Shown here: positions 1 through 64,000 of the stretch, piece after piece | Layout: every line of letters begins with the position of its first letter | Position numbering within the stretch: the stretch's first letter is position 1 | DNA from: a candidate division FCPU426 bacterium | GTDB lineage: Bacteria > Oederibacteriota > Muellerivitia > Muellerivitales > Muellerivitaceae | Length of the DNA: 64,000 bases | Reading direction: 5' to 3' | NCBI GenBank assembly: GCA_963719085.1 | Contig: CAVRAL010000004.1 | Span: 64,001 to 128,000, forward strand | Notes under the pieces: generated by a model | What the model saw: only the letters and a program-made list of their open reading frames with translations | Told to the model about the DNA's origin: nothing | The model's database searches: none | Made by a program: the position numbers and the translations under genes

Positions 1-212
1 GAAATCGCGAGGATCTCGGCGTTATGTTTGCGGATCATGGACAGCGCCTCGTTATAAAGGGCGAGTTGATCCCCGCAAACCGGACTCCAATCCGCGGGAT
101 AAAAAACCAGAACAACGTTCTTACCCCTAAATTCAGAAAGCGAAACCTTTTGGTCGGGCGTGGAAGGCAGGGAAAAATCCGGTGCCCGGACCCCTTCTTT
201 TAAGATTCCCAT
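1..212 (-). CDS. Peroxiredoxin (AhpC/TSA, AhpE-like), 3' end outside window
   Basis: Not in the ORF track. Manual translation from ATG 212: MGILKEGVRAPDFSLPSTPDQKVSLSEFRGKNVVLVFYPADWSPVCGDQL..., with the FYPxDWSPVC peroxidatic motif. SD AAGGAG upstream. Confidence 0.9.
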   Translation of the reverse strand, partial: MGILKEGVRAPDFSLPSTPDQKVSLSEFRGKNVVLVFYPADWSPVCGDQLALYNEALSMIRKHNAEILAI

Positions 213-412
213 GAATATCTCCTTGGCCGTATTTTGAATGCAAAAAGACGTCCCGCCAATTATGGCAGTAGGACGTCTTGGGAAACAAGTCGAAGGGCTG
301 GATTGTTGGGCGTTAGGCGGGCCCCGGGAACAGGGTGGAGTTCGAAGAATGCTCCTTGAAATTCACCCGGGGGAAACCAACAATAAGCCTCTAGTTCAAT
401 CGGAGGAGTTCC

Positions 413-658
413 ATGTCAAAACCCATCATTGTTTACACCACATCCTGGTGCGGGGATTGCCGCAACCTTAAAAACCAATTAAAAGACCATCACATCGATT
501 TTGAGGAACGGGATATTGAGCAAAATGAAACCGATTATAAAACCATGCTGGGTTACACCAACGGAAAACGGGTCATCCCCACGGTGGATATCGGCGGGAA
601 GATCCTGATCAATCCGCGGTTTTCCCAAATCGCCGAGGTTTTAGGAATCACCGCTTAA
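413..658 (+). CDS. Glutaredoxin/mycoredoxin-like protein
   Basis: YTTSWCGDC motif, cis-Pro loop VIPTV, 81 aa, SD GGAGGAG. Confidence 0.85.
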   Translation: MSKPIIVYTTSWCGDCRNLKNQLKDHHIDFEERDIEQNETDYKTMLGYTNGKRVIPTVDIGGKILINPRFSQIAEVLGITA

Positions 659-675
659 TTCAAGCCCGGCATCGG

Positions 676-858
676 TCAAGTCTCGCTGTCGGATCCGTCT
701 TCCAAAACCTCCATGGTCTTTTCTGGAAAACCTTTTGGCAAAACCCGGCCCTTCCTCATTTTTTCATATTCTTTCGACCAAAGCTTGTGGCGTTTAAGAT
801 ATTCCAAATCCTTGGGCGCCAACCGGAGGAGCCATTCCTCAAATTGATCGTAGGTCAT
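676..858 (-). CDS. Small hypothetical protein
   Basis: 60 aa ORF with SD GAGGGAG; no recognisable motif. Confidence 0.55.
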   Translation of the reverse strand: MTYDQFEEWLLRLAPKDLEYLKRHKLWSKEYEKMRKGRVLPKGFPEKTMEVLEDGSDSET

Positions 859-931
859 CGCGCATTCTCCCTCAATGGATCCTAAATAAAATTCTTGTGA
901 AAATTATAAATCGAGGACGGGCTTTCCCAAA

Positions 932-2461
932 CTACCGAATAACTAATATTTTAGCGAAATTCGATTTGGTGATTTGCAGGTAATAGATCCCGTCCGCCAA
1001 AGGAGCCCCATTGGGCTCGTTGAGGGAAATCGGGGCTTCGTGGTCCCCGGCGGAAAAAGCGCCTAGCTGGATTTCCAATATTTTTCGGGACGCGACCGTA
1101 TAAAGCTTCAAGCCGACGGATGATTGCGCCTGATCAAGATGAAAATGAACCATAACCGGTTTCAGCCCGTTGGAAGGATTGGGATAGACCACCAAAACCG
1201 GAATCTTGGAAACCGTCAAAGTCGCGGTTGAGGTCGCGGTCAAGACGGGAATCGGCGTCAAAGTCGCGCTAGCGGTCTGCGTGGGCGTGAAGGATGGGAT
1301 CAAGGTGGAAGTCTCCGTGGCCGTAGGCAAGGGGGTGTCCGTGGGAAGCGGGGTCCCTGTGGCCGTGGGAGAAACGGAGTCGGTTGAAGTGACGGAAGGC
1401 GTGGGTGTATCGCTGGCCGGGGTCGTCGCGGTCTGAGTCGCGGTAGCGGAAGGAGTCGGCGTTATCGTTGAAGTTGGAGTGAACGTCGGGGTCGCGGTGA
1501 CCGAGGGCGTTAAAGTGGTTGTCGGAGTCGCCGATGGAGTGCCGGTCGAAGTCGTGGAAGCCGTCACCGTCGGGGTTTCGGAATCGGTGGGAGTCAAAGT
1601 CACCGTGGGGCTGTGAGTCACGGTCGCTGAAGCCGTCGGCGTGGCGGTCGGGGTGATGGTCCCGGTTAAAGTCGGGGTCGCGGTGATCGATGGAGTTGAG
1701 GTTTGAGTTGAAGTGCTTGAGCCTGTACTTGTAGCCGTTGGGGTTCGGGTGGCCGTTAGGGTGGGAGTAACAGTCGCCGTCCGGGTATGGGTGGGGGTGA
1801 AAGTCGTTGTCATCGTCTGGCTAACGGTGGGGCTATCCGTCACCGTCGGGGTTAAGCTGAGGGTGGGGGTAAGGGTCGCCGTTCGGGTTGCGGTAAGGGT
1901 TGGGGTTAAAGTCACGGTCCTCGTACTGGAAGGCGTCAAGGTCGCCGTGACGGTTCGGGTAAACGTCGCGGTGTCCGTTTGTGTCGGGGTCCTTGTGGGC
2001 GTCGAGGTGGCGATCGGCGCGGGGGTGTTTACCACCACTTCCCCGACCATCAGTCCGGTACAAACCACCGAGCAATTAGTCCCACTGGTGCCGCCGCAGG
2101 TGCTATGGATGTCACAATGAAAAGGAAAAGGCGAGCCGACGGCCGTGCTGAAAACCTGGGTGACGGCGGTACCGACGGCTACCCCTTCGAAATTATAATC
2201 CGCGCAGGTTCCGCTGCCGGTTCCGTTGTCGACATCCACCGTGTGGAACCCGCCGGCAAAAATCCACGCCACCGATTGGCCTTGGGTAATGGTGACCGCC
2301 GTCGGGTTAAAGACATCCGCGGCCAGTCCGGCCCCGGCGCTACCCACAGTGACAAAAGCCGCCGGAGTCTGACTAAAAGATTTGCCCGCGGCGCATATTA
2401 AAAAAATAAAAACCCGCCCGAGGGACCAACCCAGCTTTTTTCCTCGGACGGGCTTTTTCAT
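932..2461 (-). CDS. Secreted protein: cupredoxin-like domain + Thr/Pro stalk + T9SS-CTD-like C-terminal domain
   Basis: Signal peptide. FNPTAVTITQGQSVAW...FHTV...FPFHCDIH...MVGEVVV is plastocyanin-like. About 270 aa of T/P. Tail VYPNP...LYTVA...LADGIYY...KILVIR. Confidence 0.8.
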   Translation of the reverse strand: MKKPVRGKKLGWSLGRVFIFLICAAGKSFSQTPAAFVTVGSAGAGLAADVFNPTAVTITQGQSVAWIFAGGFHTVDVDNGTGSGTCADYNFEGVAVGTAVTQVFSTAVGSPFPFHCDIHSTCGGTSGTNCSVVCTGLMVGEVVVNTPAPIATSTPTRTPTQTDTATFTRTVTATLTPSSTRTVTLTPTLTATRTATLTPTLSLTPTVTDSPTVSQTMTTTFTPTHTRTATVTPTLTATRTPTATSTGSSTSTQTSTPSITATPTLTGTITPTATPTASATVTHSPTVTLTPTDSETPTVTASTTSTGTPSATPTTTLTPSVTATPTFTPTSTITPTPSATATQTATTPASDTPTPSVTSTDSVSPTATGTPLPTDTPLPTATETSTLIPSFTPTQTASATLTPIPVLTATSTATLTVSKIPVLVVYPNPSNGLKPVMVHFHLDQAQSSVGLKLYTVASRKILEIQLGAFSAGDHEAPISLNEPNGAPLADGIYYLQITKSNFAKILVIR

Positions 2462-2463
2462 GT

Positions 2464-2901
2464 CTATTGGACAACGACATTGCCTGTCATACCCGAACAG
2501 GGACCGCCCAGACAGCCGGAACTACAGCTGCCATGGACTTCACAATAAAAAGGAAACGTTCCCGCCGTTGTGAAAACCTGGGTCACCGCGTCACCCGCCG
2601 TGGAACTTTCAAAGTTATAGCTGTGGCAGGTGCCCGTATTCGTACCGTCATTCACGTCGGCGGTATGAAATCCGCTGGCATAATAAAACACCAACGACTC
2701 TCCATGGGTAATTGTCACCGCGGTTGGGTTGAAAACATTCGCCCCCCCGTAACCCACCGTGACAAAGGCCCCGACGGTTACCCCGCCACCCCCTCCGCCC
2801 CCGCCCGGCGCTCCCGTCATATAGTCCGTATGATTGCAGGCCCAGCCGCCCAACGAGGTGACCGCCACCACCGTCGCAAAAGCCCAGACATTCCAACGCA
2901 T
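2464..2901 (-). CDS. Plastocyanin/cupredoxin-like protein, probable lipoprotein
   Basis: Signal ending GWA-C, Gly linker, H...C-x2-H...M ligands (FHTA; FYCEVH; GMTGNVVVQ). SD GGAGG. Confidence 0.8.
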   Translation of the reverse strand: MRWNVWAFATVVAVTSLGGWACNHTDYMTGAPGGGGGGGGVTVGAFVTVGYGGANVFNPTAVTITHGESLVFYYASGFHTADVNDGTNTGTCHSYNFESSTAGDAVTQVFTTAGTFPFYCEVHGSCSSGCLGGPCSGMTGNVVVQ

Positions 2902-2978
2902 GAAAAACCTCCGCTATTCAGCGATTTAAACCATTCGGTCGAAATCAAGCCAACCCGTGCATACACACCTTCTCAGTT

Positions 2979-3023
2979 GATATACCCCCCTTTAGGAGGT
3001 CTGTCAAGAAAAGGGGGGGCTAT
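2979..3023 (-). promoter_or_regulatory. Candidate sigma70 promoter with C/G-tract inverted repeat upstream of the cupredoxin pair
   Basis: Minus strand TTGACA-17 nt-TATATC. ATACCCCCCTTT / AAAGGGGGGGCTAT inverted tracts flank the -35. Confidence 0.45.
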
Positions 3024-3161
3024 TAAAAGGAAGTGAAGAAAGAAGGATCAAAATTTGGTTACAAAAAATAATTCTTAAAAAGAAGGGAATTTTCTTAACG
3101 GCGGGCCGAGTTCTTAAGGGTTTGAAGCTTTTGTCTCAAAATACTCGGCTGGAGAGCCCTT

Positions 3162-3617
3162 TTATTTTTCCCGAACAATGAGTATGGCCGCGTCCAGTTT
3201 GGACACGAAATCCTTCCAGGTTTTGGAGCCGAACCCCTTTTCCACTTTCGCCTGGGCCGCATGCCAATAGGGGGCGGCTTTGAGGATGACCTGGGTTCCC
3301 TTCTCGGTCAGCACAATGCCGCTTTTTCGCCGATCGGTCCCCCGCACATTTTTCAAAAAGCCTTTTTTATAAAGCGGCCTAAGGGCCCGGGTAAGCGTGG
3401 TGCGGTCGGAGACAATGGCGTCCGAAAGCTCGGACATAGTGGTTTTTTCTTTTAACCCGGCGGCCATGAGAATCACCAATTGGGTGGACCTTAAACCCGT
3501 GGGACGCAGAACCTGGTCGAAAAATTGGGTCATCACCCGCGCCGCTTTGCGTAAATTAAAACTCGCGCAGGCGTTGATATAAAACATCAGTTGTTCTTTT
3601 TTTAACCGGGGAGCCAT
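3162..3617 (-). CDS. MarR-family transcriptional regulator
   Basis: C.SFNLRKAAR..TQFFD..L.P.GL..TQ, DRTTLTR, DRR wHTH signature. Start set at ATG 3617. Confidence 0.9.
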   Translation of the reverse strand: MAPRLKKEQLMFYINACASFNLRKAARVMTQFFDQVLRPTGLRSTQLVILMAAGLKEKTTMSELSDAIVSDRTTLTRALRPLYKKGFLKNVRGTDRRKSGIVLTEKGTQVILKAAPYWHAAQAKVEKGFGSKTWKDFVSKLDAAILIVREK

Positions 3618-3720
3618 GAGCAAAGTATAGGAAAGGCCGCCGAATAAATCTAGCGGACTTCCCTTAGGGTCCAACTCGTTTGTCCTGTTCATTTTTTATT
3701 TTTTAAATTACAGTGAGCGC

Positions 3721-4332
3721 ATGCCTTCCACCAAACCCCTCCCGCTTCTATGGAAAACCCCGGCCGGATGGGCCGCTTCGGTTTTAGAATCCCCCCTGGA
3801 TTTACTTTCGGACCAGGCCTATTTGGAAAAAAAAGCCGCCAATAACGCCCTGGAATTCCTCAATATCTGGCCCGGCGCCCAAGCCCCCGATCATTGGCTC
3901 GCCTCCTTGACGTCCATCGCCCGGGATGAGACCCAACATCTGCAAATGGTGATCCGTTTATTGGAAAAAAGAGGGGGACGGCTGGCCCGGTCCCATAAGA
4001 CGCCCTACGCCACTGAGCTTCGCCTGCTGATCCGCAAGGGCAAGGGTTCGGAAGAATTGGCCGACCGCCTTTTAGTCTCCGCTTTAATCGAGGCCCGTTC
4101 CTGCGAGCGCTTTGAGTGCTTGGCCGAGAACACGAAGGATCCGGAACTTTCGAAATTTTACGGGGGATTGGTGGCTTCCGAGAACGGACATTATCAATTA
4201 TTCGTGGAGATGGCTAAAAAAGCCCTCACCGCCGAAAAAGTCCAAAAACGCTGGAAGGAACTGTTGGAAGCCGAAGCGCGAATGATCCAGACCCAGACCC
4301 CCGGCCCCCGCATCCATAGCGGCGCCGCGTAA
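3721..4332 (+). CDS. miaE: tRNA-(ms2io6A)-hydroxylase MiaE-like ferritin-fold protein
   Basis: EKKAA, DETQH, DRLLVSALIEARSCERF and SENGHY di-iron motifs. Confidence 0.85.
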   Translation: MPSTKPLPLLWKTPAGWAASVLESPLDLLSDQAYLEKKAANNALEFLNIWPGAQAPDHWLASLTSIARDETQHLQMVIRLLEKRGGRLARSHKTPYATELRLLIRKGKGSEELADRLLVSALIEARSCERFECLAENTKDPELSKFYGGLVASENGHYQLFVEMAKKALTAEKVQKRWKELLEAEARMIQTQTPGPRIHSGAA

Positions 4333-4349
4333 AAGGCCCCCGGCGCTTT

Positions 4350-4976
4350 TTATTCGCCGGCCTCCTCTAAAATGACCCCCGCCAATATTTCAGGAGGCTG
4401 GGCCCCCGAAAGATGTGTTTCCCCGATCACGAAATGGGGCACACCGTGGATGCCCATCGCCTGGGCTTGGGATTCGGAAAGGCGCACCTGGGCCTCCCCT
4501 TCGTTCCCTTCCAGCCACTGGGTTGTTTTTTTCGCGTCCAAGCCGCATTCCGCCGCCAAGCGCTTGAGCACCCCGGTGTCCCCCAGGTCCAACCCTTCGG
4601 AAAAATAAGCCTTAAAAAAACGTTCGGCCAATTTTTCTTGTAATCCTTCTTGATCCGCCAGGATCAAAAGCCGATGCGCTTTTAAGGTGTTCGGAATTTT
4701 TTCCGCCCGGTCAAACCGGAAATCAATACCCGCCCCGCTTCCCAATTGGGACAAATGATGATGGGCCTGCTCAATACGCGCCCCGTATTTTTGGGCCAAA
4801 TATTTTTTTCGGTCATATCCTTGTTCGGGAGTGGCCGGATTCAGCTCAAAGGGATGGTAGTGGATGTTCAAATCCACCTTGCGGGGCAGGGACGCGATGG
4901 CCCGTTCCAGGTTTTTCTTGCCCACATAGCACCAGGGACAAATCACATCCGAATAAACGTCAATGGCGAGGGTCAT
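4350..4976 (-). CDS. DsbA-family oxidoreductase (FrnE-like)
   Basis: SDVICPWCYVG, PFELNP, GVP.F, SGAQP. Confidence 0.92.
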   Translation of the reverse strand: MTLAIDVYSDVICPWCYVGKKNLERAIASLPRKVDLNIHYHPFELNPATPEQGYDRKKYLAQKYGARIEQAHHHLSQLGSGAGIDFRFDRAEKIPNTLKAHRLLILADQEGLQEKLAERFFKAYFSEGLDLGDTGVLKRLAAECGLDAKKTTQWLEGNEGEAQVRLSESQAQAMGIHGVPHFVIGETHLSGAQPPEILAGVILEEAGE

Positions 4977-5067
4977 GAGTTTTTCCTTTTCATTCTCAAT
5001 TTAGGAAATCAGGGGATGAAAAACAACCCGCCTTTTAGCTTTGGGCTCCGGCCGTTATACTAGGACC

Positions 5068-5463
5068 ATGAAAATCCTTAAGGTCAGGTCCAACCAACGC
5101 GAGCAGGTTTTGGATATCACGGCCCAGGTTCGGGATTTCGCGGCGCGAACCGGGCAGCCCTCCGGATTGGTCGCGGTTTACTGCCCCCATACCACGGCCG
5201 CGGTCTCCGTCAATGAAAACGCGGACCCGGACGTCAAACGGGACCTGCTTTATCAATTAAAGAAAACCATTCCCCAATCCCCCGAATTTCACCACAACGA
5301 GGACAACGCCGACGCCCACATTAAGGCCGTTTTGACGGGATTGTCCCAAGTTTTTATCGTGGAAGAGGGCTCGCTTCAATTGGGCTATTGGCAGGGAGTT
5401 TATTTTTTGGAATTTGACGGACCCCGGGAACGGGAAGTCTGGCTCAAATTCATTCCCGGATAA
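5068..5463 (+). CDS. yjbQ: YjbQ/UPF0047 family protein
   Basis: HTTAAVSVNENADPDV, NADAHIK, LG.WQG.YF.EFDGPR. Start ATG 5068. Confidence 0.9.
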   Translation: MKILKVRSNQREQVLDITAQVRDFAARTGQPSGLVAVYCPHTTAAVSVNENADPDVKRDLLYQLKKTIPQSPEFHHNEDNADAHIKAVLTGLSQVFIVEEGSLQLGYWQGVYFLEFDGPREREVWLKFIPG

Positions 5464-5470
5464 AGGCCGG

Positions 5471-6277
5471 TCAGGTCTTTTTTGTTTTTCTGGATCGGGT
5501 CGGGGGTTTTTCCGCCATCACCGTATATCCCAGGCAATCCACCGAGCCGTCCTTAAAAGAAGACAAGTTTCCTAACAAGACCGCGAAAGCCAAGAGCGGT
5601 AGGCCCAGGATTCCTAAAAGCCTTGAAAAATTCTTAACTATAAAATTCGGACTCGTAGGCGCCAAAAGGACGAATAGAAAAGCCATCACCTTGTAACAAG
5701 CCACCGTCAATTGGTTTCCCCGGGCGTAAATTTTCACCTGGTTAAACCCCGCCTGGGTCAAAAGATTGTTTAATCCCGATGGCGTATAACGCCAATAATC
5801 GTAGGGAATAAAATGCCACCGCACGGCAAAGGGGATGGTGGCCACCATTTTCCCGCCGGGCCGAAGAACCCGGGCCGCCTGTTTCAAAAAAATCAGCGGC
5901 TCGTCCACATGCTCAAGCGTTTCCGTGCAGAGGATAAAATCAACGGATTCGTTTTTGACCGGCCAAGTCGACCCTGAGTAGTAAATCGTGTCCGGGGTCT
6001 CGTAGCCGAAATGGGGCTTGGAGTTGGCCGTATCAATACCCTGATAGCGGGCCTCCGCTGAGAACATCCGGCGAAAAGGCTGGATACCGCAGCCCACATC
6101 CAAAACATCACCCTTGACCTTTGGCAGCAGCGCTTTCAAATCCCGTGAAATCGTGCTGGTTTGCAAGTCGAGCAGGAAGTAAATGAGGATTTTGATCCGG
6201 GAAACGAAACCGGGGGATCGGGAATAGACCGGAGGACGCCAATTTTCCGCCTTCAAATCCAGCAGGTTTTTTCTCAT
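5471..6277 (-). CDS. Class I SAM-dependent methyltransferase
   Basis: VLDVGCG, TETLEHV, RVLRPGG, PYDYWRYT. Confidence 0.88.
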   Translation of the reverse strand: MRKNLLDLKAENWRPPVYSRSPGFVSRIKILIYFLLDLQTSTISRDLKALLPKVKGDVLDVGCGIQPFRRMFSAEARYQGIDTANSKPHFGYETPDTIYYSGSTWPVKNESVDFILCTETLEHVDEPLIFLKQAARVLRPGGKMVATIPFAVRWHFIPYDYWRYTPSGLNNLLTQAGFNQVKIYARGNQLTVACYKVMAFLFVLLAPTSPNFIVKNFSRLLGILGLPLLAFAVLLGNLSSFKDGSVDCLGYTVMAEKPPTRSRKTKKT

Positions 6278-6349
6278 ACCACCCCTTTCAATGCCGATTA
6301 ATACTACCCCACTCTTTTAATTTCGCAACGAATTCCCACTGAAAAATAT

Positions 6350-7417
6350 TTAAATTTTGGGCTTAGCCCGGAGATATTGTTTGGGCCAGGGGACGTCCAC
6401 ACCCAAGACCCGCGCCGCGTTTAACGCCCAGTAGGGATCCCGTAAAAAAGCCCGGGCCAGGGCCACAAAATCCGCCTTGCCCTCCCGGATCAATTGATCC
6501 GCCTGCCCGGGTTCGGTGATCATGCCGACCGCGATGGTTCCGATGCCGGCTTCCTTTTTTATTTTTTCTGAAAAAGGAACCTGGTACCCCGGCCCAATCG
6601 GAATTTGGGCGCCTGGCACCACGCCGCCGGACGAGCAATCAATCAGGTCCACGCCCAAGGCCTTCGCCCGCCGGGCCAGTTCCACACTTTCGTCCGGCGT
6701 CCATCCCCCTTCCACCCAATCCGTGCAGGAAATCCGGACCGCCAAGGGCAGGTTTTCAGGCCAGTTTTGTCGAACCGCGGCCACCACTTCCAAGGGAAAA
6801 CGGACCCGGTTGTCAAAGCCGCCTCCATAAGCGTCTTCCCGGCGGTTGGCCAGGGGCGATAAAAACTCATTCAATAGGTAGCCGTGCGCCGAATGGATTT
6901 CAACCAATTCAAACCCCGCCTCAAAGGCGCGGCGGGCGGCCTTGCCAAAATCGGCGGCGGTTTTTTTAATCTCCACCTCATCCATGGCCTTGGGCGTTTG
7001 CCAGCCTTCTTGAAAGGCCTCCGCGCTGGGGGCCAGCGTCTCCCATGCGCCATCCGCCGGCTTCAAGGAACCTTCCCCTTGCCAAGGCGTGTAGGTGCCG
7101 GCCTTCCGCCCGGCGTGGGCCAATTGGATCCCGGGGACCGCGCCTTGGGACTTGAGAAACCGGGTAAGGGATAAAAAAGCCTGGGTGTGGGCGTCGGACC
7201 AAAGCCCCATGTCTTCCGGGGTGATGCGCCCTTCCGGCGTCACCGCCGTGGCTTCCACCATCACCATCGCCGCCCCACCAACCGCCCGGCTCCCTAAATG
7301 GGTGTGATGCCATTCGTTCGGCATTCCGTTGACGCTGGAATATTGGCACATGGGGGAAACAAAAATCCGGTTTCGAAATGAGACATTTTTAATCGTTATG
7401 GGCGAAAAAAGAGACAT
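6350..7417 (-). CDS. NADH:flavin oxidoreductase (Old Yellow Enzyme, YqjM/NamA type)
   Basis: SPMCQYS, QLAHAGRKA, EIHSAHGYLL, LRDPYW. Confidence 0.95.
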   Translation of the reverse strand: MSLFSPITIKNVSFRNRIFVSPMCQYSSVNGMPNEWHHTHLGSRAVGGAAMVMVEATAVTPEGRITPEDMGLWSDAHTQAFLSLTRFLKSQGAVPGIQLAHAGRKAGTYTPWQGEGSLKPADGAWETLAPSAEAFQEGWQTPKAMDEVEIKKTAADFGKAARRAFEAGFELVEIHSAHGYLLNEFLSPLANRREDAYGGGFDNRVRFPLEVVAAVRQNWPENLPLAVRISCTDWVEGGWTPDESVELARRAKALGVDLIDCSSGGVVPGAQIPIGPGYQVPFSEKIKKEAGIGTIAVGMITEPGQADQLIREGKADFVALARAFLRDPYWALNAARVLGVDVPWPKQYLRAKPKI

Positions 7418-7445
7418 AAAAACCTTTCCAATTCAAACTCGCGGC

Positions 7446-9035
7446 TTAGTGCAGCTGCAATTGACCGCCCAGGATCGCCGTCGCGGACGGCGGGGCGTCG
7501 TCGGAAACCGGAGCGGACGAATCCGTGGCCGGCGCGTCCTGGGAATCATCCGCCAGATCATCCGACCTGTCTTTGGGAATGCCGAAAGATTTCAAAATTT
7601 CTTTGGTATCTTTATCGGCGCCGTCGGCCTTGATCACGATCCAATCGCCGAAATTATCCCCGTCCCCGGTCGTGTGATCGAGCTCGATCACATGGTATCC
7701 ATTGATGGGATGCTCGAAGGCCTTCGGCACATCCTTCAGCTCGGTGATCGGCATGCCGTCGATTTTATCCACCACCCCCTGCTTCAAGTCGTGGTAACCC
7801 ACGTTCAAGTCATGGGGCAAAACCTCGTTGATGAAGACAATTTGTTTGTGACGCTCGGACGGCAGACCGTTCTCGTAATAATCCATCAACTGGGAAGGCG
7901 CGGTGCCGGCTTTCCATAGGTTCAAATAGTCCCAACTCAAGGGCATGAAAACCAATCCGCCAAAGATGTAATAAGAAGGTCTGACATCGTAAGCCGGCCC
8001 CGCCACCAAGGCGTCGAAAGGTTTCAAAAGGATGGACAACTTCACTATTTTCCCATCCCGTAAAACGTCCAACGGGACCTTATCCCCATTGGCGTATTGG
8101 CTGGTGATATAAGAAAAGGCCACCCGGTCGCCGCCCGCGAAAGGAACCGTTCCGTTGTTGGCGATAGGGACGCCGGCTTCCGAAAGCAAAACATCCTTGG
8201 GTTGGATAACGCCGTCCGCGGGGGATCCATGAACCACCTGGGTCACCAATACGCCCGACTGGTTGGGGCCCATCTTATAAAAGCTCCGCAAAGAATCGCT
8301 TTCCATTTTCTGCCATAAAATCCCCAGGCTCGGCGCGCCCGTCATATTGCCCGCGGCCTTGTCTTTGAGCGAGCGTTGAATAATGGAAACCGGCACGATA
8401 TAGCCGATCCCTTCGGCGTCGCCCGCGCCATAAGACTGGAAAGCGATCCCAATCAGTTTCCCCCCCTCAAAAGCGGGGCCGCCCGAATTGCCCGGATTAA
8501 TGGCCGCGTCGGTTTGGATGGTTAAAAAATCCCTTTGGGAGTGCACATAACGTTGAACCTCGATGCGTGAAACCACGCCTTCGGTGATCGAAAGCTCATC
8601 GCCTCCAATTGGGAATCCATAAACCGCCACCTTTTGCCTTTGGCTGGGCAGGGCGCCGAACTCCACCGGCGTGGTGTCTTTAAAGAAGTCGGGATTCTTG
8701 ACCTTCAAGACAGCCACTTCCCGGTCATGGTCCACATATTCGACATCCGCGGTGTATTTTTTGGTGTCCCCGGCTTTCATGACCTGAATAAAAACCTCAT
8801 CGGAGATCACGTGGGCGTTGGTCAGGATCCGTCCGCCCGGCAGGATGCAGCCGGAGCCGCTGGCTTCGTATTGATAGCCGATCACCCAGGGTTGGTAATA
8901 GTTGGGCTTGTTGGTGACGGTAAAAATTTTTACCACGGACTTTCGAAGCCCGCTGTCATCGGCCAGCAGGGTCCGGGGAGCCATTCCGCCCCAAAGAAAA
9001 GCCAACGATAATAAAAGAGAAATATTGCGTTTCAT
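7446..9035 (-). CDS. Secreted Deg/HtrA serine protease with PDZ domains (Deg2-like)
   Basis: Signal peptide; TNAHV, DAAINPGNSGGP; C-terminal PSYYIFGGLVF PDZ-like region. Start ATG 9035. Confidence 0.9.
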   Translation of the reverse strand: MKRNISLLLSLAFLWGGMAPRTLLADDSGLRKSVVKIFTVTNKPNYYQPWVIGYQYEASGSGCILPGGRILTNAHVISDEVFIQVMKAGDTKKYTADVEYVDHDREVAVLKVKNPDFFKDTTPVEFGALPSQRQKVAVYGFPIGGDELSITEGVVSRIEVQRYVHSQRDFLTIQTDAAINPGNSGGPAFEGGKLIGIAFQSYGAGDAEGIGYIVPVSIIQRSLKDKAAGNMTGAPSLGILWQKMESDSLRSFYKMGPNQSGVLVTQVVHGSPADGVIQPKDVLLSEAGVPIANNGTVPFAGGDRVAFSYITSQYANGDKVPLDVLRDGKIVKLSILLKPFDALVAGPAYDVRPSYYIFGGLVFMPLSWDYLNLWKAGTAPSQLMDYYENGLPSERHKQIVFINEVLPHDLNVGYHDLKQGVVDKIDGMPITELKDVPKAFEHPINGYHVIELDHTTGDGDNFGDWIVIKADGADKDTKEILKSFGIPKDRSDDLADDSQDAPATDSSAPVSDDAPPSATAILGGQLQLH

Positions 9036-9089
9036 GCGATGCCTTTCAAAATGAAGTCCCACGATAAGACGAAAAAGTCATAAATAGTG

Positions 9090-11072
<1,983 letters not shown>

Positions 11073-11347
11073 TTTTTCCCCTCATTTCGGAGTGGCGATG
11101 ATTCCAATTGTACCCGGTGAGCCCCGTCCCATCCCTGAAAAAGCTATAAAAAAACGCCGAAAAACCATTTACCCATCTAGCTTATCGGAAGTCTATCCGG
11201 CGGAGCCCGGAGGATGTAAAATAGGGCGGTCAAAAGCCCGAACCTTTTCCAACGCACACCCGGCTTCTTCTGATTTTGAACGGATGGCTTCCTGGTTTTT
11301 ATAGTTCCATTTCACGCACGCCGCTAAAAACGTTTGTTGGAGCCCGC

Positions 11348-12496
11348 ATGAAAATTTTGGTCGCGCCCGATAAATTCAAAAACGTCAACAGCTCCCAAAA
11401 AATGGCCGAGCTTATCCGAAACGCGATCCAAAAAGAGCTTCCCGAAGTCATCATCCGCCTCTGCCCCTTGGCCGACGGCGGCGAGGGAACGCTCAACGCC
11501 ATCGTTTATTCGCTCAAAGGTAAAATTGTTTCCGCCCCGACGTTTAACCCCCTGATGAAACCCATTCAAGCCACTTACGGCCTCACCCAATTGCCCGAAA
11601 AAAATTCCGCCCTGATTGAGATGGCCTTGGCGTCCGGTCTTTCCCTATTGGCGCCGGAAGACCGCAGGCCCTTGAACACCACCACCTTCGGCACCGGCAA
11701 ATTGGTGGCCGAGGCCTTCGGACAAGGCGCCACCGTTGTCCGCATCGCCTTGGGCGGCACTTCCACCGTGGACGGAGGCGCCGGTTTCTTGCAGGCCTTG
11801 GGCGTCGAGCTCATCACCAAATCCGGACCCTTGATGTCAGGCGCCTCGGGAAAAAACCTGTCCCAAATAACGGCGGTCGATTTCGCGCCTTGCCGGAAGC
11901 TGATGGAAAACAAAACCTTGATCGGTTTGACCGACGTCCAATCTCAATTATTGGGGCCTCAGGGCGCGGCCCGGCTTTACGCCCCGCAAAAAGGCGCTTC
12001 GCCCTCGGATGTTGAGGAATTAGAAAAAGGGCTGGCGCACTTCTCTAAAATTTTATCCGCTTCCTTCGGTTATCCCTTGGCCGAGCAAGCCGGCACCGGC
12101 GCCGCCGGCGGCTTGGGACTGGCGATTTTGGCCTTAGGAGGGAAACTGGAAAACGGATTTGATTTCGTGGCCCAAACGCTGCACCTGGAAAGCCAGATCA
12201 AGGATTGCGATCTCATTTTGACCGGCGAGGGCCGGTTGGATGAATCCAGCCGCCAAGGCAAGGTCCCGGTCGGCGTGGCCCGGCTAGCCAAGGCCCAAGG
12301 CAAGCCCTGTGTGGCGATCGTAGGGGCTCTTGACGCCAATCTTCCCTGGCTGAAAGAAGAGGGCTTATCCAAGGTCATGCCCTTCTTCGATTCCCCCTTC
12401 ACCGCGCCGGACGATCCCCGCAAGGAACAGGTTCCCCAGAAAATATCCGAGGTCATCAAGACACTTTTTAGCGGAGCCCAGCGTATCTATTCCTGA
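11348..12496 (+). CDS. glxK: Glycerate kinase (GlxK/GarK family)
   Basis: MKILVAPDKFK, PLADGGEGT, PQKGA, GAAGGLG, TGEGRLD. Start ATG 11348. Confidence 0.92.
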   Translation: MKILVAPDKFKNVNSSQKMAELIRNAIQKELPEVIIRLCPLADGGEGTLNAIVYSLKGKIVSAPTFNPLMKPIQATYGLTQLPEKNSALIEMALASGLSLLAPEDRRPLNTTTFGTGKLVAEAFGQGATVVRIALGGTSTVDGGAGFLQALGVELITKSGPLMSGASGKNLSQITAVDFAPCRKLMENKTLIGLTDVQSQLLGPQGAARLYAPQKGASPSDVEELEKGLAHFSKILSASFGYPLAEQAGTGAAGGLGLAILALGGKLENGFDFVAQTLHLESQIKDCDLILTGEGRLDESSRQGKVPVGVARLAKAQGKPCVAIVGALDANLPWLKEEGLSKVMPFFDSPFTAPDDPRKEQVPQKISEVIKTLFSGAQRIYS

Positions 12497-12551
12497 GACG
12501 CCTGGAGAAGCGTATCCAAGGGCGTAAAATACTCGGGGAGGCTACGCGCCC

Positions 12552-13331
12552 ATGAATAAAAACTTTCAATGGATTGTCGGCCTCTCCATGGCCACCCCCC
12601 TCGCGGCGGCAACCCCCGCTCCCACTCATTTCAACCTGACAACCGCTGTGGGTCAAAGCGCTCCTGTGGTTTTAGAGCTATTTACTTCCCAAGGCTGTTC
12701 CAGCTGTCCGCCGGCCGAAAGTCTTTTAAATACATGGGGTTTGGAACTTTTTCAAAAGGGCAAACTTCTGCCCCTGGCCTTTCACGTGGACTATTGGAAC
12801 AACCTGGGCTGGACGGACCCCTTTTCCTTGGCCGACTTCACCGCCCGGCAAAATGCCTATGTGCCCGTCTTAGGGATGAATTCCCTCTATACGCCGCAAG
12901 CGGTTCTCGGAGGCCAAGCGGACGCCGTCGGCAGTGACGCCAAAACAATTCAAAATCGTTTTCAAGCCTTGGCGACAGCGCAAGCTTCCACTGGACTTTC
13001 TTTGGCCGCCGCCCGCAAAGGCTCTCAGGTGGAGCTCGAAATAAAAACAACCGGAACGGGAATACCGGGAAGCGATTGGACTTTGAATGTCGCCCTTTTC
13101 GAGAACGGTTTAACCACATCCGTGGCCCGGGGCGAAAACGGCGGGCGGACTTTATCAGAGAACTTTGTGGTGAGATCTTTTAGCCGGCTTTATCCCGTTA
13201 ATGCCAATCAGAAATTTGAGATTCCTTGGGACCCATCTTGGAAAAAAGGATCGGTGGGAGCGGCCGTTTATTTACAAGATCGCCGAAGCCTTCGAATCGA
13301 TTCTTCCGCCGCGGTTTATCCGATTCCATAA
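12552..13331 (+). CDS. Secreted DUF1223 thioredoxin-like protein
   Basis: VVLELFTSQGCSSCPPAE, FHVDYW..LGW.DPF, YTPQ, RGENGGR. Confidence 0.92.
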   Translation: MNKNFQWIVGLSMATPLAAATPAPTHFNLTTAVGQSAPVVLELFTSQGCSSCPPAESLLNTWGLELFQKGKLLPLAFHVDYWNNLGWTDPFSLADFTARQNAYVPVLGMNSLYTPQAVLGGQADAVGSDAKTIQNRFQALATAQASTGLSLAAARKGSQVELEIKTTGTGIPGSDWTLNVALFENGLTTSVARGENGGRTLSENFVVRSFSRLYPVNANQKFEIPWDPSWKKGSVGAAVYLQDRRSLRIDSSAAVYPIP

Positions 13332-13336
13332 GCGAA

Positions 13337-13543
13337 TCAGGCCTTGTTTCTTTTCTCTTGTTTTATGATTTGATAAATAATAAACCCCGCCAAAAGCGCC
13401 ACGGTTCCCAGCATCAAAAATATGGTCGCGTTGATTCCCAAGGTGAAACCTCGGCTGTTTTGGCTTAGGTTTCCCGCGCAAAAGGGACAGGCCTGAAGCG
13501 GCGCGGCGGCGAGAAACAGAAGACCCATTAATTTTTTGGTCAT
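13337..13543 (-). CDS. Small membrane protein with CPxC motif, last gene of the cox operon
   Basis: Signal-like N-terminus, ACPFC, one TM helix, basic tail. Confidence 0.7.
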   Translation of the reverse strand: MTKKLMGLLFLAAAPLQACPFCAGNLSQNSRGFTLGINATIFLMLGTVALLAGFIIYQIIKQEKRNKA

Positions 13544-13559
13544 GTCCGGCTTCCCACCG

Positions 13560-14132
13560 CTACAGCAAATAGAAAAATAAAAGAATAAAAATCCAAACCA
13601 CCGCCAAAAGGTACCAATAGAGGCCCATCACCTCTAATGGGCTGTGGAAATCCCGGTTAAAATCCCCTCGGCGGGCACGCCACCCCAAAACCAGTAGGAC
13701 CGCGATCCCGATCAAGACATGAAGCCCCTCGAAACCGGTCAGCGTGTAGTAACAGCCGAAAAATAGATTGGTTGAGGGAAGTTTCCCGTTTCGAATTTCC
13801 TGGGCGTATTCCATTAGTTTCAAAACCAGAAAAAGGGTTCCCGCCCCGGCCGTCATGAATAGACGAACCCCCGCCGCCCTTGACTCGCCATCGTTTCCCT
13901 TTTGAACCGCGCGGGCCATCCAGAAAACGCTTAAGGCTAGAACAGCGCTGTTCACCAAGGCCAGGGTCAACGGCAAGGGCCGGGGATTTAAAAGTTCAGG
14001 ATGGGCGAAACGCATGATGAGCGTCATGGCGAAAAAAGCCATGAAGAACATGGCTTCCGAAGCCAGAAACAGCCACATCCCAAAAGCCACCATTTCTTTC
14101 CGTTCGGCGGACTCGATCCGGGCTGAGTTCAT
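13560..14132 (-). CDS. ctaE: Cytochrome c oxidase subunit III
   Basis: GMWLFLASE.MFF, YYTLTGF.GLHV, GLYW. ATGA overlap with subunit I. Confidence 0.92.
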   Translation of the reverse strand: MNSARIESAERKEMVAFGMWLFLASEAMFFMAFFAMTLIMRFAHPELLNPRPLPLTLALVNSAVLALSVFWMARAVQKGNDGESRAAGVRLFMTAGAGTLFLVLKLMEYAQEIRNGKLPSTNLFFGCYYTLTGFEGLHVLIGIAVLLVLGWRARRGDFNRDFHSPLEVMGLYWYLLAVVWIFILLFFYLL

Positions 14133-15928
14133 GACTGACCTTCCTTTCCGGCGGAAGCCGCCGGAGGTTTTTCATCTTGAGCGATCCAGTCACGGCCCGT
14201 CAATTCGGCCTCATGGGAGCTGTACTCGTAGGGGCCCCGGTAAACTATGGGAATCCGGTCAAAATTATGAAAAGGCGCGGGCGAGGGGATGGTCCATTCC
14301 AGTCCATTGCCGTTCCACGGATTGGCCGGCGCTTTTTCGCCTTTTTTAAGGCTGAGGATTAAATTAATCAAAAATAAGAACTGCGCCGCCCCCAAAACAA
14401 AAGCCGACAAGGTGATAAAAACATTCAAGTGCTGGAGCGGCTGCAAATATTGGTATTCGGTGGAGGTAGCCAGACGCCGCATTTCGCCGCCTTCGCCCAA
14501 AAGATGCATGGGGAAAAAAGTGCAGTTGAACGCCGCCAAGGACAAAACCCAATGGGCCAAACCAAGCTTGTGGCTCATCCATCTTCCGGTCATTTTGGGA
14601 AACCAGTAGTGAATGGCGCCAAAGGACGCGAAAAGCGATCCCCCGAAAACCACGTAATGAAAATGGGCGATGATGTAGTAAGTGTCGTGGATATAGACAT
14701 CCACCGGCGTGGCCGCCATGAAAATGCCGCTGAGCCCCCCCACGATGAACATGGAAACAAAGGATAGGGCGTAAAGCATGGGCAGCGTCAGGTGGATGTT
14801 CCCCCGCCAAAGCGTGCCCAGCCAGTTGAAAACCTTCACCCCCGAGGGAACGGCGATCATCAGCGTCGTCATCATGAACCCCGCGCCCATGGCCGAGCTC
14901 ATCCCGGAAACGAACATGTGATGGCCCCAAACCACGAAACCTAATCCCATAATGGAAACCATGGCGGCCACCATGGCGTTATATCCAAAAAGCGGTTTTC
15001 GGGCGAAGGTGGAGATAAGGTCCGAGACAATTCCCATGGCCGGAAGCACCAAAATATAAACCGCCGGATGGGAATAAAACCAAAAGAGATGCTGCCAAAG
15101 CAAAGGATGGCCCCCGCCCCCGCCGCCAATCAGCTGGTCGTTGCTGTCATGAAGCCCCGTGGGCAGGAAAAAACTGGTCCCGAAAATTTTGTCCATGAAC
15201 ATCAGGCTGACCGCGGCGGCCAGAACCGGCGTGGCGAGAACCTGAAAAAAAGCGGTCACCAACTGGGACCAGGTGGTCATGGGCAGGCGCCCCCAAGTGA
15301 GGCCCGGCGCCCGCATCTTCACGATGGTGGTTAAAAAATTAAGCCCCGAAAGGCTGGAAGAAAAACCGGTAAGAAAAATCCCGATCAGCCAAAAAACCTG
15401 TCCCGAACCAGAACCCGGCGTGGCGGTGGGGACCTCACTTAAAGGCGCGTAAGCGGTCCATCCGGCTTCCGAGGCGCCATTGGCCAGAAAAAATGAGGAT
15501 AAAAGGACTAAGCCGCCGGCCAGATAAATCCAATAGGAAAGCGCGTTTAAAAAAGGAAAGGCCATATCCCGGGCGCCCACTTGGAGCGGAATAAGAAAAT
15601 TGCCGAACCCGCCGGTTAAAAGCGGAATCATCACGAGAAAAACCATCAGGGTGCCATGCATGGTGGTGAGTTGCAGATAGCCTTGGGGTGAAATCCGCCC
15701 CGCCGAATCAAAGAAAAAGTGGTTTTGAAACAAGGCGCCCAATCCCGGAACGGGTGAACCGGGAAAAGCCAGCTGCCAACGGATCAGCATAGCCAAAAGA
15801 CCCCCAAGCGCCATAAAAAAGCCCACGGTCAAGAAATACTGATAAGCCACCACCTTATGGTCGGAAGGCCAGAGATATTTATGGATAAAATCCTTGGGCG
15901 CCATCGGCAGCCCTTCCCCGTCGATCAT
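14129..15928 (-). CDS. ctaD: Cytochrome c oxidase subunit I (A2 type)
   Basis: TMHGT, GWTAY.PL, FWFYSHPAVYI (YS motif), VWGHHMF, HDTYYIIAHFHY, MRR. Confidence 0.96.
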   Translation of the reverse strand: MIDGEGLPMAPKDFIHKYLWPSDHKVVAYQYFLTVGFFMALGGLLAMLIRWQLAFPGSPVPGLGALFQNHFFFDSAGRISPQGYLQLTTMHGTLMVFLVMIPLLTGGFGNFLIPLQVGARDMAFPFLNALSYWIYLAGGLVLLSSFFLANGASEAGWTAYAPLSEVPTATPGSGSGQVFWLIGIFLTGFSSSLSGLNFLTTIVKMRAPGLTWGRLPMTTWSQLVTAFFQVLATPVLAAAVSLMFMDKIFGTSFFLPTGLHDSNDQLIGGGGGGHPLLWQHLFWFYSHPAVYILVLPAMGIVSDLISTFARKPLFGYNAMVAAMVSIMGLGFVVWGHHMFVSGMSSAMGAGFMMTTLMIAVPSGVKVFNWLGTLWRGNIHLTLPMLYALSFVSMFIVGGLSGIFMAATPVDVYIHDTYYIIAHFHYVVFGGSLFASFGAIHYWFPKMTGRWMSHKLGLAHWVLSLAAFNCTFFPMHLLGEGGEMRRLATSTEYQYLQPLQHLNVFITLSAFVLGAAQFLFLINLILSLKKGEKAPANPWNGNGLEWTIPSPAPFHNFDRIPIVYRGPYEYSSHEAELTGRDWIAQDEKPPAASAGKEGQS

Positions 15929-15944
15929 GTCGTCTTTCTCCTAG

Positions 15945-16982
15945 TCAAGGCGCGTTAAATTGCGGGTAATATTTGTCCCAAATTTCGGTCCACTTTTCGG
16001 CGTCATCCCGTTTTTTTTCCTTCACGGCTTGGTTGAACCAACGGGCATAGGTCTCAGGCGTATCCACGTAAAGATAACCGATCATACGGTAATGGCCGAT
16101 GCCGCAAAGCTGGGAACAAGCGATTTCAATGGGGCACTGGACATAGTCGGCCTCGGCGACGGACTTTTTTTGAATTTTCCCCTCATATAAAATATCAACG
16201 GTTTTCAATCCGGGAAAGGGGGCGTACCGATACGATTTTTCCCCAGTCACGTTTAACTTTTGGGCCGTCAACGCAAAACCTTCCAAGGCCACCTTTTTAT
16301 CCTGTATTTCCTCGGGCGTAAAAAATACCTTTTGCTGTTTTTTCAAATCCCAACAAGCCACCTGGTCTAACTCAAACCAGGTTTTGGAAAGCATGCCGGG
16401 AACAGCGTCTTGTTTTAATCGGGCCTGAGGAATAAACAAACTATGGATGACGTCCTTGGCGCTCTCGTTAATTTGGATATTCTCGCCTGCCCGCACGTGC
16501 ATTTGGTTGACGGTCATGATGTCGTCGGCCGTGCCAAAAAGCCCATCGGGCCCCGCGTAGCGAAAATGCCAGGCGAATTGCTCGGCGAAGACCTGGATGG
16601 TTTGGGAATGGGCGGTGACCGGCATGGGCCCCCGCATAAAATCCCAGAGTTTTTTTTGGTAAAAATAAAGGCCGGACAAGATGACGATCGGGATGAGGGT
16701 CCATATCCATTCGGCGGCGGGATGGCCATTGCTGTAGAGGGCTTTACGGCCTGGTTTTTTCCGAAAAAGAAAAACGAACAATAAAAGGGCGCCTTGGGTC
16801 GCGAGGAAAAGAACCGTGACCAGCCAAAAGAGGGACTCATAAAGGGAGTCCACCTGCCCCCCATAAGTCGAATTGAGGTTGGGGACGAGGGTGCCAAAAC
16901 TCAACGCGGCCAACGCTTTTAAAGGAAAAAAGAAAGGAGCCGCCGTTAAAAACGCGAGCGCCCTTATTCTTTTTTTAAGCAA
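15945..16982 (-). CDS. ctaC: Cytochrome c oxidase subunit II
   Basis: EWIWTLIP, QFAWHFRY, DVIHS, KQDAVPG, CuA motif CSQLCGIGHYRM. Confidence 0.93.
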   Translation of the reverse strand: MLKKRIRALAFLTAAPFFFPLKALAALSFGTLVPNLNSTYGGQVDSLYESLFWLVTVLFLATQGALLLFVFLFRKKPGRKALYSNGHPAAEWIWTLIPIVILSGLYFYQKKLWDFMRGPMPVTAHSQTIQVFAEQFAWHFRYAGPDGLFGTADDIMTVNQMHVRAGENIQINESAKDVIHSLFIPQARLKQDAVPGMLSKTWFELDQVACWDLKKQQKVFFTPEEIQDKKVALEGFALTAQKLNVTGEKSYRYAPFPGLKTVDILYEGKIQKKSVAEADYVQCPIEIACSQLCGIGHYRMIGYLYVDTPETYARWFNQAVKEKKRDDAEKWTEIWDKYYPQFNAP

Positions 16983-17053
16983 GATGGGTCTCCCTGGGGC
17001 TGAAAAAAGAAGGCCTTACTTTAATCAGAAGAGTGGGCCGGGTCAACCGAGGG

Positions 17054-17653
17054 TTAAAGAAGGTTCCAGATCCATCCGGAAACCAGCCAACCGACCGAGA
17101 TAAAAACCAGGCCGGACGGGACCAAACAGGCCAAAAACTTGGAAGCCAGTTGAAAAGTCACGGGCGAAGGGTAAAAAATTTGGCTTCCCCATCCATCCAC
17201 CAGGCAAAAGCAATAACGGCAAAGATAAGTGACGAAAAAACCGAATCGAAAGGACACCGGCGTGAACCGAAAGGTTTGCTTTTGAAGGCATTGGGGGCAG
17301 AAAAAATGGCGGACTCCCGGAAGCAAATCCACTAATTTGGCCGGCCAGAAAACCCGTATATATAGGAAGAGAACCCCTTTCACTAGAAACGCCAGGGTTA
17401 CTTCTAAAATCGAGGCGTTTAAAAGCCAATCCCGATAAACCGGCCAGGCCCGCGCGAGAAGTCCCAAAATAGCGATCCAAGCCAAAAGCTTTAAGCTGTG
17501 CCGGATCCAATGGCGGATGTTGATTTTGAGGACTCCCCGCGCGTCCGTCTCCAGGCAATAGAGTCCAAAAACCCAGCTGAGAATTCCCAGCGTGTAGCCT
17601 AATAGAATTTGAAATGTTTTTAATGGAAATGACTTTTTAGCCGGACGGCTCAT
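17054..17653 (-). CDS. Hypothetical membrane protein with CxxC...CxxC (zinc-ribbon-like)
   Basis: Several hydrophobic helices; CPQC and CRYC. SD AGGA. Confidence 0.65.
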   Translation of the reverse strand: MSRPAKKSFPLKTFQILLGYTLGILSWVFGLYCLETDARGVLKINIRHWIRHSLKLLAWIAILGLLARAWPVYRDWLLNASILEVTLAFLVKGVLFLYIRVFWPAKLVDLLPGVRHFFCPQCLQKQTFRFTPVSFRFGFFVTYLCRYCFCLVDGWGSQIFYPSPVTFQLASKFLACLVPSGLVFISVGWLVSGWIWNLL

Positions 17654-17906
17654 GCTTTTCCTAGTTAAATTTCGATGATGACCACGCGAAAATCCTGTTG
17701 AATGAACGGTTTATTATCCCAGAAAAGAAACAAAGGACCAAATAAATAAGGCTGGATGGACCGACAAACAAAAACACTCATTTGTTCGTCCGCCTAAACC
17801 ATGAACCGGTTCACAAGCTTTATAAATGCATGAGCCGATGGGTTTCGAAATAAAGCGGAAGGGTCAAAACCAATAACGAAAAACCCGATTTTGAGGGGTT
17901 ACCCCA

Positions 17907-17991
17907 GTCAAACTTCAATGCAGAATCGCGATCTTGAGGGTTTGGCGCCTGTCAAACTTCAGTGAAGAATCGCGATCTTGAGAGTTTGGCG
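17907..17991 (-). repeat. Tandem 41-bp duplication (44-bp period) of the 3' end of the 1866-aa gene
   Basis: 17907-17947 vs 17951-17991: 38/41 identical; both read [18 protein letters not shown]. Confidence 0.92.
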
Positions 17992-20900
17992 GGCGATCAA
18001 TTCGTTTCCCGACTTCAGTTCCACCACGCCGATATACATGCCGCTGGCGATGTTGATGCCGGCCAGGTTCCAGGTTACTTGGGAAGCGTTTCCAGGATCA
18101 TTGGTCAATCGGATCTTCGTCAATTCCCCCGCCACAGTGTAAAGTTCAATCTCCACGTTATCCACCAAGGGACTGTTCACGTTGATTTTAAACTTGGCCG
18201 TTTGGGTCTGGCTTAAATTAATCGGGTTGGGCTCCAGCAGGGTCTTCCCCGCGGCGCTGCCTGAAGGCGGCAGCACCACGATATCCCAGGTGGTTTCTTG
18301 GGAAGTCGTGTTGGGTTGGGTTGATTTGAGTTCCAAGAAATAGGAGCCGGGCTGCAGGAATTCGCCATTGGCGCCCTGGCCGTCCCAAACAAAACTTCCG
18401 CCCGATCCTAAGGTGATCGTCACACTGGCGCCTGCGGCCCCCGGCTGGTTATAGGATGGGCTCAAAGTTTGCGAGGAAATTTTCACGCCGCCCAACCCAT
18501 AATCTTTCAAGGACAAGGCCGCTACGCCCATCAACGACTCAATTTGAGCCGTATCGAGGCTTTCGACCACTTCACCGGCTCCGTTATAGAGGGTCAAAGA
18601 CAGCGTGCTTTGCGCCAGGTTGACGGTCACATCCTGGGTCACGCTGGTCGTCACCCCAAAGGGATCGGTGCTTTGCACTTTCACGTAATAGGTTCCATTG
18701 TTCACTTTATCGCCCTTGTTATTCGTGGCGTCCCAGCTAGCCAAGGTGACGCCGCCATAGACCAAAGAAGCCACATCTTGGGGTTTTTGAATCACCGATC
18801 CGGTCATGTCAAAACCGGAGAGGGCGAACGAAGACTCAAACGTGGTCAGGGTTTTGACCAGTTCCCCGGCCCCGTTATAAACATCGACATGAACCATGTA
18901 ATCACCGGTGACGGTTAAGGAATTGGAGGCGGAGACCAGGCCCCCCGGATAAGCCAATTGGGCCTGATTCACCACCGGATTAAACTCGCCCGCGAATAGC
19001 CCCAATTTGACTTGATACGTCAAAGTTCCGCTCGCCCCAGCCGGAATCACCGGCAAAGTCCAGGACAAAGTATTCGTCCCAGTGTTATAGACCCCGCCAT
19101 TTGACGCGGATCCGGCCACATAACTTTCAGCCGCCGTAGGTGGAAGATTATCCGTTAAGGTCACATTCAAAACCGAACCCGATCCCATATTGGAGTAAGC
19201 CAGTGAATAAGTGACGGTGTCATCGGCATGACCCGAACTTTCGGAAGCCGTCTTTACCAAGGTCAAGTAAGGCGTCGGAGTCGGGGTCGGCGTAAAGGTA
19301 AAGGTGAAGGTGGGCGTGGGCGTGTAGGTGAAGGTAAAGGTGGGGGTCGGCGTAAAGGTAAAGGTCGGCGTGTAAGTGGCGGTGGGGGTAAGCGTCGGTG
19401 TTGGGGTATGGGTCAAGGTCGGGGTCCGCGTGGGCGTAAAGGTTTCCGTCGGCGTAAAAGTGGTCGTCGGCGTCAAGGTCGGGGTTTTCGTGGGCGTCCA
19501 AGTCGCCGTATTCGTCGCGGTAAAGGTCAAAGTCGGCGTGGGACTTTGGGTCGCGGTCAAGGTCCAGGTCGGAGTAACGGTCAGCGTGGGCGTCAGGGTC
19601 GGCGTCACCGTCAAGGTATTCGTCGGGCTGTTAGTGGCGGTGGGCGTCAAGGTCGATGTCGGGGTCGGCGACTCGGTGGAAGTCAATGTCACCGTAAAGG
19701 TATCGGTGGGTGTCAAGGTCGGTGTTGGAGTGGGCGACAAGGTGGGCGTGTCCGAGGGCGTGGGCGTATCGGAAGCCGTCGGGGTGGACGTGTCGGTATT
19801 GGTATTAGTCACCGTTGGCGTATCCGTAAGGGTGGCGGTCTGAGTCGTGGTAGCTGAAGGCGTGGGGGTCAAAGTTTGAGTCGGCGTATTGGAAGGCGTC
19901 GGGGTTAAGGTCGGAGTCTTGGTTGAGGTCACTGTGGAAGTGGAAGTTGGCGTCGAAGTGTCGGTGGCCGTATTCACCGAGGTATTGGTAGGTGTCGGCG
20001 TCCAAGTCGTTGTGGGAGTTGGGGTCAGCGTATTCGTGGCCGTAGACGTAGGCGAAGCGGTCGGAGTGAGGGTAACCGTTGAGGTTGACGTCCAGCTATT
20101 GGTCACTGTCGGCGTGGGTGTTGCCGTAGCCGTTTCCGTCGCCGTCCAGGTGGGCGTAGGCGTCGGTGTAAAAAGCGGGGTGTGGGTGGGAGTCGGCGTT
20201 GCCGTAGCGGTTGGCGACGCCGTCGGGGTCGAGGTTGGAGTTGGCGTAGGGGTATTTGTTTGGGTCCAAGTCGCCGTTGGAGTTTGAGTGACGGTAGGCG
20301 TATTCGAGGCCGTTGGAGTATCGGACGGGGTGGAGGTGGACGTCGGGGTAAAGGTCGGGGTGGGGGTGAAGAGCGGCGTGTAAGTCTTCGTCGGCGTTGA
20401 TGTGGGCGTCAAAGTAAAAGTGGGAGTCGGTGTCACCGTCGCCGTAGGCGTGGCGGTCGAAGTGGAGGTGAGGGTAAAGGTTAAAGTCGGCGTCAAACTG
20501 GGAGTGGGGGTCGCGGTCAAACTCGGCGTCGGGGTAAGCGTCACGGTTAAAGTCGGGGTCGGCGTCGCTGTAGCCGTTAGCGAGGCCGTGGGTGTAAAGG
20601 TCAAGGTTTTGGTTGGAGTGGCGGTAGGCGTCGGCGTAAAGATAGACGTTTGAGTGGGTGTGGCTGTAGACGTAGGCGATGCCGTAGCCGTAGGCGAGGC
20701 AGTCAAAGTCGGGGTAGATGAATTGGTGGGCGTCAAAGTGGGTGTTGGACTGTTGGTGGGCGTCGGGGTCGGACTGTTAGTCAGGGTATTGGTGGGGGTC
20801 GCCGTTGGTGTCTTCGTCGGCGTTGAGGTTGGAGTCGGCGTCGCCGTAGGGCTATTGGTGGGGGTATTGGTTGCCGTAGGCGTGGGTGTATTCGTCGGTG

Positions 20901-23559
20901 TGGTCGTTGGCGTTAAGGTGGGCGTGGCCGTAGGACTATTAGTTGGAGTATTCGTTGCTGTAGACGTAGGCGTGGCGGTCGGAGTGGGGGTATTTGTCAA
21001 AGTGTTAGTCGGTGTCATCGTTGGTGTCTTCGTCGGGGTAAAGGTTGGCGTAGCCGTGGGGCTATTGGTCGGGGTATTCGTCGGCGTGGCGGTCGCGGTC
21101 GGAGTATAAGTGGGCGTATTCGTCGGTGTGGTCGTTGGTGTCGTCGTCGGGGTAAAAGTTGGCGTGGCCGTGGGGCTATTGGTCGGGGTATTCGTCGGCG
21201 TAACGGTGGCCGTAGGGGTCGGTGAGGCAGTCGGTGTATTGGTAGGTGTGGCGGTAGGCGTCTTAGTGGGAGTCAGAGTCGGCGTCGGGGTCGGTGTCGC
21301 AGTTAGTGTGGGTGTGAGAGTCGTTGTAAAGGTCGCGGACGGCGTTGCCGTAGGCGTCGAGGTTCTCGTTGGTGTCGGACTGCTGGTCGGGGTCAAAGTC
21401 GGAGTCAAGGTAGGGGTAAGTGTCGGCGTCAGCGTCGGTGTCAAAGTAAGCGTTGGGGTAAGTGTTGGCGTAAGGGTCGGGGTAAACGTCGGGGATGGCG
21501 TAGGAGTGGGCGTCAAGGTTCGCGTGGGAGTTGGACTATTCGTGAGGGTCAAAGTCGGAGTGAGGGTGGGCGTCGCCGAAGAGGTCGGAGTTGGCGTTAA
21601 GGTCGGCGTAAGGGTCGCGGTCAAAGTGGGCGTACGGGTGGGCGTGGGGCTAAACGTTGAAGTCGGAGTAATGGTGGGTGAGGCCGTGTTGGTGGGCGTA
21701 GGGGTACAGGTGGGAGCCGGCGTACTGCAAGGCGGGACGCCGGTATTGGGATCCAAATCACCCGCGGCGTCCGTCACTTCCGAAACCAAACTGCCGTTGT
21801 AATAAAGTGCGTAATAAGGCGTGTCATGCAGATTGGTATCCGCGCAACTGCTTCCCGCCCCCAAATGGGAATAATCATCCGCCCAATTACCGCCGTCCAT
21901 TTGGGAATTGTTCCGGCCGAATTTGAACATATCACCCTGGGACTGCCAATAACCCCCGTTGGGGGGAATTTGAACCGTATCCGACGCCCCAATCGTGAAG
22001 GTTACGGCTTGGTTCGCGTAATGCCCCGAGATGGCCGTACAAGGGGTCGAACTGCCGTGGCTGGTGGAAGTGCCGCTGAGATTGACGTTATTGGACCCTC
22101 CCACGCTGTTGACGGTTTGCCCCGCCGAATTGGTGAAGGTATCCATATTTTCGGCGCCGGTTTCATAAAGCCAAACCACGATGCTGACATTGGTCAAGGG
22201 GAATGCGGTGGCGCCGTAATTAGTGATACGCACCCCGAAGTTTTGGGTTTGATTCCCCATCGAGTTACAGGCCACCTGCATATTCAGCAAGGGACCGGCG
22301 GAGGATCCGCAAGGCACGGGCCCGGTGGTGAAGGTGGGCGTGGGCACGGGCGGCGTGAGGGTTCCCGTGGGGGTGAAGGTGGGCGACAGGGTGGAGGTCA
22401 GGGTGGGAGTAGGCGTTGGTGTATTGGTGCCGCAAGGAATCGTGGAAACAATCGTGGCGGCTGAACTGGCGTTGCCGGTGGCCCAAGTCACGCTGGCTGA
22501 ATTGGTGACCGATTGGCAAAGGTTGTTCGGGTAATAATAATTGATGAGATAACCGGTCAAGGTCACGCAGGTATTCGCGGGGAAAGCGTAAGCCCCGGAA
22601 TAGACGATTTGTCCGTTGTTACATTGAACGCTGCCGATGTTGCTGATAGGCGGCGTGGGACAGGGTACCCATCCGCCCCATTGAAATCCGCCGCCGCTGA
22701 AGTTATCCGAGACGGTGACGGAAGCGTTCGTCACCGCGGAGCCCGTGTTACAAAGTTGAAGGCAATAGGTAATGGACTCCGCGTTGCCGTTGAATATGGG
22801 GCCGCCTCCCGAACAAATCGATTTGGTGATGGTAAAATTGGGCGCGGTCAAAGTGGGGACAGGCGTCGGGATGGTCAGGCATTGTTTCCAGAAAAGGGCG
22901 CCCGTGCTGTTGCTGGAGCTATCATCCGCGGTGGCGTTATTGGATATAAAAGGAAGATAGGCTCCGGTGACCGGGTTAAAGATCGGCTGGCCCCAGGTTT
23001 GACCCGTCACCACAACCGGCGACTGGGTGAAGTCGCCGCTGGGATCCGTATAGCCGGGCTGATACCAATTGTAAGTTCCGTCATTGGGTGGATCGGTGCT
23101 GGGATTGCCTAAGGGCGTGTAATAAAGTGAATCACCTGCGTTAGAGCTGGTAATTTCGGCGTGTCCCCCGCCGGCGCAAGTGATGTCCAAATCCCAGGAC
23201 GTGTAATTATCGTTCGGCGCCGAGTTTTGGGTCTTGATGGCCAGGCAAACCGCTCCGGGCGCCACGTTCGACGGCGGTGACGTGATGTCCGCGAGCGGAA
23301 TCGTCAGCGACGTGATGCAGCCGGTCGATCCTTCATTGCAATAATTAATCGTCCCAACCGAATTGCCGTTAATCCAAACATTGGACGTATCGTCGCCGCC
23401 CACATCAATTTGCGCCGACGTGGGGGTACAAGGTTGGGCTGAAACAGGGGTGGGAGAAAAAAAACTAAGAAAGATTCCTAAACAAAATAGTTTGAACCCA
23501 AGCCGAAACGAAAGCCGGGTTGAATAAAAAAGATAACAAGTTAAAATAGGGACTTTCAT
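17959..23559 (-). CDS. Giant secreted surface protein: beta-sandwich + DUF11-like + CBM3-like + Thr/Pro stalk + DUF11 + 2x FlgD-Ig-like + CTD
   Basis: Signal peptide; [15 protein letters not shown]3-like ITNYG...ADDYS...[10 protein letters not shown]; ~800 aa [31 protein letters not shown]...SGMY...KIAILH*. Confidence 0.85.
19271..21725 (-). repeat. Coding low-complexity T-x-T-P tract of the 1866-aa protein
   Basis: Near-continuous T-x alternation with diverse codons; boundaries approximate. Confidence 0.9.
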
Positions 23560-23709
23560 GATGATTCCCGTAAATGGTCGGCTTCGTTTCGTTAAAAACG
23601 ATTTTTGGTTGCTCGCTAAAACGCATTACTTCACCTCCAAATATTACATCATGTTTATCATTAAAACAGCTGTTAAACCGGATAAATGAAACCAAATAAA
23701 GGGCCAATT

Positions 23710-26700
23710 TTAATGCAAAATGGCCAATTTCATGATTTTGCGATCAAGGACTTGGTTCCCTTCGCGCAATTCAACATCCGCGAAATACATTCCACTCGCC
23801 AAGCTGATGCCGCTTAAGTTCCAGGTGACCCAATTTAAGTTCCCAGGGTCATTCATCAAAGCGGGGCCCACCAGTTCGCCCGCCAAGGTGTAAATTTTCA
23901 CTTGAACGTTGTCCGCTTGCGGCGCGCTCAATGTCAGCGCGAACATCACCTTTTGGGTTTGGTTCAAATAAACCAGGTTGGGTTCCACCACGACCTTTAC
24001 AATCGGCGAGCTGTTCTGATCCAAGACAGTGACGTTCTCGCTGACATTGGCTTGCGCTTGCCCGGAAATTTGGGAAGTGAAATTCAGGGTATATTGACCC
24101 GAACTCACAATTTTCCCGCCGGCGTTCACCCCTTCCCATCGGAAGCTTCGGCCCGATCCCAGCGTGATTAAAACCGAGCTTCCGTTTCCAGTTGGGTTGC
24201 CGTAAGAAGGCGTAATCACCGTCGGTGAAAAGGTCGCCAAGCCCAGATCATAGTCGGCCGTCTGCAAAGGCCCGCCGATGAGCGTCTCCAGCTGTGTTTT
24301 GGAAAGCGTCATCACAATTTCGCCCGAGCTATTGAAGACCGTGAATTGCATCGAGTTGGTTTTTAACATCACGGTCGTTTGCTGGGTAACCGTCGTTGAG
24401 ACGCCAAGGGGATCCGTACTGTTCACCACGATGAAATAAGTTCCGTTTGATACCTTATCACCCTTAACATTCGTTCCATCCCAGGCGTCCAGCGTCATCC
24501 CCTGATAAAGAATCTTAACCGAATCCCCATCCGTTTGGATCAGGTCGCCCGTCAAGCTAAAGCTCGAAATAGGGGAGGCCAATTCAAAGGTATCCAACGT
24601 TTTCACCAGCTCACCTGACGAATTGAAGACGGAAATTTTCACGACATAATCCCCCGCCATGGTCACCGAATTGGAAACACAATCGGTTATTCCGGCGTAG
24701 GACAAGCAGGCGTTATTGACCAGCGTTTCCCCGGAATGAACTTGTAACCCGATTTGCGCCTTATAAGTCAGCACAAGGCTCGCGCCCGGCGCCAGAGAAG
24801 GAATCGACCAGGTGATTTCCGCGCCGTTATCTAAGCCGCCGTCCGAGGCCGAACCGGCCACATAGATCATCGCGCTGGGCAAGGTGTCGGTAACCGAAGC
24901 GTTAAAAATAGTCGTGCTGCCCAAATTGGAATAGGTCAGGGTATAGGTAATCACGTCCGCTCCATGGGCGGTCGTTTCGGACGCGGCCTTCACCAACGAT
25001 CCAAACGGCGTGGCGGTCGGGGTCGGGGTAAAGGTAAAGGTCGCCGTCATCGTGAATGTCGGGGTGGGGGTATTCGTCACGGTCGGCGTACGGGTTACCG
25101 TGGGGGTCGGCGTCAAAGTAGGGGTGAAGGTCGGTGTAAAGGTCAAAGTGGCCGTCGGGGTTTGGGTCGGCGTACGCGTCACCGTTGGGGTAGGGGTGGT
25201 GGTGGGGGTAAAGCTGTTCGTCGGCGTATTGGTCATTGTCGCCGTAGCCGTCGGCGAGGCGGTTGGAGTCACCGTCGGGGAATTCGTGGCCGTGGGCGTC
25301 AAAGTGGCCGTTGGAGTATCGGTCGGGGTATTGGTCGTGGTCGGCGTGGGCGTCGTCGTAGGCGAGTCGGTTGGGGTAAAAGTGGGCGTGACCGTGGGAG
25401 TGTTGGTCAGGGTCGGGGTATCCGTTGGCGTCGCGCTGGAAGTTGGCGAATCCGTGGGAGTAGCTGTCGAGCTGGGTGTCGGGCTGTCCGTGGGGCTATT
25501 GGTCGGCGTGGTCGTAGGCGTATCGGTCGGAGTATGGGTGAATGTAGGCGTGTTCGTGGGCGTTTGAGTCGGGGTCATGGTTGGCGTGTCCGTGGCTGTG
25601 GGCGAAGCGGTCGGCGTATGGGTCAAAGTCACCGTCGGCGTATTCGTCGTGGTCGGGGTGTCGGTTGGGGTATTGGTCACGGTCGGCGTTGCCGTGGCCG
25701 TCGGCGTATTCGTCGGAGTCTTCGTCGGCGTCACGGTGGGCGTATCCGTCACCGTCAGGGTGTCGGTCGGCGTGTTGGTCACCGTCGGCGTGTTCGTCGA
25801 CGTCTCGGTCGGCGTATCCGTTATCGTCGCGGTGGTGGTCGGGGTGGCCGTGGGTGTATCGGTCGGCGTGTTGGTGACCGTGGGGGTGTTCGTCGGCGTC
25901 TGAGTCGGCGTCACCGTGGGCGTGTCGGTCGTCGTCGGCGTATCCGTTGGGGTATTGGTCACGGTCGGCGTCGCCGTGGCCGTTGGCGTATTCGTCGGAG
26001 TCTTAGTCGATGTCACGGTGGGTGTGTCCGTTGTCGTAGGCGTATTAGTTGGCGTATTGGTCAAGGTCACCGTCGGCGTATCGGTCGGAGTGTTGGTCGC
26101 GGTAATTGTCGCCGTGGTGGTCGGGGTGGCCGTGGGTGTATCGGTCGGCGTATTGGTGACCGTGGGGGTGTTCGTCGGCGTCTTAGTCGGCGTCACCGTC
26201 GGCGTATTCGTCGTGGTCGGGGTGTCGGTTGGGGTATTGGTCACGGTCGGCGTATTCGTCGGAGTCTTCGTCGGCGTCACCGTGGGCGTATTGGTGACCG
26301 TCGGCGTGTCGGTTGGAGTATTGGTCAAAGTGACCGTCGGGGTCGCCGTAGTCGTCGGCGTATCCGTTGGAGTGTTGGTCGCCGTAATCGTCGCGGTGGT
26401 GGTCGGGGTGGCCGTGGGTGTATCGGTCGGCGTGTTGGTGACCGTGGGGGTGTTCGTCGGCGTCTGAGTCGGCGTCACCGTGGGCGTGTCGGTCGTCGTC
26501 GGCGTATCCGTTGGGGTATTGGTCACGGTCGGCGTCGCCGTGGCCGTTGGCGTATTCGTCGGAGTCTTAGTCGATGTCACGGTGGGTGTGTCCGTTGTCG
26601 TAGGCGTATTAGTTGGCGTATTGGTCAAGGTCACCGTCGGCGTATCGGTCGGAGTGTTGGTCGCGGTAATTGTCGCCGTGGTGGTCGGAGTCGCGGTCGG

Positions 26701-29700
26701 TGTGTCCGTCGGGGTATTCGTCACGGTTGGAGTGTTGGTCGGCGTCTTAGTCGGTGTCACCGTAGGCGTGTCGGTTGGCGTATTGGTTGGCGTCACGGTG
26801 GGTGTATTGGTTGTCGTCGGCGTATCCGAAGGTGTGGGTGTGGCCGTGGTCGTAGGCGTATTGGTCGTCGTATTGGTCAAGGTCGCCGTCGGCGTATCGG
26901 TTGGGGTATTGGTCGCGGTGATCGTCGCCGTAGTAGTTGGAGTCGCGGTCGGCGTATCCGTCGGGGTATTCGTCACCGTCGGAGTGTTGGTCGGCGTCTT
27001 AGTCGGCGTCACCGTAGGTGTATCGGTCGGGGTATTGGTAACGGTCGGCGTGTTCGTCGGGGTGTTGGTAGGAGTGTTTGTCACTGTGGGCGTATTCGTA
27101 GGCGTATTGGTCGGGGTATTGGTGACGGTCGGCGTATTCGTAGGCGTGTTGGTTGGAGTGTTTGTCACTGTGGGCGTATTCGTCGGCGTGTTGGTCGGGG
27201 TATTTGTGACCGTAGGCGTATTCGTGGGTGTATTGGTTGGAGTGTTCGTAACCGTCGGCGTATTCGTAGGCGTATTGGTCGGGGTATTGGTGACGGTCGG
27301 CGTATTCGTAGGCGTATTGGTCGGGGTATTGGTCACTGTCGGAGTATTAGTCGGTGTGTTCGTTGGCGTATTTGTCACGGTCGGCGTGTTCGTCGGGGTG
27401 CTGGTGGGAGTATTTGTCACTGTGGGCGTATTCGTAGGGGTATTAGTCGGGGTATTCGTCACTGTCGGTGTGTTCGTTGGCGTGTTTGTCACCGTTGGCG
27501 TATTCGTAGGCGTATTGGTCGGGGTATTGGTGACGGTCGGCGTGTTCGTAGGTGTGTTGGTTGGAGTGCTCGTGACCGTCGGAGTATTCGTAGGTGTGTT
27601 GGTCGGGGTATTTGTGACCGTAGGCGTATTCGTGGGTGTATTGGTTGGAGTGTTCGTAACCGTCGGCGTATTCGTAGGCGTATTGGTCGGGGTATTGGTC
27701 ACTGTCGGAGTATTCGTCGGTGTGTTCGTTGGCGTATTCGTCACGGTCGGCGTGTTCGTCGGGGTGCTGGTGGGAGTATTTGTCACTGTGGGCGTATTCG
27801 TAGGGGTATTAGTCGGGGTATTCGTCACTGTCGGTGTGTTCGTTGGCGTATTGGTCGGGGTATTGGTGACGGTCGGCGTGTTCGTCGGGGTGTTGGTAGG
27901 AGTGTTCGTGACCGTCGGGGTATTCGTAGGTGTGTTGGTCGGGGTATTCGTCACTGTCGGAGTATTCGTAGGCGTATTGGTCGGAGTGTTTGTCACTGTG
28001 GGCGTATTCGTCGGCGTGTTGGTTGGGGTATTCGTCACAGTAGGAGTATGAGTCGGCGTGTTGGTCGGGGTATTGGTGACCGTAGGCGTATTCGTAGGTG
28101 TGTTGGTTGGGGTATTGGTAACGGTTGGGGTATTCGTCGGGGTGCTGGTGGGAGTATTTGTCACTGTGGGCGTATTCGTAGGGGTATTAGTCGGGGTATT
28201 CGTCACTGTCGGTGTGTTCGTTGGCGTATTGGTCGGGGTATTGGTGACGGTCGGCGTATTCGTAGGCGTGTTGGTTGGAGTGTTTGTCACTGTGGGCGTA
28301 TTCGTCGGCGTGTTGGTCGGGGTATTGGTGACCGTAGGCGTATTCGTAGGTGTGTTGGTTGGGGTATTGGTAACGGTCGGCGTGTTCGTCGGGGTGTTGG
28401 TAGGAGTGTTTGTCACTGTGGGCGTATTCGTGGGTGTATTGGTTGGAGTGTTCGTAACCGTCGGCGTGTTCGTAGGTGTGTTGGTTGGAGTGTTCGTGAC
28501 CGTCGGGGTATTCGTAGGTGTGTTGGTCGGGGTATTCGTCACTGTCGGAGTATTCGTAGGCGTATTGGTCGGAGTGTTTGTCACTGTGGGCGTATTCGTC
28601 GGCGTGTTGGTTGGGGTATTCGTCACAGTAGGAGTATGAGTCGGCGTGTTGGTCGGGGTATTGGTGACCGTAGGCGTATTCGTAGGTGTGTTGGTTGGGG
28701 TATTCGTCGGGGTGTTGGTAGGAGTGTTTGTCACTGTGGGCGTATTCGTGGGTGTATTGGTTGGAGTGTTCGTAACCGTCGGCGTGTTCGTAGGTGTGTT
28801 GGTCGGAGTATTAGTTACCGTTGGTGTGTTTGTGGGTGTCTTAGTTGGGGTGTTCGTTACTGTAGGCGTATTCGTAGGCGTATTGGTCGGGGTATTGGTC
28901 ACCGTCGGAGTATTAGTCGGGGTGTTCGTTGGCGTATTCGTCACGGTCGGCGTGTTCGTCGGGGTGCTGGTGGGAGTATTTGTCACTGTGGGCGTATTCG
29001 TAGGGGTATTAGTCGGGGTATTGGTCACTGTCGGTGTGTTCGTTGGCGTGTTTGTCACCGTTGGCGTATTCGTAGGCGTATTGGTCGGGGTATTCGTCAC
29101 TGTCGGAGTATTCGTCGGTGTGTTCGTTGGGGTATTCGTAACGGTCGGCGTGCTGGTGGGTGTCTTAGTTGGGGTGTTCGTCACTGTAGGCGTGTTGGTC
29201 GGTGTATTAGTCGGGGTATTCGTGACCGTCGGTGTATTCGTAGGCGTGTTGGTCGGAGTATTGGTCACCGTTGGTGTGTTAGTGGGTGTACTGGTTAGGG
29301 TATTCGTCACGGTTGGCGTATTCGTAGGCGTGTTAGTCGGCGTGTTGGTGACCGTCGGTGTATTCGTCGGCGTAGTAGTCGGTGTCTTAGTCGGGGTAGT
29401 CGTTGCTGTGTTGGTCGGCGTTGTCGTGGGTGTATTCGTCGGCGTGTTGGTGGGGGTCGTGGTGGGAGTCGTAGTTGGAGTATTAGTCGGTGTATTCGTC
29501 ACCGTCGGGGTAGTCGTCGGCGTGTTAGTGGGGGTCGTGGTGGGGGTTTGCGTCAAGGTAATTGTGGGCGTCGGGGTCAGGGTCACGGTCGGAGTTTTAG
29601 TTAAGGTGACGGTCGGCGTTTGGGTCAGGGTGACCGTGGGTGTCAAAGTGGGCGTCTGAGTCGGCGTTGTGGTAGGCGTCTGGGTAAGCGTAATCGTCGG

Positions 29701-31560
29701 TGTCTGGGTTAAGGTCACCGTAGGCGTTGGCGTCACAGTCACAGTCGGTGTCGGAGTCAGCGTGATGGTGGGCGTGAAAGTGAAAGTCGCCGTCGGGGTG
29801 GGAGTCAGGGTCCTGGTGGCTGTTGGGGTGGGTGTCGGGGTCAAGCAGTTTAAAGCCTCATAAGCGCCCACGTCCCAGGTTTTGCATTGGGGACGGGTGT
29901 TATAGTCCCGGTCAATACCGATACCGTCATTGGTGCCCGCGTCGATCAAAATCGAACCCGTCGCCAGGTGATAATCCGACCCGTAATTCACGAAAGCCGC
30001 GGTAGTGATGCTGAAATCCCCTGTTCCTGACAGCGTCGTCTTGACGTAGGCGTCATAGGTGAAGCCGGTCAACTTCGAGGCGCTGACATCCGTGGTGATA
30101 TTGGCGAAAGCGGTATTGGTAACCGTACTGGCGTCGTTATTGTCGCTTTGAAGGAACCCGATGTTGTTGTCGGCAATGGTGGAATTTAAGATTGTCGCGT
30201 AAACGTTATCGGGCAAGTCAATCCCGATCCCGCCCGTGAAGCCGGCCACGACGGCGTTTTGGAGGTACAAGGACTGGCCGTTCCCGGAAGTTGAAATAAT
30301 GCCTTCCGGCGTGGTCCCATTGCCCAAAATGGAAACTTGGTCGAAAGAAACCGCGTTCGTGTTATTGGCGGCGGAATAACTTACCAGCGCCGAGTTGGTC
30401 AGGCCCGTGCTGACGATGGTGTCATTGGTAAAATTGACGCTCCCGTTATTGATGTTGTTCCAGAGAAAAACATTTCCCGTCGCGTTCGGCTGGTTCAAGG
30501 TGAGGCCCAAGATCGAAATCGAGTTGCTGTTGAGGTTTTGGAAATTGCTGAAGATCCCGTTGCCGGAAGAACCCGCATTCCAAGTAATAGATCCAGCCGG
30601 AACAGAGGGATTGGCCTCAAAAACAAGCCCGATTCCCGTCACCGCCACCGACTCGATGTCGTTGTTGAGAAGGACGATGGTGGCTCCCGTGCAGGCTACA
30701 TTCACGGCGGCCTGAATGGACGTGAAGGTCAGCGGTCCGCAGGAAGTGCATCCCACGTTGACATAAAGATCGCCCGAATAGCAGGAGGGGGTCGCGGTGG
30801 CCGTCAGGGTCACCGTCGGGGTTTGAGTGATCGTGAAAGTGAAAACCGGCGTCAAGGTGACGGTCGCGGTCGCGGTGGCTGTCCCGGTCTTGGTAAATGT
30901 CGGGGAAACGGTCGGGGAAGCTGTAACGGTGGGCGTCCGAGTAACCGTCGGAGTGGGGGTGACACTGGGAGTCGGGGTCACCGTCGGCGTGCTGGTCGGC
31001 GTGCTGGTCGGCCCCGTCGAAGCCGTGAAGCCGGCGTGAGCGTACGAAACATTCCCGCCTTGGGTGCCGCAATTCTGGAGATAATCCTCCCCCATGGCGG
31101 CGACGATATTATAGGTCCCCCCGCCGGTAACATCCGCGGAAGGAATCGTCACATTGAAAACCTGCGTCACGGAATTCGCCGCCGTGAAAGAATATCCCGT
31201 ATTCCACGAGGAAGCGTTCGTATCATTCTGGCCGGTGGTCGTCGGGCCAAAGGCCGTCCCCGAGCCTGAATTGCCGTCCACTAGTTCGTATTGACCCGTC
31301 GCGGGGCAGGTCGCGGGGACAGTGACAGCCGACGGCTCCAAAAGAATGTAGAAGTAAATTCCCTGATAATAATTGGTGTCGCTGTAAACAAGGGTGACGC
31401 TCATCGTTCCGCCGGGAGCGACCGAACCGCTGGAAAGCGAGACACTCACCACTGGCGCGGCCAAGACGGATCCGGTCACAAGAAAAGCAAAAGCCACCAA
31501 ACAGGTTTTAAAAAACCCGTGGACCCCCGCGAATATCTTTTTGTTTTTTAACAAGCTCAT
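23710..31560 (-). CDS. Giant secreted surface protein: N-terminal domain + beta-helix/choice-of-anchor-Q-like + ~1600-aa Thr/Pro/Asn stalk + DUF11 + 2x FlgD-Ig-like + CTD
   Basis: Start ATG 31560 with SD AGGA (ORF is open to 31614). FTSIQAAV beta-helix start; [12 protein letters not shown]...RPQ...DVGAYE; tail ending KLAILH*. Confidence 0.85.
25010..29845 (-). repeat. Coding tandem repeat, core 10-aa unit [10 protein letters not shown] (30 bp), with higher-order block duplications
   Basis: Core array ~27030-29360 (roughly 75 units). A ~300-bp block at 25827-26124 recurs at 26391-26688. Confidence 0.92.
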
Positions 31561-32125
31561 AACTTCGTTCCTAATTGACCGGTTAAAAACTTTTTGCCGG
31601 GATAACGTTTGCATTTAAAAAAATAAAAAATCCTAAAATTCGTTTTTAAAATGTGTCGAAGAATGAGGTTCGAAAGAAAAAATTCGAAAAGTCGACGGAC
31701 TGGGCGGCAATTTCAGTTGCCTTGGAATTCGCAAGTTTTTTGACCCTCAATTGCAGGCCGAACCTCGGAATTTGTTTTTATATCAAAGCTTTCACATTAA
31801 ACCTAACGGCTTTAATCCCGTAAAGTTTACCACTTATTATCCCCAAAACTAGTCCCTTTTGGTGCCAAAAAGCCTTTAAAATTGGCAAAATTAGCCATTT
31901 TTGTCAAAAAAAGTTTAACCTGAAAGCAAAGAGCGGCTCGCGTCATCCTTCCCTCACGAAATAACTCACCACCATCCCCAAACAATAGATTTCCAGCTCT
32001 CAAGGTTTTCACCGAGACAAAAAAGTAAAGCCCGGTTAGCCGAAAGTCGATGGCGTGGAAAGTCCTATTTCGCTTTGTTATACTTCCCGCCTGTTTCATC
32101 AACCCAACCCGCTAAAGGACTTCGC

Positions 32126-33139
32126 ATGATCGCTTCCGGCCTTTCCGCCACTTCTTGGGACCTCCTGGCTCAAAAAGCCATTCAAAAAATAGCCCCCAGC
32201 CCCGAGGAAGCTTTATCGATCCTCTCCGCCCCGCGGGAAGAAACCCTTTCCATCGTCCACGCGGCTTATCAAGTGCGCCGTCATTTTCACGGCAATAAGG
32301 TCCGCATTCATGTGCTGCAAAACGCGAAATCCGGCGCTTGTCCTGAAGATTGCGGTTTTTGCTCCCAGTCCTCCAAATATCAAACACCCGCTGAGAAATA
32401 TCCCATGATGACCGTCGGACAATTGGTCGAGGGCGCCCGAAAAGCCAAAGCCGCCGGCGCCTGGAAATATTGCATGGTGACGGCCACCCGTGGGCCCAGC
32501 ACCCGGGACTTAGACGTCATTTGCGAAGCCACCCGTCAAATTAAGGCTGAAGGTGGAATCAAGGTTTGCACTTCCCTGGGCATCCTGACCGAGGAAAAAG
32601 CCAAGCGTTTGGCGGAGGCCGGCGTGGACCGCTTTAACCACAATTTGGAAACCTCCAAGCGCCTTTATTCTAAAATTGTTTCCACCCATACTTACGAGGA
32701 CCGCGTCCAAACCACCCAATACGCCAAACAAGCCGGCATGGATATTTGCTCCGGCGGCATTATCGGTTTGGGCGAGGAAATGGAAGATGTGATTGAGCTC
32801 TGCTTCGCCCTGCGGCGGATCGGCGCCGATTCGGTTCCCGTCAATTTTTTAGATCCCCGTCCCGGAACCCCGATGGCGTCAGGAACCACTGTCGAGCCTT
32901 ATTACGCTCTACGGGTGCTCGCTCTTTTTCGCTTCGTGCATCCCGATGTCGATCTTCGGTCCGCGGGAGGCCGGGAAGTCACCTTCCGTTCGCTCCAGCC
33001 TTTGGTTCTTTACATGGTCAACTCTATTTTCACCAATGGTTACTTGACGACGGATGGCCAAGGCGAGAATGCCGACCATCAAATGATTAAGGACATGGGA
33101 ATGGTTCCCCAAATTGTCGGGGGAGAATTCAACGCGTAA
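32126..33139 (+). CDS. bioB: Biotin synthase
   Basis: NAKSGACPEDCGFCSQS radical SAM motif, FNHNLETS, CSGGIIG.GE, SVPVNFL, GYLTT. Start ATG 32126. Confidence 0.96.
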   Translation: MIASGLSATSWDLLAQKAIQKIAPSPEEALSILSAPREETLSIVHAAYQVRRHFHGNKVRIHVLQNAKSGACPEDCGFCSQSSKYQTPAEKYPMMTVGQLVEGARKAKAAGAWKYCMVTATRGPSTRDLDVICEATRQIKAEGGIKVCTSLGILTEEKAKRLAEAGVDRFNHNLETSKRLYSKIVSTHTYEDRVQTTQYAKQAGMDICSGGIIGLGEEMEDVIELCFALRRIGADSVPVNFLDPRPGTPMASGTTVEPYYALRVLALFRFVHPDVDLRSAGGREVTFRSLQPLVLYMVNSIFTNGYLTTDGQGENADHQMIKDMGMVPQIVGGEFNA

Positions 33140-33170
33140 ATTTCGAGTAGAAGCGACACGATAAAAGAAG

Positions 33171-33215
33171 CTTAAAATAAAAAGGCCCCTTCCACAGGGG
33201 CCTTTTTATTTTAAG
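33171..33215. terminator. Bidirectional intrinsic terminator between bioB and the 1295-aa ORF
   Basis: Perfect 20-bp inverted repeat cttaaaataaaaaggcccct / aggggcctttttattttaag with 5-nt loop. Confidence 0.9.
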
Positions 33216-33230
33216 TCCTCTCGTCCTGGA

Positions 33231-36200
33231 TTAATGCAGGATCGCCAACCGGGTCACTTGCCGCTGGCTGCTGCCGCTGGAGTTCGTCATCACGATATCC
33301 GCGATATAAAGGCCGCTGGCCAATCGAGAAATGTCCAAGGTGTAAAGGCCTCCGCCCGTGTTGACCAAGGGCGGCAGGGACGTCAACTCACCCGCCAGGG
33401 TATAAAGCCGGACCGATAGGCTCAAGGAAGCGGTGGGATCCTTGAAGGTCACCAGGTTTCCGTAAACCGAGGGATTGGTCGGGTTCGGATAAACCGTAAT
33501 GCCTGAGTTGGTCACCTGGGTGGAAACCGGCATCACCACGACGGATTGGCTGAATTCCGACTCATTTCCCTGTCCATCGGTGGACTTAATCTCGAAATAA
33601 TATTGACCCGCGCTGACAATTTGTCCGGCGTCATTTCGACCGTCCCACAAAAAGGAAACGCCCGAGGACAAGGACAAAGTCGTTGTATCGTTCGTTCCGC
33701 CAAGATTACTAGGCGTGATGACCGAATTGGATATCTGGGCGTTGCTGGAGAGCGCCATCGAATCCACTTCGGTCTGGGCCAATTGACGCACTTCCTCGCC
33801 CGCGCTGTTAAAGACGAGGACTTGAAGCTGGGCGACTTTGCGGTTCACGACCGCCGGCTGGGTGACGGAGGTGACATTGCCCATGGGGTCCGCGCTGTCG
33901 ATTTTAATATAGTATTGCCCGTTATTGACCGGCTGCCCGGCGTTGTTGGTCCCGTCCCAAATCCCGATATTCGTTCCCTGGAAAATGATATTAATCTTGT
34001 CTTCCAAGGTGGCGATGATGTTCGAAGTCGATAAGGTCACATTTTGAATGGGGAATGAATACTGGGTGATGGAAATGGTTTTCACGATTTCACCCGCCGA
34101 ATTAAACACGTTGATGCGGACCGTGTAGGCGCCCGACACCGTCACCGGTGCCTGCACCACTTGGGGCGTGGGGTTCGCGGAATAAGAAAGCGCGGCCTGG
34201 TTCTTTAACACGGTGCCGCCCGTGTCCAACAAGTTGACTTGGGCGATGTAAGGCAAGGTGAAGGTACCCGGACCTAAAGTCGGGAAAGTCCAGACCAACA
34301 AAGTCCCCGTGCCGGGGGTGGGCCCCGCCGTGGGCAAGCTCACGACTGTCGGGGCCGGCACGCTGGAAGATGAAATATAAGTCATGCCGGCGGGAACCGT
34401 ATCCGTCACCGTGACGCCGGTGGCGGCGCTCGGCTCAATATCCAAACCGATGTTATAGGTAACCTGGTCCCCGGCGGCGGGTTGGGTGTTGGAAGCCGTT
34501 TTATGGATCCCCACCAAAATCACCGGTGTGTTGGTGGCCGTGGGGCTGTTGGTGGGAGTGGGGGTAAAGGTCGCGGTCACAGTGAATGTGGCTGTGGGTG
34601 TCAGCGTGGGCGTCGGCGTAAAGGTGGCGGTCGCGGACGGAACCGGCGTGAAAGTATTGGTCGCGGTATTCGTGACAGTCGGCGTAAAGGTATCCGTGGG
34701 CGAGAAAGTGGGCGTAAAGCTATTGGTCGGAGTAAAGGTGGGTGTCACGGTCGCTGAAGGCACAGGAGTGGGCGTGTCGGTCGGGGTATCGGTAGGCGTT
34801 ATTGTATTGGTCGGAGTCGGGCTGTTGGTCGGAGTCGGTGAAGGCGAAGGCGTGGGGGAAGGGGTCGGTGTGGGCGTATTTGTCGGGGTATTCGTGGGAG
34901 TCGGAGTGGCCGTGTTTGTGGGCGAAGGCGTTGGGGTTTTAGTCGGCGTCGTGGTCGGTGTATACGTGGGCGTCTGGGTCGGAGTCTGGGTCGGGGTGTT
35001 TGTGGGTGTGGGCGATGGGGTTCTTGTGGGAGTTGGGGTCGGGGTAAAGGTATTCGTGGGGGTTGGCGTCGGCGTAGGCGTGGAGCATAAAATAGTGGCG
35101 GTTACCGCGTTGGAGGTTACCGCGTTGGCGCCCAAGGATTGGATGAAAGCCGTGTTCGTGATGCCGCTTTCGCCCGCGCAGGAAACCGGACCCCACCAAG
35201 TGACCCCGCCGTTCAAGTTATAAATCGTGCCGGGAAAATTCCAAACGAGCGTGGAAGGCCCGCCCGGACCGGTGATATTGCCTCCCGCGCCGGTGGTGAC
35301 CTCGCCTGAATAAGTCACTCCGGGCGGAACCGGATCCGTCAGCTTGCCGTTCACCACGGCAAAGCCCGTGTAATACTTCAGATTGCTGTAGTAATCATCC
35401 CCGGAGGAACCGTCCGCCTGCCAGCCCATCTGATAACCCGTATCGGTACAGGAAGGATTGGACGTGGTGTTTTCAACCACCGTCATTTGCCAATTGCTGG
35501 GCGGCGTGGTGCCCCTAGGCCAAACTTTCGCTTGGATCGTAATGGGGCCCGTTCCAGTCACTAAAGCCTCTTCCGTATACCAAACGCCCGCCGTGATGTT
35601 GGTTCCGATCGCCGCGTTGGCGGCCGTCGCGGGGAATGTCACCACACCCGGACCGTTGTTTTCTTGCAGGAAGAAATTGCCAGGGCCCGTATCCAGGGAA
35701 ATCCCCAGCATATAACCTTTTTGGGTCCCGGGGTCAAAAGCCACCACCATGGTCGCGTCGCCGCCGCTGTCATAACCGGGCGGAATTTCCAAATCACCTT
35801 CCACCATGAAATCGCCGGAGCAGAGATTGATGTTGGGGCTGCTGCGCAAAAGCGCGGGATAGTTGCCGTTCGTTCCCGATCCCGTATAGGCGTTGATGTA
35901 ATGATTGCCTTGGGCGTCACTTTGAACCGTGAAAGTTCCCGTTCCGCCGGTCGTGTTGTAATTGTATCCGGTTCCGTCATATCCATTCACGCCGGCGTTT
36001 GTGGTTCCCGTCCCCACATTGTCGTAAGAATCATAAAGCTGAAGATTGAGTCCGCTGATTTGATAAGTCAATCCGTAGGTGATGATGTCCCCGGGATTTT
36101 CGGCAAGAGTCGAAACCACGCTGTCTTGGGTTTTGGTCAAGGTGAAGCCCGCCTCATTCACGTTGGCTTGGGCCACATTAGACGTCACCGATCCGGTCGC

Positions 36201-37052
36201 CGCGGAAGTCGCACTGGCTTGGTTCGTGATAGCCGTCCCGGTCGCCACGCCGCCGTTCACCTGGGTCAAAAACCAAACCTCGCCCGAAGTAGCCGGAAGG
36301 CTGGCGGGCAAAATCCAAGTGATCGTTGATCCTGATAAAGTTCCACCCGGGCTGATGGCGCTGGCCGTAGGGCTGACTAAACTGACATTGGCCGGAATGG
36401 TATCCTTGATGGTCACGGGTCCGGTGTTTCCATAAGTGTAGTCAATCCGGAAAAGGACCAAGTTGCCGTCGTTCGGGGAAGTTCCATCCGCTATTTTAAG
36501 AAGGCTTAAGTTCGCCGGCGGATAAGGTATATTGACAACCGCGGAGGTATGGGCCACCACGCCCGAGTTACATTGGACGTAATAATCCCCCGCCGACACA
36601 TCCAGATTATAAGCCCCCGCGTTCAGGGTGCTGGGAATGGTGACATTAAAAACCTGCGTGTAGGGACAAGGCAAAGGGCTATTGGGAACCGGCACGCCGG
36701 CCCATCCATTCCCCCCTGGATCACTCACATCATTTCGCGCGGAAGAAACCACGCTCACGCCCGTAGGAGTGGTTCCGCCGTCCACCAAAAGCGCTTGGTT
36801 CGCGGCCGGGCAGGCTTGAATAGTGTTTGAAGACGGGTTCAATGCCACCAACCAATAGGGGGTTACGTTGGCGGTCTCACAATAGGTCACCGTCACCGCG
36901 ACCACCGAACCCGGCGAGGGATTGGCGTTTGAAATTTGAATGTTAGAAATGCTCACGGCGGCCGAAACCAAACCAGGGCATAGCCAACAAAGCACCAACC
37001 CCATGGCGGAAAGACGATTAAATCGTTTTGAGATGTCTTTTAAAAACTTCAT
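33231..37052 (-). CDS. Large secreted surface protein: N-terminal domain + DUF11-like repeats + beta-sandwich + Thr/Pro stalk + DUF11 + 2x FlgD-Ig-like + CTD
   Basis: Likely start ATG 37052 (ORF is open to 37118). Signal peptide; [47 protein letters not shown]...LASGLY...RLAILH*. Confidence 0.85.
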
Positions 37053-37399
37053 AGGCTCGACCTTGTTCAAACAATTTGAAGGGTAATCGAAGTTTCTAAG
37101 GTGCATTTTCCCTGCCAAACCTAACGGCTAACCACACTCAAAGATGAAGGGGTTTTAACAATAAAACCTCAATGGAAAACCTTTATATACCCGTAAATGT
37201 CACTTTTCCACCGATTAAGTCAAAAAGATACTCATTTTAACGTCTAACTAGGTGGCAATTTAAGACAAAAGCCTATAAAGAAAAGGGGTTCAAACTCCTT
37301 ACTCCAGTGAGTCCAAGCGTTTTGATATTCCAGCCAAAATAGATGCTCCGCCAAATCCCGATAAACCAAGGTCCGGGCTGATCCACCCAGCTATTTCCC

Positions 37400-38470
37400 T
37401 CAAGTCTTTTGAGCGATTAAAAGTTCCTTTATTTGGTTCAAAACTTTGGAAGGATTTATCCGGGTCAGGCATTCCTGGTAGCCATTCGCCCCCGAAAGCG
37501 GTTCCCGAGGGTTGGGGCAAATGGTTTTATCGCAAGGGCCGCATTCGGGCGCGTCCTGCAAAAACCGGTGGCGGGGATCACCGGGTTTGTTCCAAGAAAT
37601 ACCCCAAGTGGGTCCGAAAAGCGTCAAGCTCTTAACGCCCAAGGCCTGCGCCATATGTTGCGGCGCCCCGTCGTTCCCCACCAAAAGATCGAGCGATGAA
37701 ATAATTCCCGCCAATTGACGCAGGCCGGTCGCGGGTGCCGGGATGACCTTGTCCTCCAACCCTTGAATTATTTCAGCCAGAAGGGATTCATCGCCGGGCC
37801 CAGTTAAAAGCAGCGGCTTCACTTCCAATTGCCGCCAGGTTTTTAAAATCAACTCCCGCCATAAAACCGCGGGCCATCGCTTGGCGGACCAAGTGCCGGT
37901 TGGATTAAATCCGATTTTTGTTTTTTTCGCGTCACCCAGCCCAATGGTTCGCAGAAGGTTTTTCGCCGCCTTCCTTTCCCCGTCGGTTAAAAAAATCTCG
38001 GTGTCGATTCCGGCGCCGGGAATTCCCAAATGCCGAATCACGTCTAAATTGACTTCCACTTGGTACTTACGAATCCGGTTCATCGGCACCGGGTGGGTAT
38101 AGGCCCACTTGCGCCCGCGATAAGCGTAACCGGCCCTTGTCGGGGCCCCCGACAGCAAGGCTATCCAAGCGCTCCGTGGATTGCCAAAAAGATCAAAAAC
38201 CAAATCATAACGCGTTTGGCGCAATTGCTTGATGAATTCCCATTGGGCGAAAAGCGAAACGCCTTTGGCCGGCGCGGTTAACACCCTCGTCAATCGGGGA
38301 TTGTTTTGAAGAAGCTGGGCGGGGATCGGATCGGCCAAAAAGTCAATTTGGGCTTTCGGATAGGCCGCGCGAAGGGCCCGGATCAGGGGCGTGCAAAGCA
38401 CCACATCCCCAATCGCCTTCAGCCGGATGAAAAGAATTTTTTCAGGCGCGGTCGAGAGCACGGGCTTCAA
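37400..38470 (-). CDS. Glycosyltransferase family 9 (heptosyltransferase-like)
   Basis: LKAIGDVVLCTP, KRWP, GNDGAPQHMA, LFGPT. Start uncertain. Confidence 0.9.
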   Translation of the reverse strand: MKPVLSTAPEKILFIRLKAIGDVVLCTPLIRALRAAYPKAQIDFLADPIPAQLLQNNPRLTRVLTAPAKGVSLFAQWEFIKQLRQTRYDLVFDLFGNPRSAWIALLSGAPTRAGYAYRGRKWAYTHPVPMNRIRKYQVEVNLDVIRHLGIPGAGIDTEIFLTDGERKAAKNLLRTIGLGDAKKTKIGFNPTGTWSAKRWPAVLWRELILKTWRQLEVKPLLLTGPGDESLLAEIIQGLEDKVIPAPATGLRQLAGIISSLDLLVGNDGAPQHMAQALGVKSLTLFGPTWGISWNKPGDPRHRFLQDAPECGPCDKTICPNPREPLSGANGYQECLTRINPSKVLNQIKELLIAQKT

Positions 38471-38471
38471 T

Positions 38472-38508
38472 AAAAAAAACCGGACAGGCTCTTCCCCATC
38501 CGGCTTTT
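38472..38508 (-). terminator. Intrinsic terminator after ilvE
   Basis: Minus strand gccggatggg-gaagag-cctgtccggt followed by a T run. Confidence 0.65.
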
Positions 38509-38552
38509 AAAATAAAAATTAAACGTCAACCCGCTGCGGCGAGCCATGTCCG

Positions 38553-39467
38553 TTAGACCCGGGTGAACCAATCAAATTTATCCGCGACCTCGCCTTTGAT
38601 GATGTCAAAGAAAGCCTTTTGAACTTTTGTCGTCACGGGCCCGCGTTTGCCGTCCCCGATCATGATATTGTCGATCTTGGAAACCGGCACCATTTCGGCG
38701 GCCGTTCCGGTGAGGAAAACCTCATCGGCGATATAAAGCGATTCGCGCGGCAGTACTTGCTGGCGGATTTCAATTCCCATGTCCCGGGCCAAAACAAAGA
38801 TCGAGTGGCGAGTAATCCCGGCCAAAATCGCCCCGCTGGTGGGCGGCGTGAAAATGACGCCGTTCTTGACCATAAAGACGTTCTCCCCCGACCCTTCGGA
38901 AACGTAACCGTAGTGATCCAAAGCGATCCCCTCGTCGAATCCGTCCTGAACGGCTTCCATCTTGACCAGCTGGGAATTCAAGTAATTGCCCGCGGCCTTC
39001 GCCAAAGCCGGGAAGGTGTTGGGCGCTTGGCGCTGCCAGGAGGAGATGCGCACCGAGATACCCTTGCTGAGGGCTTCCTCGCCCAAATAAGATCCCCAGG
39101 ACCAAGCGGCGATGGCGCATTGCAGGGGGTTTTTCAAGGGATAAAGGCCCATGGCGCCGTAGCCCCGAAACACGAAGGGGCGGATATAGCAGGCCTTGAG
39201 CTTGTTCGTCTTGACGACTTTGACAATGGCGTCGGCGAATTGTTTTTTGGTGTAAGGAATTTCCATGCGGTAAATTTTGGCTGAGTCAAAAAGCCGGTCC
39301 ACATGGGCTTCCAGGCGGAAAATGCCGGGCCCCTGTTTGGTGTGATAGCAGCGCACACCCTCGAAAACGCAGGAACCATAATGGACCGCGTGGGACAAAA
39401 CGTGAATATTGGCTTTTTTCCAATCCACCAGCTTTCCATCCATCCAAATTTTGCCTTTGCCGAACAC
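38553..39467 (-). CDS. ilvE: Branched-chain amino acid aminotransferase
   Basis: HYG..VFEG.R, YIRP, AKAAGNYLNS, EGSGEN, ILAGITR, TGTAAE. Confidence 0.96.
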   Translation of the reverse strand: MFGKGKIWMDGKLVDWKKANIHVLSHAVHYGSCVFEGVRCYHTKQGPGIFRLEAHVDRLFDSAKIYRMEIPYTKKQFADAIVKVVKTNKLKACYIRPFVFRGYGAMGLYPLKNPLQCAIAAWSWGSYLGEEALSKGISVRISSWQRQAPNTFPALAKAAGNYLNSQLVKMEAVQDGFDEGIALDHYGYVSEGSGENVFMVKNGVIFTPPTSGAILAGITRHSIFVLARDMGIEIRQQVLPRESLYIADEVFLTGTAAEMVPVSKIDNIMIGDGKRGPVTTKVQKAFFDIIKGEVADKFDWFTRV

Positions 39468-39551
39468 GGGAAACTCCTATTAAGGGAATACTGAAGAGGC
39501 TGCATTATAAGAGCAAATCCAGGTTTTGGGGAGAGGGACTTCCCGCCGCTT

Positions 39552-40595
39552 TTAGGGTTTTTTGAGGGAATTCGACCGGGTCATGTCTAAAACCAATTGG
39601 GCGGCGTCTTGCGCGGTGAGGGCCTTCATACAGGCCATCAACCCGCAGGCGTCCAAGCCGCAGTCGCCGCAGGGAACCGGCGCGTAAAAAAAACGATGGG
39701 GCCTTTCGTAAGGAAACCAAACTTCAGGCACACCGGGGCCAAATATTCCCAAGGTTGGTGTTCCCACGGCCGGGCCCACGTGCATGGGTCCGGCGTCGTT
39801 GGCAATCAGCACATCCGCGGCTTCCACAAAGGCCATCAGTCCCCGCAAAGAAGGCTGTTCGATCAAGATCCAATCCTTATCCATGCGGTCCTTAAATTCC
39901 TCAACCAGTTGTTTTTCTTTCGGGCCGAAAATCGCCAAGATCCGGAAACCCGCGGCCTTTAACCGGGCGCCCAATTCCACGAATTTTTCCAGCTGCCAAT
40001 GTTTAGCCGGCCAGGAGGCTCCCGGCGACAGCACCGCCAATTTTTCCCCGGGGTTTAACCGGGCCCGGTCTAAAAGTTTTCGGGCATAATTTTTTTCCGC
40101 GTCGCTGACTTTTAAAAAAGTCCGGTAAGGCGCCCCCACCTTGGCTCCCAAGGCGCGCGCCTGATCCAAATAGGCTTCGGTCACCGGCCGGCGTCCGGAA
40201 GCATCCGGCGGCGATGACGGCGGCGCCAGCTTCGTATAGGCCCAAGTCCTTCCCCTTAAATCAAACCCGATCCGGGTCTTGGCGCCGGAAAAAAAACTCA
40301 TTTGAGCCGTGCGGGGATTTCCAAAAAGATCCAGGGTCACGTCGAATTTCCGGGAGCGCAATTGGGAGTAAAAATTCCAGAGATAACCCAAATTATTTTT
40401 CCGGGCGGGATCAAAAACAATCACTTCATCCAAGTCCGGATGATGCTCTAAGGCTTGCGCGTAAGGCGCCTCGGCCAAAAAGCAAACTTGAACCCCCGGC
40501 CAGTTTTCTTTTAAAACCGAGGCCAGGCCGGTGGCCAAAACCATATCCCCCAAAAAGCGGGGCCGAAGAATTAAAACCTTGGAAGGCGTGGACAT
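39552..40595 (-). CDS. Glycosyltransferase family 9
   Basis: RFLGDMVL, SPGASWPAKHW, NDAGPMHVG. Start ATG 40595 coupled to the upstream stop. Confidence 0.9.
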   Translation of the reverse strand: MSTPSKVLILRPRFLGDMVLATGLASVLKENWPGVQVCFLAEAPYAQALEHHPDLDEVIVFDPARKNNLGYLWNFYSQLRSRKFDVTLDLFGNPRTAQMSFFSGAKTRIGFDLRGRTWAYTKLAPPSSPPDASGRRPVTEAYLDQARALGAKVGAPYRTFLKVSDAEKNYARKLLDRARLNPGEKLAVLSPGASWPAKHWQLEKFVELGARLKAAGFRILAIFGPKEKQLVEEFKDRMDKDWILIEQPSLRGLMAFVEAADVLIANDAGPMHVGPAVGTPTLGIFGPGVPEVWFPYERPHRFFYAPVPCGDCGLDACGLMACMKALTAQDAAQLVLDMTRSNSLKKP

Positions 40596-41656
40596 CAAGC
40601 CACCGTCGCGGGACCCAGGGTGCCGCGCAAAAGGGCCTTCAGGGTTTTGATCACATCCGCCGGTTTCAGCGAAGTCATGCACTCGTGTTTTCTTTCCACG
40701 CAAACTGAAAGGCCGCAAGGGCGGCAGTCGATCTCGCGTAGGACCAATGGATGGCGGTCCCGGGAATAAGGGTGCCATCGGCTTACCGGCTCAGGTCCCC
40801 AAATGGTCACCGTCGGCGCGCCCACCGCGGCGGCGATATGCCGGGGGCCCGAATCCACGCTTAAAACCGCCCGAGACCTTTGGTAAAGCCCTAAAAGCGG
40901 CGTCAGGGGGCTTCCCGCGTAAACCGGAATTTTTTTTCCCAGCTTATCCTCAATGGGCTTTAATCCGTTTTTTTCCAAAGGGGCGCAGGTGAAAAAAACC
41001 TTAAACCCGTTCCCCAGTAATTCCTGAATCACCGCCGCCCACTTTTCCGGATACCACTCTTTGCTGGGACAACTGGCGAAGGGATTGACGGCCACCACTA
41101 AATCCTGATCCTCAAACCGGTTGGCTTTCCAAAAAGTGTCGGCGAAGCTTAAGGCTTCCGACGGGACGGGCCAAAAACCCCCCGGCCGGTCATAACTTTT
41201 AGCTTCCAGGCCCAATAAACGAAGGACCCGGCTGTCCAGTTCCATGGCCGAGGCTTGGCGCTCGCCTTCCCCCGAAGCCGCCAAGTCATAAAGGGCATTG
41301 ATCCGGGGAAGCCCCAAGCCCAATTTTAAGCCCGCCCCCGACCATTGGATGATTTGGGCGCTTCGATGCGCGGCCGAAAAGTCAATCGCCAGGTCGTAAT
41401 GGCGTTTTTGAAGGGCCCGGACGAGCCGGAAATGTTTCCAAGCGCGGGAGACGAAATGGCGCTGGTCAATCCGGTTGCGGTGATAAGCGAAGACTTCGTT
41501 GGCCCAGCCGGTTTTTTGGAGAAGTTCTTGAGCGGGGGGCTGGACCAACGCCGTAATCCAAGCCTTGGGAAAGGCTTCCCGGATCGCCTCAAATTTTGGA
41601 CCCGCCACGACGACGTCCCCCAGGGGCCTGAGTTTCACGACCAGGATTCGTTTCAC
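40595..41656 (-). CDS. Glycosyltransferase family 9
   Basis: KLRPLGDVV, KEW, VDSGPRHIAAAVG. GTG start at 41656 (GTGA overlap). Confidence 0.9.
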   Translation of the reverse strand: MKRILVVKLRPLGDVVVAGPKFEAIREAFPKAWITALVQPPAQELLQKTGWANEVFAYHRNRIDQRHFVSRAWKHFRLVRALQKRHYDLAIDFSAAHRSAQIIQWSGAGLKLGLGLPRINALYDLAASGEGERQASAMELDSRVLRLLGLEAKSYDRPGGFWPVPSEALSFADTFWKANRFEDQDLVVAVNPFASCPSKEWYPEKWAAVIQELLGNGFKVFFTCAPLEKNGLKPIEDKLGKKIPVYAGSPLTPLLGLYQRSRAVLSVDSGPRHIAAAVGAPTVTIWGPEPVSRWHPYSRDRHPLVLREIDCRPCGLSVCVERKHECMTSLKPADVIKTLKALLRGTLGPATVA

Positions 41657-42744
41657 GCCGAAGCTCCACGGCTCAAAAATTCGGGCTTCACCCGGGTCTT
41701 GCCCGCTAATATTTTCCGCATGGATCGCAGAACTTCTTCCACCTGGATTCGGTGAAGGCAGATATAACCGATGGGGCAGGTTTTTTGAAAACAGGGACTG
41801 CATTCGGTTTGGTGATAAATGACCTCATGTCCCAAACCAAAAGGCCGGGTCCAAGCCGGGGAGGTGGATCCAAACAAAGCCACCGTGGGCGTTCCCACCG
41901 CGGCGGCCACATGCATGGGGCCGGTGTCATTGGTGATGAGGAGCTTGCATTGGGAAAGCAGCGCCGCCAATCCGCAAACCGAGGTTTCGCCCGCCATCAA
42001 ATGAACCCGTTTCGCGAAAGTTCCTTTTTTAAAATCGTCCACCAACGGCTTCAGATAAGCCGCTTCTTCCCGCCCGCCTAAAACCAACAAATCTTCCGGC
42101 CGGCTGTCTAAAATTTTTTGAATGGCTTGTTTCCAATAAGGCAGGGGCCAACGTTTGGCCGGGCCGTAAGTGGCGCCCGGCCCCAAGGCGATCCAACCGG
42201 CGCGGGAAAGCCCGTGGCGGCGGATCAGCGCCGCGGCTTCCGATTCACCTGGTTTCGTGGAAGCGTGCAGGGCCCTCTTGGCTTGACTCCCGGACGCGCC
42301 GAAACCTTTTTCCACCAGCCGGAGGTATTCCCGAACCAGATGGGTTCGTCGGGCCCATTCCAAAGGAACAGACTTGGTTAAAAAAGGGCCCCGTCCCTCG
42401 GACCCGTATCCGATCCGCTCCGGGATGCCGGCGGCGAAAAATAAAAAAGCCGAGGAAAAGGAAAGCGGCAGGGTCAACGCGGTGTCGAATTTTTCTTTTT
42501 TCAACTCCCGGGCGGCTTTCCAAAAACCCAAAATCCCGGCATGGCGGCCTTTGGGATCCAGAATAAAAACCGAATCCACACCGGGAAAAGATTTCCAAAA
42601 ATCGGCAAAGGCGGGACGGGCTAAGATCGTCAAACGCGCTTGGGGATAGATTTCACGCGCCCGAATGACCGCCGGCGTCGACATTACACTGTCGCCCAGC
42701 CAATTGGGAACACGGATCAGGATATTCTCCCGGGAAATATTCAA
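41653..42744 (-). CDS. waaF: Lipopolysaccharide heptosyltransferase II
   Basis: PNWLGDSVM, PGATYGPAKRWP, NDTGPMHVAAA, FGST. Confidence 0.88.
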   Translation of the reverse strand: MNISRENILIRVPNWLGDSVMSTPAVIRAREIYPQARLTILARPAFADFWKSFPGVDSVFILDPKGRHAGILGFWKAARELKKEKFDTALTLPLSFSSAFLFFAAGIPERIGYGSEGRGPFLTKSVPLEWARRTHLVREYLRLVEKGFGASGSQAKRALHASTKPGESEAAALIRRHGLSRAGWIALGPGATYGPAKRWPLPYWKQAIQKILDSRPEDLLVLGGREEAAYLKPLVDDFKKGTFAKRVHLMAGETSVCGLAALLSQCKLLITNDTGPMHVAAAVGTPTVALFGSTSPAWTRPFGLGHEVIYHQTECSPCFQKTCPIGYICLHRIQVEEVLRSMRKILAGKTRVKPEFLSRGASA

Positions 42745-43931
42745 GCAACCGTTCCTTCCTGGGCCGGGGCCGGACCCATGCCGATGACTTCTCGGTAGAT
42801 GCGCCTGAGTTTAGCCGTTAATACTTTCGTCGAATAGAGCTCACAGGCCCTTTCCCGGGCTTTGCGGCGGAAGGAAACGCGATAGTTTTGCTTCATCGAC
42901 AGCAGGACCCGCGCCAATCCTTCGGCGTCACCCGGGGGAAAAACCCTCGCGGCGTCACCCACGGCTTGGGTGATGCCCCCGCAATCCGAGCCCATCACCG
43001 GCACTCCGCAAGCCATGGCTTCCAGTATGGAATAGGGGCCCTGCTCGATCCAACCCCGGGTGGGAATACTGGGAAGGATGAATAGGTGGGCCAACCGGTA
43101 ATACCGGGGCATTTGGGCGTAATCCACAAAACCCGCCAAATGCGCTGACTTTTCAAGGCCGTTGCGCTCGATCCATGCCCTTCCCCCTTCCTCATCCCGG
43201 CCCACGATCAGCACATGCAGGTCTTTTTCTTTTTCCCTGAGTTTTTTCACGGCTTCCAGGAGCGTGAAAACCCCTTTGCTTTTCGCGATACGCGCCACGC
43301 AGATCACGACGAAAGCGTCCGCCGGAATCCCCAGGGATTCCCGCAATTTCGCGTCCGGCTTCCCCGGGAAAAAATGATCGGCGTCCACCGCGCTGGAGAT
43401 CATCCGCATACGCTCGTCCGGCACGCCCTCTTCCCGCAAGGCGGCGGCCGCGGCTTCGTTCACCGGAAGAAAAAGGTCCGCTTGTTCCTTCACCGCCGCC
43501 TTGATTCTTCTTTCCATGAACTTATGCTCGTTCAAGTGGGGAATATTTTCCTCTTCGGTGACAACCAAGCGGCCGCCCCACTTTCGTTTGGCCAGGGCCG
43601 CCTCATAACTGAAACAAAACGAATGGTCCCGAATGTGGTAAATGTCAAAACCCTTCAAATGATTCACGATGCCGCAAAAAGAATGGGTACGGCCTGTGAG
43701 CTTGTCCCGCGCCGCCTGCCATTTACGTTTTTCCCGTTCAAAGGGGGTCTTCCCCGCGATGGGACACCAAAGGGTCTGCTGGGGGATCGCGATGCGGGAG
43801 GTATCGAACATCCCCACATGCGGACCAAAAGTCGTGATGTCGAACTCATCCCGCATTTTCGCGTAATTTTGCATTTCAAAGGGATTCAACAACGGCCCCC
43901 GAAGGAGGGCCACCTTGGGTTTGGTTTTCAT
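42741..43931 (-). CDS. Glycosyltransferase family 4
   Basis: ARIAKSKG, PS...EQGPYSILEAMACG.PV. Confidence 0.9.
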   Translation of the reverse strand: MKTKPKVALLRGPLLNPFEMQNYAKMRDEFDITTFGPHVGMFDTSRIAIPQQTLWCPIAGKTPFEREKRKWQAARDKLTGRTHSFCGIVNHLKGFDIYHIRDHSFCFSYEAALAKRKWGGRLVVTEEENIPHLNEHKFMERRIKAAVKEQADLFLPVNEAAAAALREEGVPDERMRMISSAVDADHFFPGKPDAKLRESLGIPADAFVVICVARIAKSKGVFTLLEAVKKLREKEKDLHVLIVGRDEEGGRAWIERNGLEKSAHLAGFVDYAQMPRYYRLAHLFILPSIPTRGWIEQGPYSILEAMACGVPVMGSDCGGITQAVGDAARVFPPGDAEGLARVLLSMKQNYRVSFRRKARERACELYSTKVLTAKLRRIYREVIGMGPAPAQEGTVA

Positions 43932-44989
43932 CGGTTCCTCCTGAATGCCCGTTTCACCGCCCCTTCCACTAAATCAACACTCAAGTCGTTCATGCACTTG
44001 AAATGGCCCAGCGGACAGGAAGCGCGGCCATGGGCGTCGCAAGGCCGGCAGGTTAACCCTAAGTTTTCCACGACCGTATGCGGGCCCCAAGGAGCGAATC
44101 CCAAAGCGGGCGTCGTGGAGCCAAAAATCGCCACGACCCGCGCGCCCCGCCCCGAGGCCAAATGGGTCAACCCCGAGTCATTTCCGATAAAAAGATCGCA
44201 GCGGCCTAAAAGCGCGATGGACTGTTCCAAGCTTTGGTCTTCGGCCAAATTCAGGCCCCGCTCCAAGGGGGAGACCGTCATTTGGGATTGGATTTCCCGG
44301 ATGAGCGTCGCCTCCGCCCGACTTCCAAACCACAATAGCTTACAGCGGTCATCTTCCACCAAACGGGAGGCCAGCTCCGCGTAACGCTCCGGAAGCCATC
44401 GTTTGGTGGCCCACAAGGACCCCGGCCCGATCCCCACCACGGTCTGGGAGGGGGCGATGCGGCGGCGCTGCAAAAATTCCCGCAGGTAGCTCTCTCCTTT
44501 TCGGCCGACCGAAACCGTGAAGGGAACCCGAACCGGCATGGCGATTCCCAATTGTTCCAAAGGCTTCAGGTATTTTTGAATGGTGTGGAGGGACGGGGCT
44601 TTCCGCAGACGGTGCACGATCAGGCGCCGACTCACCGCCTCTTTATCGTAAATCAAAACTCGGGGTGGACGAAGGAACAGGGCCGCCAGATGGCTTCGAA
44701 GCGAGTCATGCAGGTCCAAAATCAGGTCAGGCTTGATTTCTTTCAGGCGGCGAAAATGGGCCCAAAGGCCGAATAATCCCTTGTTTTCCAACGGGATAAC
44801 GCCGGTGAGCGCCGGGTGATTTTCAATGGCCGGCGCGAAAACGGACTTGGTGGCAAAGTAGATGGAAGCGTTCGGAAAGGACCCGGCCAGCAAATCAATC
44901 GCCGGATTGGTGAGGGCCACGTCCCCCAGGGACGAGTAACGCAGAACCAAAATGCTTCGGGGCGTGGGCGGAGGATTCACGTTGGCCAA
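43928..44989 (-). CDS. Glycosyltransferase family 9
   Basis: RYSSLGDV, GPGSLWATKRW, GNDSGLTHLA, FGSTTP.LGF.P. Confidence 0.9.
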   Translation of the reverse strand: MANVNPPPTPRSILVLRYSSLGDVALTNPAIDLLAGSFPNASIYFATKSVFAPAIENHPALTGVIPLENKGLFGLWAHFRRLKEIKPDLILDLHDSLRSHLAALFLRPPRVLIYDKEAVSRRLIVHRLRKAPSLHTIQKYLKPLEQLGIAMPVRVPFTVSVGRKGESYLREFLQRRRIAPSQTVVGIGPGSLWATKRWLPERYAELASRLVEDDRCKLLWFGSRAEATLIREIQSQMTVSPLERGLNLAEDQSLEQSIALLGRCDLFIGNDSGLTHLASGRGARVVAIFGSTTPALGFAPWGPHTVVENLGLTCRPCDAHGRASCPLGHFKCMNDLSVDLVEGAVKRAFRRNR

Positions 44990-45010
44990 ATGTTTCTCAC
45001 CTTATCCATT

Positions 45011-46132
45011 TTAAGTTTTTGAGCTGGCCAGTGAGAGCGTTTTTAAAAGGGTTTCCCATTGAGCCTTGCCCCCGCTGACTTGCCATTCGATTTCGTGGAC
45101 CAGGATGGGAATTTCCAGCGTCAAATCCCGGGGCAGTTTAACCTCGTCCTTCTCCGTGGTCACCAGGTATTGAAGCCCCCGAAGTTTGGCGTCCGCCAGG
45201 ATTTCCTCGGTATTTTCCCGGGTATAAACAAAATGATCGGGAAAGTGATAAGCGTGCCGCACGAAAATTTTATCGTCGGCCAGGGTGCGCACCACCGATA
45301 AAGGATTTCCCACGCCCGAAAAAACGCCCACGGGCAGCCGGTCCAGGCTCGCGGGCTTCACTTCCTGGCCGGTCTTAAAATCTCGCAGCCGCAAAGAAAC
45401 ATACCGGGATTCCACCACGTAGGCCCGGGGGTTATGTTTTTGAAGCACGGTCCGGATATCCTCAACGCTTCGGGCCAGGTTGACCCGGTTGACCACGAAA
45501 AGGTTGGCTTCCGAAAGCGCGCTCAAGGGCTCCCGTAAAAGACCCGCGGGCAAAACCGCGCCCGTGCTGAAAGGATTGATGCCGTCGACCACCAAAATGT
45601 CCAGATCCCGGTGAAAATCAAACCGGCGCTGATAGCCGTCGTCGAGGATGAACAGATCGGGTTTGAAAATTTTAAGCGCCTCCAGCCCGCTTTGGTAGCG
45701 GTCCTTGCCCACCAACACCGCGGCCTTGGGAACTTTTTTGGCGATCAAAACAGGCTCATCACCCCCCTCGTCCGGCGTGACCAATAAATTTTTACCATCC
45801 GAAACCCATAAAAAAGGCGAGGCCTTTTTCGACCGGCCGTAGCCGCGGCTCAGGACCGCCACCCTTTTTCCCTGGGCGCAAAAATGACGGGCCAAGGAAA
45901 TCACCACCGGCGTTTTACCCGTCCCCCCCGTGGTGATGTTTCCCACGCTGATCACCGGGCAGGCGAGCCTGCGGCGCCGAAGCAGCCCGCCCCGGTAGGC
46001 CGTTTTTTTGGCGGTCCAGCCGGCCAAATAAAAATAAGAAAGGAATTTCAAAAAAGCCGCCAGGGCTTTTTGCGCGAAGGTTTTGGGCTTATCGTGCAGG
46101 AACTTCAGATAGGCTTCTTGAAAGCTTCCCAT
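45011..46132 (-). CDS. lpxK: Tetraacyldisaccharide 4'-kinase
   Basis: VISVGNITTGGTGKTP, SRGY, GDEP, LDDG, PAGLLRE, TTEKD. Confidence 0.95.
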   Translation of the reverse strand: MGSFQEAYLKFLHDKPKTFAQKALAAFLKFLSYFYLAGWTAKKTAYRGGLLRRRRLACPVISVGNITTGGTGKTPVVISLARHFCAQGKRVAVLSRGYGRSKKASPFLWVSDGKNLLVTPDEGGDEPVLIAKKVPKAAVLVGKDRYQSGLEALKIFKPDLFILDDGYQRRFDFHRDLDILVVDGINPFSTGAVLPAGLLREPLSALSEANLFVVNRVNLARSVEDIRTVLQKHNPRAYVVESRYVSLRLRDFKTGQEVKPASLDRLPVGVFSGVGNPLSVVRTLADDKIFVRHAYHFPDHFVYTRENTEEILADAKLRGLQYLVTTEKDEVKLPRDLTLEIPILVHEIEWQVSGGKAQWETLLKTLSLASSKT

Positions 46133-46180
46133 GGGACACCTTTTTTTCAGGTTGGACGCGGTCCGTAACGGGAACGGCGC

Positions 46181-47476
46181 CTATCGGCTCTTGATCCGCG
46201 CGTCCGGCAAGTAGGCTAAAACGGCCTTGAGATTTTTTTCTGTCGCGCCTTGAAGCGCTTGGACCGATTGCCGGGCCCTTTCTCCCGCGATCCGGGATGG
46301 AGCCGGGTCGATCAGCTTGGCCAAATCGGGAATTAATTCCCGCGCGCTCGATCCCTGAAAACCTCCGCCTTGCGCCAGCAAAACCTCCACCGCTTCCGAA
46401 ACATTTTGGGTATGGGGTCCAAACAACACCGGGACGGCGGAAAGGGCCGGTTCCATGACATTATGCCCGCCAATGGGCACCAGGGTGCCCCCCACGAAAG
46501 CCGCCCGCGATAAATGATAAGCTAAAGATAACTCCCCCACCGTATCCAACACAAGCACCCGCGTCGAAACATCGCCGGCGCGCGAGCGGCTTCGGAGCGC
46601 GCTCGCCACTTTCATGTCCGCCAGTTTTTTTTGAAATGGTTCGGCGTTTTTGATGTGGCGTGGCGCCAAGATAAGCTTCAGCTTTGGAAACCGGGCTAAA
46701 AGACCGGGAATCTCCGGAATCCACTGGTCCTCTTCCCCTTCGCGAAGGCTGCCCAGGGTAATGAGCTCATCCTCCGACCCCAAGCCTAAAGAAGCGCCCC
46801 ATTCCCTCGCCCGGGCGTCCGAAGGCGCCCGCAGGTCATATTTCATCTGGCCCATCACTTGAATTCTTTTTTCAGGGACGCCTAAGTCCATCAGCTTGTC
46901 CCGGTCCCCGGGGGTTTGAACCAAGCATTGGTTAAAACATTTGAGCGCCGGTCCAAAAAGACCCCGCAAATGCCGATAGGCAGGAAAACTTTTATCCGAA
47001 ACCCGGCCATTCACCAAAAGAATGGGTATCTGGTTTTGGAGCGCGCGAAACAGCCAATTAGGCCAAAATTCGGTTTCCGCGATAAGAATGATCGAAGGCC
47101 GGAACGCGCGGAAGGCCCGCCGCAAGGGCCTGGTCATATCCAACGGCGCTAAAAAAACAAAATCCGCCAATTTTTTCTCGATCGCCAATTTTTTTCCGGT
47201 CCGGGACGTGGTGGTCAAAACAAGCTTCACGCCGGGGCAAGCTTCCCGCAAGGCTTGGCTAAAGGAAAGCATGGCGTTCACCTCGCCCGCGGAAGCGGCG
47301 TGGATCCAAACGTTCTCCCCCAGGGCCAGAGGTTTCGTTTCTTCGGACGGATAAAAACCCAGGCGCTCCCGCGAGGGTTCTTTCGCGAAAAAACCGATGA
47401 GCCCCGCCAGCGGGTAAAGAAGATCGAGAACCCATTGGTATAAAGTGACCGTGGTTGTTTTTCGCTGGGAGGTCAT
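46181..47476 (-). CDS. waaA: 3-deoxy-D-manno-octulosonic acid transferase
   Basis: WIHAASAGE, ETEFWPN, APRH, DTVGEL, GGHNVMEPA. Confidence 0.95.
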   Translation of the reverse strand: MTSQRKTTTVTLYQWVLDLLYPLAGLIGFFAKEPSRERLGFYPSEETKPLALGENVWIHAASAGEVNAMLSFSQALREACPGVKLVLTTTSRTGKKLAIEKKLADFVFLAPLDMTRPLRRAFRAFRPSIILIAETEFWPNWLFRALQNQIPILLVNGRVSDKSFPAYRHLRGLFGPALKCFNQCLVQTPGDRDKLMDLGVPEKRIQVMGQMKYDLRAPSDARAREWGASLGLGSEDELITLGSLREGEEDQWIPEIPGLLARFPKLKLILAPRHIKNAEPFQKKLADMKVASALRSRSRAGDVSTRVLVLDTVGELSLAYHLSRAAFVGGTLVPIGGHNVMEPALSAVPVLFGPHTQNVSEAVEVLLAQGGGFQGSSARELIPDLAKLIDPAPSRIAGERARQSVQALQGATEKNLKAVLAYLPDARIKSR

Positions 47477-48138
47477 TCGGCTGTCTTTTCGCCGAAGTAT
47501 TTTTCCGCGACGCTTTGTATCCGGTCCATTTCACCCTGAATCTGGGTTAAATAGGCCTTGTCCTCGCCGCCTTCGACTGGAATCCGGATGGGCTCGCCAT
47601 AAACAAAGACCGCCCGGCTGAAGGGTTTGGGAATGATGAACCGGTCCCAGCTTTTTAAACGCCAGCATTTTTCCGCCTCAAAGGTAAAAGGCACTACGGG
47701 CCTTCCCGAAAGCCGGGCGATCGTCACCACTCCCGGTTTCAATTGCCGCCGCGGGCCCCGGGGGCCATCCGGCGTGATGGCCGACCGCTTTCCGTCTTTC
47801 AAGTTGTCCACCATCTCGGTCGCCGCTTCCTTGCCGCCCTTGGACGAGGAGCCCCGCACCGGCACATAGCCGAATAGTTTCGCGATGGTCGAGATCAGCT
47901 CCCCATCCCGGCTGGCCGAGATCATCACACGCACCTTTTGCCGCCGGTGGTACCAAACGCTCATTAAGATCGTCTCGTGCCAAAGCGCCCACAACGGGGG
48001 CTCTTCTTGTTTTCCCCGCGGGCCCAAGTCGCCCCGCCCCACTTCGCGGACGCGCAAGGTCAATCCCAATAAATAAATGAGGGGCGTCGCGATCAGCAGG
48101 ATAAGCCAATCGGTAGGTTTCAGGGAATAGGTCTTCAC
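47473..48138 (-). CDS. DUF374 lysophospholipid acyltransferase-family protein (possible lipid A secondary acyltransferase)
   Basis: WH, S.SRDGE, RGSS.KGG, ITPDGPRGP, WDRF..PKPF. Confidence 0.9.
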   Translation of the reverse strand: MKTYSLKPTDWLILLIATPLIYLLGLTLRVREVGRGDLGPRGKQEEPPLWALWHETILMSVWYHRRQKVRVMISASRDGELISTIAKLFGYVPVRGSSSKGGKEAATEMVDNLKDGKRSAITPDGPRGPRRQLKPGVVTIARLSGRPVVPFTFEAEKCWRLKSWDRFIIPKPFSRAVFVYGEPIRIPVEGGEDKAYLTQIQGEMDRIQSVAEKYFGEKTAE

Positions 48139-49289
48139 GAAAGCTCCGAAAGGAGCTTGAGCATTTCCCGGGCGGCCATCCGGGACGAGGACAGGGGCGT
48201 GGCCAAGCTTTCGCGGATGGACGCGAAGGAATTTAATTGGGCTTTGCGGACCTGATTGGAATCTAAGATTTTATTCGTTTCTTCCACCAAAAGCTCGACG
48301 GTGGCCCTTTCTTGCAAAAGTTCCGGAACCACCGGCTTGTCGGCCAGCAAATTGACCAATCCCACATAACGGATCTTTAAAAGCCGTTTGGCTAAGTAGC
48401 CTGTCAAAGCCGCGACCTTATAAACCAATACCATGGGCGTTCCCAGGAGGGCCGTCTCCAAGGTGCTGGTGCCCGACTTGACCCAAGCCAAATCGCAGAT
48501 TCGCCGCAAATCAAAAGCCGGGGCATCCACAAAAAAGAAAGGATCCCCGGGCTTCAGTCCCGGATAGTCCTCAAACTGAAGGGCCCGAGGCTTGGGAACC
48601 AAAAAAGCGGAGTCCGGATGGTTTTGGCGAACCCGACGGGCGGCTTCCAGGTAAAGGGGCCAGATTTTTTCCAACTCGCTTTTTCGGCTTCCCGGCATGG
48701 CGCTAATCAAGGGAAAATGGGAGGCGGGAATTCCGGCTTTTTTCAGCGCCGTCGATCGGGCCGGGCCCTCGGCGGAAACCTGTTCCATCAAGGGATGTCC
48801 CACATAAACGGCCGGCATGCCTTCCCGCTCAAAAAACTTTTTCTCAAACGGCAGGATCACCAAAAGTTTGCGGATGACTTGTTTCATGGTTTTCAACCTG
48901 TCCCGATGCCAGGCCCAAACCTGGGGCGCGATATAATAACAAACCGGGATTCCCAAGGCTTTCGCCCGTTTGGCCAGGCGCAGGTTGAAGCCCGGATAAT
49001 CCACCAGCCATAAAAAGTCGGGTTTTTCCTCTTTCAACCATTTTTCACATTGGGCAAAGCGGCGCCGAAGCAGGGGATAATGTTTTACCACCTCGACGAA
49101 CCCCATAATGGCCGGCTGGGTGAGATCCTCGCGGATATCCGCGCCGGCCGCCTTTAAGGCGGGGCCGCCCATCCCGAAAATTTTAATCTTTTTTCCCGAC
49201 CGCGCCAGCGCCCCCGCCACTTGGGCCGCGTGGATGTCGCCGGAAGGATCACCCGCCACCACCATAATTTTCTTTTTCAAAGGAGCCAT
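48135..49289 (-). CDS. lpxB: Lipid-A-disaccharide synthase
   Basis: AGD.SGD, DYPGFNL, PQVWAW, VGHPL, PGSR.SE, SGT.TLE, PELLQ. Confidence 0.95.
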   Translation of the reverse strand: MAPLKKKIMVVAGDPSGDIHAAQVAGALARSGKKIKIFGMGGPALKAAGADIREDLTQPAIMGFVEVVKHYPLLRRRFAQCEKWLKEEKPDFLWLVDYPGFNLRLAKRAKALGIPVCYYIAPQVWAWHRDRLKTMKQVIRKLLVILPFEKKFFEREGMPAVYVGHPLMEQVSAEGPARSTALKKAGIPASHFPLISAMPGSRKSELEKIWPLYLEAARRVRQNHPDSAFLVPKPRALQFEDYPGLKPGDPFFFVDAPAFDLRRICDLAWVKSGTSTLETALLGTPMVLVYKVAALTGYLAKRLLKIRYVGLVNLLADKPVVPELLQERATVELLVEETNKILDSNQVRKAQLNSFASIRESLATPLSSSRMAAREMLKLLSELS

Positions 49290-49301
49290 GGGCAAACGCG
49301 C

Positions 49302-50462
49302 CTAATAATCGACGGGCGCGGGAATGATGGTGAAGCGGAAACTGAAATAACCCAAAACCGCGTAGCCTTCATCCCATTTCTCATAGGCCAAGTTGAAGGC
49401 GAAAAGACCGTCAATCTTGCTGTTCAAAAGAATGGGATTGTGGTCCAGGAAAAAGGGTTTCCACAACTCAAACCGCACGTTGGTCCCGAGCATCTTTGTG
49501 TTAAATCCGGTGTAAAAGAGATAATCGGCCGAACTTCCCAGATCATCCGAAAGCTTCGCCGTGAACATGGGCAAAAGGTCGCCATAATTAAAATAAGGGA
49601 CAAAATTACCGAGACCGATTTTCGCGAAGGGGTCATGCAATCCCACCATCATGCCCGCGTGGACAGCCGAGTTATTGTCGATTTTTTTGCTGGCAACGGT
49701 GTAAAAGCCGCCCATGGAACTTCCGGACAGCTGGAAGCTGGAGGTCTGCTGGCCCGGCGACTGTCCGCTGGAACCGGCCGTGGAATCATCGCTCCCTCCC
49801 GAAATGAGCAGCGACAACATGGTCCCCGAGGCGATCGCCGGCATGTCCCCGTTCTCATCCACCCAGCCGTATTTAACATCGCTGGTCAAAAGCCAAAGCC
49901 GTAAGGGATTTAAAAAGTCGGTGCTTGACTCGCCTTTTTCGTGTTCGGCGATGGTCCCGATGAAATAAGAAAAGCTCAGATCCCAGTTCAAATCATTACT
50001 GTAAAACAAACCATTGGAATAAGCCGTGGGAAGCAAAGCCAGTCCGGAGCGGTCAATGGACGGCGTATTGGTGATCGTGGGCGTGGCCGTGTCCGGCGGA
50101 GTGATGGTTCCCGTGGGGGTAAAGGTGGAGGTCATGATCGGGGTCCAAGTGTCGGTCGGGGTTTGATTCAAACTGAAAAAATTGGGCGTGGGAGTGGCCG
50201 TATTGGTGGCCCAAGGGTCCCAGGTAAAGGTGTAAGTGGGGGTGGCGAAGGGGTTGAGGGTGCTGGTCGCCGTGGGCTCGGGCGAGAGCGATAAAGCCGG
50301 GGTCGGGGTCCCCGTGGGGCTTTGGGCCGGCGACGCTAGGGGCGAAAGGGTGGGCGCCGGGGTATTTTGCGCCCGGGCTCCGGAAGATAAAAGAAAAAGT
50401 CCCAGGCTAACGCAGGATATAAACCTTAACGTTCTTGCGGCCGAACTGGACGGCCTGCTCAT
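49302..50462 (-). CDS. Exported protein with short Thr/Pro tract and probable outer-membrane beta-barrel (YjbH-like) C-terminus
   Basis: Signal peptide ending GARA-Q; T/P stretch; amphipathic aromatic strands (GYAVLGYFSFRF). Start ATG 50462 overlaps the upstream gene, so it is uncertain. Confidence 0.6.
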   Translation of the reverse strand: MSRPSSSAARTLRFISCVSLGLFLLSSGARAQNTPAPTLSPLASPAQSPTGTPTPALSLSPEPTATSTLNPFATPTYTFTWDPWATNTATPTPNFFSLNQTPTDTWTPIMTSTFTPTGTITPPDTATPTITNTPSIDRSGLALLPTAYSNGLFYSNDLNWDLSFSYFIGTIAEHEKGESSTDFLNPLRLWLLTSDVKYGWVDENGDMPAIASGTMLSLLISGGSDDSTAGSSGQSPGQQTSSFQLSGSSMGGFYTVASKKIDNNSAVHAGMMVGLHDPFAKIGLGNFVPYFNYGDLLPMFTAKLSDDLGSSADYLFYTGFNTKMLGTNVRFELWKPFFLDHNPILLNSKIDGLFAFNLAYEKWDEGYAVLGYFSFRFTIIPAPVDY

Positions 50463-51237
50463 AAGTGTCGAAACAAAGGTCAATGCGGTTTCCTTTAATG
50501 GCGCCGCCCACATCGCCCGCGATGGCGTAGCCGTAGCCTTCCACATACAACGGCGTCTTGAGCCGGATCACTTTCGGATCCACCGCCGCAACCCCGTAGC
50601 CCGCCTTCAAATGGGTGGAAGTATAACCCGAAGCGTAGGGCCAGGTGTCTTCCGGACCCGGATAATAAGCGCTGGCGTTCATCGTCAGGGTCTTTTTCAC
50701 CCGGGCCCGTTTGGCAAGCCGGTACATCTTCTGGCGAAGGGACGTGCCTTCCAATACTTTAGCATTCTTGGGCGCCACCAGCAGGTTGGATTTTAACACC
50801 TTCTCGAAGGCTTCTTCCCCGTTGAGAAAGAAAGATTCGGTGGTCTGTTCTTCCTGCCCATCCTGGCCCTGCTGAACGTCGATAATCTCGCCCACATCCA
50901 GGTCGTCCGTGTAATCCACCATCACCGGATGGACCACGGTCTTTTTGAAATCCTTTTCGCGGCGCTCCACCAACCCGAGGTCGATTTCCATCCCCTCGGT
51001 CACAACCGCGTCGAGGGGCGGCACCACCACATCCTCGGGTTTGAGCTCGATCCCGTGGTCTTTCAAGACCCCCGCCACCGTGGCGGCGGAGGTCGCCAGA
51101 TCGGTTTCTTTCGCCCCTTGAAACAGCGCCACATGCCAAACCGGCCCGCGGGACTTGAACCAAAACCAAAAGCCCAAAGCGCCTAAGACCCCCAAGGTTA
51201 AGACGGCCCAAGCCAGCTTTTGTTTTAGTTTATTCAT
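50407..51237 (-). CDS. DUF348 + G5 + 3D-domain cell wall protein (YabE-like)
   Basis: N-terminal TM; TVAGVLKDHGIEL.PEDVV.P; ASAY, AVDPKVI.L, AGDVGGAIKGNRIDL. Confidence 0.9.
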   Translation of the reverse strand: MNKLKQKLAWAVLTLGVLGALGFWFWFKSRGPVWHVALFQGAKETDLATSAATVAGVLKDHGIELKPEDVVVPPLDAVVTEGMEIDLGLVERREKDFKKTVVHPVMVDYTDDLDVGEIIDVQQGQDGQEEQTTESFFLNGEEAFEKVLKSNLLVAPKNAKVLEGTSLRQKMYRLAKRARVKKTLTMNASAYYPGPEDTWPYASGYTSTHLKAGYGVAAVDPKVIRLKTPLYVEGYGYAIAGDVGGAIKGNRIDLCFDTYEQAVQFGRKNVKVYILR

Positions 51238-51328
51238 TTAAAGCCCAAAAGCAAAAGAGATGGTCCCCAAAAGACGGATCCGAGGGTTAAAGGGTCGAAA
51301 AACCGGCTCATCCGGAAACGGTCCAAAC

Positions 51329-51895
51329 TCATCCGTTTTTAAGGAAATTACCCAAAAGGGCTTTCCCCGATTCGGTCAAAATCGACTCCGGATGGAATTG
51401 GACCCCTTCGACCGCCAGGGTCTTATGACGCACGCCCATGATCTCGCCATCCTCGCTGGTGGCGGTCACTTCCAAAACGTCCGGAAGACTTTGCTTTTCA
51501 ATGACCAAGGAATGATACCGAGTCGCCTTGAAAGGATTGGGCAGCCCCGCGAAGACGCCCTTGCCGTCGTGGGTGATCTGGCTGGTTTTCCCGTGCATCA
51601 GCTTTCCCGCGCGAATAATGTTTCCCCCGAAAGCGTAACCGATGCTTTGGTGCCCGAGACACACGCCCAAGATCGGCACCTTGCCCGCCAATTGGCGGAT
51701 CGTGTCCACCGAGATGCCCGCTTCTTTCGGCGAACAGGGCCCCGGCGAGATTAAAATTTGGTCGGGTTGTCTTTCCAAAATCTCCGGCACGGTCACTTCG
51801 TTGTTTCGCACCACTTGGATGTCCGCGCCCATTTCGCCGAGGTATTGAACCAAGTTATAGGTAAAAGAATCGTAGTTATCGATGACCAGGATCAT
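51329..51895 (-). CDS. trpG: Anthranilate/aminodeoxychorismate synthase component II
   Basis: [36 protein letters not shown] overlap with trpE. Confidence 0.93.
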
Positions 51896-53559
51896 TTCGA
51901 ACCGCCTTTCCGGGCAGCTTTCGTGGAACTTTTTGATTTCGGTTTGTGATTGGCCGTCCTTGGCGCCTGCCACAACATTGGTTTACTGGTAACGGGACCG
52001 CCCTTGGGCGTAGCGCCTTGGCGGTAAAATTGGTTTTCCGCTTGATGAATCGCCATCAGCACCGCCCGGGCCTTATTGCAGGATTCCAAATATTCGCTTT
52101 CCGAAACCGAGTCCGCTACCAATCCGGCTCCCGCCTGGACATAGGCGGTGAGTTTGCCCGAGCCCTTCGGCTTCAAAACCGCCGAGCGGATCGTAATGGC
52201 GGAGTCCATATTGCCGTCAAACCCAAAGGCCACCACGGCGCCGCCGTAAATCCCGCGTTGGGACGGTTCCAGTTCCTCGATAATTTCCATCGCACGGATT
52301 TTGGGCGCGCCCGAGAGGGTTCCCGCCGGAAAGCAGGATTGAAAGGCGTCAAAAGCGCTTTGGCCCTTTGCTAATTTCCCCGTGACCTCGGAAACAATGT
52401 GCATGATATGGGAATAACGCTCGACCCTTTTAAACTGCGGCACCTGGACGGTTCCGAAATCGCAGACCCGGCCCAAATCGTTGCGGGCCAAATCCACCAG
52501 CATGACGTGCTCGGCCAATTCCTTTTCGTCCTTTAAAAGGTCCTGTTCCAGTTTCAAATCTTCCGCCGGGTTTTTCCCCCGAGGGCGGCTTCCGGCGATC
52601 GGCCGGGTTTCCACCAAACCTTGTTGGACCTTGATGAACATCTCGGGCGAGGAACCCACCACTTCCACCCCTTCCAGCTTCAAGAGGAACATGTAAGGCG
52701 AGGGGTTCAAGCGGCGCAGGATCCGGTAAATGGTCACCGCGTCTGTCTTGACGTCTTTCTCAAATCGCTGGGAGCCCACCACCTGGATAATGTCCCCGGC
52801 GCGGATATATTCTTTCGATCCATCCACCATCCGGCCGAAAGCTTTGGGATTGCTGTTGGACTTAAAACCAAACAAGGTGTCGGCGCCCGATTTGTTCTCG
52901 GCCGCGGGCGCCACCGGAATTTCGGCGAAACCCTTTAAAGGTTTGGCCAGTTCCTTGTCCAAGCGGGTAATTTCTTTCACCGCCTTGGCATAGGCCTTGG
53001 CCGGGGAAATCTTCGGATCCACCGCCACGTTCACCACAATCCGGAGCGTGCGTTTGAGATGGTCGAACAAAACCAATTGATCGGTGGTCAAAAGATAAAG
53101 ATCGGGGATCTTCAGCACATCGGGCTTTCGCGCGGGCAGTTTCTCAAAATAACGCACCGCGTCGTAACCGATATAGCCGACCAGACCGCCTAAAAATCCG
53201 GCGTCGAGTAAAGGCGCTTGCTGGGTGGCGCCCATTCTATTTTTAATCTCTTGGAGCGGGTTTTTGGAGGCGAGGGTCTTGACGATCTTGCCCCGCCGGT
53301 GTTTTAAGAGGCCGTTTTTGGCCTCGAAAATTTCGGACGGGTTGAAGCCTACGATGGAATAGCGCGCCAACTGCTCGTTTTTTTCCACGCTTTCCAAAAG
53401 AAAGGCGTTTTTTCCCCGGCCCAATTTCAGATAAGCCGAAAGCGGCGTTTCCAGATCGGACTGAAGGGTCAGAAAAACCGGAATCCGGTTATAGTCCCGG
53501 GACAGTTTCGTAAATTGGTCAAGTGAGGGGGTAAGGTTGGAAGCGATGGGGGTTTTCAT
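51892..53559 (-). CDS. trpE: Anthranilate synthase component I
   Basis: Trp feedback motifs LLES and [32 protein letters not shown]. Confidence 0.93.
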
Positions 53560-53621
53560 ACACTAAACTCCTTCAAAGTGAATTTTGAGTCCAAAGACAG
53601 ACGGCATCAACAGCCAAGCGT

Positions 53622-53681
53622 TTAGAAACGCCAGCGGGAGCCGCGCCAAGGGTTCAAATTCAAGTTGAAAGAAGCTTTCAT
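53622..53681 (-). CDS. Putative trp leader peptide MKASFNLNLNPWRGSRWRF
   Basis: 19-aa ORF whose ATG overlaps the hisI stop (ATGA). Two Trp codons; directly upstream of trpE. Confidence 0.7.
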   Translation of the reverse strand: MKASFNLNLNPWRGSRWRF

Positions 53682-54064
53682 TTATGGCCGTAAACCTTTT
53701 CGGGATCGAATATCTTGACCCCAACGTCTTTCCATTGGTCGTTGGATAATTCGTTGAAGAAGCAGGACCGGTTGCCCGTGTGGCAGGCCGCGTCCCCGAC
53801 TTGCTCTATTTTTACCAGAACCACGTCCTTGTCGCAATCGGTATAAAGGGACTTGAGCTTCTGCACATTGCCCGATTCCTCGCCCTTTTTCCATAATTTC
53901 TTACGGCTGCGGCTCCAATAGGTGACATTGCCCGTGGCAATGGTATGCTCCAGCGCTTCCCGGTTGGCGAAGGCGAACATCAGGATTTCACCGGTCTTGT
54001 GGTCCTGCGCGATGACGGGAATAAGCCCGTCTTCTTGGAATTTTAAAGTGTCAATAAAGCTCAT
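53678..54064 (-). CDS. hisI: Phosphoribosyl-AMP cyclohydrolase
   Basis: GLIPVIAQD, YWSRSR..LW.KGE.SG, DCD.D, ACHTG.RSCF. Confidence 0.96.
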   Translation of the reverse strand: MSFIDTLKFQEDGLIPVIAQDHKTGEILMFAFANREALEHTIATGNVTYWSRSRKKLWKKGEESGNVQKLKSLYTDCDKDVVLVKIEQVGDAACHTGNRSCFFNELSNDQWKDVGVKIFDPEKVYGHK

Positions 54065-54125
54065 GACAGCCTCCCAGCGGTGGAATAGGTGGGTTAAGGT
54101 AAGCTTTTCAGTCCGGAAAAACCAG

Positions 54126-54356
54126 TCATTTTTGCGGCGGGTCGATCGGATGCGGTTTCTTGGGGCGTTTTTTGAAGAAGTGGTAAAACAACAGGCAAAG
54201 CCAGCCGATGGAAAACACCATGGCCAAAAGCAGGGTTAGCCCCGGAAGCACCTTGCCGGTTTTTCCCAAGTAAATCAAAGTCCCGATCACGGCGAACCCG
54301 CCGTAAATATAGAGGAACCAAATGGGTGAGTCTTTTGGGTTGTCGGGCTGCGTCAT
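54126..54356 (-). CDS. Small two-TM hypothetical protein
   Basis: Two hydrophobic helices, SD AGGAGAG; lies between hisF and hisI. Confidence 0.7.
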   Translation of the reverse strand: MTQPDNPKDSPIWFLYIYGGFAVIGTLIYLGKTGKVLPGLTLLLAMVFSIGWLCLLFYHFFKKRPKKPHPIDPPQK

Positions 54357-54368
54357 TTTTCTCTCCTT

Positions 54369-55139
54369 TTAAATCCGGATCGGAATCCCTTTTTGGGCCA
54401 GGTAGGCCTTGGCTTGCTTCATCGAATATTCGCGGTAATGAAAAATGGAAGCCGCCAAAACCGCGTCGGCTTTTCCCTTCAGGACTCCATCGGCCAAATG
54501 ATCCAAGTTCCCCACGCCTCCGGAAGCAATCACCGGAACCGGCACGGCCTCGGAGATGGCGCGGGTCAATTCCAGATCATAACCGTCTTTAGTCCCGTCT
54601 TTATCCATGCTGGTTAAAAGAATTTCTCCCGCGCCCAGTCCCACGCCCTGAACGGCCCACTCAACGGCGTCCTTGCCGGTCGCCGTGCGGCCCCCGTGGG
54701 TGAAGACCTCCCATCCTTTGGAAGGATCGCTCGGGTCTTTTCGTTTGGCGTCGATGGCCAACACGATACATTGAGCCCCAAACTTTTCAGAACCTTCCTT
54801 CAGCACGGCCGGATTTTCCACGGCCCGGGTATTGAGGGAGACCTTGTCCGCGCCGGATTTTAAAAGGACACGGATATCGTCCGTCGTGCGCACGCCGCCG
54901 CCGACCGTCAAGGGCATGAAGATGGCTTCCGCCGTGCGGGTCACCACGTCCAACAGGATGTTTCGCTTATCGCTGGATGCCGTGATATCAAGGAACACCA
55001 GTTCGTCCGCTCCTTCGGCGTCGTATTGCTTGGCGATCTCCACCGGATCCCCCGCGTCCCGCAGGTTCTCAAACTTGACGCCCTTGACGACCCGGCCTTC
55101 CTTCACGTCCAGGCAGGGAATAATGCGCTTGGCGAGCAT
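54369..55139 (-). CDS. hisF: Imidazole glycerol phosphate synthase subunit HisF
   Basis: [36 protein letters not shown]. Confidence 0.97.
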
Positions 55140-55900
55140 TACCGGCCCTTTACCTTTTTAGTTTTTGGCACCGGCGGCTCTTTGGCGATTTTGATGGCTT
55201 GTTTCAGGTCGATCTTTCCCGTGTAAAGGGCCTTGCCGATGATGACCGAGGCGATGCCGTATTTTTCCAGCCGCTTGGCGTGCTCAATATCTTTATAGCC
55301 CGACATGCCGCCGGAAGCGATCACGGGCACCTTCACGGCGACCGCCAGTTCTTTGGTGCTTTTAAAGTTGGGGCCTTCCAACATGCCGTCCCGTTGAATG
55401 TCGGTGAAGATGAGCGAACTCACGCCCAGTTCCACCATTTCGAGCCCTAAGTCCACGGCCTTCACTTTGGTCACTTGCTTCCAACCCTTGATGGCCACCA
55501 TGCCTTTTTTCGCGTCGATCCCGACGATTATGGATTTTCCGTGGCGCTTCACGGCTTCCTTGACGAATTCCTTATTTTGAACCGCGGAGGTCCCCAGAAT
55601 GACCCAGTTCACGCCAATCCCCACCAGCTTGTCGATGGTCTTCAGGTCCCGAATCCCGCCGCCCACCTGCACCTTCATGTCGGTGGCCTTGATGATTTCT
55701 TTCACGTAATCCAAGTTCGATAATTTGCCCGAAAAGGCCCCGTCCAAATCGATCACGTGGAGCCTTTTGGCTCCCTTCATTTTCCAGAGCTTGGCCACCG
55801 AGACAGGTTCTTGGGAGTAAACCGTCTCGTCCCGAAGGTCGCCTTGGACCAACCGAACCGCCTTGCCTTTTCGAATGTCGATCGCCGGTATGACGTACAT
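55139..55900 (-). CDS. hisA: ProFAR isomerase
   Basis: PAID...[31 protein letters not shown]. Confidence 0.96.
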
Positions 55901-55933
55901 AAGAATCCTTTAAATGATTAAATCAAAAGAAAT

Positions 55934-56013
55934 TTAACTCGGAGTCACACAGAGTAAACGGAGTAAAATTTTTATTTTCAATTCTTACTCCATGTAACTC
56001 AGTTAACTCTGTG
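55934..56013. repeat. Intergenic hairpin element of inverted 9-10-nt repeats (GAGT core)
   Basis: Left arm aactcggagt-cacacagagt-aaacggagt-aa; right arm tt-actccatgta-actcagtta-actctgtg; AT-rich loop. Confidence 0.7.
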
Positions 56014-56031
56014 CTTCAACTTCTTGAGTCT

Positions 56032-56649
56032 TTAGAATTTTGTTCCGACCAGGTCCTTGAAATTTTCGTAAAGCTTTAATCCCACGCCTTGGCTTTTTTC
56101 CGGGTGAAACTGGGTCCCGAACACGTTTTTATCCCAAACCATCGAGGTGAAATCGGCGCCGTAAAAAGTCTGGGTGGCGATGATGGAAGGGTCCTCGGGC
56201 AAAACATAATAGGAGTGGACGAAATAAACATAGTCCCCGTCTTGAATCCCCTTCAATAACGGATTGTTTCCTTTTTTAATTTGAATCTGGTTCCAACCCA
56301 TGTGGGGCACCTTTTGGCCGCCGGGGAACCTCACCACCCGGCCTGGGAACAAACCCAGTCCCTTGGAGACGCCAAACTCTTCCCCCACGGCGAACAACAT
56401 CTGGAGTCCCACACAAACACCCAGAAAAGGCTTCCCGGTTTTGATGAAGGAAAAAACGGCCTTCGCCAAATCCGAGCGGTGCAGCCCGTCCATCGAATCC
56501 TTAAAAGCGCCCACGCCCGGCAGCACGACGCCGTCGGCTTTTGCCACGTCTTTCCATTCGGTAGTCACCCGCGCCTTCGCGCCGACCTTTTCCAAGGCCT
56601 TGGCCACGCTGTGCAGGTTCCCGACTCCATAATCGACTACGGCTATCAT
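56032..56649 (-). CDS. hisH: Imidazole glycerol phosphate synthase subunit HisH
   Basis: MIAVVDYG.GNL.S, LPGVGAF, GVCVG.Q, PHMGWN, QFHPEKS. Start ATG 56649. Confidence 0.96.
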   Translation of the reverse strand: MIAVVDYGVGNLHSVAKALEKVGAKARVTTEWKDVAKADGVVLPGVGAFKDSMDGLHRSDLAKAVFSFIKTGKPFLGVCVGLQMLFAVGEEFGVSKGLGLFPGRVVRFPGGQKVPHMGWNQIQIKKGNNPLLKGIQDGDYVYFVHSYYVLPEDPSIIATQTFYGADFTSMVWDKNVFGTQFHPEKSQGVGLKLYENFKDLVGTKF

Positions 56650-56676
56650 GACCTTCTCCCGAAATAGAACTTCTGA

Positions 56677-56783
56677 TTTCACCGCCAAGGCGCCAAGTAC
56701 GCCAAGAAAGACGCTTAACCAAAAATTAATTTATTTTTTAAATCTTTTGCCTTCTTGGCGAACTTGGCGTCTTGGCGGTGAAA
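56677..56783. repeat. Intergenic hairpin element with 32-bp arms of three CGCCAAG units
   Basis: 56677-56708 vs reverse complement of 56752-56783: 30/32 identical. Confidence 0.9.
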
Positions 56784-56805
56784 ATGGTTTGGTTTTGATT
56801 CAAAC

Positions 56806-57399
56806 TTAAATCTTTCCCTTGGTGGAAGGGATGCCCTTCATCTTGGAATCAAAAGCCGCCGCCATCTTCAAGGCCCGGGCGAAGCTTTTGAAAGCCGCTT
56901 CCACGATGTGATGGCTGTTGCGGCCGTGGATTTTCTCCAGGTGCAGGTTGAACTTACCGTTGTCGGTGGCCGCGCGGAAAAAATCCTCGATGAGTTCGGT
57001 GTCAAAATTGCCGATGCGCTTTTTCACCGCCAAATCCAAGGCGAAATTAATGTAGTTGCGGCCGCTCAAATCCACCACCGCCCGGACCAAAGCCTCATCC
57101 AGCGGCACGTAAAAATGGCCGTAACGGGAAATGCCCTGCTTGTCGCCCAAAGCCTTGTCCAGCGCCATCCCCAGGCAAATGCCGATATCTTCCACCGTGT
57201 GGTGGTCGTCGATATGCGTGTCGCCCTTGGCCTTTACCTTTAAATCAAATCCGCTGTGTTTGCTGAAGGCTTCCAGCATGTGATTGAGGAACGGCACGGG
57301 CGTGGTCACGTCCGGAACGCCGGTTCCGTCTAAATCGAGGACCAGTTCGATGTCGGTTTCTTTGGTTTTTCGCTTAATCGCCGCGACGCGGTTTTTCAT
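56806..57399 (-). CDS. hisB: Imidazoleglycerol-phosphate dehydratase
   Basis: R.TKET.I, DDHHTVED, PLDEAL, NSHHIVEA.FK, PSTKG. Start ATG 57399. Confidence 0.96.
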   Translation of the reverse strand: MKNRVAAIKRKTKETDIELVLDLDGTGVPDVTTPVPFLNHMLEAFSKHSGFDLKVKAKGDTHIDDHHTVEDIGICLGMALDKALGDKQGISRYGHFYVPLDEALVRAVVDLSGRNYINFALDLAVKKRIGNFDTELIEDFFRAATDNGKFNLHLEKIHGRNSHHIVEAAFKSFARALKMAAAFDSKMKGIPSTKGKI

Positions 57400-57429
57400 A
57401 AAGTCTCCAAACAAGATTAAACCTATTTT

Positions 57430-57505
57430 GCAATGATGAATGCGGATAAACGCCGATGATTCAAACTCTTTATTAAAATCTGCGTCCATCTGCGTTTATC
57501 ACTGC
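57430..57505. repeat. Intergenic hairpin element of inverted 10-nt repeats (AAACGCAGAT-like)
   Basis: gcaatgatgaatgcggataaacgccgat ... atctgcgtccatctgcgtttatcactgc; 21/28 complementary. Confidence 0.75.
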
Positions 57506-57512
57506 TAATTGC

Positions 57513-58577
57513 CTACCGAATTATCTTCACCAGTTCAGCCAGGAAGCGGCTGGTTTCTTCCGGCTTGCCCACCGTAATCCGAAGCGAATCCCGAAGCCTC
57601 GGATGGGAGAAGTATCTTATCAAAACCCGGTTTTTTTTGAGATTTTTGTAGATCGCTTCCGCCGGGGGTTTTCCCTCCCATTGGGCCAATAAAAAATTAG
57701 CCTGGCTCTCGGGAACAGTAAAGCCCAGGGCCCGCAAGGAGCGGCTCAAGCGTTCCCGTTCTTTCTTAATTTGGATTGTGCTCGTTTTAGCTTCCTTCAA
57801 TCCCGCCGGGGTAAAGGCCGCCAAGCCCAGCGACTGGGTCAAGCGGTTGACATTATAGGAATCTTTCACCTTATAAAGCTGCTCCATGACTTGCGGGTGT
57901 CCAAAAGCCAATCCCAACCTGGCCCCCGCCAAGGAAAAGGATTTGGACAGGGTTCGCAAGATCAAAACATTCGGATATTTTTTGGCCAGCGCCAAACAGT
58001 TTTTCTCGGCAAAGTCCACATAGGCCTCATCGATCAAAACCAAGCCCCTGGCCTTTTTGCAGAAGGCCTCAATGTCCTTAAGGGGGAAACAATTACCGAC
58101 CGGCGGATTGGGATAACCGAACAGGGTCAACCGAGCGTTCGGGGAAAACTTGCGGAAGTCCAAATCGAAATTTTCAGTCAGCGGGATTTCACGGGTTCGG
58201 GCGCCCTCAATTTGGGCCAGCACCGGGTAAAGGCTGTAGGTCAGGTCCGGATACTGAACCAAATCCTTTTCGCCCACACAGGCGCGAAAAACAATCGACA
58301 AGATCTCATCCGATCCATTGCCTACCATTAAGCCATCCAAAGGCCACCGGTAAACCTTCGCCAAACGCATGCGCAGGGTTTCCGCCGTGGGTTCGGGATA
58401 AAGCCGCAATTTAGCGTCCGCGGCTTCGCGAACCGCCTTCAAAACCACCGCGGGCGGGGCGTAGGGATTCTCGTTAGTGTTGAGTTTGAGGGTCTTGGGG
58501 TCTTTTGGCTGCTCTCCCGGCGTGTAGCCCTTCATCTTCAGGACCGAGGGACGGAACCAATTTTTAAGAGCGCTCAT
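57513..58577 (-). CDS. hisC: Histidinol-phosphate aminotransferase
   Basis: Y.PGEQP, KLNTNENPY, GNGSDE, DEAYVDF, RTLSKS..LAG.RLG. Confidence 0.95.
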   Translation of the reverse strand: MSALKNWFRPSVLKMKGYTPGEQPKDPKTLKLNTNENPYAPPAVVLKAVREAADAKLRLYPEPTAETLRMRLAKVYRWPLDGLMVGNGSDEILSIVFRACVGEKDLVQYPDLTYSLYPVLAQIEGARTREIPLTENFDLDFRKFSPNARLTLFGYPNPPVGNCFPLKDIEAFCKKARGLVLIDEAYVDFAEKNCLALAKKYPNVLILRTLSKSFSLAGARLGLAFGHPQVMEQLYKVKDSYNVNRLTQSLGLAAFTPAGLKEAKTSTIQIKKERERLSRSLRALGFTVPESQANFLLAQWEGKPPAEAIYKNLKKNRVLIRYFSHPRLRDSLRITVGKPEETSRFLAELVKIIR

Positions 58578-59929
58578 GGCTTTGTCCCGACTGCCATTCG
58601 GAAGAGCACGCTTTGGGCGTGGCCGGTCAGGCCTTCTTGCTCAGCCAGGAAAACCGTGGGCCTCCCCAGTTTGCGAACGCCCGGCGCTTTTACTTCCAAC
58701 ACATTAGTCCGCTTGAGAAAATCGTAAACCGAAAGCCCGGAAGCGAAACGGGCGGTCCCGCTGGTGGGCAAAATGTGGTTGGTGCCGGCGGTGAAATCAC
58801 CGAAAGCCACCGGCGAGAAGGGACCGACAAAAACAGCCCCGGCGTGACGGAGACCCTTCAACCAAGGTTTTGGATTTTTCGCCAAAATTTCTAAGTGTTC
58901 CGCCGCGAAACGATTGGCGGCTTCCAGGGCTTGCGCTTTATTTTTAACCAAGAGAATCGCTCCCCGGCTTTTAAGCGAATCCGACGCCGTTTGACGGCGG
59001 GACAAAAGTTCCAATTGCAGTTCGATTTCCTCGGAAACTTCCTCGGCCAGCTTCGCAGAAGCAGTCACCAAAAGGCAGGAGGCCATCTCATCGTGCTCCG
59101 CCTGGGCCAAGATATCCGCCGCCACCCAGGCCGGCGAGACCGTGCCGTCGCTGAGGATAAGGACCTCGCTGGGACCCGCGAACCCGTCGATGCCCACCTG
59201 CCCGAAAACCTTGCGCTTGGCCAGGGCCACAAAAAGATTGCCGGGTCCCGTGATTTTATCCACCGCCGGAATCGTTTGAGTGCCATAAGCCAAGGCCGCC
59301 ACGGCCTGAGCACCCCCGATTTTGAAAATTTGGCTCACGCCCGCCAAATGGGCCGCCGCCAGGATGACCGGGTCCACTTGGCCCGTTTTTTTCACCGGCG
59401 TTACCATGACGATCTTTTTCACCCCGGCCACCTTGGCGGGAATGACGTTCATCAAGACCGAGGAGGGGTAAACCGCCAGCCCGCCCGGCACATAAACACC
59501 CACTTGATCCAGCGCCGTCCAGCGCTGCCACCAATTTACGTCCTGGTTTTTTTTGGTCCAATCCTTGGGTTTTTCATTCTCGTGGAAGGCTCGGATTTGT
59601 TTAATCGCGACCCGCAAGGATTCCATGAGCACTTTGGGGACAGTTTGAAGGGCCTTCTTGATCTCGGCTTGAGTGACTTGAACATTGGATTTCGTGACGG
59701 CGAAGCCATCCAGCTTGCGGGTATAGGTGAAAAGCGACGCGTCGCCTTTTTGGCGGACTTCCGAAATGATTTTATCCACCGCTTGTTCAGGGCTTAAGGA
59801 TTTTCCGAAAACTTTTTTGGTCAGGGCCGAGCGCGATCCCGCCCCCTGGAGGGACACCAAGGCTTCCCGGCGCATGAGTTTGCCGATGGCCTTTTGGTCT
59901 TTCGATTTAGAGTAGTCTAGTATCCGCAT
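58574..59929 (-). CDS. hisD: Histidinol dehydrogenase
   Basis: YVPGG.A.YPSSVLM, GGAQA.AAL, GPGN.FV, AGPSE, QAEHD, EHLE, GTNHILPT. Start ATG 59929. Confidence 0.96.
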   Translation of the reverse strand: MRILDYSKSKDQKAIGKLMRREALVSLQGAGSRSALTKKVFGKSLSPEQAVDKIISEVRQKGDASLFTYTRKLDGFAVTKSNVQVTQAEIKKALQTVPKVLMESLRVAIKQIRAFHENEKPKDWTKKNQDVNWWQRWTALDQVGVYVPGGLAVYPSSVLMNVIPAKVAGVKKIVMVTPVKKTGQVDPVILAAAHLAGVSQIFKIGGAQAVAALAYGTQTIPAVDKITGPGNLFVALAKRKVFGQVGIDGFAGPSEVLILSDGTVSPAWVAADILAQAEHDEMASCLLVTASAKLAEEVSEEIELQLELLSRRQTASDSLKSRGAILLVKNKAQALEAANRFAAEHLEILAKNPKPWLKGLRHAGAVFVGPFSPVAFGDFTAGTNHILPTSGTARFASGLSVYDFLKRTNVLEVKAPGVRKLGRPTVFLAEQEGLTGHAQSVLFRMAVGTKP

Positions 59930-60018
59930 AAAACACCCCGATTTTTCACCGCTCCCGCCGGCCCTTTGGGCCAATTAAGCGGGACATACCGCCCTCAATA
60001 TTATTTTTCAAAGCGGGG

Positions 60019-60105
60019 CGCGCAAGACGCCAAGTTCGCCAAGAAAAAAATCAGCCAAATCATTTTGGTTCGCCTTCCTTGGCGTCTTGGCACCTTGGCG
60101 GTAAA
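60019..60105. repeat. Second CGCCAAG-family hairpin element (murA-hisD spacer)
   Basis: caagacgccaagttcgccaagaa is identical to the reverse complement of the right arm at 56752-56774. Opposite arm ttccttggcgtcttggcaccttggcggtaaa. Confidence 0.85.
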
Positions 60106-60115
60106 CCGGGTTTTA

Positions 60116-61375
60116 TTAATTCACTCTTTGAATATCCGCGCCCAAATCGGACAGCTTTTCCTCGATCTGCTCATAACCCCGGTCCAGGTGATAAATGCGT
60201 TGGACCAAGGTTTCCCCGTCGGCGACGAGCCCGGCCAAAATCAAGGCCGCGCTGGCCCGAAGGTCCGACGCCATCACGGGGGCGCCGGTCAAACGCTTCA
60301 CGCCCTTGACTACGGCGTTGCTTCCCTCAATTTTGATGTCCGCGCCCATGCGGTTCAACTCGAAAACATGCATGAACCGGTTTTCCCAAATGGTTTCCGT
60401 GATCACGCTTAAACCCGGCACCACAGTCAAAAGCGCCATCATCTGCGCCTGCATGTCGGTGGGAAACCCAGGGTAAGGCGCCACGCGCACATCAGCCGGA
60501 TGATAGCTGGAGCTTCCAATCACCCTCATCCAATCCGGGCCCTCCTCAACCTTGATTCCAATCTCCTTAAATTTTCGGGTCACGTCCACCAAATGGCTGG
60601 GTGAAACTTTGGTCAAGGTCACATCGCCGCCAGTAATGGCCGCTGCCGTCATAAAGGTGCCTGCCTCCACCCGGTCGGGAATAATCGAGTAGGTCACGCC
60701 CTTGAGGGGCTTGCCGCCTTGAATCACCAGACGGGAAGTTCCTCCGCCTTGGATGTCGGCGCCCATGGCGTTGAGAAAGCCCACTAGGTCTTCCACTTCG
60801 GGTTCGGTGGCGGCCGATTCAATGACCGTGGTCCCTTTCGCCGCCGTCGCGGCTAAAAGCACATTAACCGTGGCGCCCACACTGGGCCCGTGCGGACCGC
60901 CCAAGTGGATAACCGCCCCCTTGAGTTCGGCGGCTTCAGCGTTCACGTAACCGTGATCGATGGTGACTTTAGCTCCCAGTTGTTCCACGCCTTTTAAATG
61001 AAGGTCAATCGGGCGCGCGCCGATCGCGCAGCCCCCGGGAAGCGACACCCGGGCTTTCCCAAGCCTGGCCAAGCAGGCGCCGAGGGAATAAATGGAGGCC
61101 CGCATGGTGCTGACTAAATCATAAGGCGCCTCATGTTGGGTGAAACCCTCCGGGTCAATCGTGAGCCGGTGATTTTCCAAGGTCACCTTGGCGCCGAGCT
61201 TGCGCAAAACCTCGGCCATGGTTTTGATATCGTTGAGGTGCGGAACGTTTTCCAAAATGGAGGGGGATCCGGCCAAAAGCGCGGCGGTCATGACGGGCAG
61301 GGTCGCGTTTTTGGAGCCGCTGATCTCCACGGTGCCTTTGAGCGTTTTGCCGCCCCTGATTTTTATCTTTTGCAA
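60116..61375 (-). CDS. murA: UDP-N-acetylglucosamine 1-carboxyvinyltransferase
   Basis: SG.KNA.LP, MRAS, LPGGCAIG.RP, SVGAT, PGFPTDMQAQ, DLRA, LDRGYE. Confidence 0.97.
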   Translation of the reverse strand: MQKIKIRGGKTLKGTVEISGSKNATLPVMTAALLAGSPSILENVPHLNDIKTMAEVLRKLGAKVTLENHRLTIDPEGFTQHEAPYDLVSTMRASIYSLGACLARLGKARVSLPGGCAIGARPIDLHLKGVEQLGAKVTIDHGYVNAEAAELKGAVIHLGGPHGPSVGATVNVLLAATAAKGTTVIESAATEPEVEDLVGFLNAMGADIQGGGTSRLVIQGGKPLKGVTYSIIPDRVEAGTFMTAAAITGGDVTLTKVSPSHLVDVTRKFKEIGIKVEEGPDWMRVIGSSSYHPADVRVAPYPGFPTDMQAQMMALLTVVPGLSVITETIWENRFMHVFELNRMGADIKIEGSNAVVKGVKRLTGAPVMASDLRASAALILAGLVADGETLVQRIYHLDRGYEQIEEKLSDLGADIQRVN

Positions 61376-61435
61376 GCGAAACTCCGGGTCGAAAATAAAA
61401 AAGCCGCCAGCTTGGACGGCTTAAAAAAACGGTTA

Positions 61436-61465
61436 AAAATAAAGAACCTCCCGTTGCCGGGAGGT
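61436..61465 (-). terminator. Candidate terminator after rnpB
   Basis: Minus strand acctcccggcaacgggaggt followed by tctttattttt. Confidence 0.6.
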
Positions 61466-61477
61466 GCGTTAAAAAAA

Positions 61478-61877
61478 GAAGCGGGTCATAAGCCGAGTTT
61501 TGTAGATGTGATCATTTCTCTCGCGGAGACCGTTGCCGGTTCCGTCCAGCGATCTTACCCGAAGGCCCAGTTTTCCGTTAGGAACCCTGTGGGGCGGACG
61601 ACCCCGAAGCCCTCCTATTTGATCTTGCTCCGGATGGGGTTTGCCTAGCCGCCGCACTTACGTGGAACGCGGTGGGCTCTTACCCCACCTTTTCACCCTT
61701 ACCCCTCGGCTTGCGCCAAAAGGCGGTTTGTTTCTGTGGCACTTTCCTTCACTCCGGGGCCTCGCCTTGCGGCGCACCCCGAAGCGACCGGGCGTTACCC
61801 GGCATCCTGTCCTATGGAGCTCGGACTTTCCTCGACTGGAAGGGAACCCCCACCAGTCGCGATCACGGACCTGCTTC
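61478..61877 (-). ncRNA. rnpB: RNase P RNA (bacterial type A)
   Basis: Minus strand GAGGAAAGTCC, AGTGCCACAGAAA, GGGTGAAAAGGTGGGGTAAGAGCCCACCG, GGCAAACCCC..GAGCAAG, ACAAAACTCGGCTTAT. P1 GAAGCAGGTC/GACCCGCTTC. Confidence 0.96.
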
Positions 61878-61930
61878 CAAGGGGAATCATAGTGGGAATA
61901 GAGGGCAAAATCCAGCGGGACAAAGGCCGA

Positions 61931-62401
61931 TTAACGGCTGGGTTTTCGCTGAGGCTTGAACCGGCTGACGAAAAGGGATAGGTCCGACCGGTCAATCCAA
62001 CCCGTCTTTTTCCAAAAACGCGCTCCGCTCCGGTTGCCCTTGAACACCATGGCATAACTGCGGTGAATACCCGCCTTCTCCAATTTTCGCAAGGCGCCCT
62101 CGGCTAACTTTCGTCCCAATCCCAAGCGCCTGTATTCCTCCGCGACCGCCAGATGGGCCAGTAATCCGCGCCTTCCGTCATGCCCCGCCAATAGGGTTCC
62201 GACAATTTTAGATTTCGAAACGGCGACCATGCTAAATCCGGGATTCCGTTTCAGGTAACGCGCGAGATTGTCCCGGGTGTCGTCGGGTCGGGTCCCCACT
62301 CCCGGGGATGCCTTCCACAAGCGCAAGGATTCCTTAAAATCAGAAACCCGCATGGGACGGATAGAACAACTGAGCGGCTTATTTTTTTGAGAAATGCTCA
62401 T
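61931..62401 (-). CDS. GNAT-family acetyltransferase
   Basis: GHDGRRG..HLAV...RR.GLG, N..G..FW...GW. Start may be 62353. Confidence 0.9.
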   Translation of the reverse strand: MSISQKNKPLSCSIRPMRVSDFKESLRLWKASPGVGTRPDDTRDNLARYLKRNPGFSMVAVSKSKIVGTLLAGHDGRRGLLAHLAVAEEYRRLGLGRKLAEGALRKLEKAGIHRSYAMVFKGNRSGARFWKKTGWIDRSDLSLFVSRFKPQRKPSR

Positions 62402-62789
62402 CGATGCCCCGGTTGGCCAGTTCGTCGGCCTTCTTGTTGAACTCCCGAAGTACGTGGGTGAATCCCGTGACCTCCAAGTGCGCCATGTACTCTTTAGCCT
62501 TCTGGTAAAGCGGGATCATGTTGGGATGTTTCACTTTGTACTGTCCCGATAATTGGCGGATCATCAATTGGCTGTCGGCCAGTATCTCCACGGGAGATAA
62601 TTTTTTCTTCACGCAATAATCCAGCGCCGCCAACAAAGCCTCGTACTCCGCCACATTGTTGGTCGTGGTTCCAATAAACTTGGAAATCTCATGAAGGGTC
62701 TTGCCCTTGGCGTCCAGGATGACCGCCCCGATCCCCGAGGGACCCGGATTCCCCCGGCAAGCGCCATCGGTGTAAATTTGGTAGGGCAT
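62379..62789 (-). CDS. rnhA: Ribonuclease HI family protein
   Basis: YTDGACRGNPG, TNNVAEY.A, DSQL, N..AD.LAN. Confidence 0.92.
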   Translation of the reverse strand: MPYQIYTDGACRGNPGPSGIGAVILDAKGKTLHEISKFIGTTTNNVAEYEALLAALDYCVKKKLSPVEILADSQLMIRQLSGQYKVKHPNMIPLYQKAKEYMAHLEVTGFTHVLREFNKKADELANRGIDEHFSKK

Positions 62790-62802
62790 ATTTCACTCCG
62801 AA

Positions 62803-62876
62803 AATTCTAAGTTTTAAGTTCTAAGTTTTGAGTTGAGGAAGCCAACTTAAAACTCAACACTCAAAATTAAAAACTT
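62803..62876. repeat. Intergenic hairpin element of inverted heptamer tandem repeats
   Basis: aattcta-agtttta-agttcta-agttttg-agttg, 7-nt loop, caact-taaaact-caacact-caaaatt-aaaaact. Confidence 0.85.
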
Positions 62877-63681
62877 ATTTTTTCAGCGCCCGGCGGATGG
62901 CCAGCGCGTCTTTAAGGATTTGGTTGAAGGTCTCGAAAGTGATTTGAGTGGCGGCGTCGGACTTGGCTTTCGGCGGGTTGGGATGAACTTCGGTGAAAAG
63001 GCCATCCACCCCGGCGGCCACGGCGGCGCGCACCAAGGTCGGCACATGCTCCCGGGTTCCGCCGGACGAGGTTCCCTTGGCGGCGGGTTGTTGAACGCTG
63101 TGGGTTCCGTCAAAAATCACCGGGCATCCGGTCTTTTGCATCTCAGGAATTCCCCGGTAATCCACCACCAGATTGTTATAACCAAATACCGTGCCCCGTT
63201 CCGTGAGCCAGATGTTCTTTTGGCCGGCGCTTTTCATTTTTTCAACCACATTGGCCATTTCCCAGGGCGCCATGAACTGCGCCTTTTTCACGTTGACCGC
63301 TTTGCCGTACTTGGCCGCCTCCATTAAGAGGCTCGTTTGACGGGAAAGAAAAGCGGGAATCTGAAGGACGTCCACCACCTTGGCGGCGATCCTCACTTCC
63401 TCGATCTCATGGATATCGGTCAGCAAGGGCAGGCCCAATTTCTTTTTGACCTTGGAGAGAATGGCCAGGCCTTTTTTTAATCCGGGTCCCCGGAAGCTTT
63501 TGGCCGAGGTGCGGTTGGCCTTGTCGAAGGACGATTTGAAAATGAGCGGGATCTCATAGGAATCGGTGATTTCCTTCAAGGTCCTCGCCGTTTTTAAAAG
63601 AAATTCTTCCCCCTCGATGACACAAGGCCCCGCGATGACAAAAAACTGCCCATCGCGGCCCAATTTGGATAGGTCCTGCAT
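62875..63681 (-). CDS. kdsA: KDO-8-phosphate synthase
   Basis: IAGPCVIE, KSSFDKANRTS, QIPAFL.RQT, ERG..FGY, D.THSVQ.P. Confidence 0.96.
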   Translation of the reverse strand: MQDLSKLGRDGQFFVIAGPCVIEGEEFLLKTARTLKEITDSYEIPLIFKSSFDKANRTSAKSFRGPGLKKGLAILSKVKKKLGLPLLTDIHEIEEVRIAAKVVDVLQIPAFLSRQTSLLMEAAKYGKAVNVKKAQFMAPWEMANVVEKMKSAGQKNIWLTERGTVFGYNNLVVDYRGIPEMQKTGCPVIFDGTHSVQQPAAKGTSSGGTREHVPTLVRAAVAAGVDGLFTEVHPNPPKAKSDAATQITFETFNQILKDALAIRRALKK

Positions 63682-63683
63682 GA

Positions 63684-64000
63684 TCAACCCTTCTTTCGGG
63701 GTTTGGCTTTTATTTTTTTATGCCGGTAATGCACCGCCGCCTTCACGAACTCCCGGAAAAGCGGATGCGGGTTCAAAGGACGGCTCTTGAGCTCGGGATG
63801 GAACTGCACCCCCACGAACCAGGGATGGTTGGCCAGCTCGATCATTTCCACCAGGTTGCCGTCGGGCGAAAGACCCGAAAGTTTCATGCCCTTGGCCTTC
63901 ATCTTGTCCCGGTAAACGTTGTTGAACTCATAGCGGTGGCGGTGGCGCTCGCTGATGAGCCCTTGTTTATAGGCCGCGAAGGCCTTGGTTCCCTTTTCCA
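63684..64000 (-). CDS. pyrG: CTP synthase, C-terminal part
   Basis: [33 protein letters not shown]; adjacent to kdsA. Confidence 0.95.

Follow-up and report, generated by a model that had tools for sequence, protein, structure and literature searches.

Three genes in the window, as we call the whole 64,000-nucleotide stretch of DNA that was analysed, probably encode modular cell-surface fibrils, which are cargo of a type IX-type (T9SS-type) outer-membrane export route. We assign this reading a probability of roughly 0.7. All three genes lie on the minus strand, and the ORF list gives products of 1866, 2634 and 1295 aa. The proteins have a common layout: a signal peptide, a variable head, a T/P stalk and a tail of about 430 aa that ends in AILH. 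An earlier note on this DNA had described three paralogs with this layout, and the ORFs, the motifs and the 35-46% tail identity bear out that description. When the stalk was bounded by at least 60% T+P+S in 25-aa windows, its length was 844 aa in giant 1, 1624 aa in giant 2 and 204 aa in giant 3. These values agree with the lengths of about 800, 1600 and 190 aa estimated before.

Giant 1 (P0001, 1866 aa) is encoded at 17959..23559 on the minus strand. Its signal peptide and head (residues 1-600; 21760..23559) are without a Pfam family, and paralogous heads are present on two other proteins of the same genome that carry the C-terminal domain (CTD). The stalk (residues 601-1444; 19228..21759), which was delimited by T+P+S windows, contains 45% T and 21% P. 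The four-domain tail (17959..19227) is composed of a DUF11-like domain, two FlgD-Ig domains and the CTD (17962-18246), and ends in KIAILH. Giant 2 (P0002, 2634 aa) is encoded at 23710..31614 on the minus strand. A signal peptide and a head containing a choice-of-anchor Q domain are followed by a T/P/N stalk (residues 586-2209; 24988..29859), the DNA of which consists of imperfect 42/84/126-bp repeats with 73-88% matches. Its tail (23710..24987; CTD, 23713-23997) ends in KLAILH. Giant 3 (P0003, 1295 aa when counted from a TTG codon) is encoded at 33231..37118 on the minus strand. The in-frame ATG at 37052 ('MKFLKD') is likely to be the start codon, rather than the TTG. This protein has a signal peptide, a head, a short stalk (residues 666-869; 34512..35123) and a tail modelled as four beta-sandwich domains (33231..34511; CTD, 33234-33518), which ends in RLAILH. 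Thus, the three C-terminal ends read from the proteins are those given in the earlier note. At the N-terminus of each giant, basic and hydrophobic stretches precede a small-residue site (VSA/QP, LAA/PV and VSA/AV). The three genes adjoin an LPS core / lipid A gene cluster. Chance or an assembly artefact was considered as the source of the stalks and was ruled out, because the repeats are imperfect (73-88% matches) and the frames are open over 5.6-7.9 kb.

A fourth protein (P0004, 509 aa) is encoded at 932..2461 on the minus strand. It is composed of a signal peptide, a small N-terminal domain, a 274-aa T/P/S linker and a CTD (935-1219) with a KILVIR end. Its motifs (YPNP...LYTVA...DGIYY...KILVIR) show that only the last of the four tail domains is present, as had been noticed before.

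The last approximately 435 residues of the three giants showed pairwise identities of 45.7%, 35.3% and 37.4%, and the motifs [FY]N..GE.V, WD..N...V.NG.Y, YT.AGEL and ASG.Y were all present. A tail HMM scored 668-783 bits on the three proteins. Thus, the likeness of the tails is far beyond chance. FlgD_ig (PF13860) matched the three giants with 45.7, 40.4 and 39.9 bits (cut-off 27). A direct Pfam match to DUF11 (PF01345) was obtained for giant 3 only (44.6 bits; cut-off 24.6). The earlier note had placed DUF11 in all three paralogs; this holds directly for giant 3, whereas the first tail domain of giants 1 and 2 is DUF11-like, being homologous by alignment and model. The predicted structure of the tail (pLDDT 91.1) contains four beta-sandwich domains. 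In this model, the tail is three structural Ig-like domains plus a sorting domain of about 90 aa. Therefore, the common tail proposed before (about 420 aa) is real, but only its last 90 aa or so would be the sorting domain. A Foldseek comparison of the whole tail with the PDB was uninformative: only generic multi-Ig adhesins were found, with PorU at rank 34, and the CTD was then folded alone. It should be mentioned that AILH is one variant of a K-hhhh-[H/R/K] end and that H is the last residue in 26 of 38 full-length relatives.

As judged from its sequence, the last domain of the giants is a type A T9SS CTD. When the CTD of giant 3 was scanned alone, it scored 28.0 bits with TIGR04183 (cut-off 23) and 27.1 bits with PF18962 (cut-off 27). 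At E<=0.01, TIGR04183 matched 46 of 51 CTD pieces and PF18962 matched 40 of 51. In a six-frame search of the genome, the three giants scored 27.2, 23.7 and 23.5 bits. In whole-protein scans with TIGR04183, giant 1 scored 16.4 bits, which is below the cut-off, and giants 2 and 3 gave no match at E<=0.01; with PF18962, giant 3 scored 22.7 bits (cut-off 27). The whole-protein scores are below the cut-offs, and CTD membership is therefore based on the isolated domain and the six-frame search. Type B was rejected. TIGR04131 had no match at E<=0.01 in the four proteins (P0001-P0004), and the CHU_C (PF13585) match of 16.9 bits (cut-off 27) fell inside a FlgD-Ig domain. CHU_C matched 5 of 51 CTD pieces (E<=0.01).

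Solved structures point in the same direction. When the CTD profile was compared with PDB sequences, the best match was the CTD of PorU (6za2, residues 1057-1154; E 6e-7), followed by the CTD of PorZ (5m11; 6.5e-5) and the C-terminus of a GH167 enzyme (9whd; 1.4e-4). The model of the CTD (pLDDT 92.8) is a 7-strand sandwich. In VIA-align, it matched the NucA CTD in the translocon (8glk_D) with a Z of 9.1 (rmsd 2.3, 75 aligned residues, 20% identity), the mirolase CTD (8qb1) and PorZ (5m11) with a Z of 8.2 each, and the RemA CTD with a Z of 7.3. CopC ties with these solved CTDs (VIA-align Z 9.2) and has the best Foldseek E value against the CTD model. Therefore, the generic Ig sandwich fold alone is not specific for a CTD.

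The position of the domain was also consistent. The tail match ended within 10 residues of the stop codon in all 53 related loci, and each of the 25 TIGR04183 matches assigned to an ORF lay within 23 aa of the C-terminus. An HMM built for the CTD of this lineage detected 43 ORFs in the genome at E<=1e-3. The domain ended no more than 19 aa from the C-terminus in 42 of these, and a crude script found a signal peptide in 35, including the three giants. These counts support the earlier suggestion that the tail is a C-terminal export or anchoring module tied to signal peptides. In contrast, the suggestion that the export route is lineage-specific does not stand. The last domain gives canonical type A hits (TIGR04183, PF18962), and SprA and PorV of this genome pass TIGR04189 and PF19572. 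The route is thus a relative of the known one and not a new one.

The three giants are not the whole family. The tail HMM detected seven full tails and one partial tail in the genome, and tail matches were found in 29 of 30 other genomes of the same bacterial family. The cargo family has expanded across this whole family of soil and peat bacteria, with more than a dozen copies per genome. The three-domain base beside the CTD is kept across hundreds of paralogues. At least five types of head are joined to a single type of tail, and these heads recur on other tails. This pattern points to a reassortment of heads and tails between paralogues. Together with stalks of 204-1624 aa, this result agrees with the idea of interchangeable heads on stalks of different lengths. 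Four of the five heads had no Pfam family at E<=0.1, and the ESM Atlas gave no usable match for the head of giant 1.

The host is an uncultured soil bacterium, the genome of which is 99% complete. The nearest named relatives of its RpoB are "candidate division FCPU426" (66%) and then NC10 (59%); no match for RpoB or RpoC was present in a MAG labelled Ca. Firestonebacteria. Because RpoB is nearest to FCPU426, the organism is not a member of the Bacteroidota, in agreement with the earlier view of its gene set. The genome encodes LpxA/B/I/K, KdtA and LptF/G, which are genes for an LPS outer membrane.

In agreement with the earlier note, the 64,000-nt window contains no secretion machinery. Elsewhere in the genome, a SprA of 1948 aa is encoded (C1:943518-949364; TIGR04189, 231.8 bits; cut-off 200). 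SprA matches (E<=1e-10) are present in 92 of 99 genomes of the phylum and in 58 of the 60 high-quality ones. In the genome studied here, separate SprA segments match weakly (34-119 bits). A putative PorV (L095) scores 37.6 bits with PF19572 (cut-off 27), and 31 of the order's 32 genomes contain an orthologue. Twelve further PorV/UPF0164-like barrels are encoded, four of them directly after a CTD gene; no barrel gene is adjacent to the three giants. The best NCBIfam score among the PorV-like barrels is 70.7 (NF033710), far below the cut-off of 250. Some of these barrels are fused to OmpA, TPR or FlgD-Ig domains, and many PorV-like proteins have wall-binding domains.

Of the further components named in the earlier note, GldK/L/M and PorU were not detected, in searches without a positive control. 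GldK (TIGR03525) had no match in the 99%-complete genome and no positive control above the cut-off. GldL (TIGR03513), GldM (TIGR03517), Peptidase_C25 (PF01364) and PorP_SprF (PF11751) had no match in the genome, and no control matched with these models either. The GldM model also matched in none of the 99 genomes of the phylum (E<=0.001). GldM_1st (PF12081) had no match in the genome and matched two controls, both below the cut-off. PorU (NF033707) matches covered only model positions 961-1095, which correspond to the CTD of PorU itself, and PorZ was matched only via a CTD. Neither a motor gene nor a ring gene is located beside sprA. From these sequence searches, the machine is apparently reduced to SprA and PorV, without GldK/L/M, PorU and PorP/SprF.

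A docking model of PorV with the CTD scored 0.88, and the best of three controls scored 0.00. Of 157 solved complexes, 116 attained this mark, as did 2 of 215 mismatched pairs; these counts are rough, since our own alignments were used. The runs agreed in at least 86% of contacts, and the partner pLDDT was at least 86. The modelled interface is formed by the PNP, YT.AGEL and ASG.Y motifs and the last strand. Because a like complex has already been solved, however, the pass may show only likeness to it.

Based on these results, we propose the following mechanism. The N-terminal signal peptide would carry the giants through Sec. The last 90 or so residues, which HMM scores, the profile match to solved CTDs and the fold identify as a type A CTD, would dock on the extracellular loops of a PorV carrier inside the SprA translocon, as in the docking model. 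In Bacteroidota, substrates bind carrier-protein loops inside SprA, according to an excerpt of PMC10994853. The giants would then be pulled out and would stay at the cell surface. Because neither a PorU sortase nor PorZ was detected, the CTD is probably not exchanged for an LPS anchor. It may stay bound to PorV or to one of the approximately 12 PorV-like barrels, which include fusions with OmpA or TPR domains. The DUF11-like domain and two FlgD-Ig domains would form a conserved rigid base beside the membrane, and the T/P stalk (204, 844 or 1624 residues) would be a spacer that holds the heads at different distances from the cell. The stalk is probably O-glycosylated by PMT_2/TMEM260-like enzymes of the genome; genes for PMT_2-PA14, GT2 and TMEM260-like-TPR proteins are located 36.6 kb beyond the end of the window. 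In Flavobacterium, the release of cargo from its carrier requires motor input, as stated in the same excerpt of PMC10994853. Because no motor was detected here, either it was missed or the energy source is unexplained.

A wider proposal can be offered tentatively, and we consider it somewhat worse than an even chance: a candidate phylum outside the FCB group may run a stripped-down type IX export, in which a SprA pore and PorV-family carriers work without a PorLM motor or a PorU sortase. Cargo would be plugged non-covalently into dedicated PorV-like barrels, and a standard pedestal (DUF11, two FlgD-Ig and CTD) with tunable T/P stalks would build a layered coat with heads at set distances. The same cargo family might instead be served by a complete classical T9SS, the PorL/M motor, PorK/N ring and PorU-type sortase of which have diverged beyond the reach of models trained on Bacteroidota; in that case, cleavage of the CTD and covalent attachment of the protein to LPS, as in Porphyromonas, would be expected. 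We regard this alternative as rather unlikely. The GldM, GldL, Peptidase_C25 and PorP_SprF models matched nowhere, so that the negative searches are without a positive control, and SprA segments (34-119 bits) and PorV (70.7 against 250) are weak enough that other parts could fall below detection. The location of the giants at an LPS core / lipid A cluster and the need of Flavobacterium for motor input (PMC10994853, in part) also fit a complete machine. However, GldM was found in 0 of 99 phylum genomes, GldK, GldL and GldM_1st were unmatched in a 99%-complete genome, PorU was matched only by its own CTD (961-1095), and sprA has no neighbouring motor or ring gene.

Another alternative is that the tail is a structural docking module rather than a secretion signal. 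In that case, the C-terminal Ig domain would plug the finished protein onto PorV-like/OmpA barrels, as PorZ does on PorQ, after export by another route. The many PorV-like barrels, some fused to OmpA and FlgD-Ig, the barrel genes directly downstream of four cargo genes and the modelled CTD-barrel binding are in line with such a module. It is nevertheless highly improbable, because the phylum has kept the SprA translocon alongside the CTD proteins, and because both the motifs and the HMM matches of the CTD are those of type A domains competent for secretion. It is improbable, too, that the giants use the same route but are released into an extracellular mucin-like matrix or sheath instead of being anchored as fibrils of graded length. 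Many type A cargo proteins of Flavobacterium are released, no anchoring enzyme was detected here, and very long low-complexity stalks resemble those of matrix glycoproteins. Against release, hundreds of paralogues have kept the three-domain base beside the CTD, which suggests that they are attached in a set geometry, and the genome is rich in PorV-like barrels with wall-binding domains. We prefer surface-anchored fibrils.

These fibrils resemble Bacteroidota T9SS type A cargo (NucA and RemA of F. johnsoniae, PDB 8GLK/8GL6; RgpB, PorZ and PorU of P. gingivalis) in having an N-terminal signal peptide and, as the last 90 or so residues, a seven-strand Ig-like CTD that contains the PNP, G.Y and K-hydrophobic-end motifs. 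CTD HMM scores above the cut-off, profile and fold matches to solved CTDs and the presence of SprA and a putative PorV are further similarities. They differ from the Bacteroidota system in that the host belongs outside the FCB group, the searches detected no motor, ring, PorU, PorZ or PorP, the protein chain mostly ends in His, and the CTD is preceded by a T/P stalk that can reach 1624 aa and by an invariable three-domain base. Type B CTD cargo pairs with PorP/SprF-like barrels, for example SprB-SprF in Flavobacterium and PorA-PorP in P. gingivalis. Likewise, in four cases in this genome the cargo gene is followed by its own outer-membrane barrel gene, and we propose that long filamentous surface cargo is held by a barrel and not by LPS. 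However, the CTD here is of type A, the barrels are PorV/UPF0164-like and not PorP/SprF, and the giants are without an adjacent barrel gene. PT linkers of secreted glycoside hydrolases and O-mannosylated actinobacterial proteins are comparable with the mucin-like stalks. Both are T/P-rich low-complexity spacers between folded modules, and PMT_2 and TMEM260-like GT-C enzymes are encoded in the genome, but the stalks of the giants (204-1624 aa) are 10 to 50 times longer.

According to the introduction of a 2024 paper on T9SS C-terminal domains (PMC11285876), T9SS genes do not occur in any phylum beyond the FCB group. SprA, a putative PorV and about 43 type A CTD proteins, among them the modular T9SS cargo, in a non-FCB lineage stand against this restriction. 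A literature search, the coverage of which excluded subscription journals, found no paper on T9SS parts in this lineage, and the available portions of FCPU426 papers on genome recovery and 16S placement are silent on secretion. Should the lineage truly lack the motor and the sortase, it offers a natural experiment on which T9SS parts transport requires and on the source of the energy for cargo release. If the stripped-down reading is true, the outer-membrane core of the T9SS would predate the machine of the Bacteroidota or be more mobile than it, and could work with another or no energy source. In addition, modular surface display is cleanly illustrated by this cargo family, with its one conserved tail, graded stalks and shuffled heads.

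Between giant 3 and a convergent radical-SAM gene, there is a hairpin at 33171..33215 with a perfect 20-bp stem and T runs on both strands. It lies 16 bp past the stop codon of giant 3 and 32 bp past the radical-SAM gene, and is likely to be a bidirectional terminator.

The three giant genes lie on the minus strand, at 17959-23559 (giant 1, 1866 aa, ending KIAILH), 23710-31614 (giant 2, 2634 aa, ending KLAILH) and 33231-37118 (giant 3, 1295 aa counted from TTG, ending RLAILH); the end coordinate of giant 3 in the earlier note corresponds to an in-frame ATG at 37052. Each of the three translations begins with a basic and then a hydrophobic segment and a cleavage site of small residues. Next come the folded head, an extended T/P-rich stretch of low complexity and, at the C-terminus, another folded region. 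When the stalk was defined by at least 60% T+P+S in 25-residue windows, it covered residues 601-1444 in giant 1 (844 aa), residues 586-2209 in giant 2 (1624 aa) and residues 666-869 in giant 3 (204 aa). The DNA of the longest stalk, that of giant 2, contains imperfect 42/84/126-bp repeats with 73-88% matches. Therefore, this stalk is not a collapsed perfect repeat. The final ~435 residues of the three giants show pairwise identities of 45.7%, 35.3% and 37.4%, and an HMM made from these tails gave 668-783 bits on the three proteins. The proposed layout of three paralogs with a common tail was confirmed, and every motif listed for it is present in the ~435-aa alignment. The 509-aa protein at 932-2461 (P0004) possesses the last tail domain only, as had been described, and also a 274-aa T/P/S linker. 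Its N-terminal domain (approximately residues 35-140) has the pattern FHCDIHS...C and was named cupredoxin in the earlier note; Pfam found no cupredoxin family in this protein at E ≤ 0.01.

The AlphaFold2 model of the giant 3 tail, based on a 59-sequence alignment, had a mean pLDDT of 91.1 and comprised four consecutive beta-sandwich domains (roughly residues 12-137, 142-235, 239-339 and 352-439); the linker at residues 341-350 was modelled with low confidence. Pfam assigned domain one of giant 3 to DUF11 (44.6 bits; cut-off 24.6) and domains two and three of the tails to FlgD_ig (45.7, 40.4 and 39.9 bits in the three giants; cut-off 27). The last domain, hereafter the CTD, stayed below the curated cut-offs when whole proteins were scanned (TIGR04183, 16.4 bits in giant 1; PF18962, 22.7 bits in giant 3). 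When the CTD was scanned alone, both cut-offs were exceeded (28.0 versus 23 for TIGR04183 and 27.1 versus 27 for PF18962). Among 51 CTD pieces of the family, TIGR04183 matched 46 and PF18962 matched 40 at E ≤ 0.01, and a six-frame search of the genome with TIGR04183 detected the giants at 27.2, 23.7 and 23.5 bits, all above the cut-off. When a profile of the 51 CTDs was compared with all PDB sequences, the top match was the C-terminal domain of PorU (6za2 residues 1057-1154, E 6e-7), followed by the C-terminal domain of PorZ (5m11, 6.5e-5) and the C-terminus of a GH167 enzyme (9whd, 1.4e-4). The model of the CTD alone (pLDDT 92.8) was superposed on the NucA CTD in the Flavobacterium translocon (8glk_D) with Z 9.1 and rmsd 2.3 over 75 of 75 residues at 20% identity; Z was 8.2 for both the mirolase CTD (8qb1) and PorZ, and 7.3 for the RemA CTD (8gl6_D). 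CopC proteins equal these CTDs as a fold match (Z 9.2, ~10% identity) and gave the best Foldseek E-value. Therefore, the fold of the CTD alone is not diagnostic, and the assignment is carried by the sequence evidence. At the level of sequence, these comparisons show that the giants end in a T9SS sorting domain of type A. A type B signal is excluded: TIGR04131 gave no match, and the CHU_C match (16.9 versus 27) falls inside a FlgD-Ig domain.

The tail match stops within 10 residues of a stop codon in all 53 related loci, and the tails end in K/R, four hydrophobic residues and then H/R/K; His is the last residue in 26 of 38 full-length relatives. In the window's own genome, TIGR04183 gave 26 matches, and all 25 that were mapped to ORFs sit at most 23 residues from the C-terminus. 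With a CTD HMM specific to the lineage (E ≤ 1e-3), 43 ORFs were detected. At most 5 residues follow the domain in 31 of these and at most 19 in 42, and a crude script found a signal peptide in 35. Thus, the tails are tied to signal peptides (35/43) and to the C-terminus (42/43) genome-wide, a point on which the earlier proposal could have failed. The sole internal match among the 43 is in a 3594-aa ORF (C5:127861-138645), in which a CTD-like domain lies 3204 residues ahead of the end and T/P repeats follow; this ORF may be a gene fusion or may result from a problem with the frame or with ORF calling. A cargo island of ~35 kb (C4:1013494-1049171) encodes at least seven CTD proteins and one PorV-like barrel; CTD proteins in this island end in LILK, AILK, LIIK, LILK, LAVKK, LMVLR and AVVH.

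The tail HMM detected four further full-length tails and one partial copy in the same genome. The full-length tails are in proteins of 1411 aa (C1:1413735-1417970, ending KIVVLH), 1372 aa (C1:485265-489383, KFVILR), 959 aa (C4:1046292-1049171, RIAVVH) and 1186 aa (C4:1168126-1171686, KIMRLR), and all the additional tail proteins have T/P stalks of 220-430 aa. In a one-genome-per-species scan, 400 pattern matches yielded 109 relatives, of which 80 were retained; their hosts are uncultured-bacterium MAGs. A protein search with the tail gave 29 matches at E ≤ 1e-3 among 7999 scored candidates; in 17 of the 29, coverage of the tail reaches 97% or more, the top identity is 75%, and none of the 29 bears a functional name. 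A seven-tail profile (E ≤ 1e-10) was positive in 82 of 99 genomes assigned to the same phylum and, apart from the present genome, in 29 of 30 genomes of its family, where a single genome had as many as 18 matches; the copy numbers are approximate, since 17 candidates were scored per genome. Full-length matches (~1e-120) come from the family and order to which the window belongs; more distant families give weaker ones. In the contig scan, MAGs labelled Goldbacteria or Spirochaetia matched at tail residues ~122-439 alone, without the DUF11-like domain.

The RpoB of this organism is 91% identical to those of two MAGs bearing the same tails and 58-59% identical to those of one Goldbacteria-labelled and one Spirochaetia-labelled MAG. 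For RpoC, the identity is 87% with a third MAG that carries the tails, and 61-62% with an unlabelled MAG and a further one labelled Goldbacteria. The nearest named RpoB sequences among the matches listed from a large protein collection were two from "candidate division FCPU426 bacterium" (66%), followed by NC10/Methylomirabilota (57-60%). No Bacteroidota appeared among the named RpoB matches (at least 120 matches listed, most without an organism name). Therefore, the genome is not a member of the Bacteroidota, in agreement with the earlier impression of its gene set, nor of the Fibrobacterota. PMC7031533 groups the FCPU426 16S cluster with Goldbacteria, beside Firestonebacteria and Elusimicrobia.

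As had been stated, the window itself encodes no secretion machinery. Elsewhere in the genome, a 1948-aa protein reached 231.8 bits with the equivalog model of the SprA/Sov translocon, above the cut-off of 200. Immediately after sprA comes a gene (C1:939018-943517) for a 1499-aa fn3 protein that has a CTD; this protein could be a dedicated accessory or a cargo of the translocon. One 322-aa barrel exceeded the Pfam PorV cut-off (37.6 versus 27), and twelve further barrels were PorV/UPF0164-like below it. Of the 99 genomes of the phylum, 92 have an SprA match at E ≤ 1e-10, including 58 of the 60 with high quality; a PorV orthologue (57-70% identity) was present in 31 of the order's 32 genomes. 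In searches without a positive control, GldK, GldL, GldM, GldM_1st, Peptidase_C25 and PorP/SprF gave no match in this 99%-complete genome, the PorU model matched via its own CTD only, and GldM matched none of the 99 genomes of the phylum.

Several PorV-like barrels are fused to other domains (FlgD-Ig and OmpA; OmpA and TPR; TPR alone). The barrel at C1:750663-752438 carries FlgD-Ig and an OmpA peptidoglycan-binding domain; that at C4:42078-44117 carries these and TPR, and its gene adjoins that of an 835-aa CTD protein (C4:44156-46663) with the head of giant 3. In four gene pairs (C4:241672-245429, C5:220468-226379, C1:1272921-1275853 and C4:1040393-1043670), the stop of a CTD-protein gene and the start of a barrel gene overlap and are at most 3 bp apart; a C-terminal TPR region is present in three of these four barrels. 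These one-cargo-one-barrel gene pairs recall the pairs of type B CTD and PorP.

PorV residues 33-322 (28-row alignment) were co-folded with the CTD (51-row alignment). The model score was 0.88, and the best of three controls scored 0.00; 116 of 157 solved complexes attained this mark, as did 2 of 215 mismatched pairs, counts that are rough because own alignments were used. Three runs agreed in at least 86% of contacts, with partner pLDDT of at least 86. On the CTD side, the modelled interface is formed by the conserved motifs PNP, YT.AGEL and ASG.Y and the last strand. The model supports binding of the CTD to PorV but does not prove it; because a PorV-CTD complex has already been solved, the high score may stem from likeness alone.

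The head of giant 3 is common to two paralogues (33-38% identity) and is also borne by a protein of 835 aa whose tail differs. In giant 2, the first domain alone of the head is common with this group, and a choice-of-anchor Q domain is present (28.6 bits versus 25). The giant 1 head was found again on two proteins with other tails. The heads are interchangeable. By analogy with the Flavobacterium mechanism, after Sec export the CTD would dock on PorV in SprA, and the protein would be drawn out. A PorV-family barrel may then keep the CTD as an anchor, as the lack of a detected sortase and the many barrels suggest. Judging from the model and conservation, the three Ig-like domains would form a fixed base and the stalk a spacer that keeps the head at a distance of 204, 844 or 1624 residues. 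According to PMC10994853, the carrier protein within the Flavobacterium SprA pore binds substrates by its extracellular loops, and the motor is required for the complex of carrier and cargo to be released. Energy is the difficulty of this scheme: our searches, which had no positive control, detected no motor. Neither the cargo signal nor the pore is of a new kind. The new elements are the lineage, a parts list that appears reduced, and the combination of a fixed four-domain tail with giant stalks of graded length.

O-glycosylation of the stalks is a possibility. A glycosylation island 36.6 kb beyond the window (C4:164603-176009) encodes, by Pfam, a PMT_2-PA14 fusion, GT2, GT9, an NHL propeller, a GH125-like protein and a TMEM260-like-TPR protein, and is a candidate source of stalk O-mannosylation.

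The giants are flanked by a cytochrome oxidase operon and an LPS core/lipid A cluster, and the cell envelope is diderm with LPS. The dense LPS inner-core/lipid A cluster (37400-49295), directly upstream of giant 3, comprises four GT9 heptosyltransferase-like genes, GT4, LpxK, KdtA, a DUF374 acyltransferase and LpxB; its position would be relevant if the cargo were LPS-linked. Giants 2 and 3 are separated by a biotin-synthase-like radical SAM gene. Between this gene and the convergent giant 3, a perfect 20-bp-stem hairpin with T/A runs at its flanks (33171-33215) is likely a bidirectional terminator.
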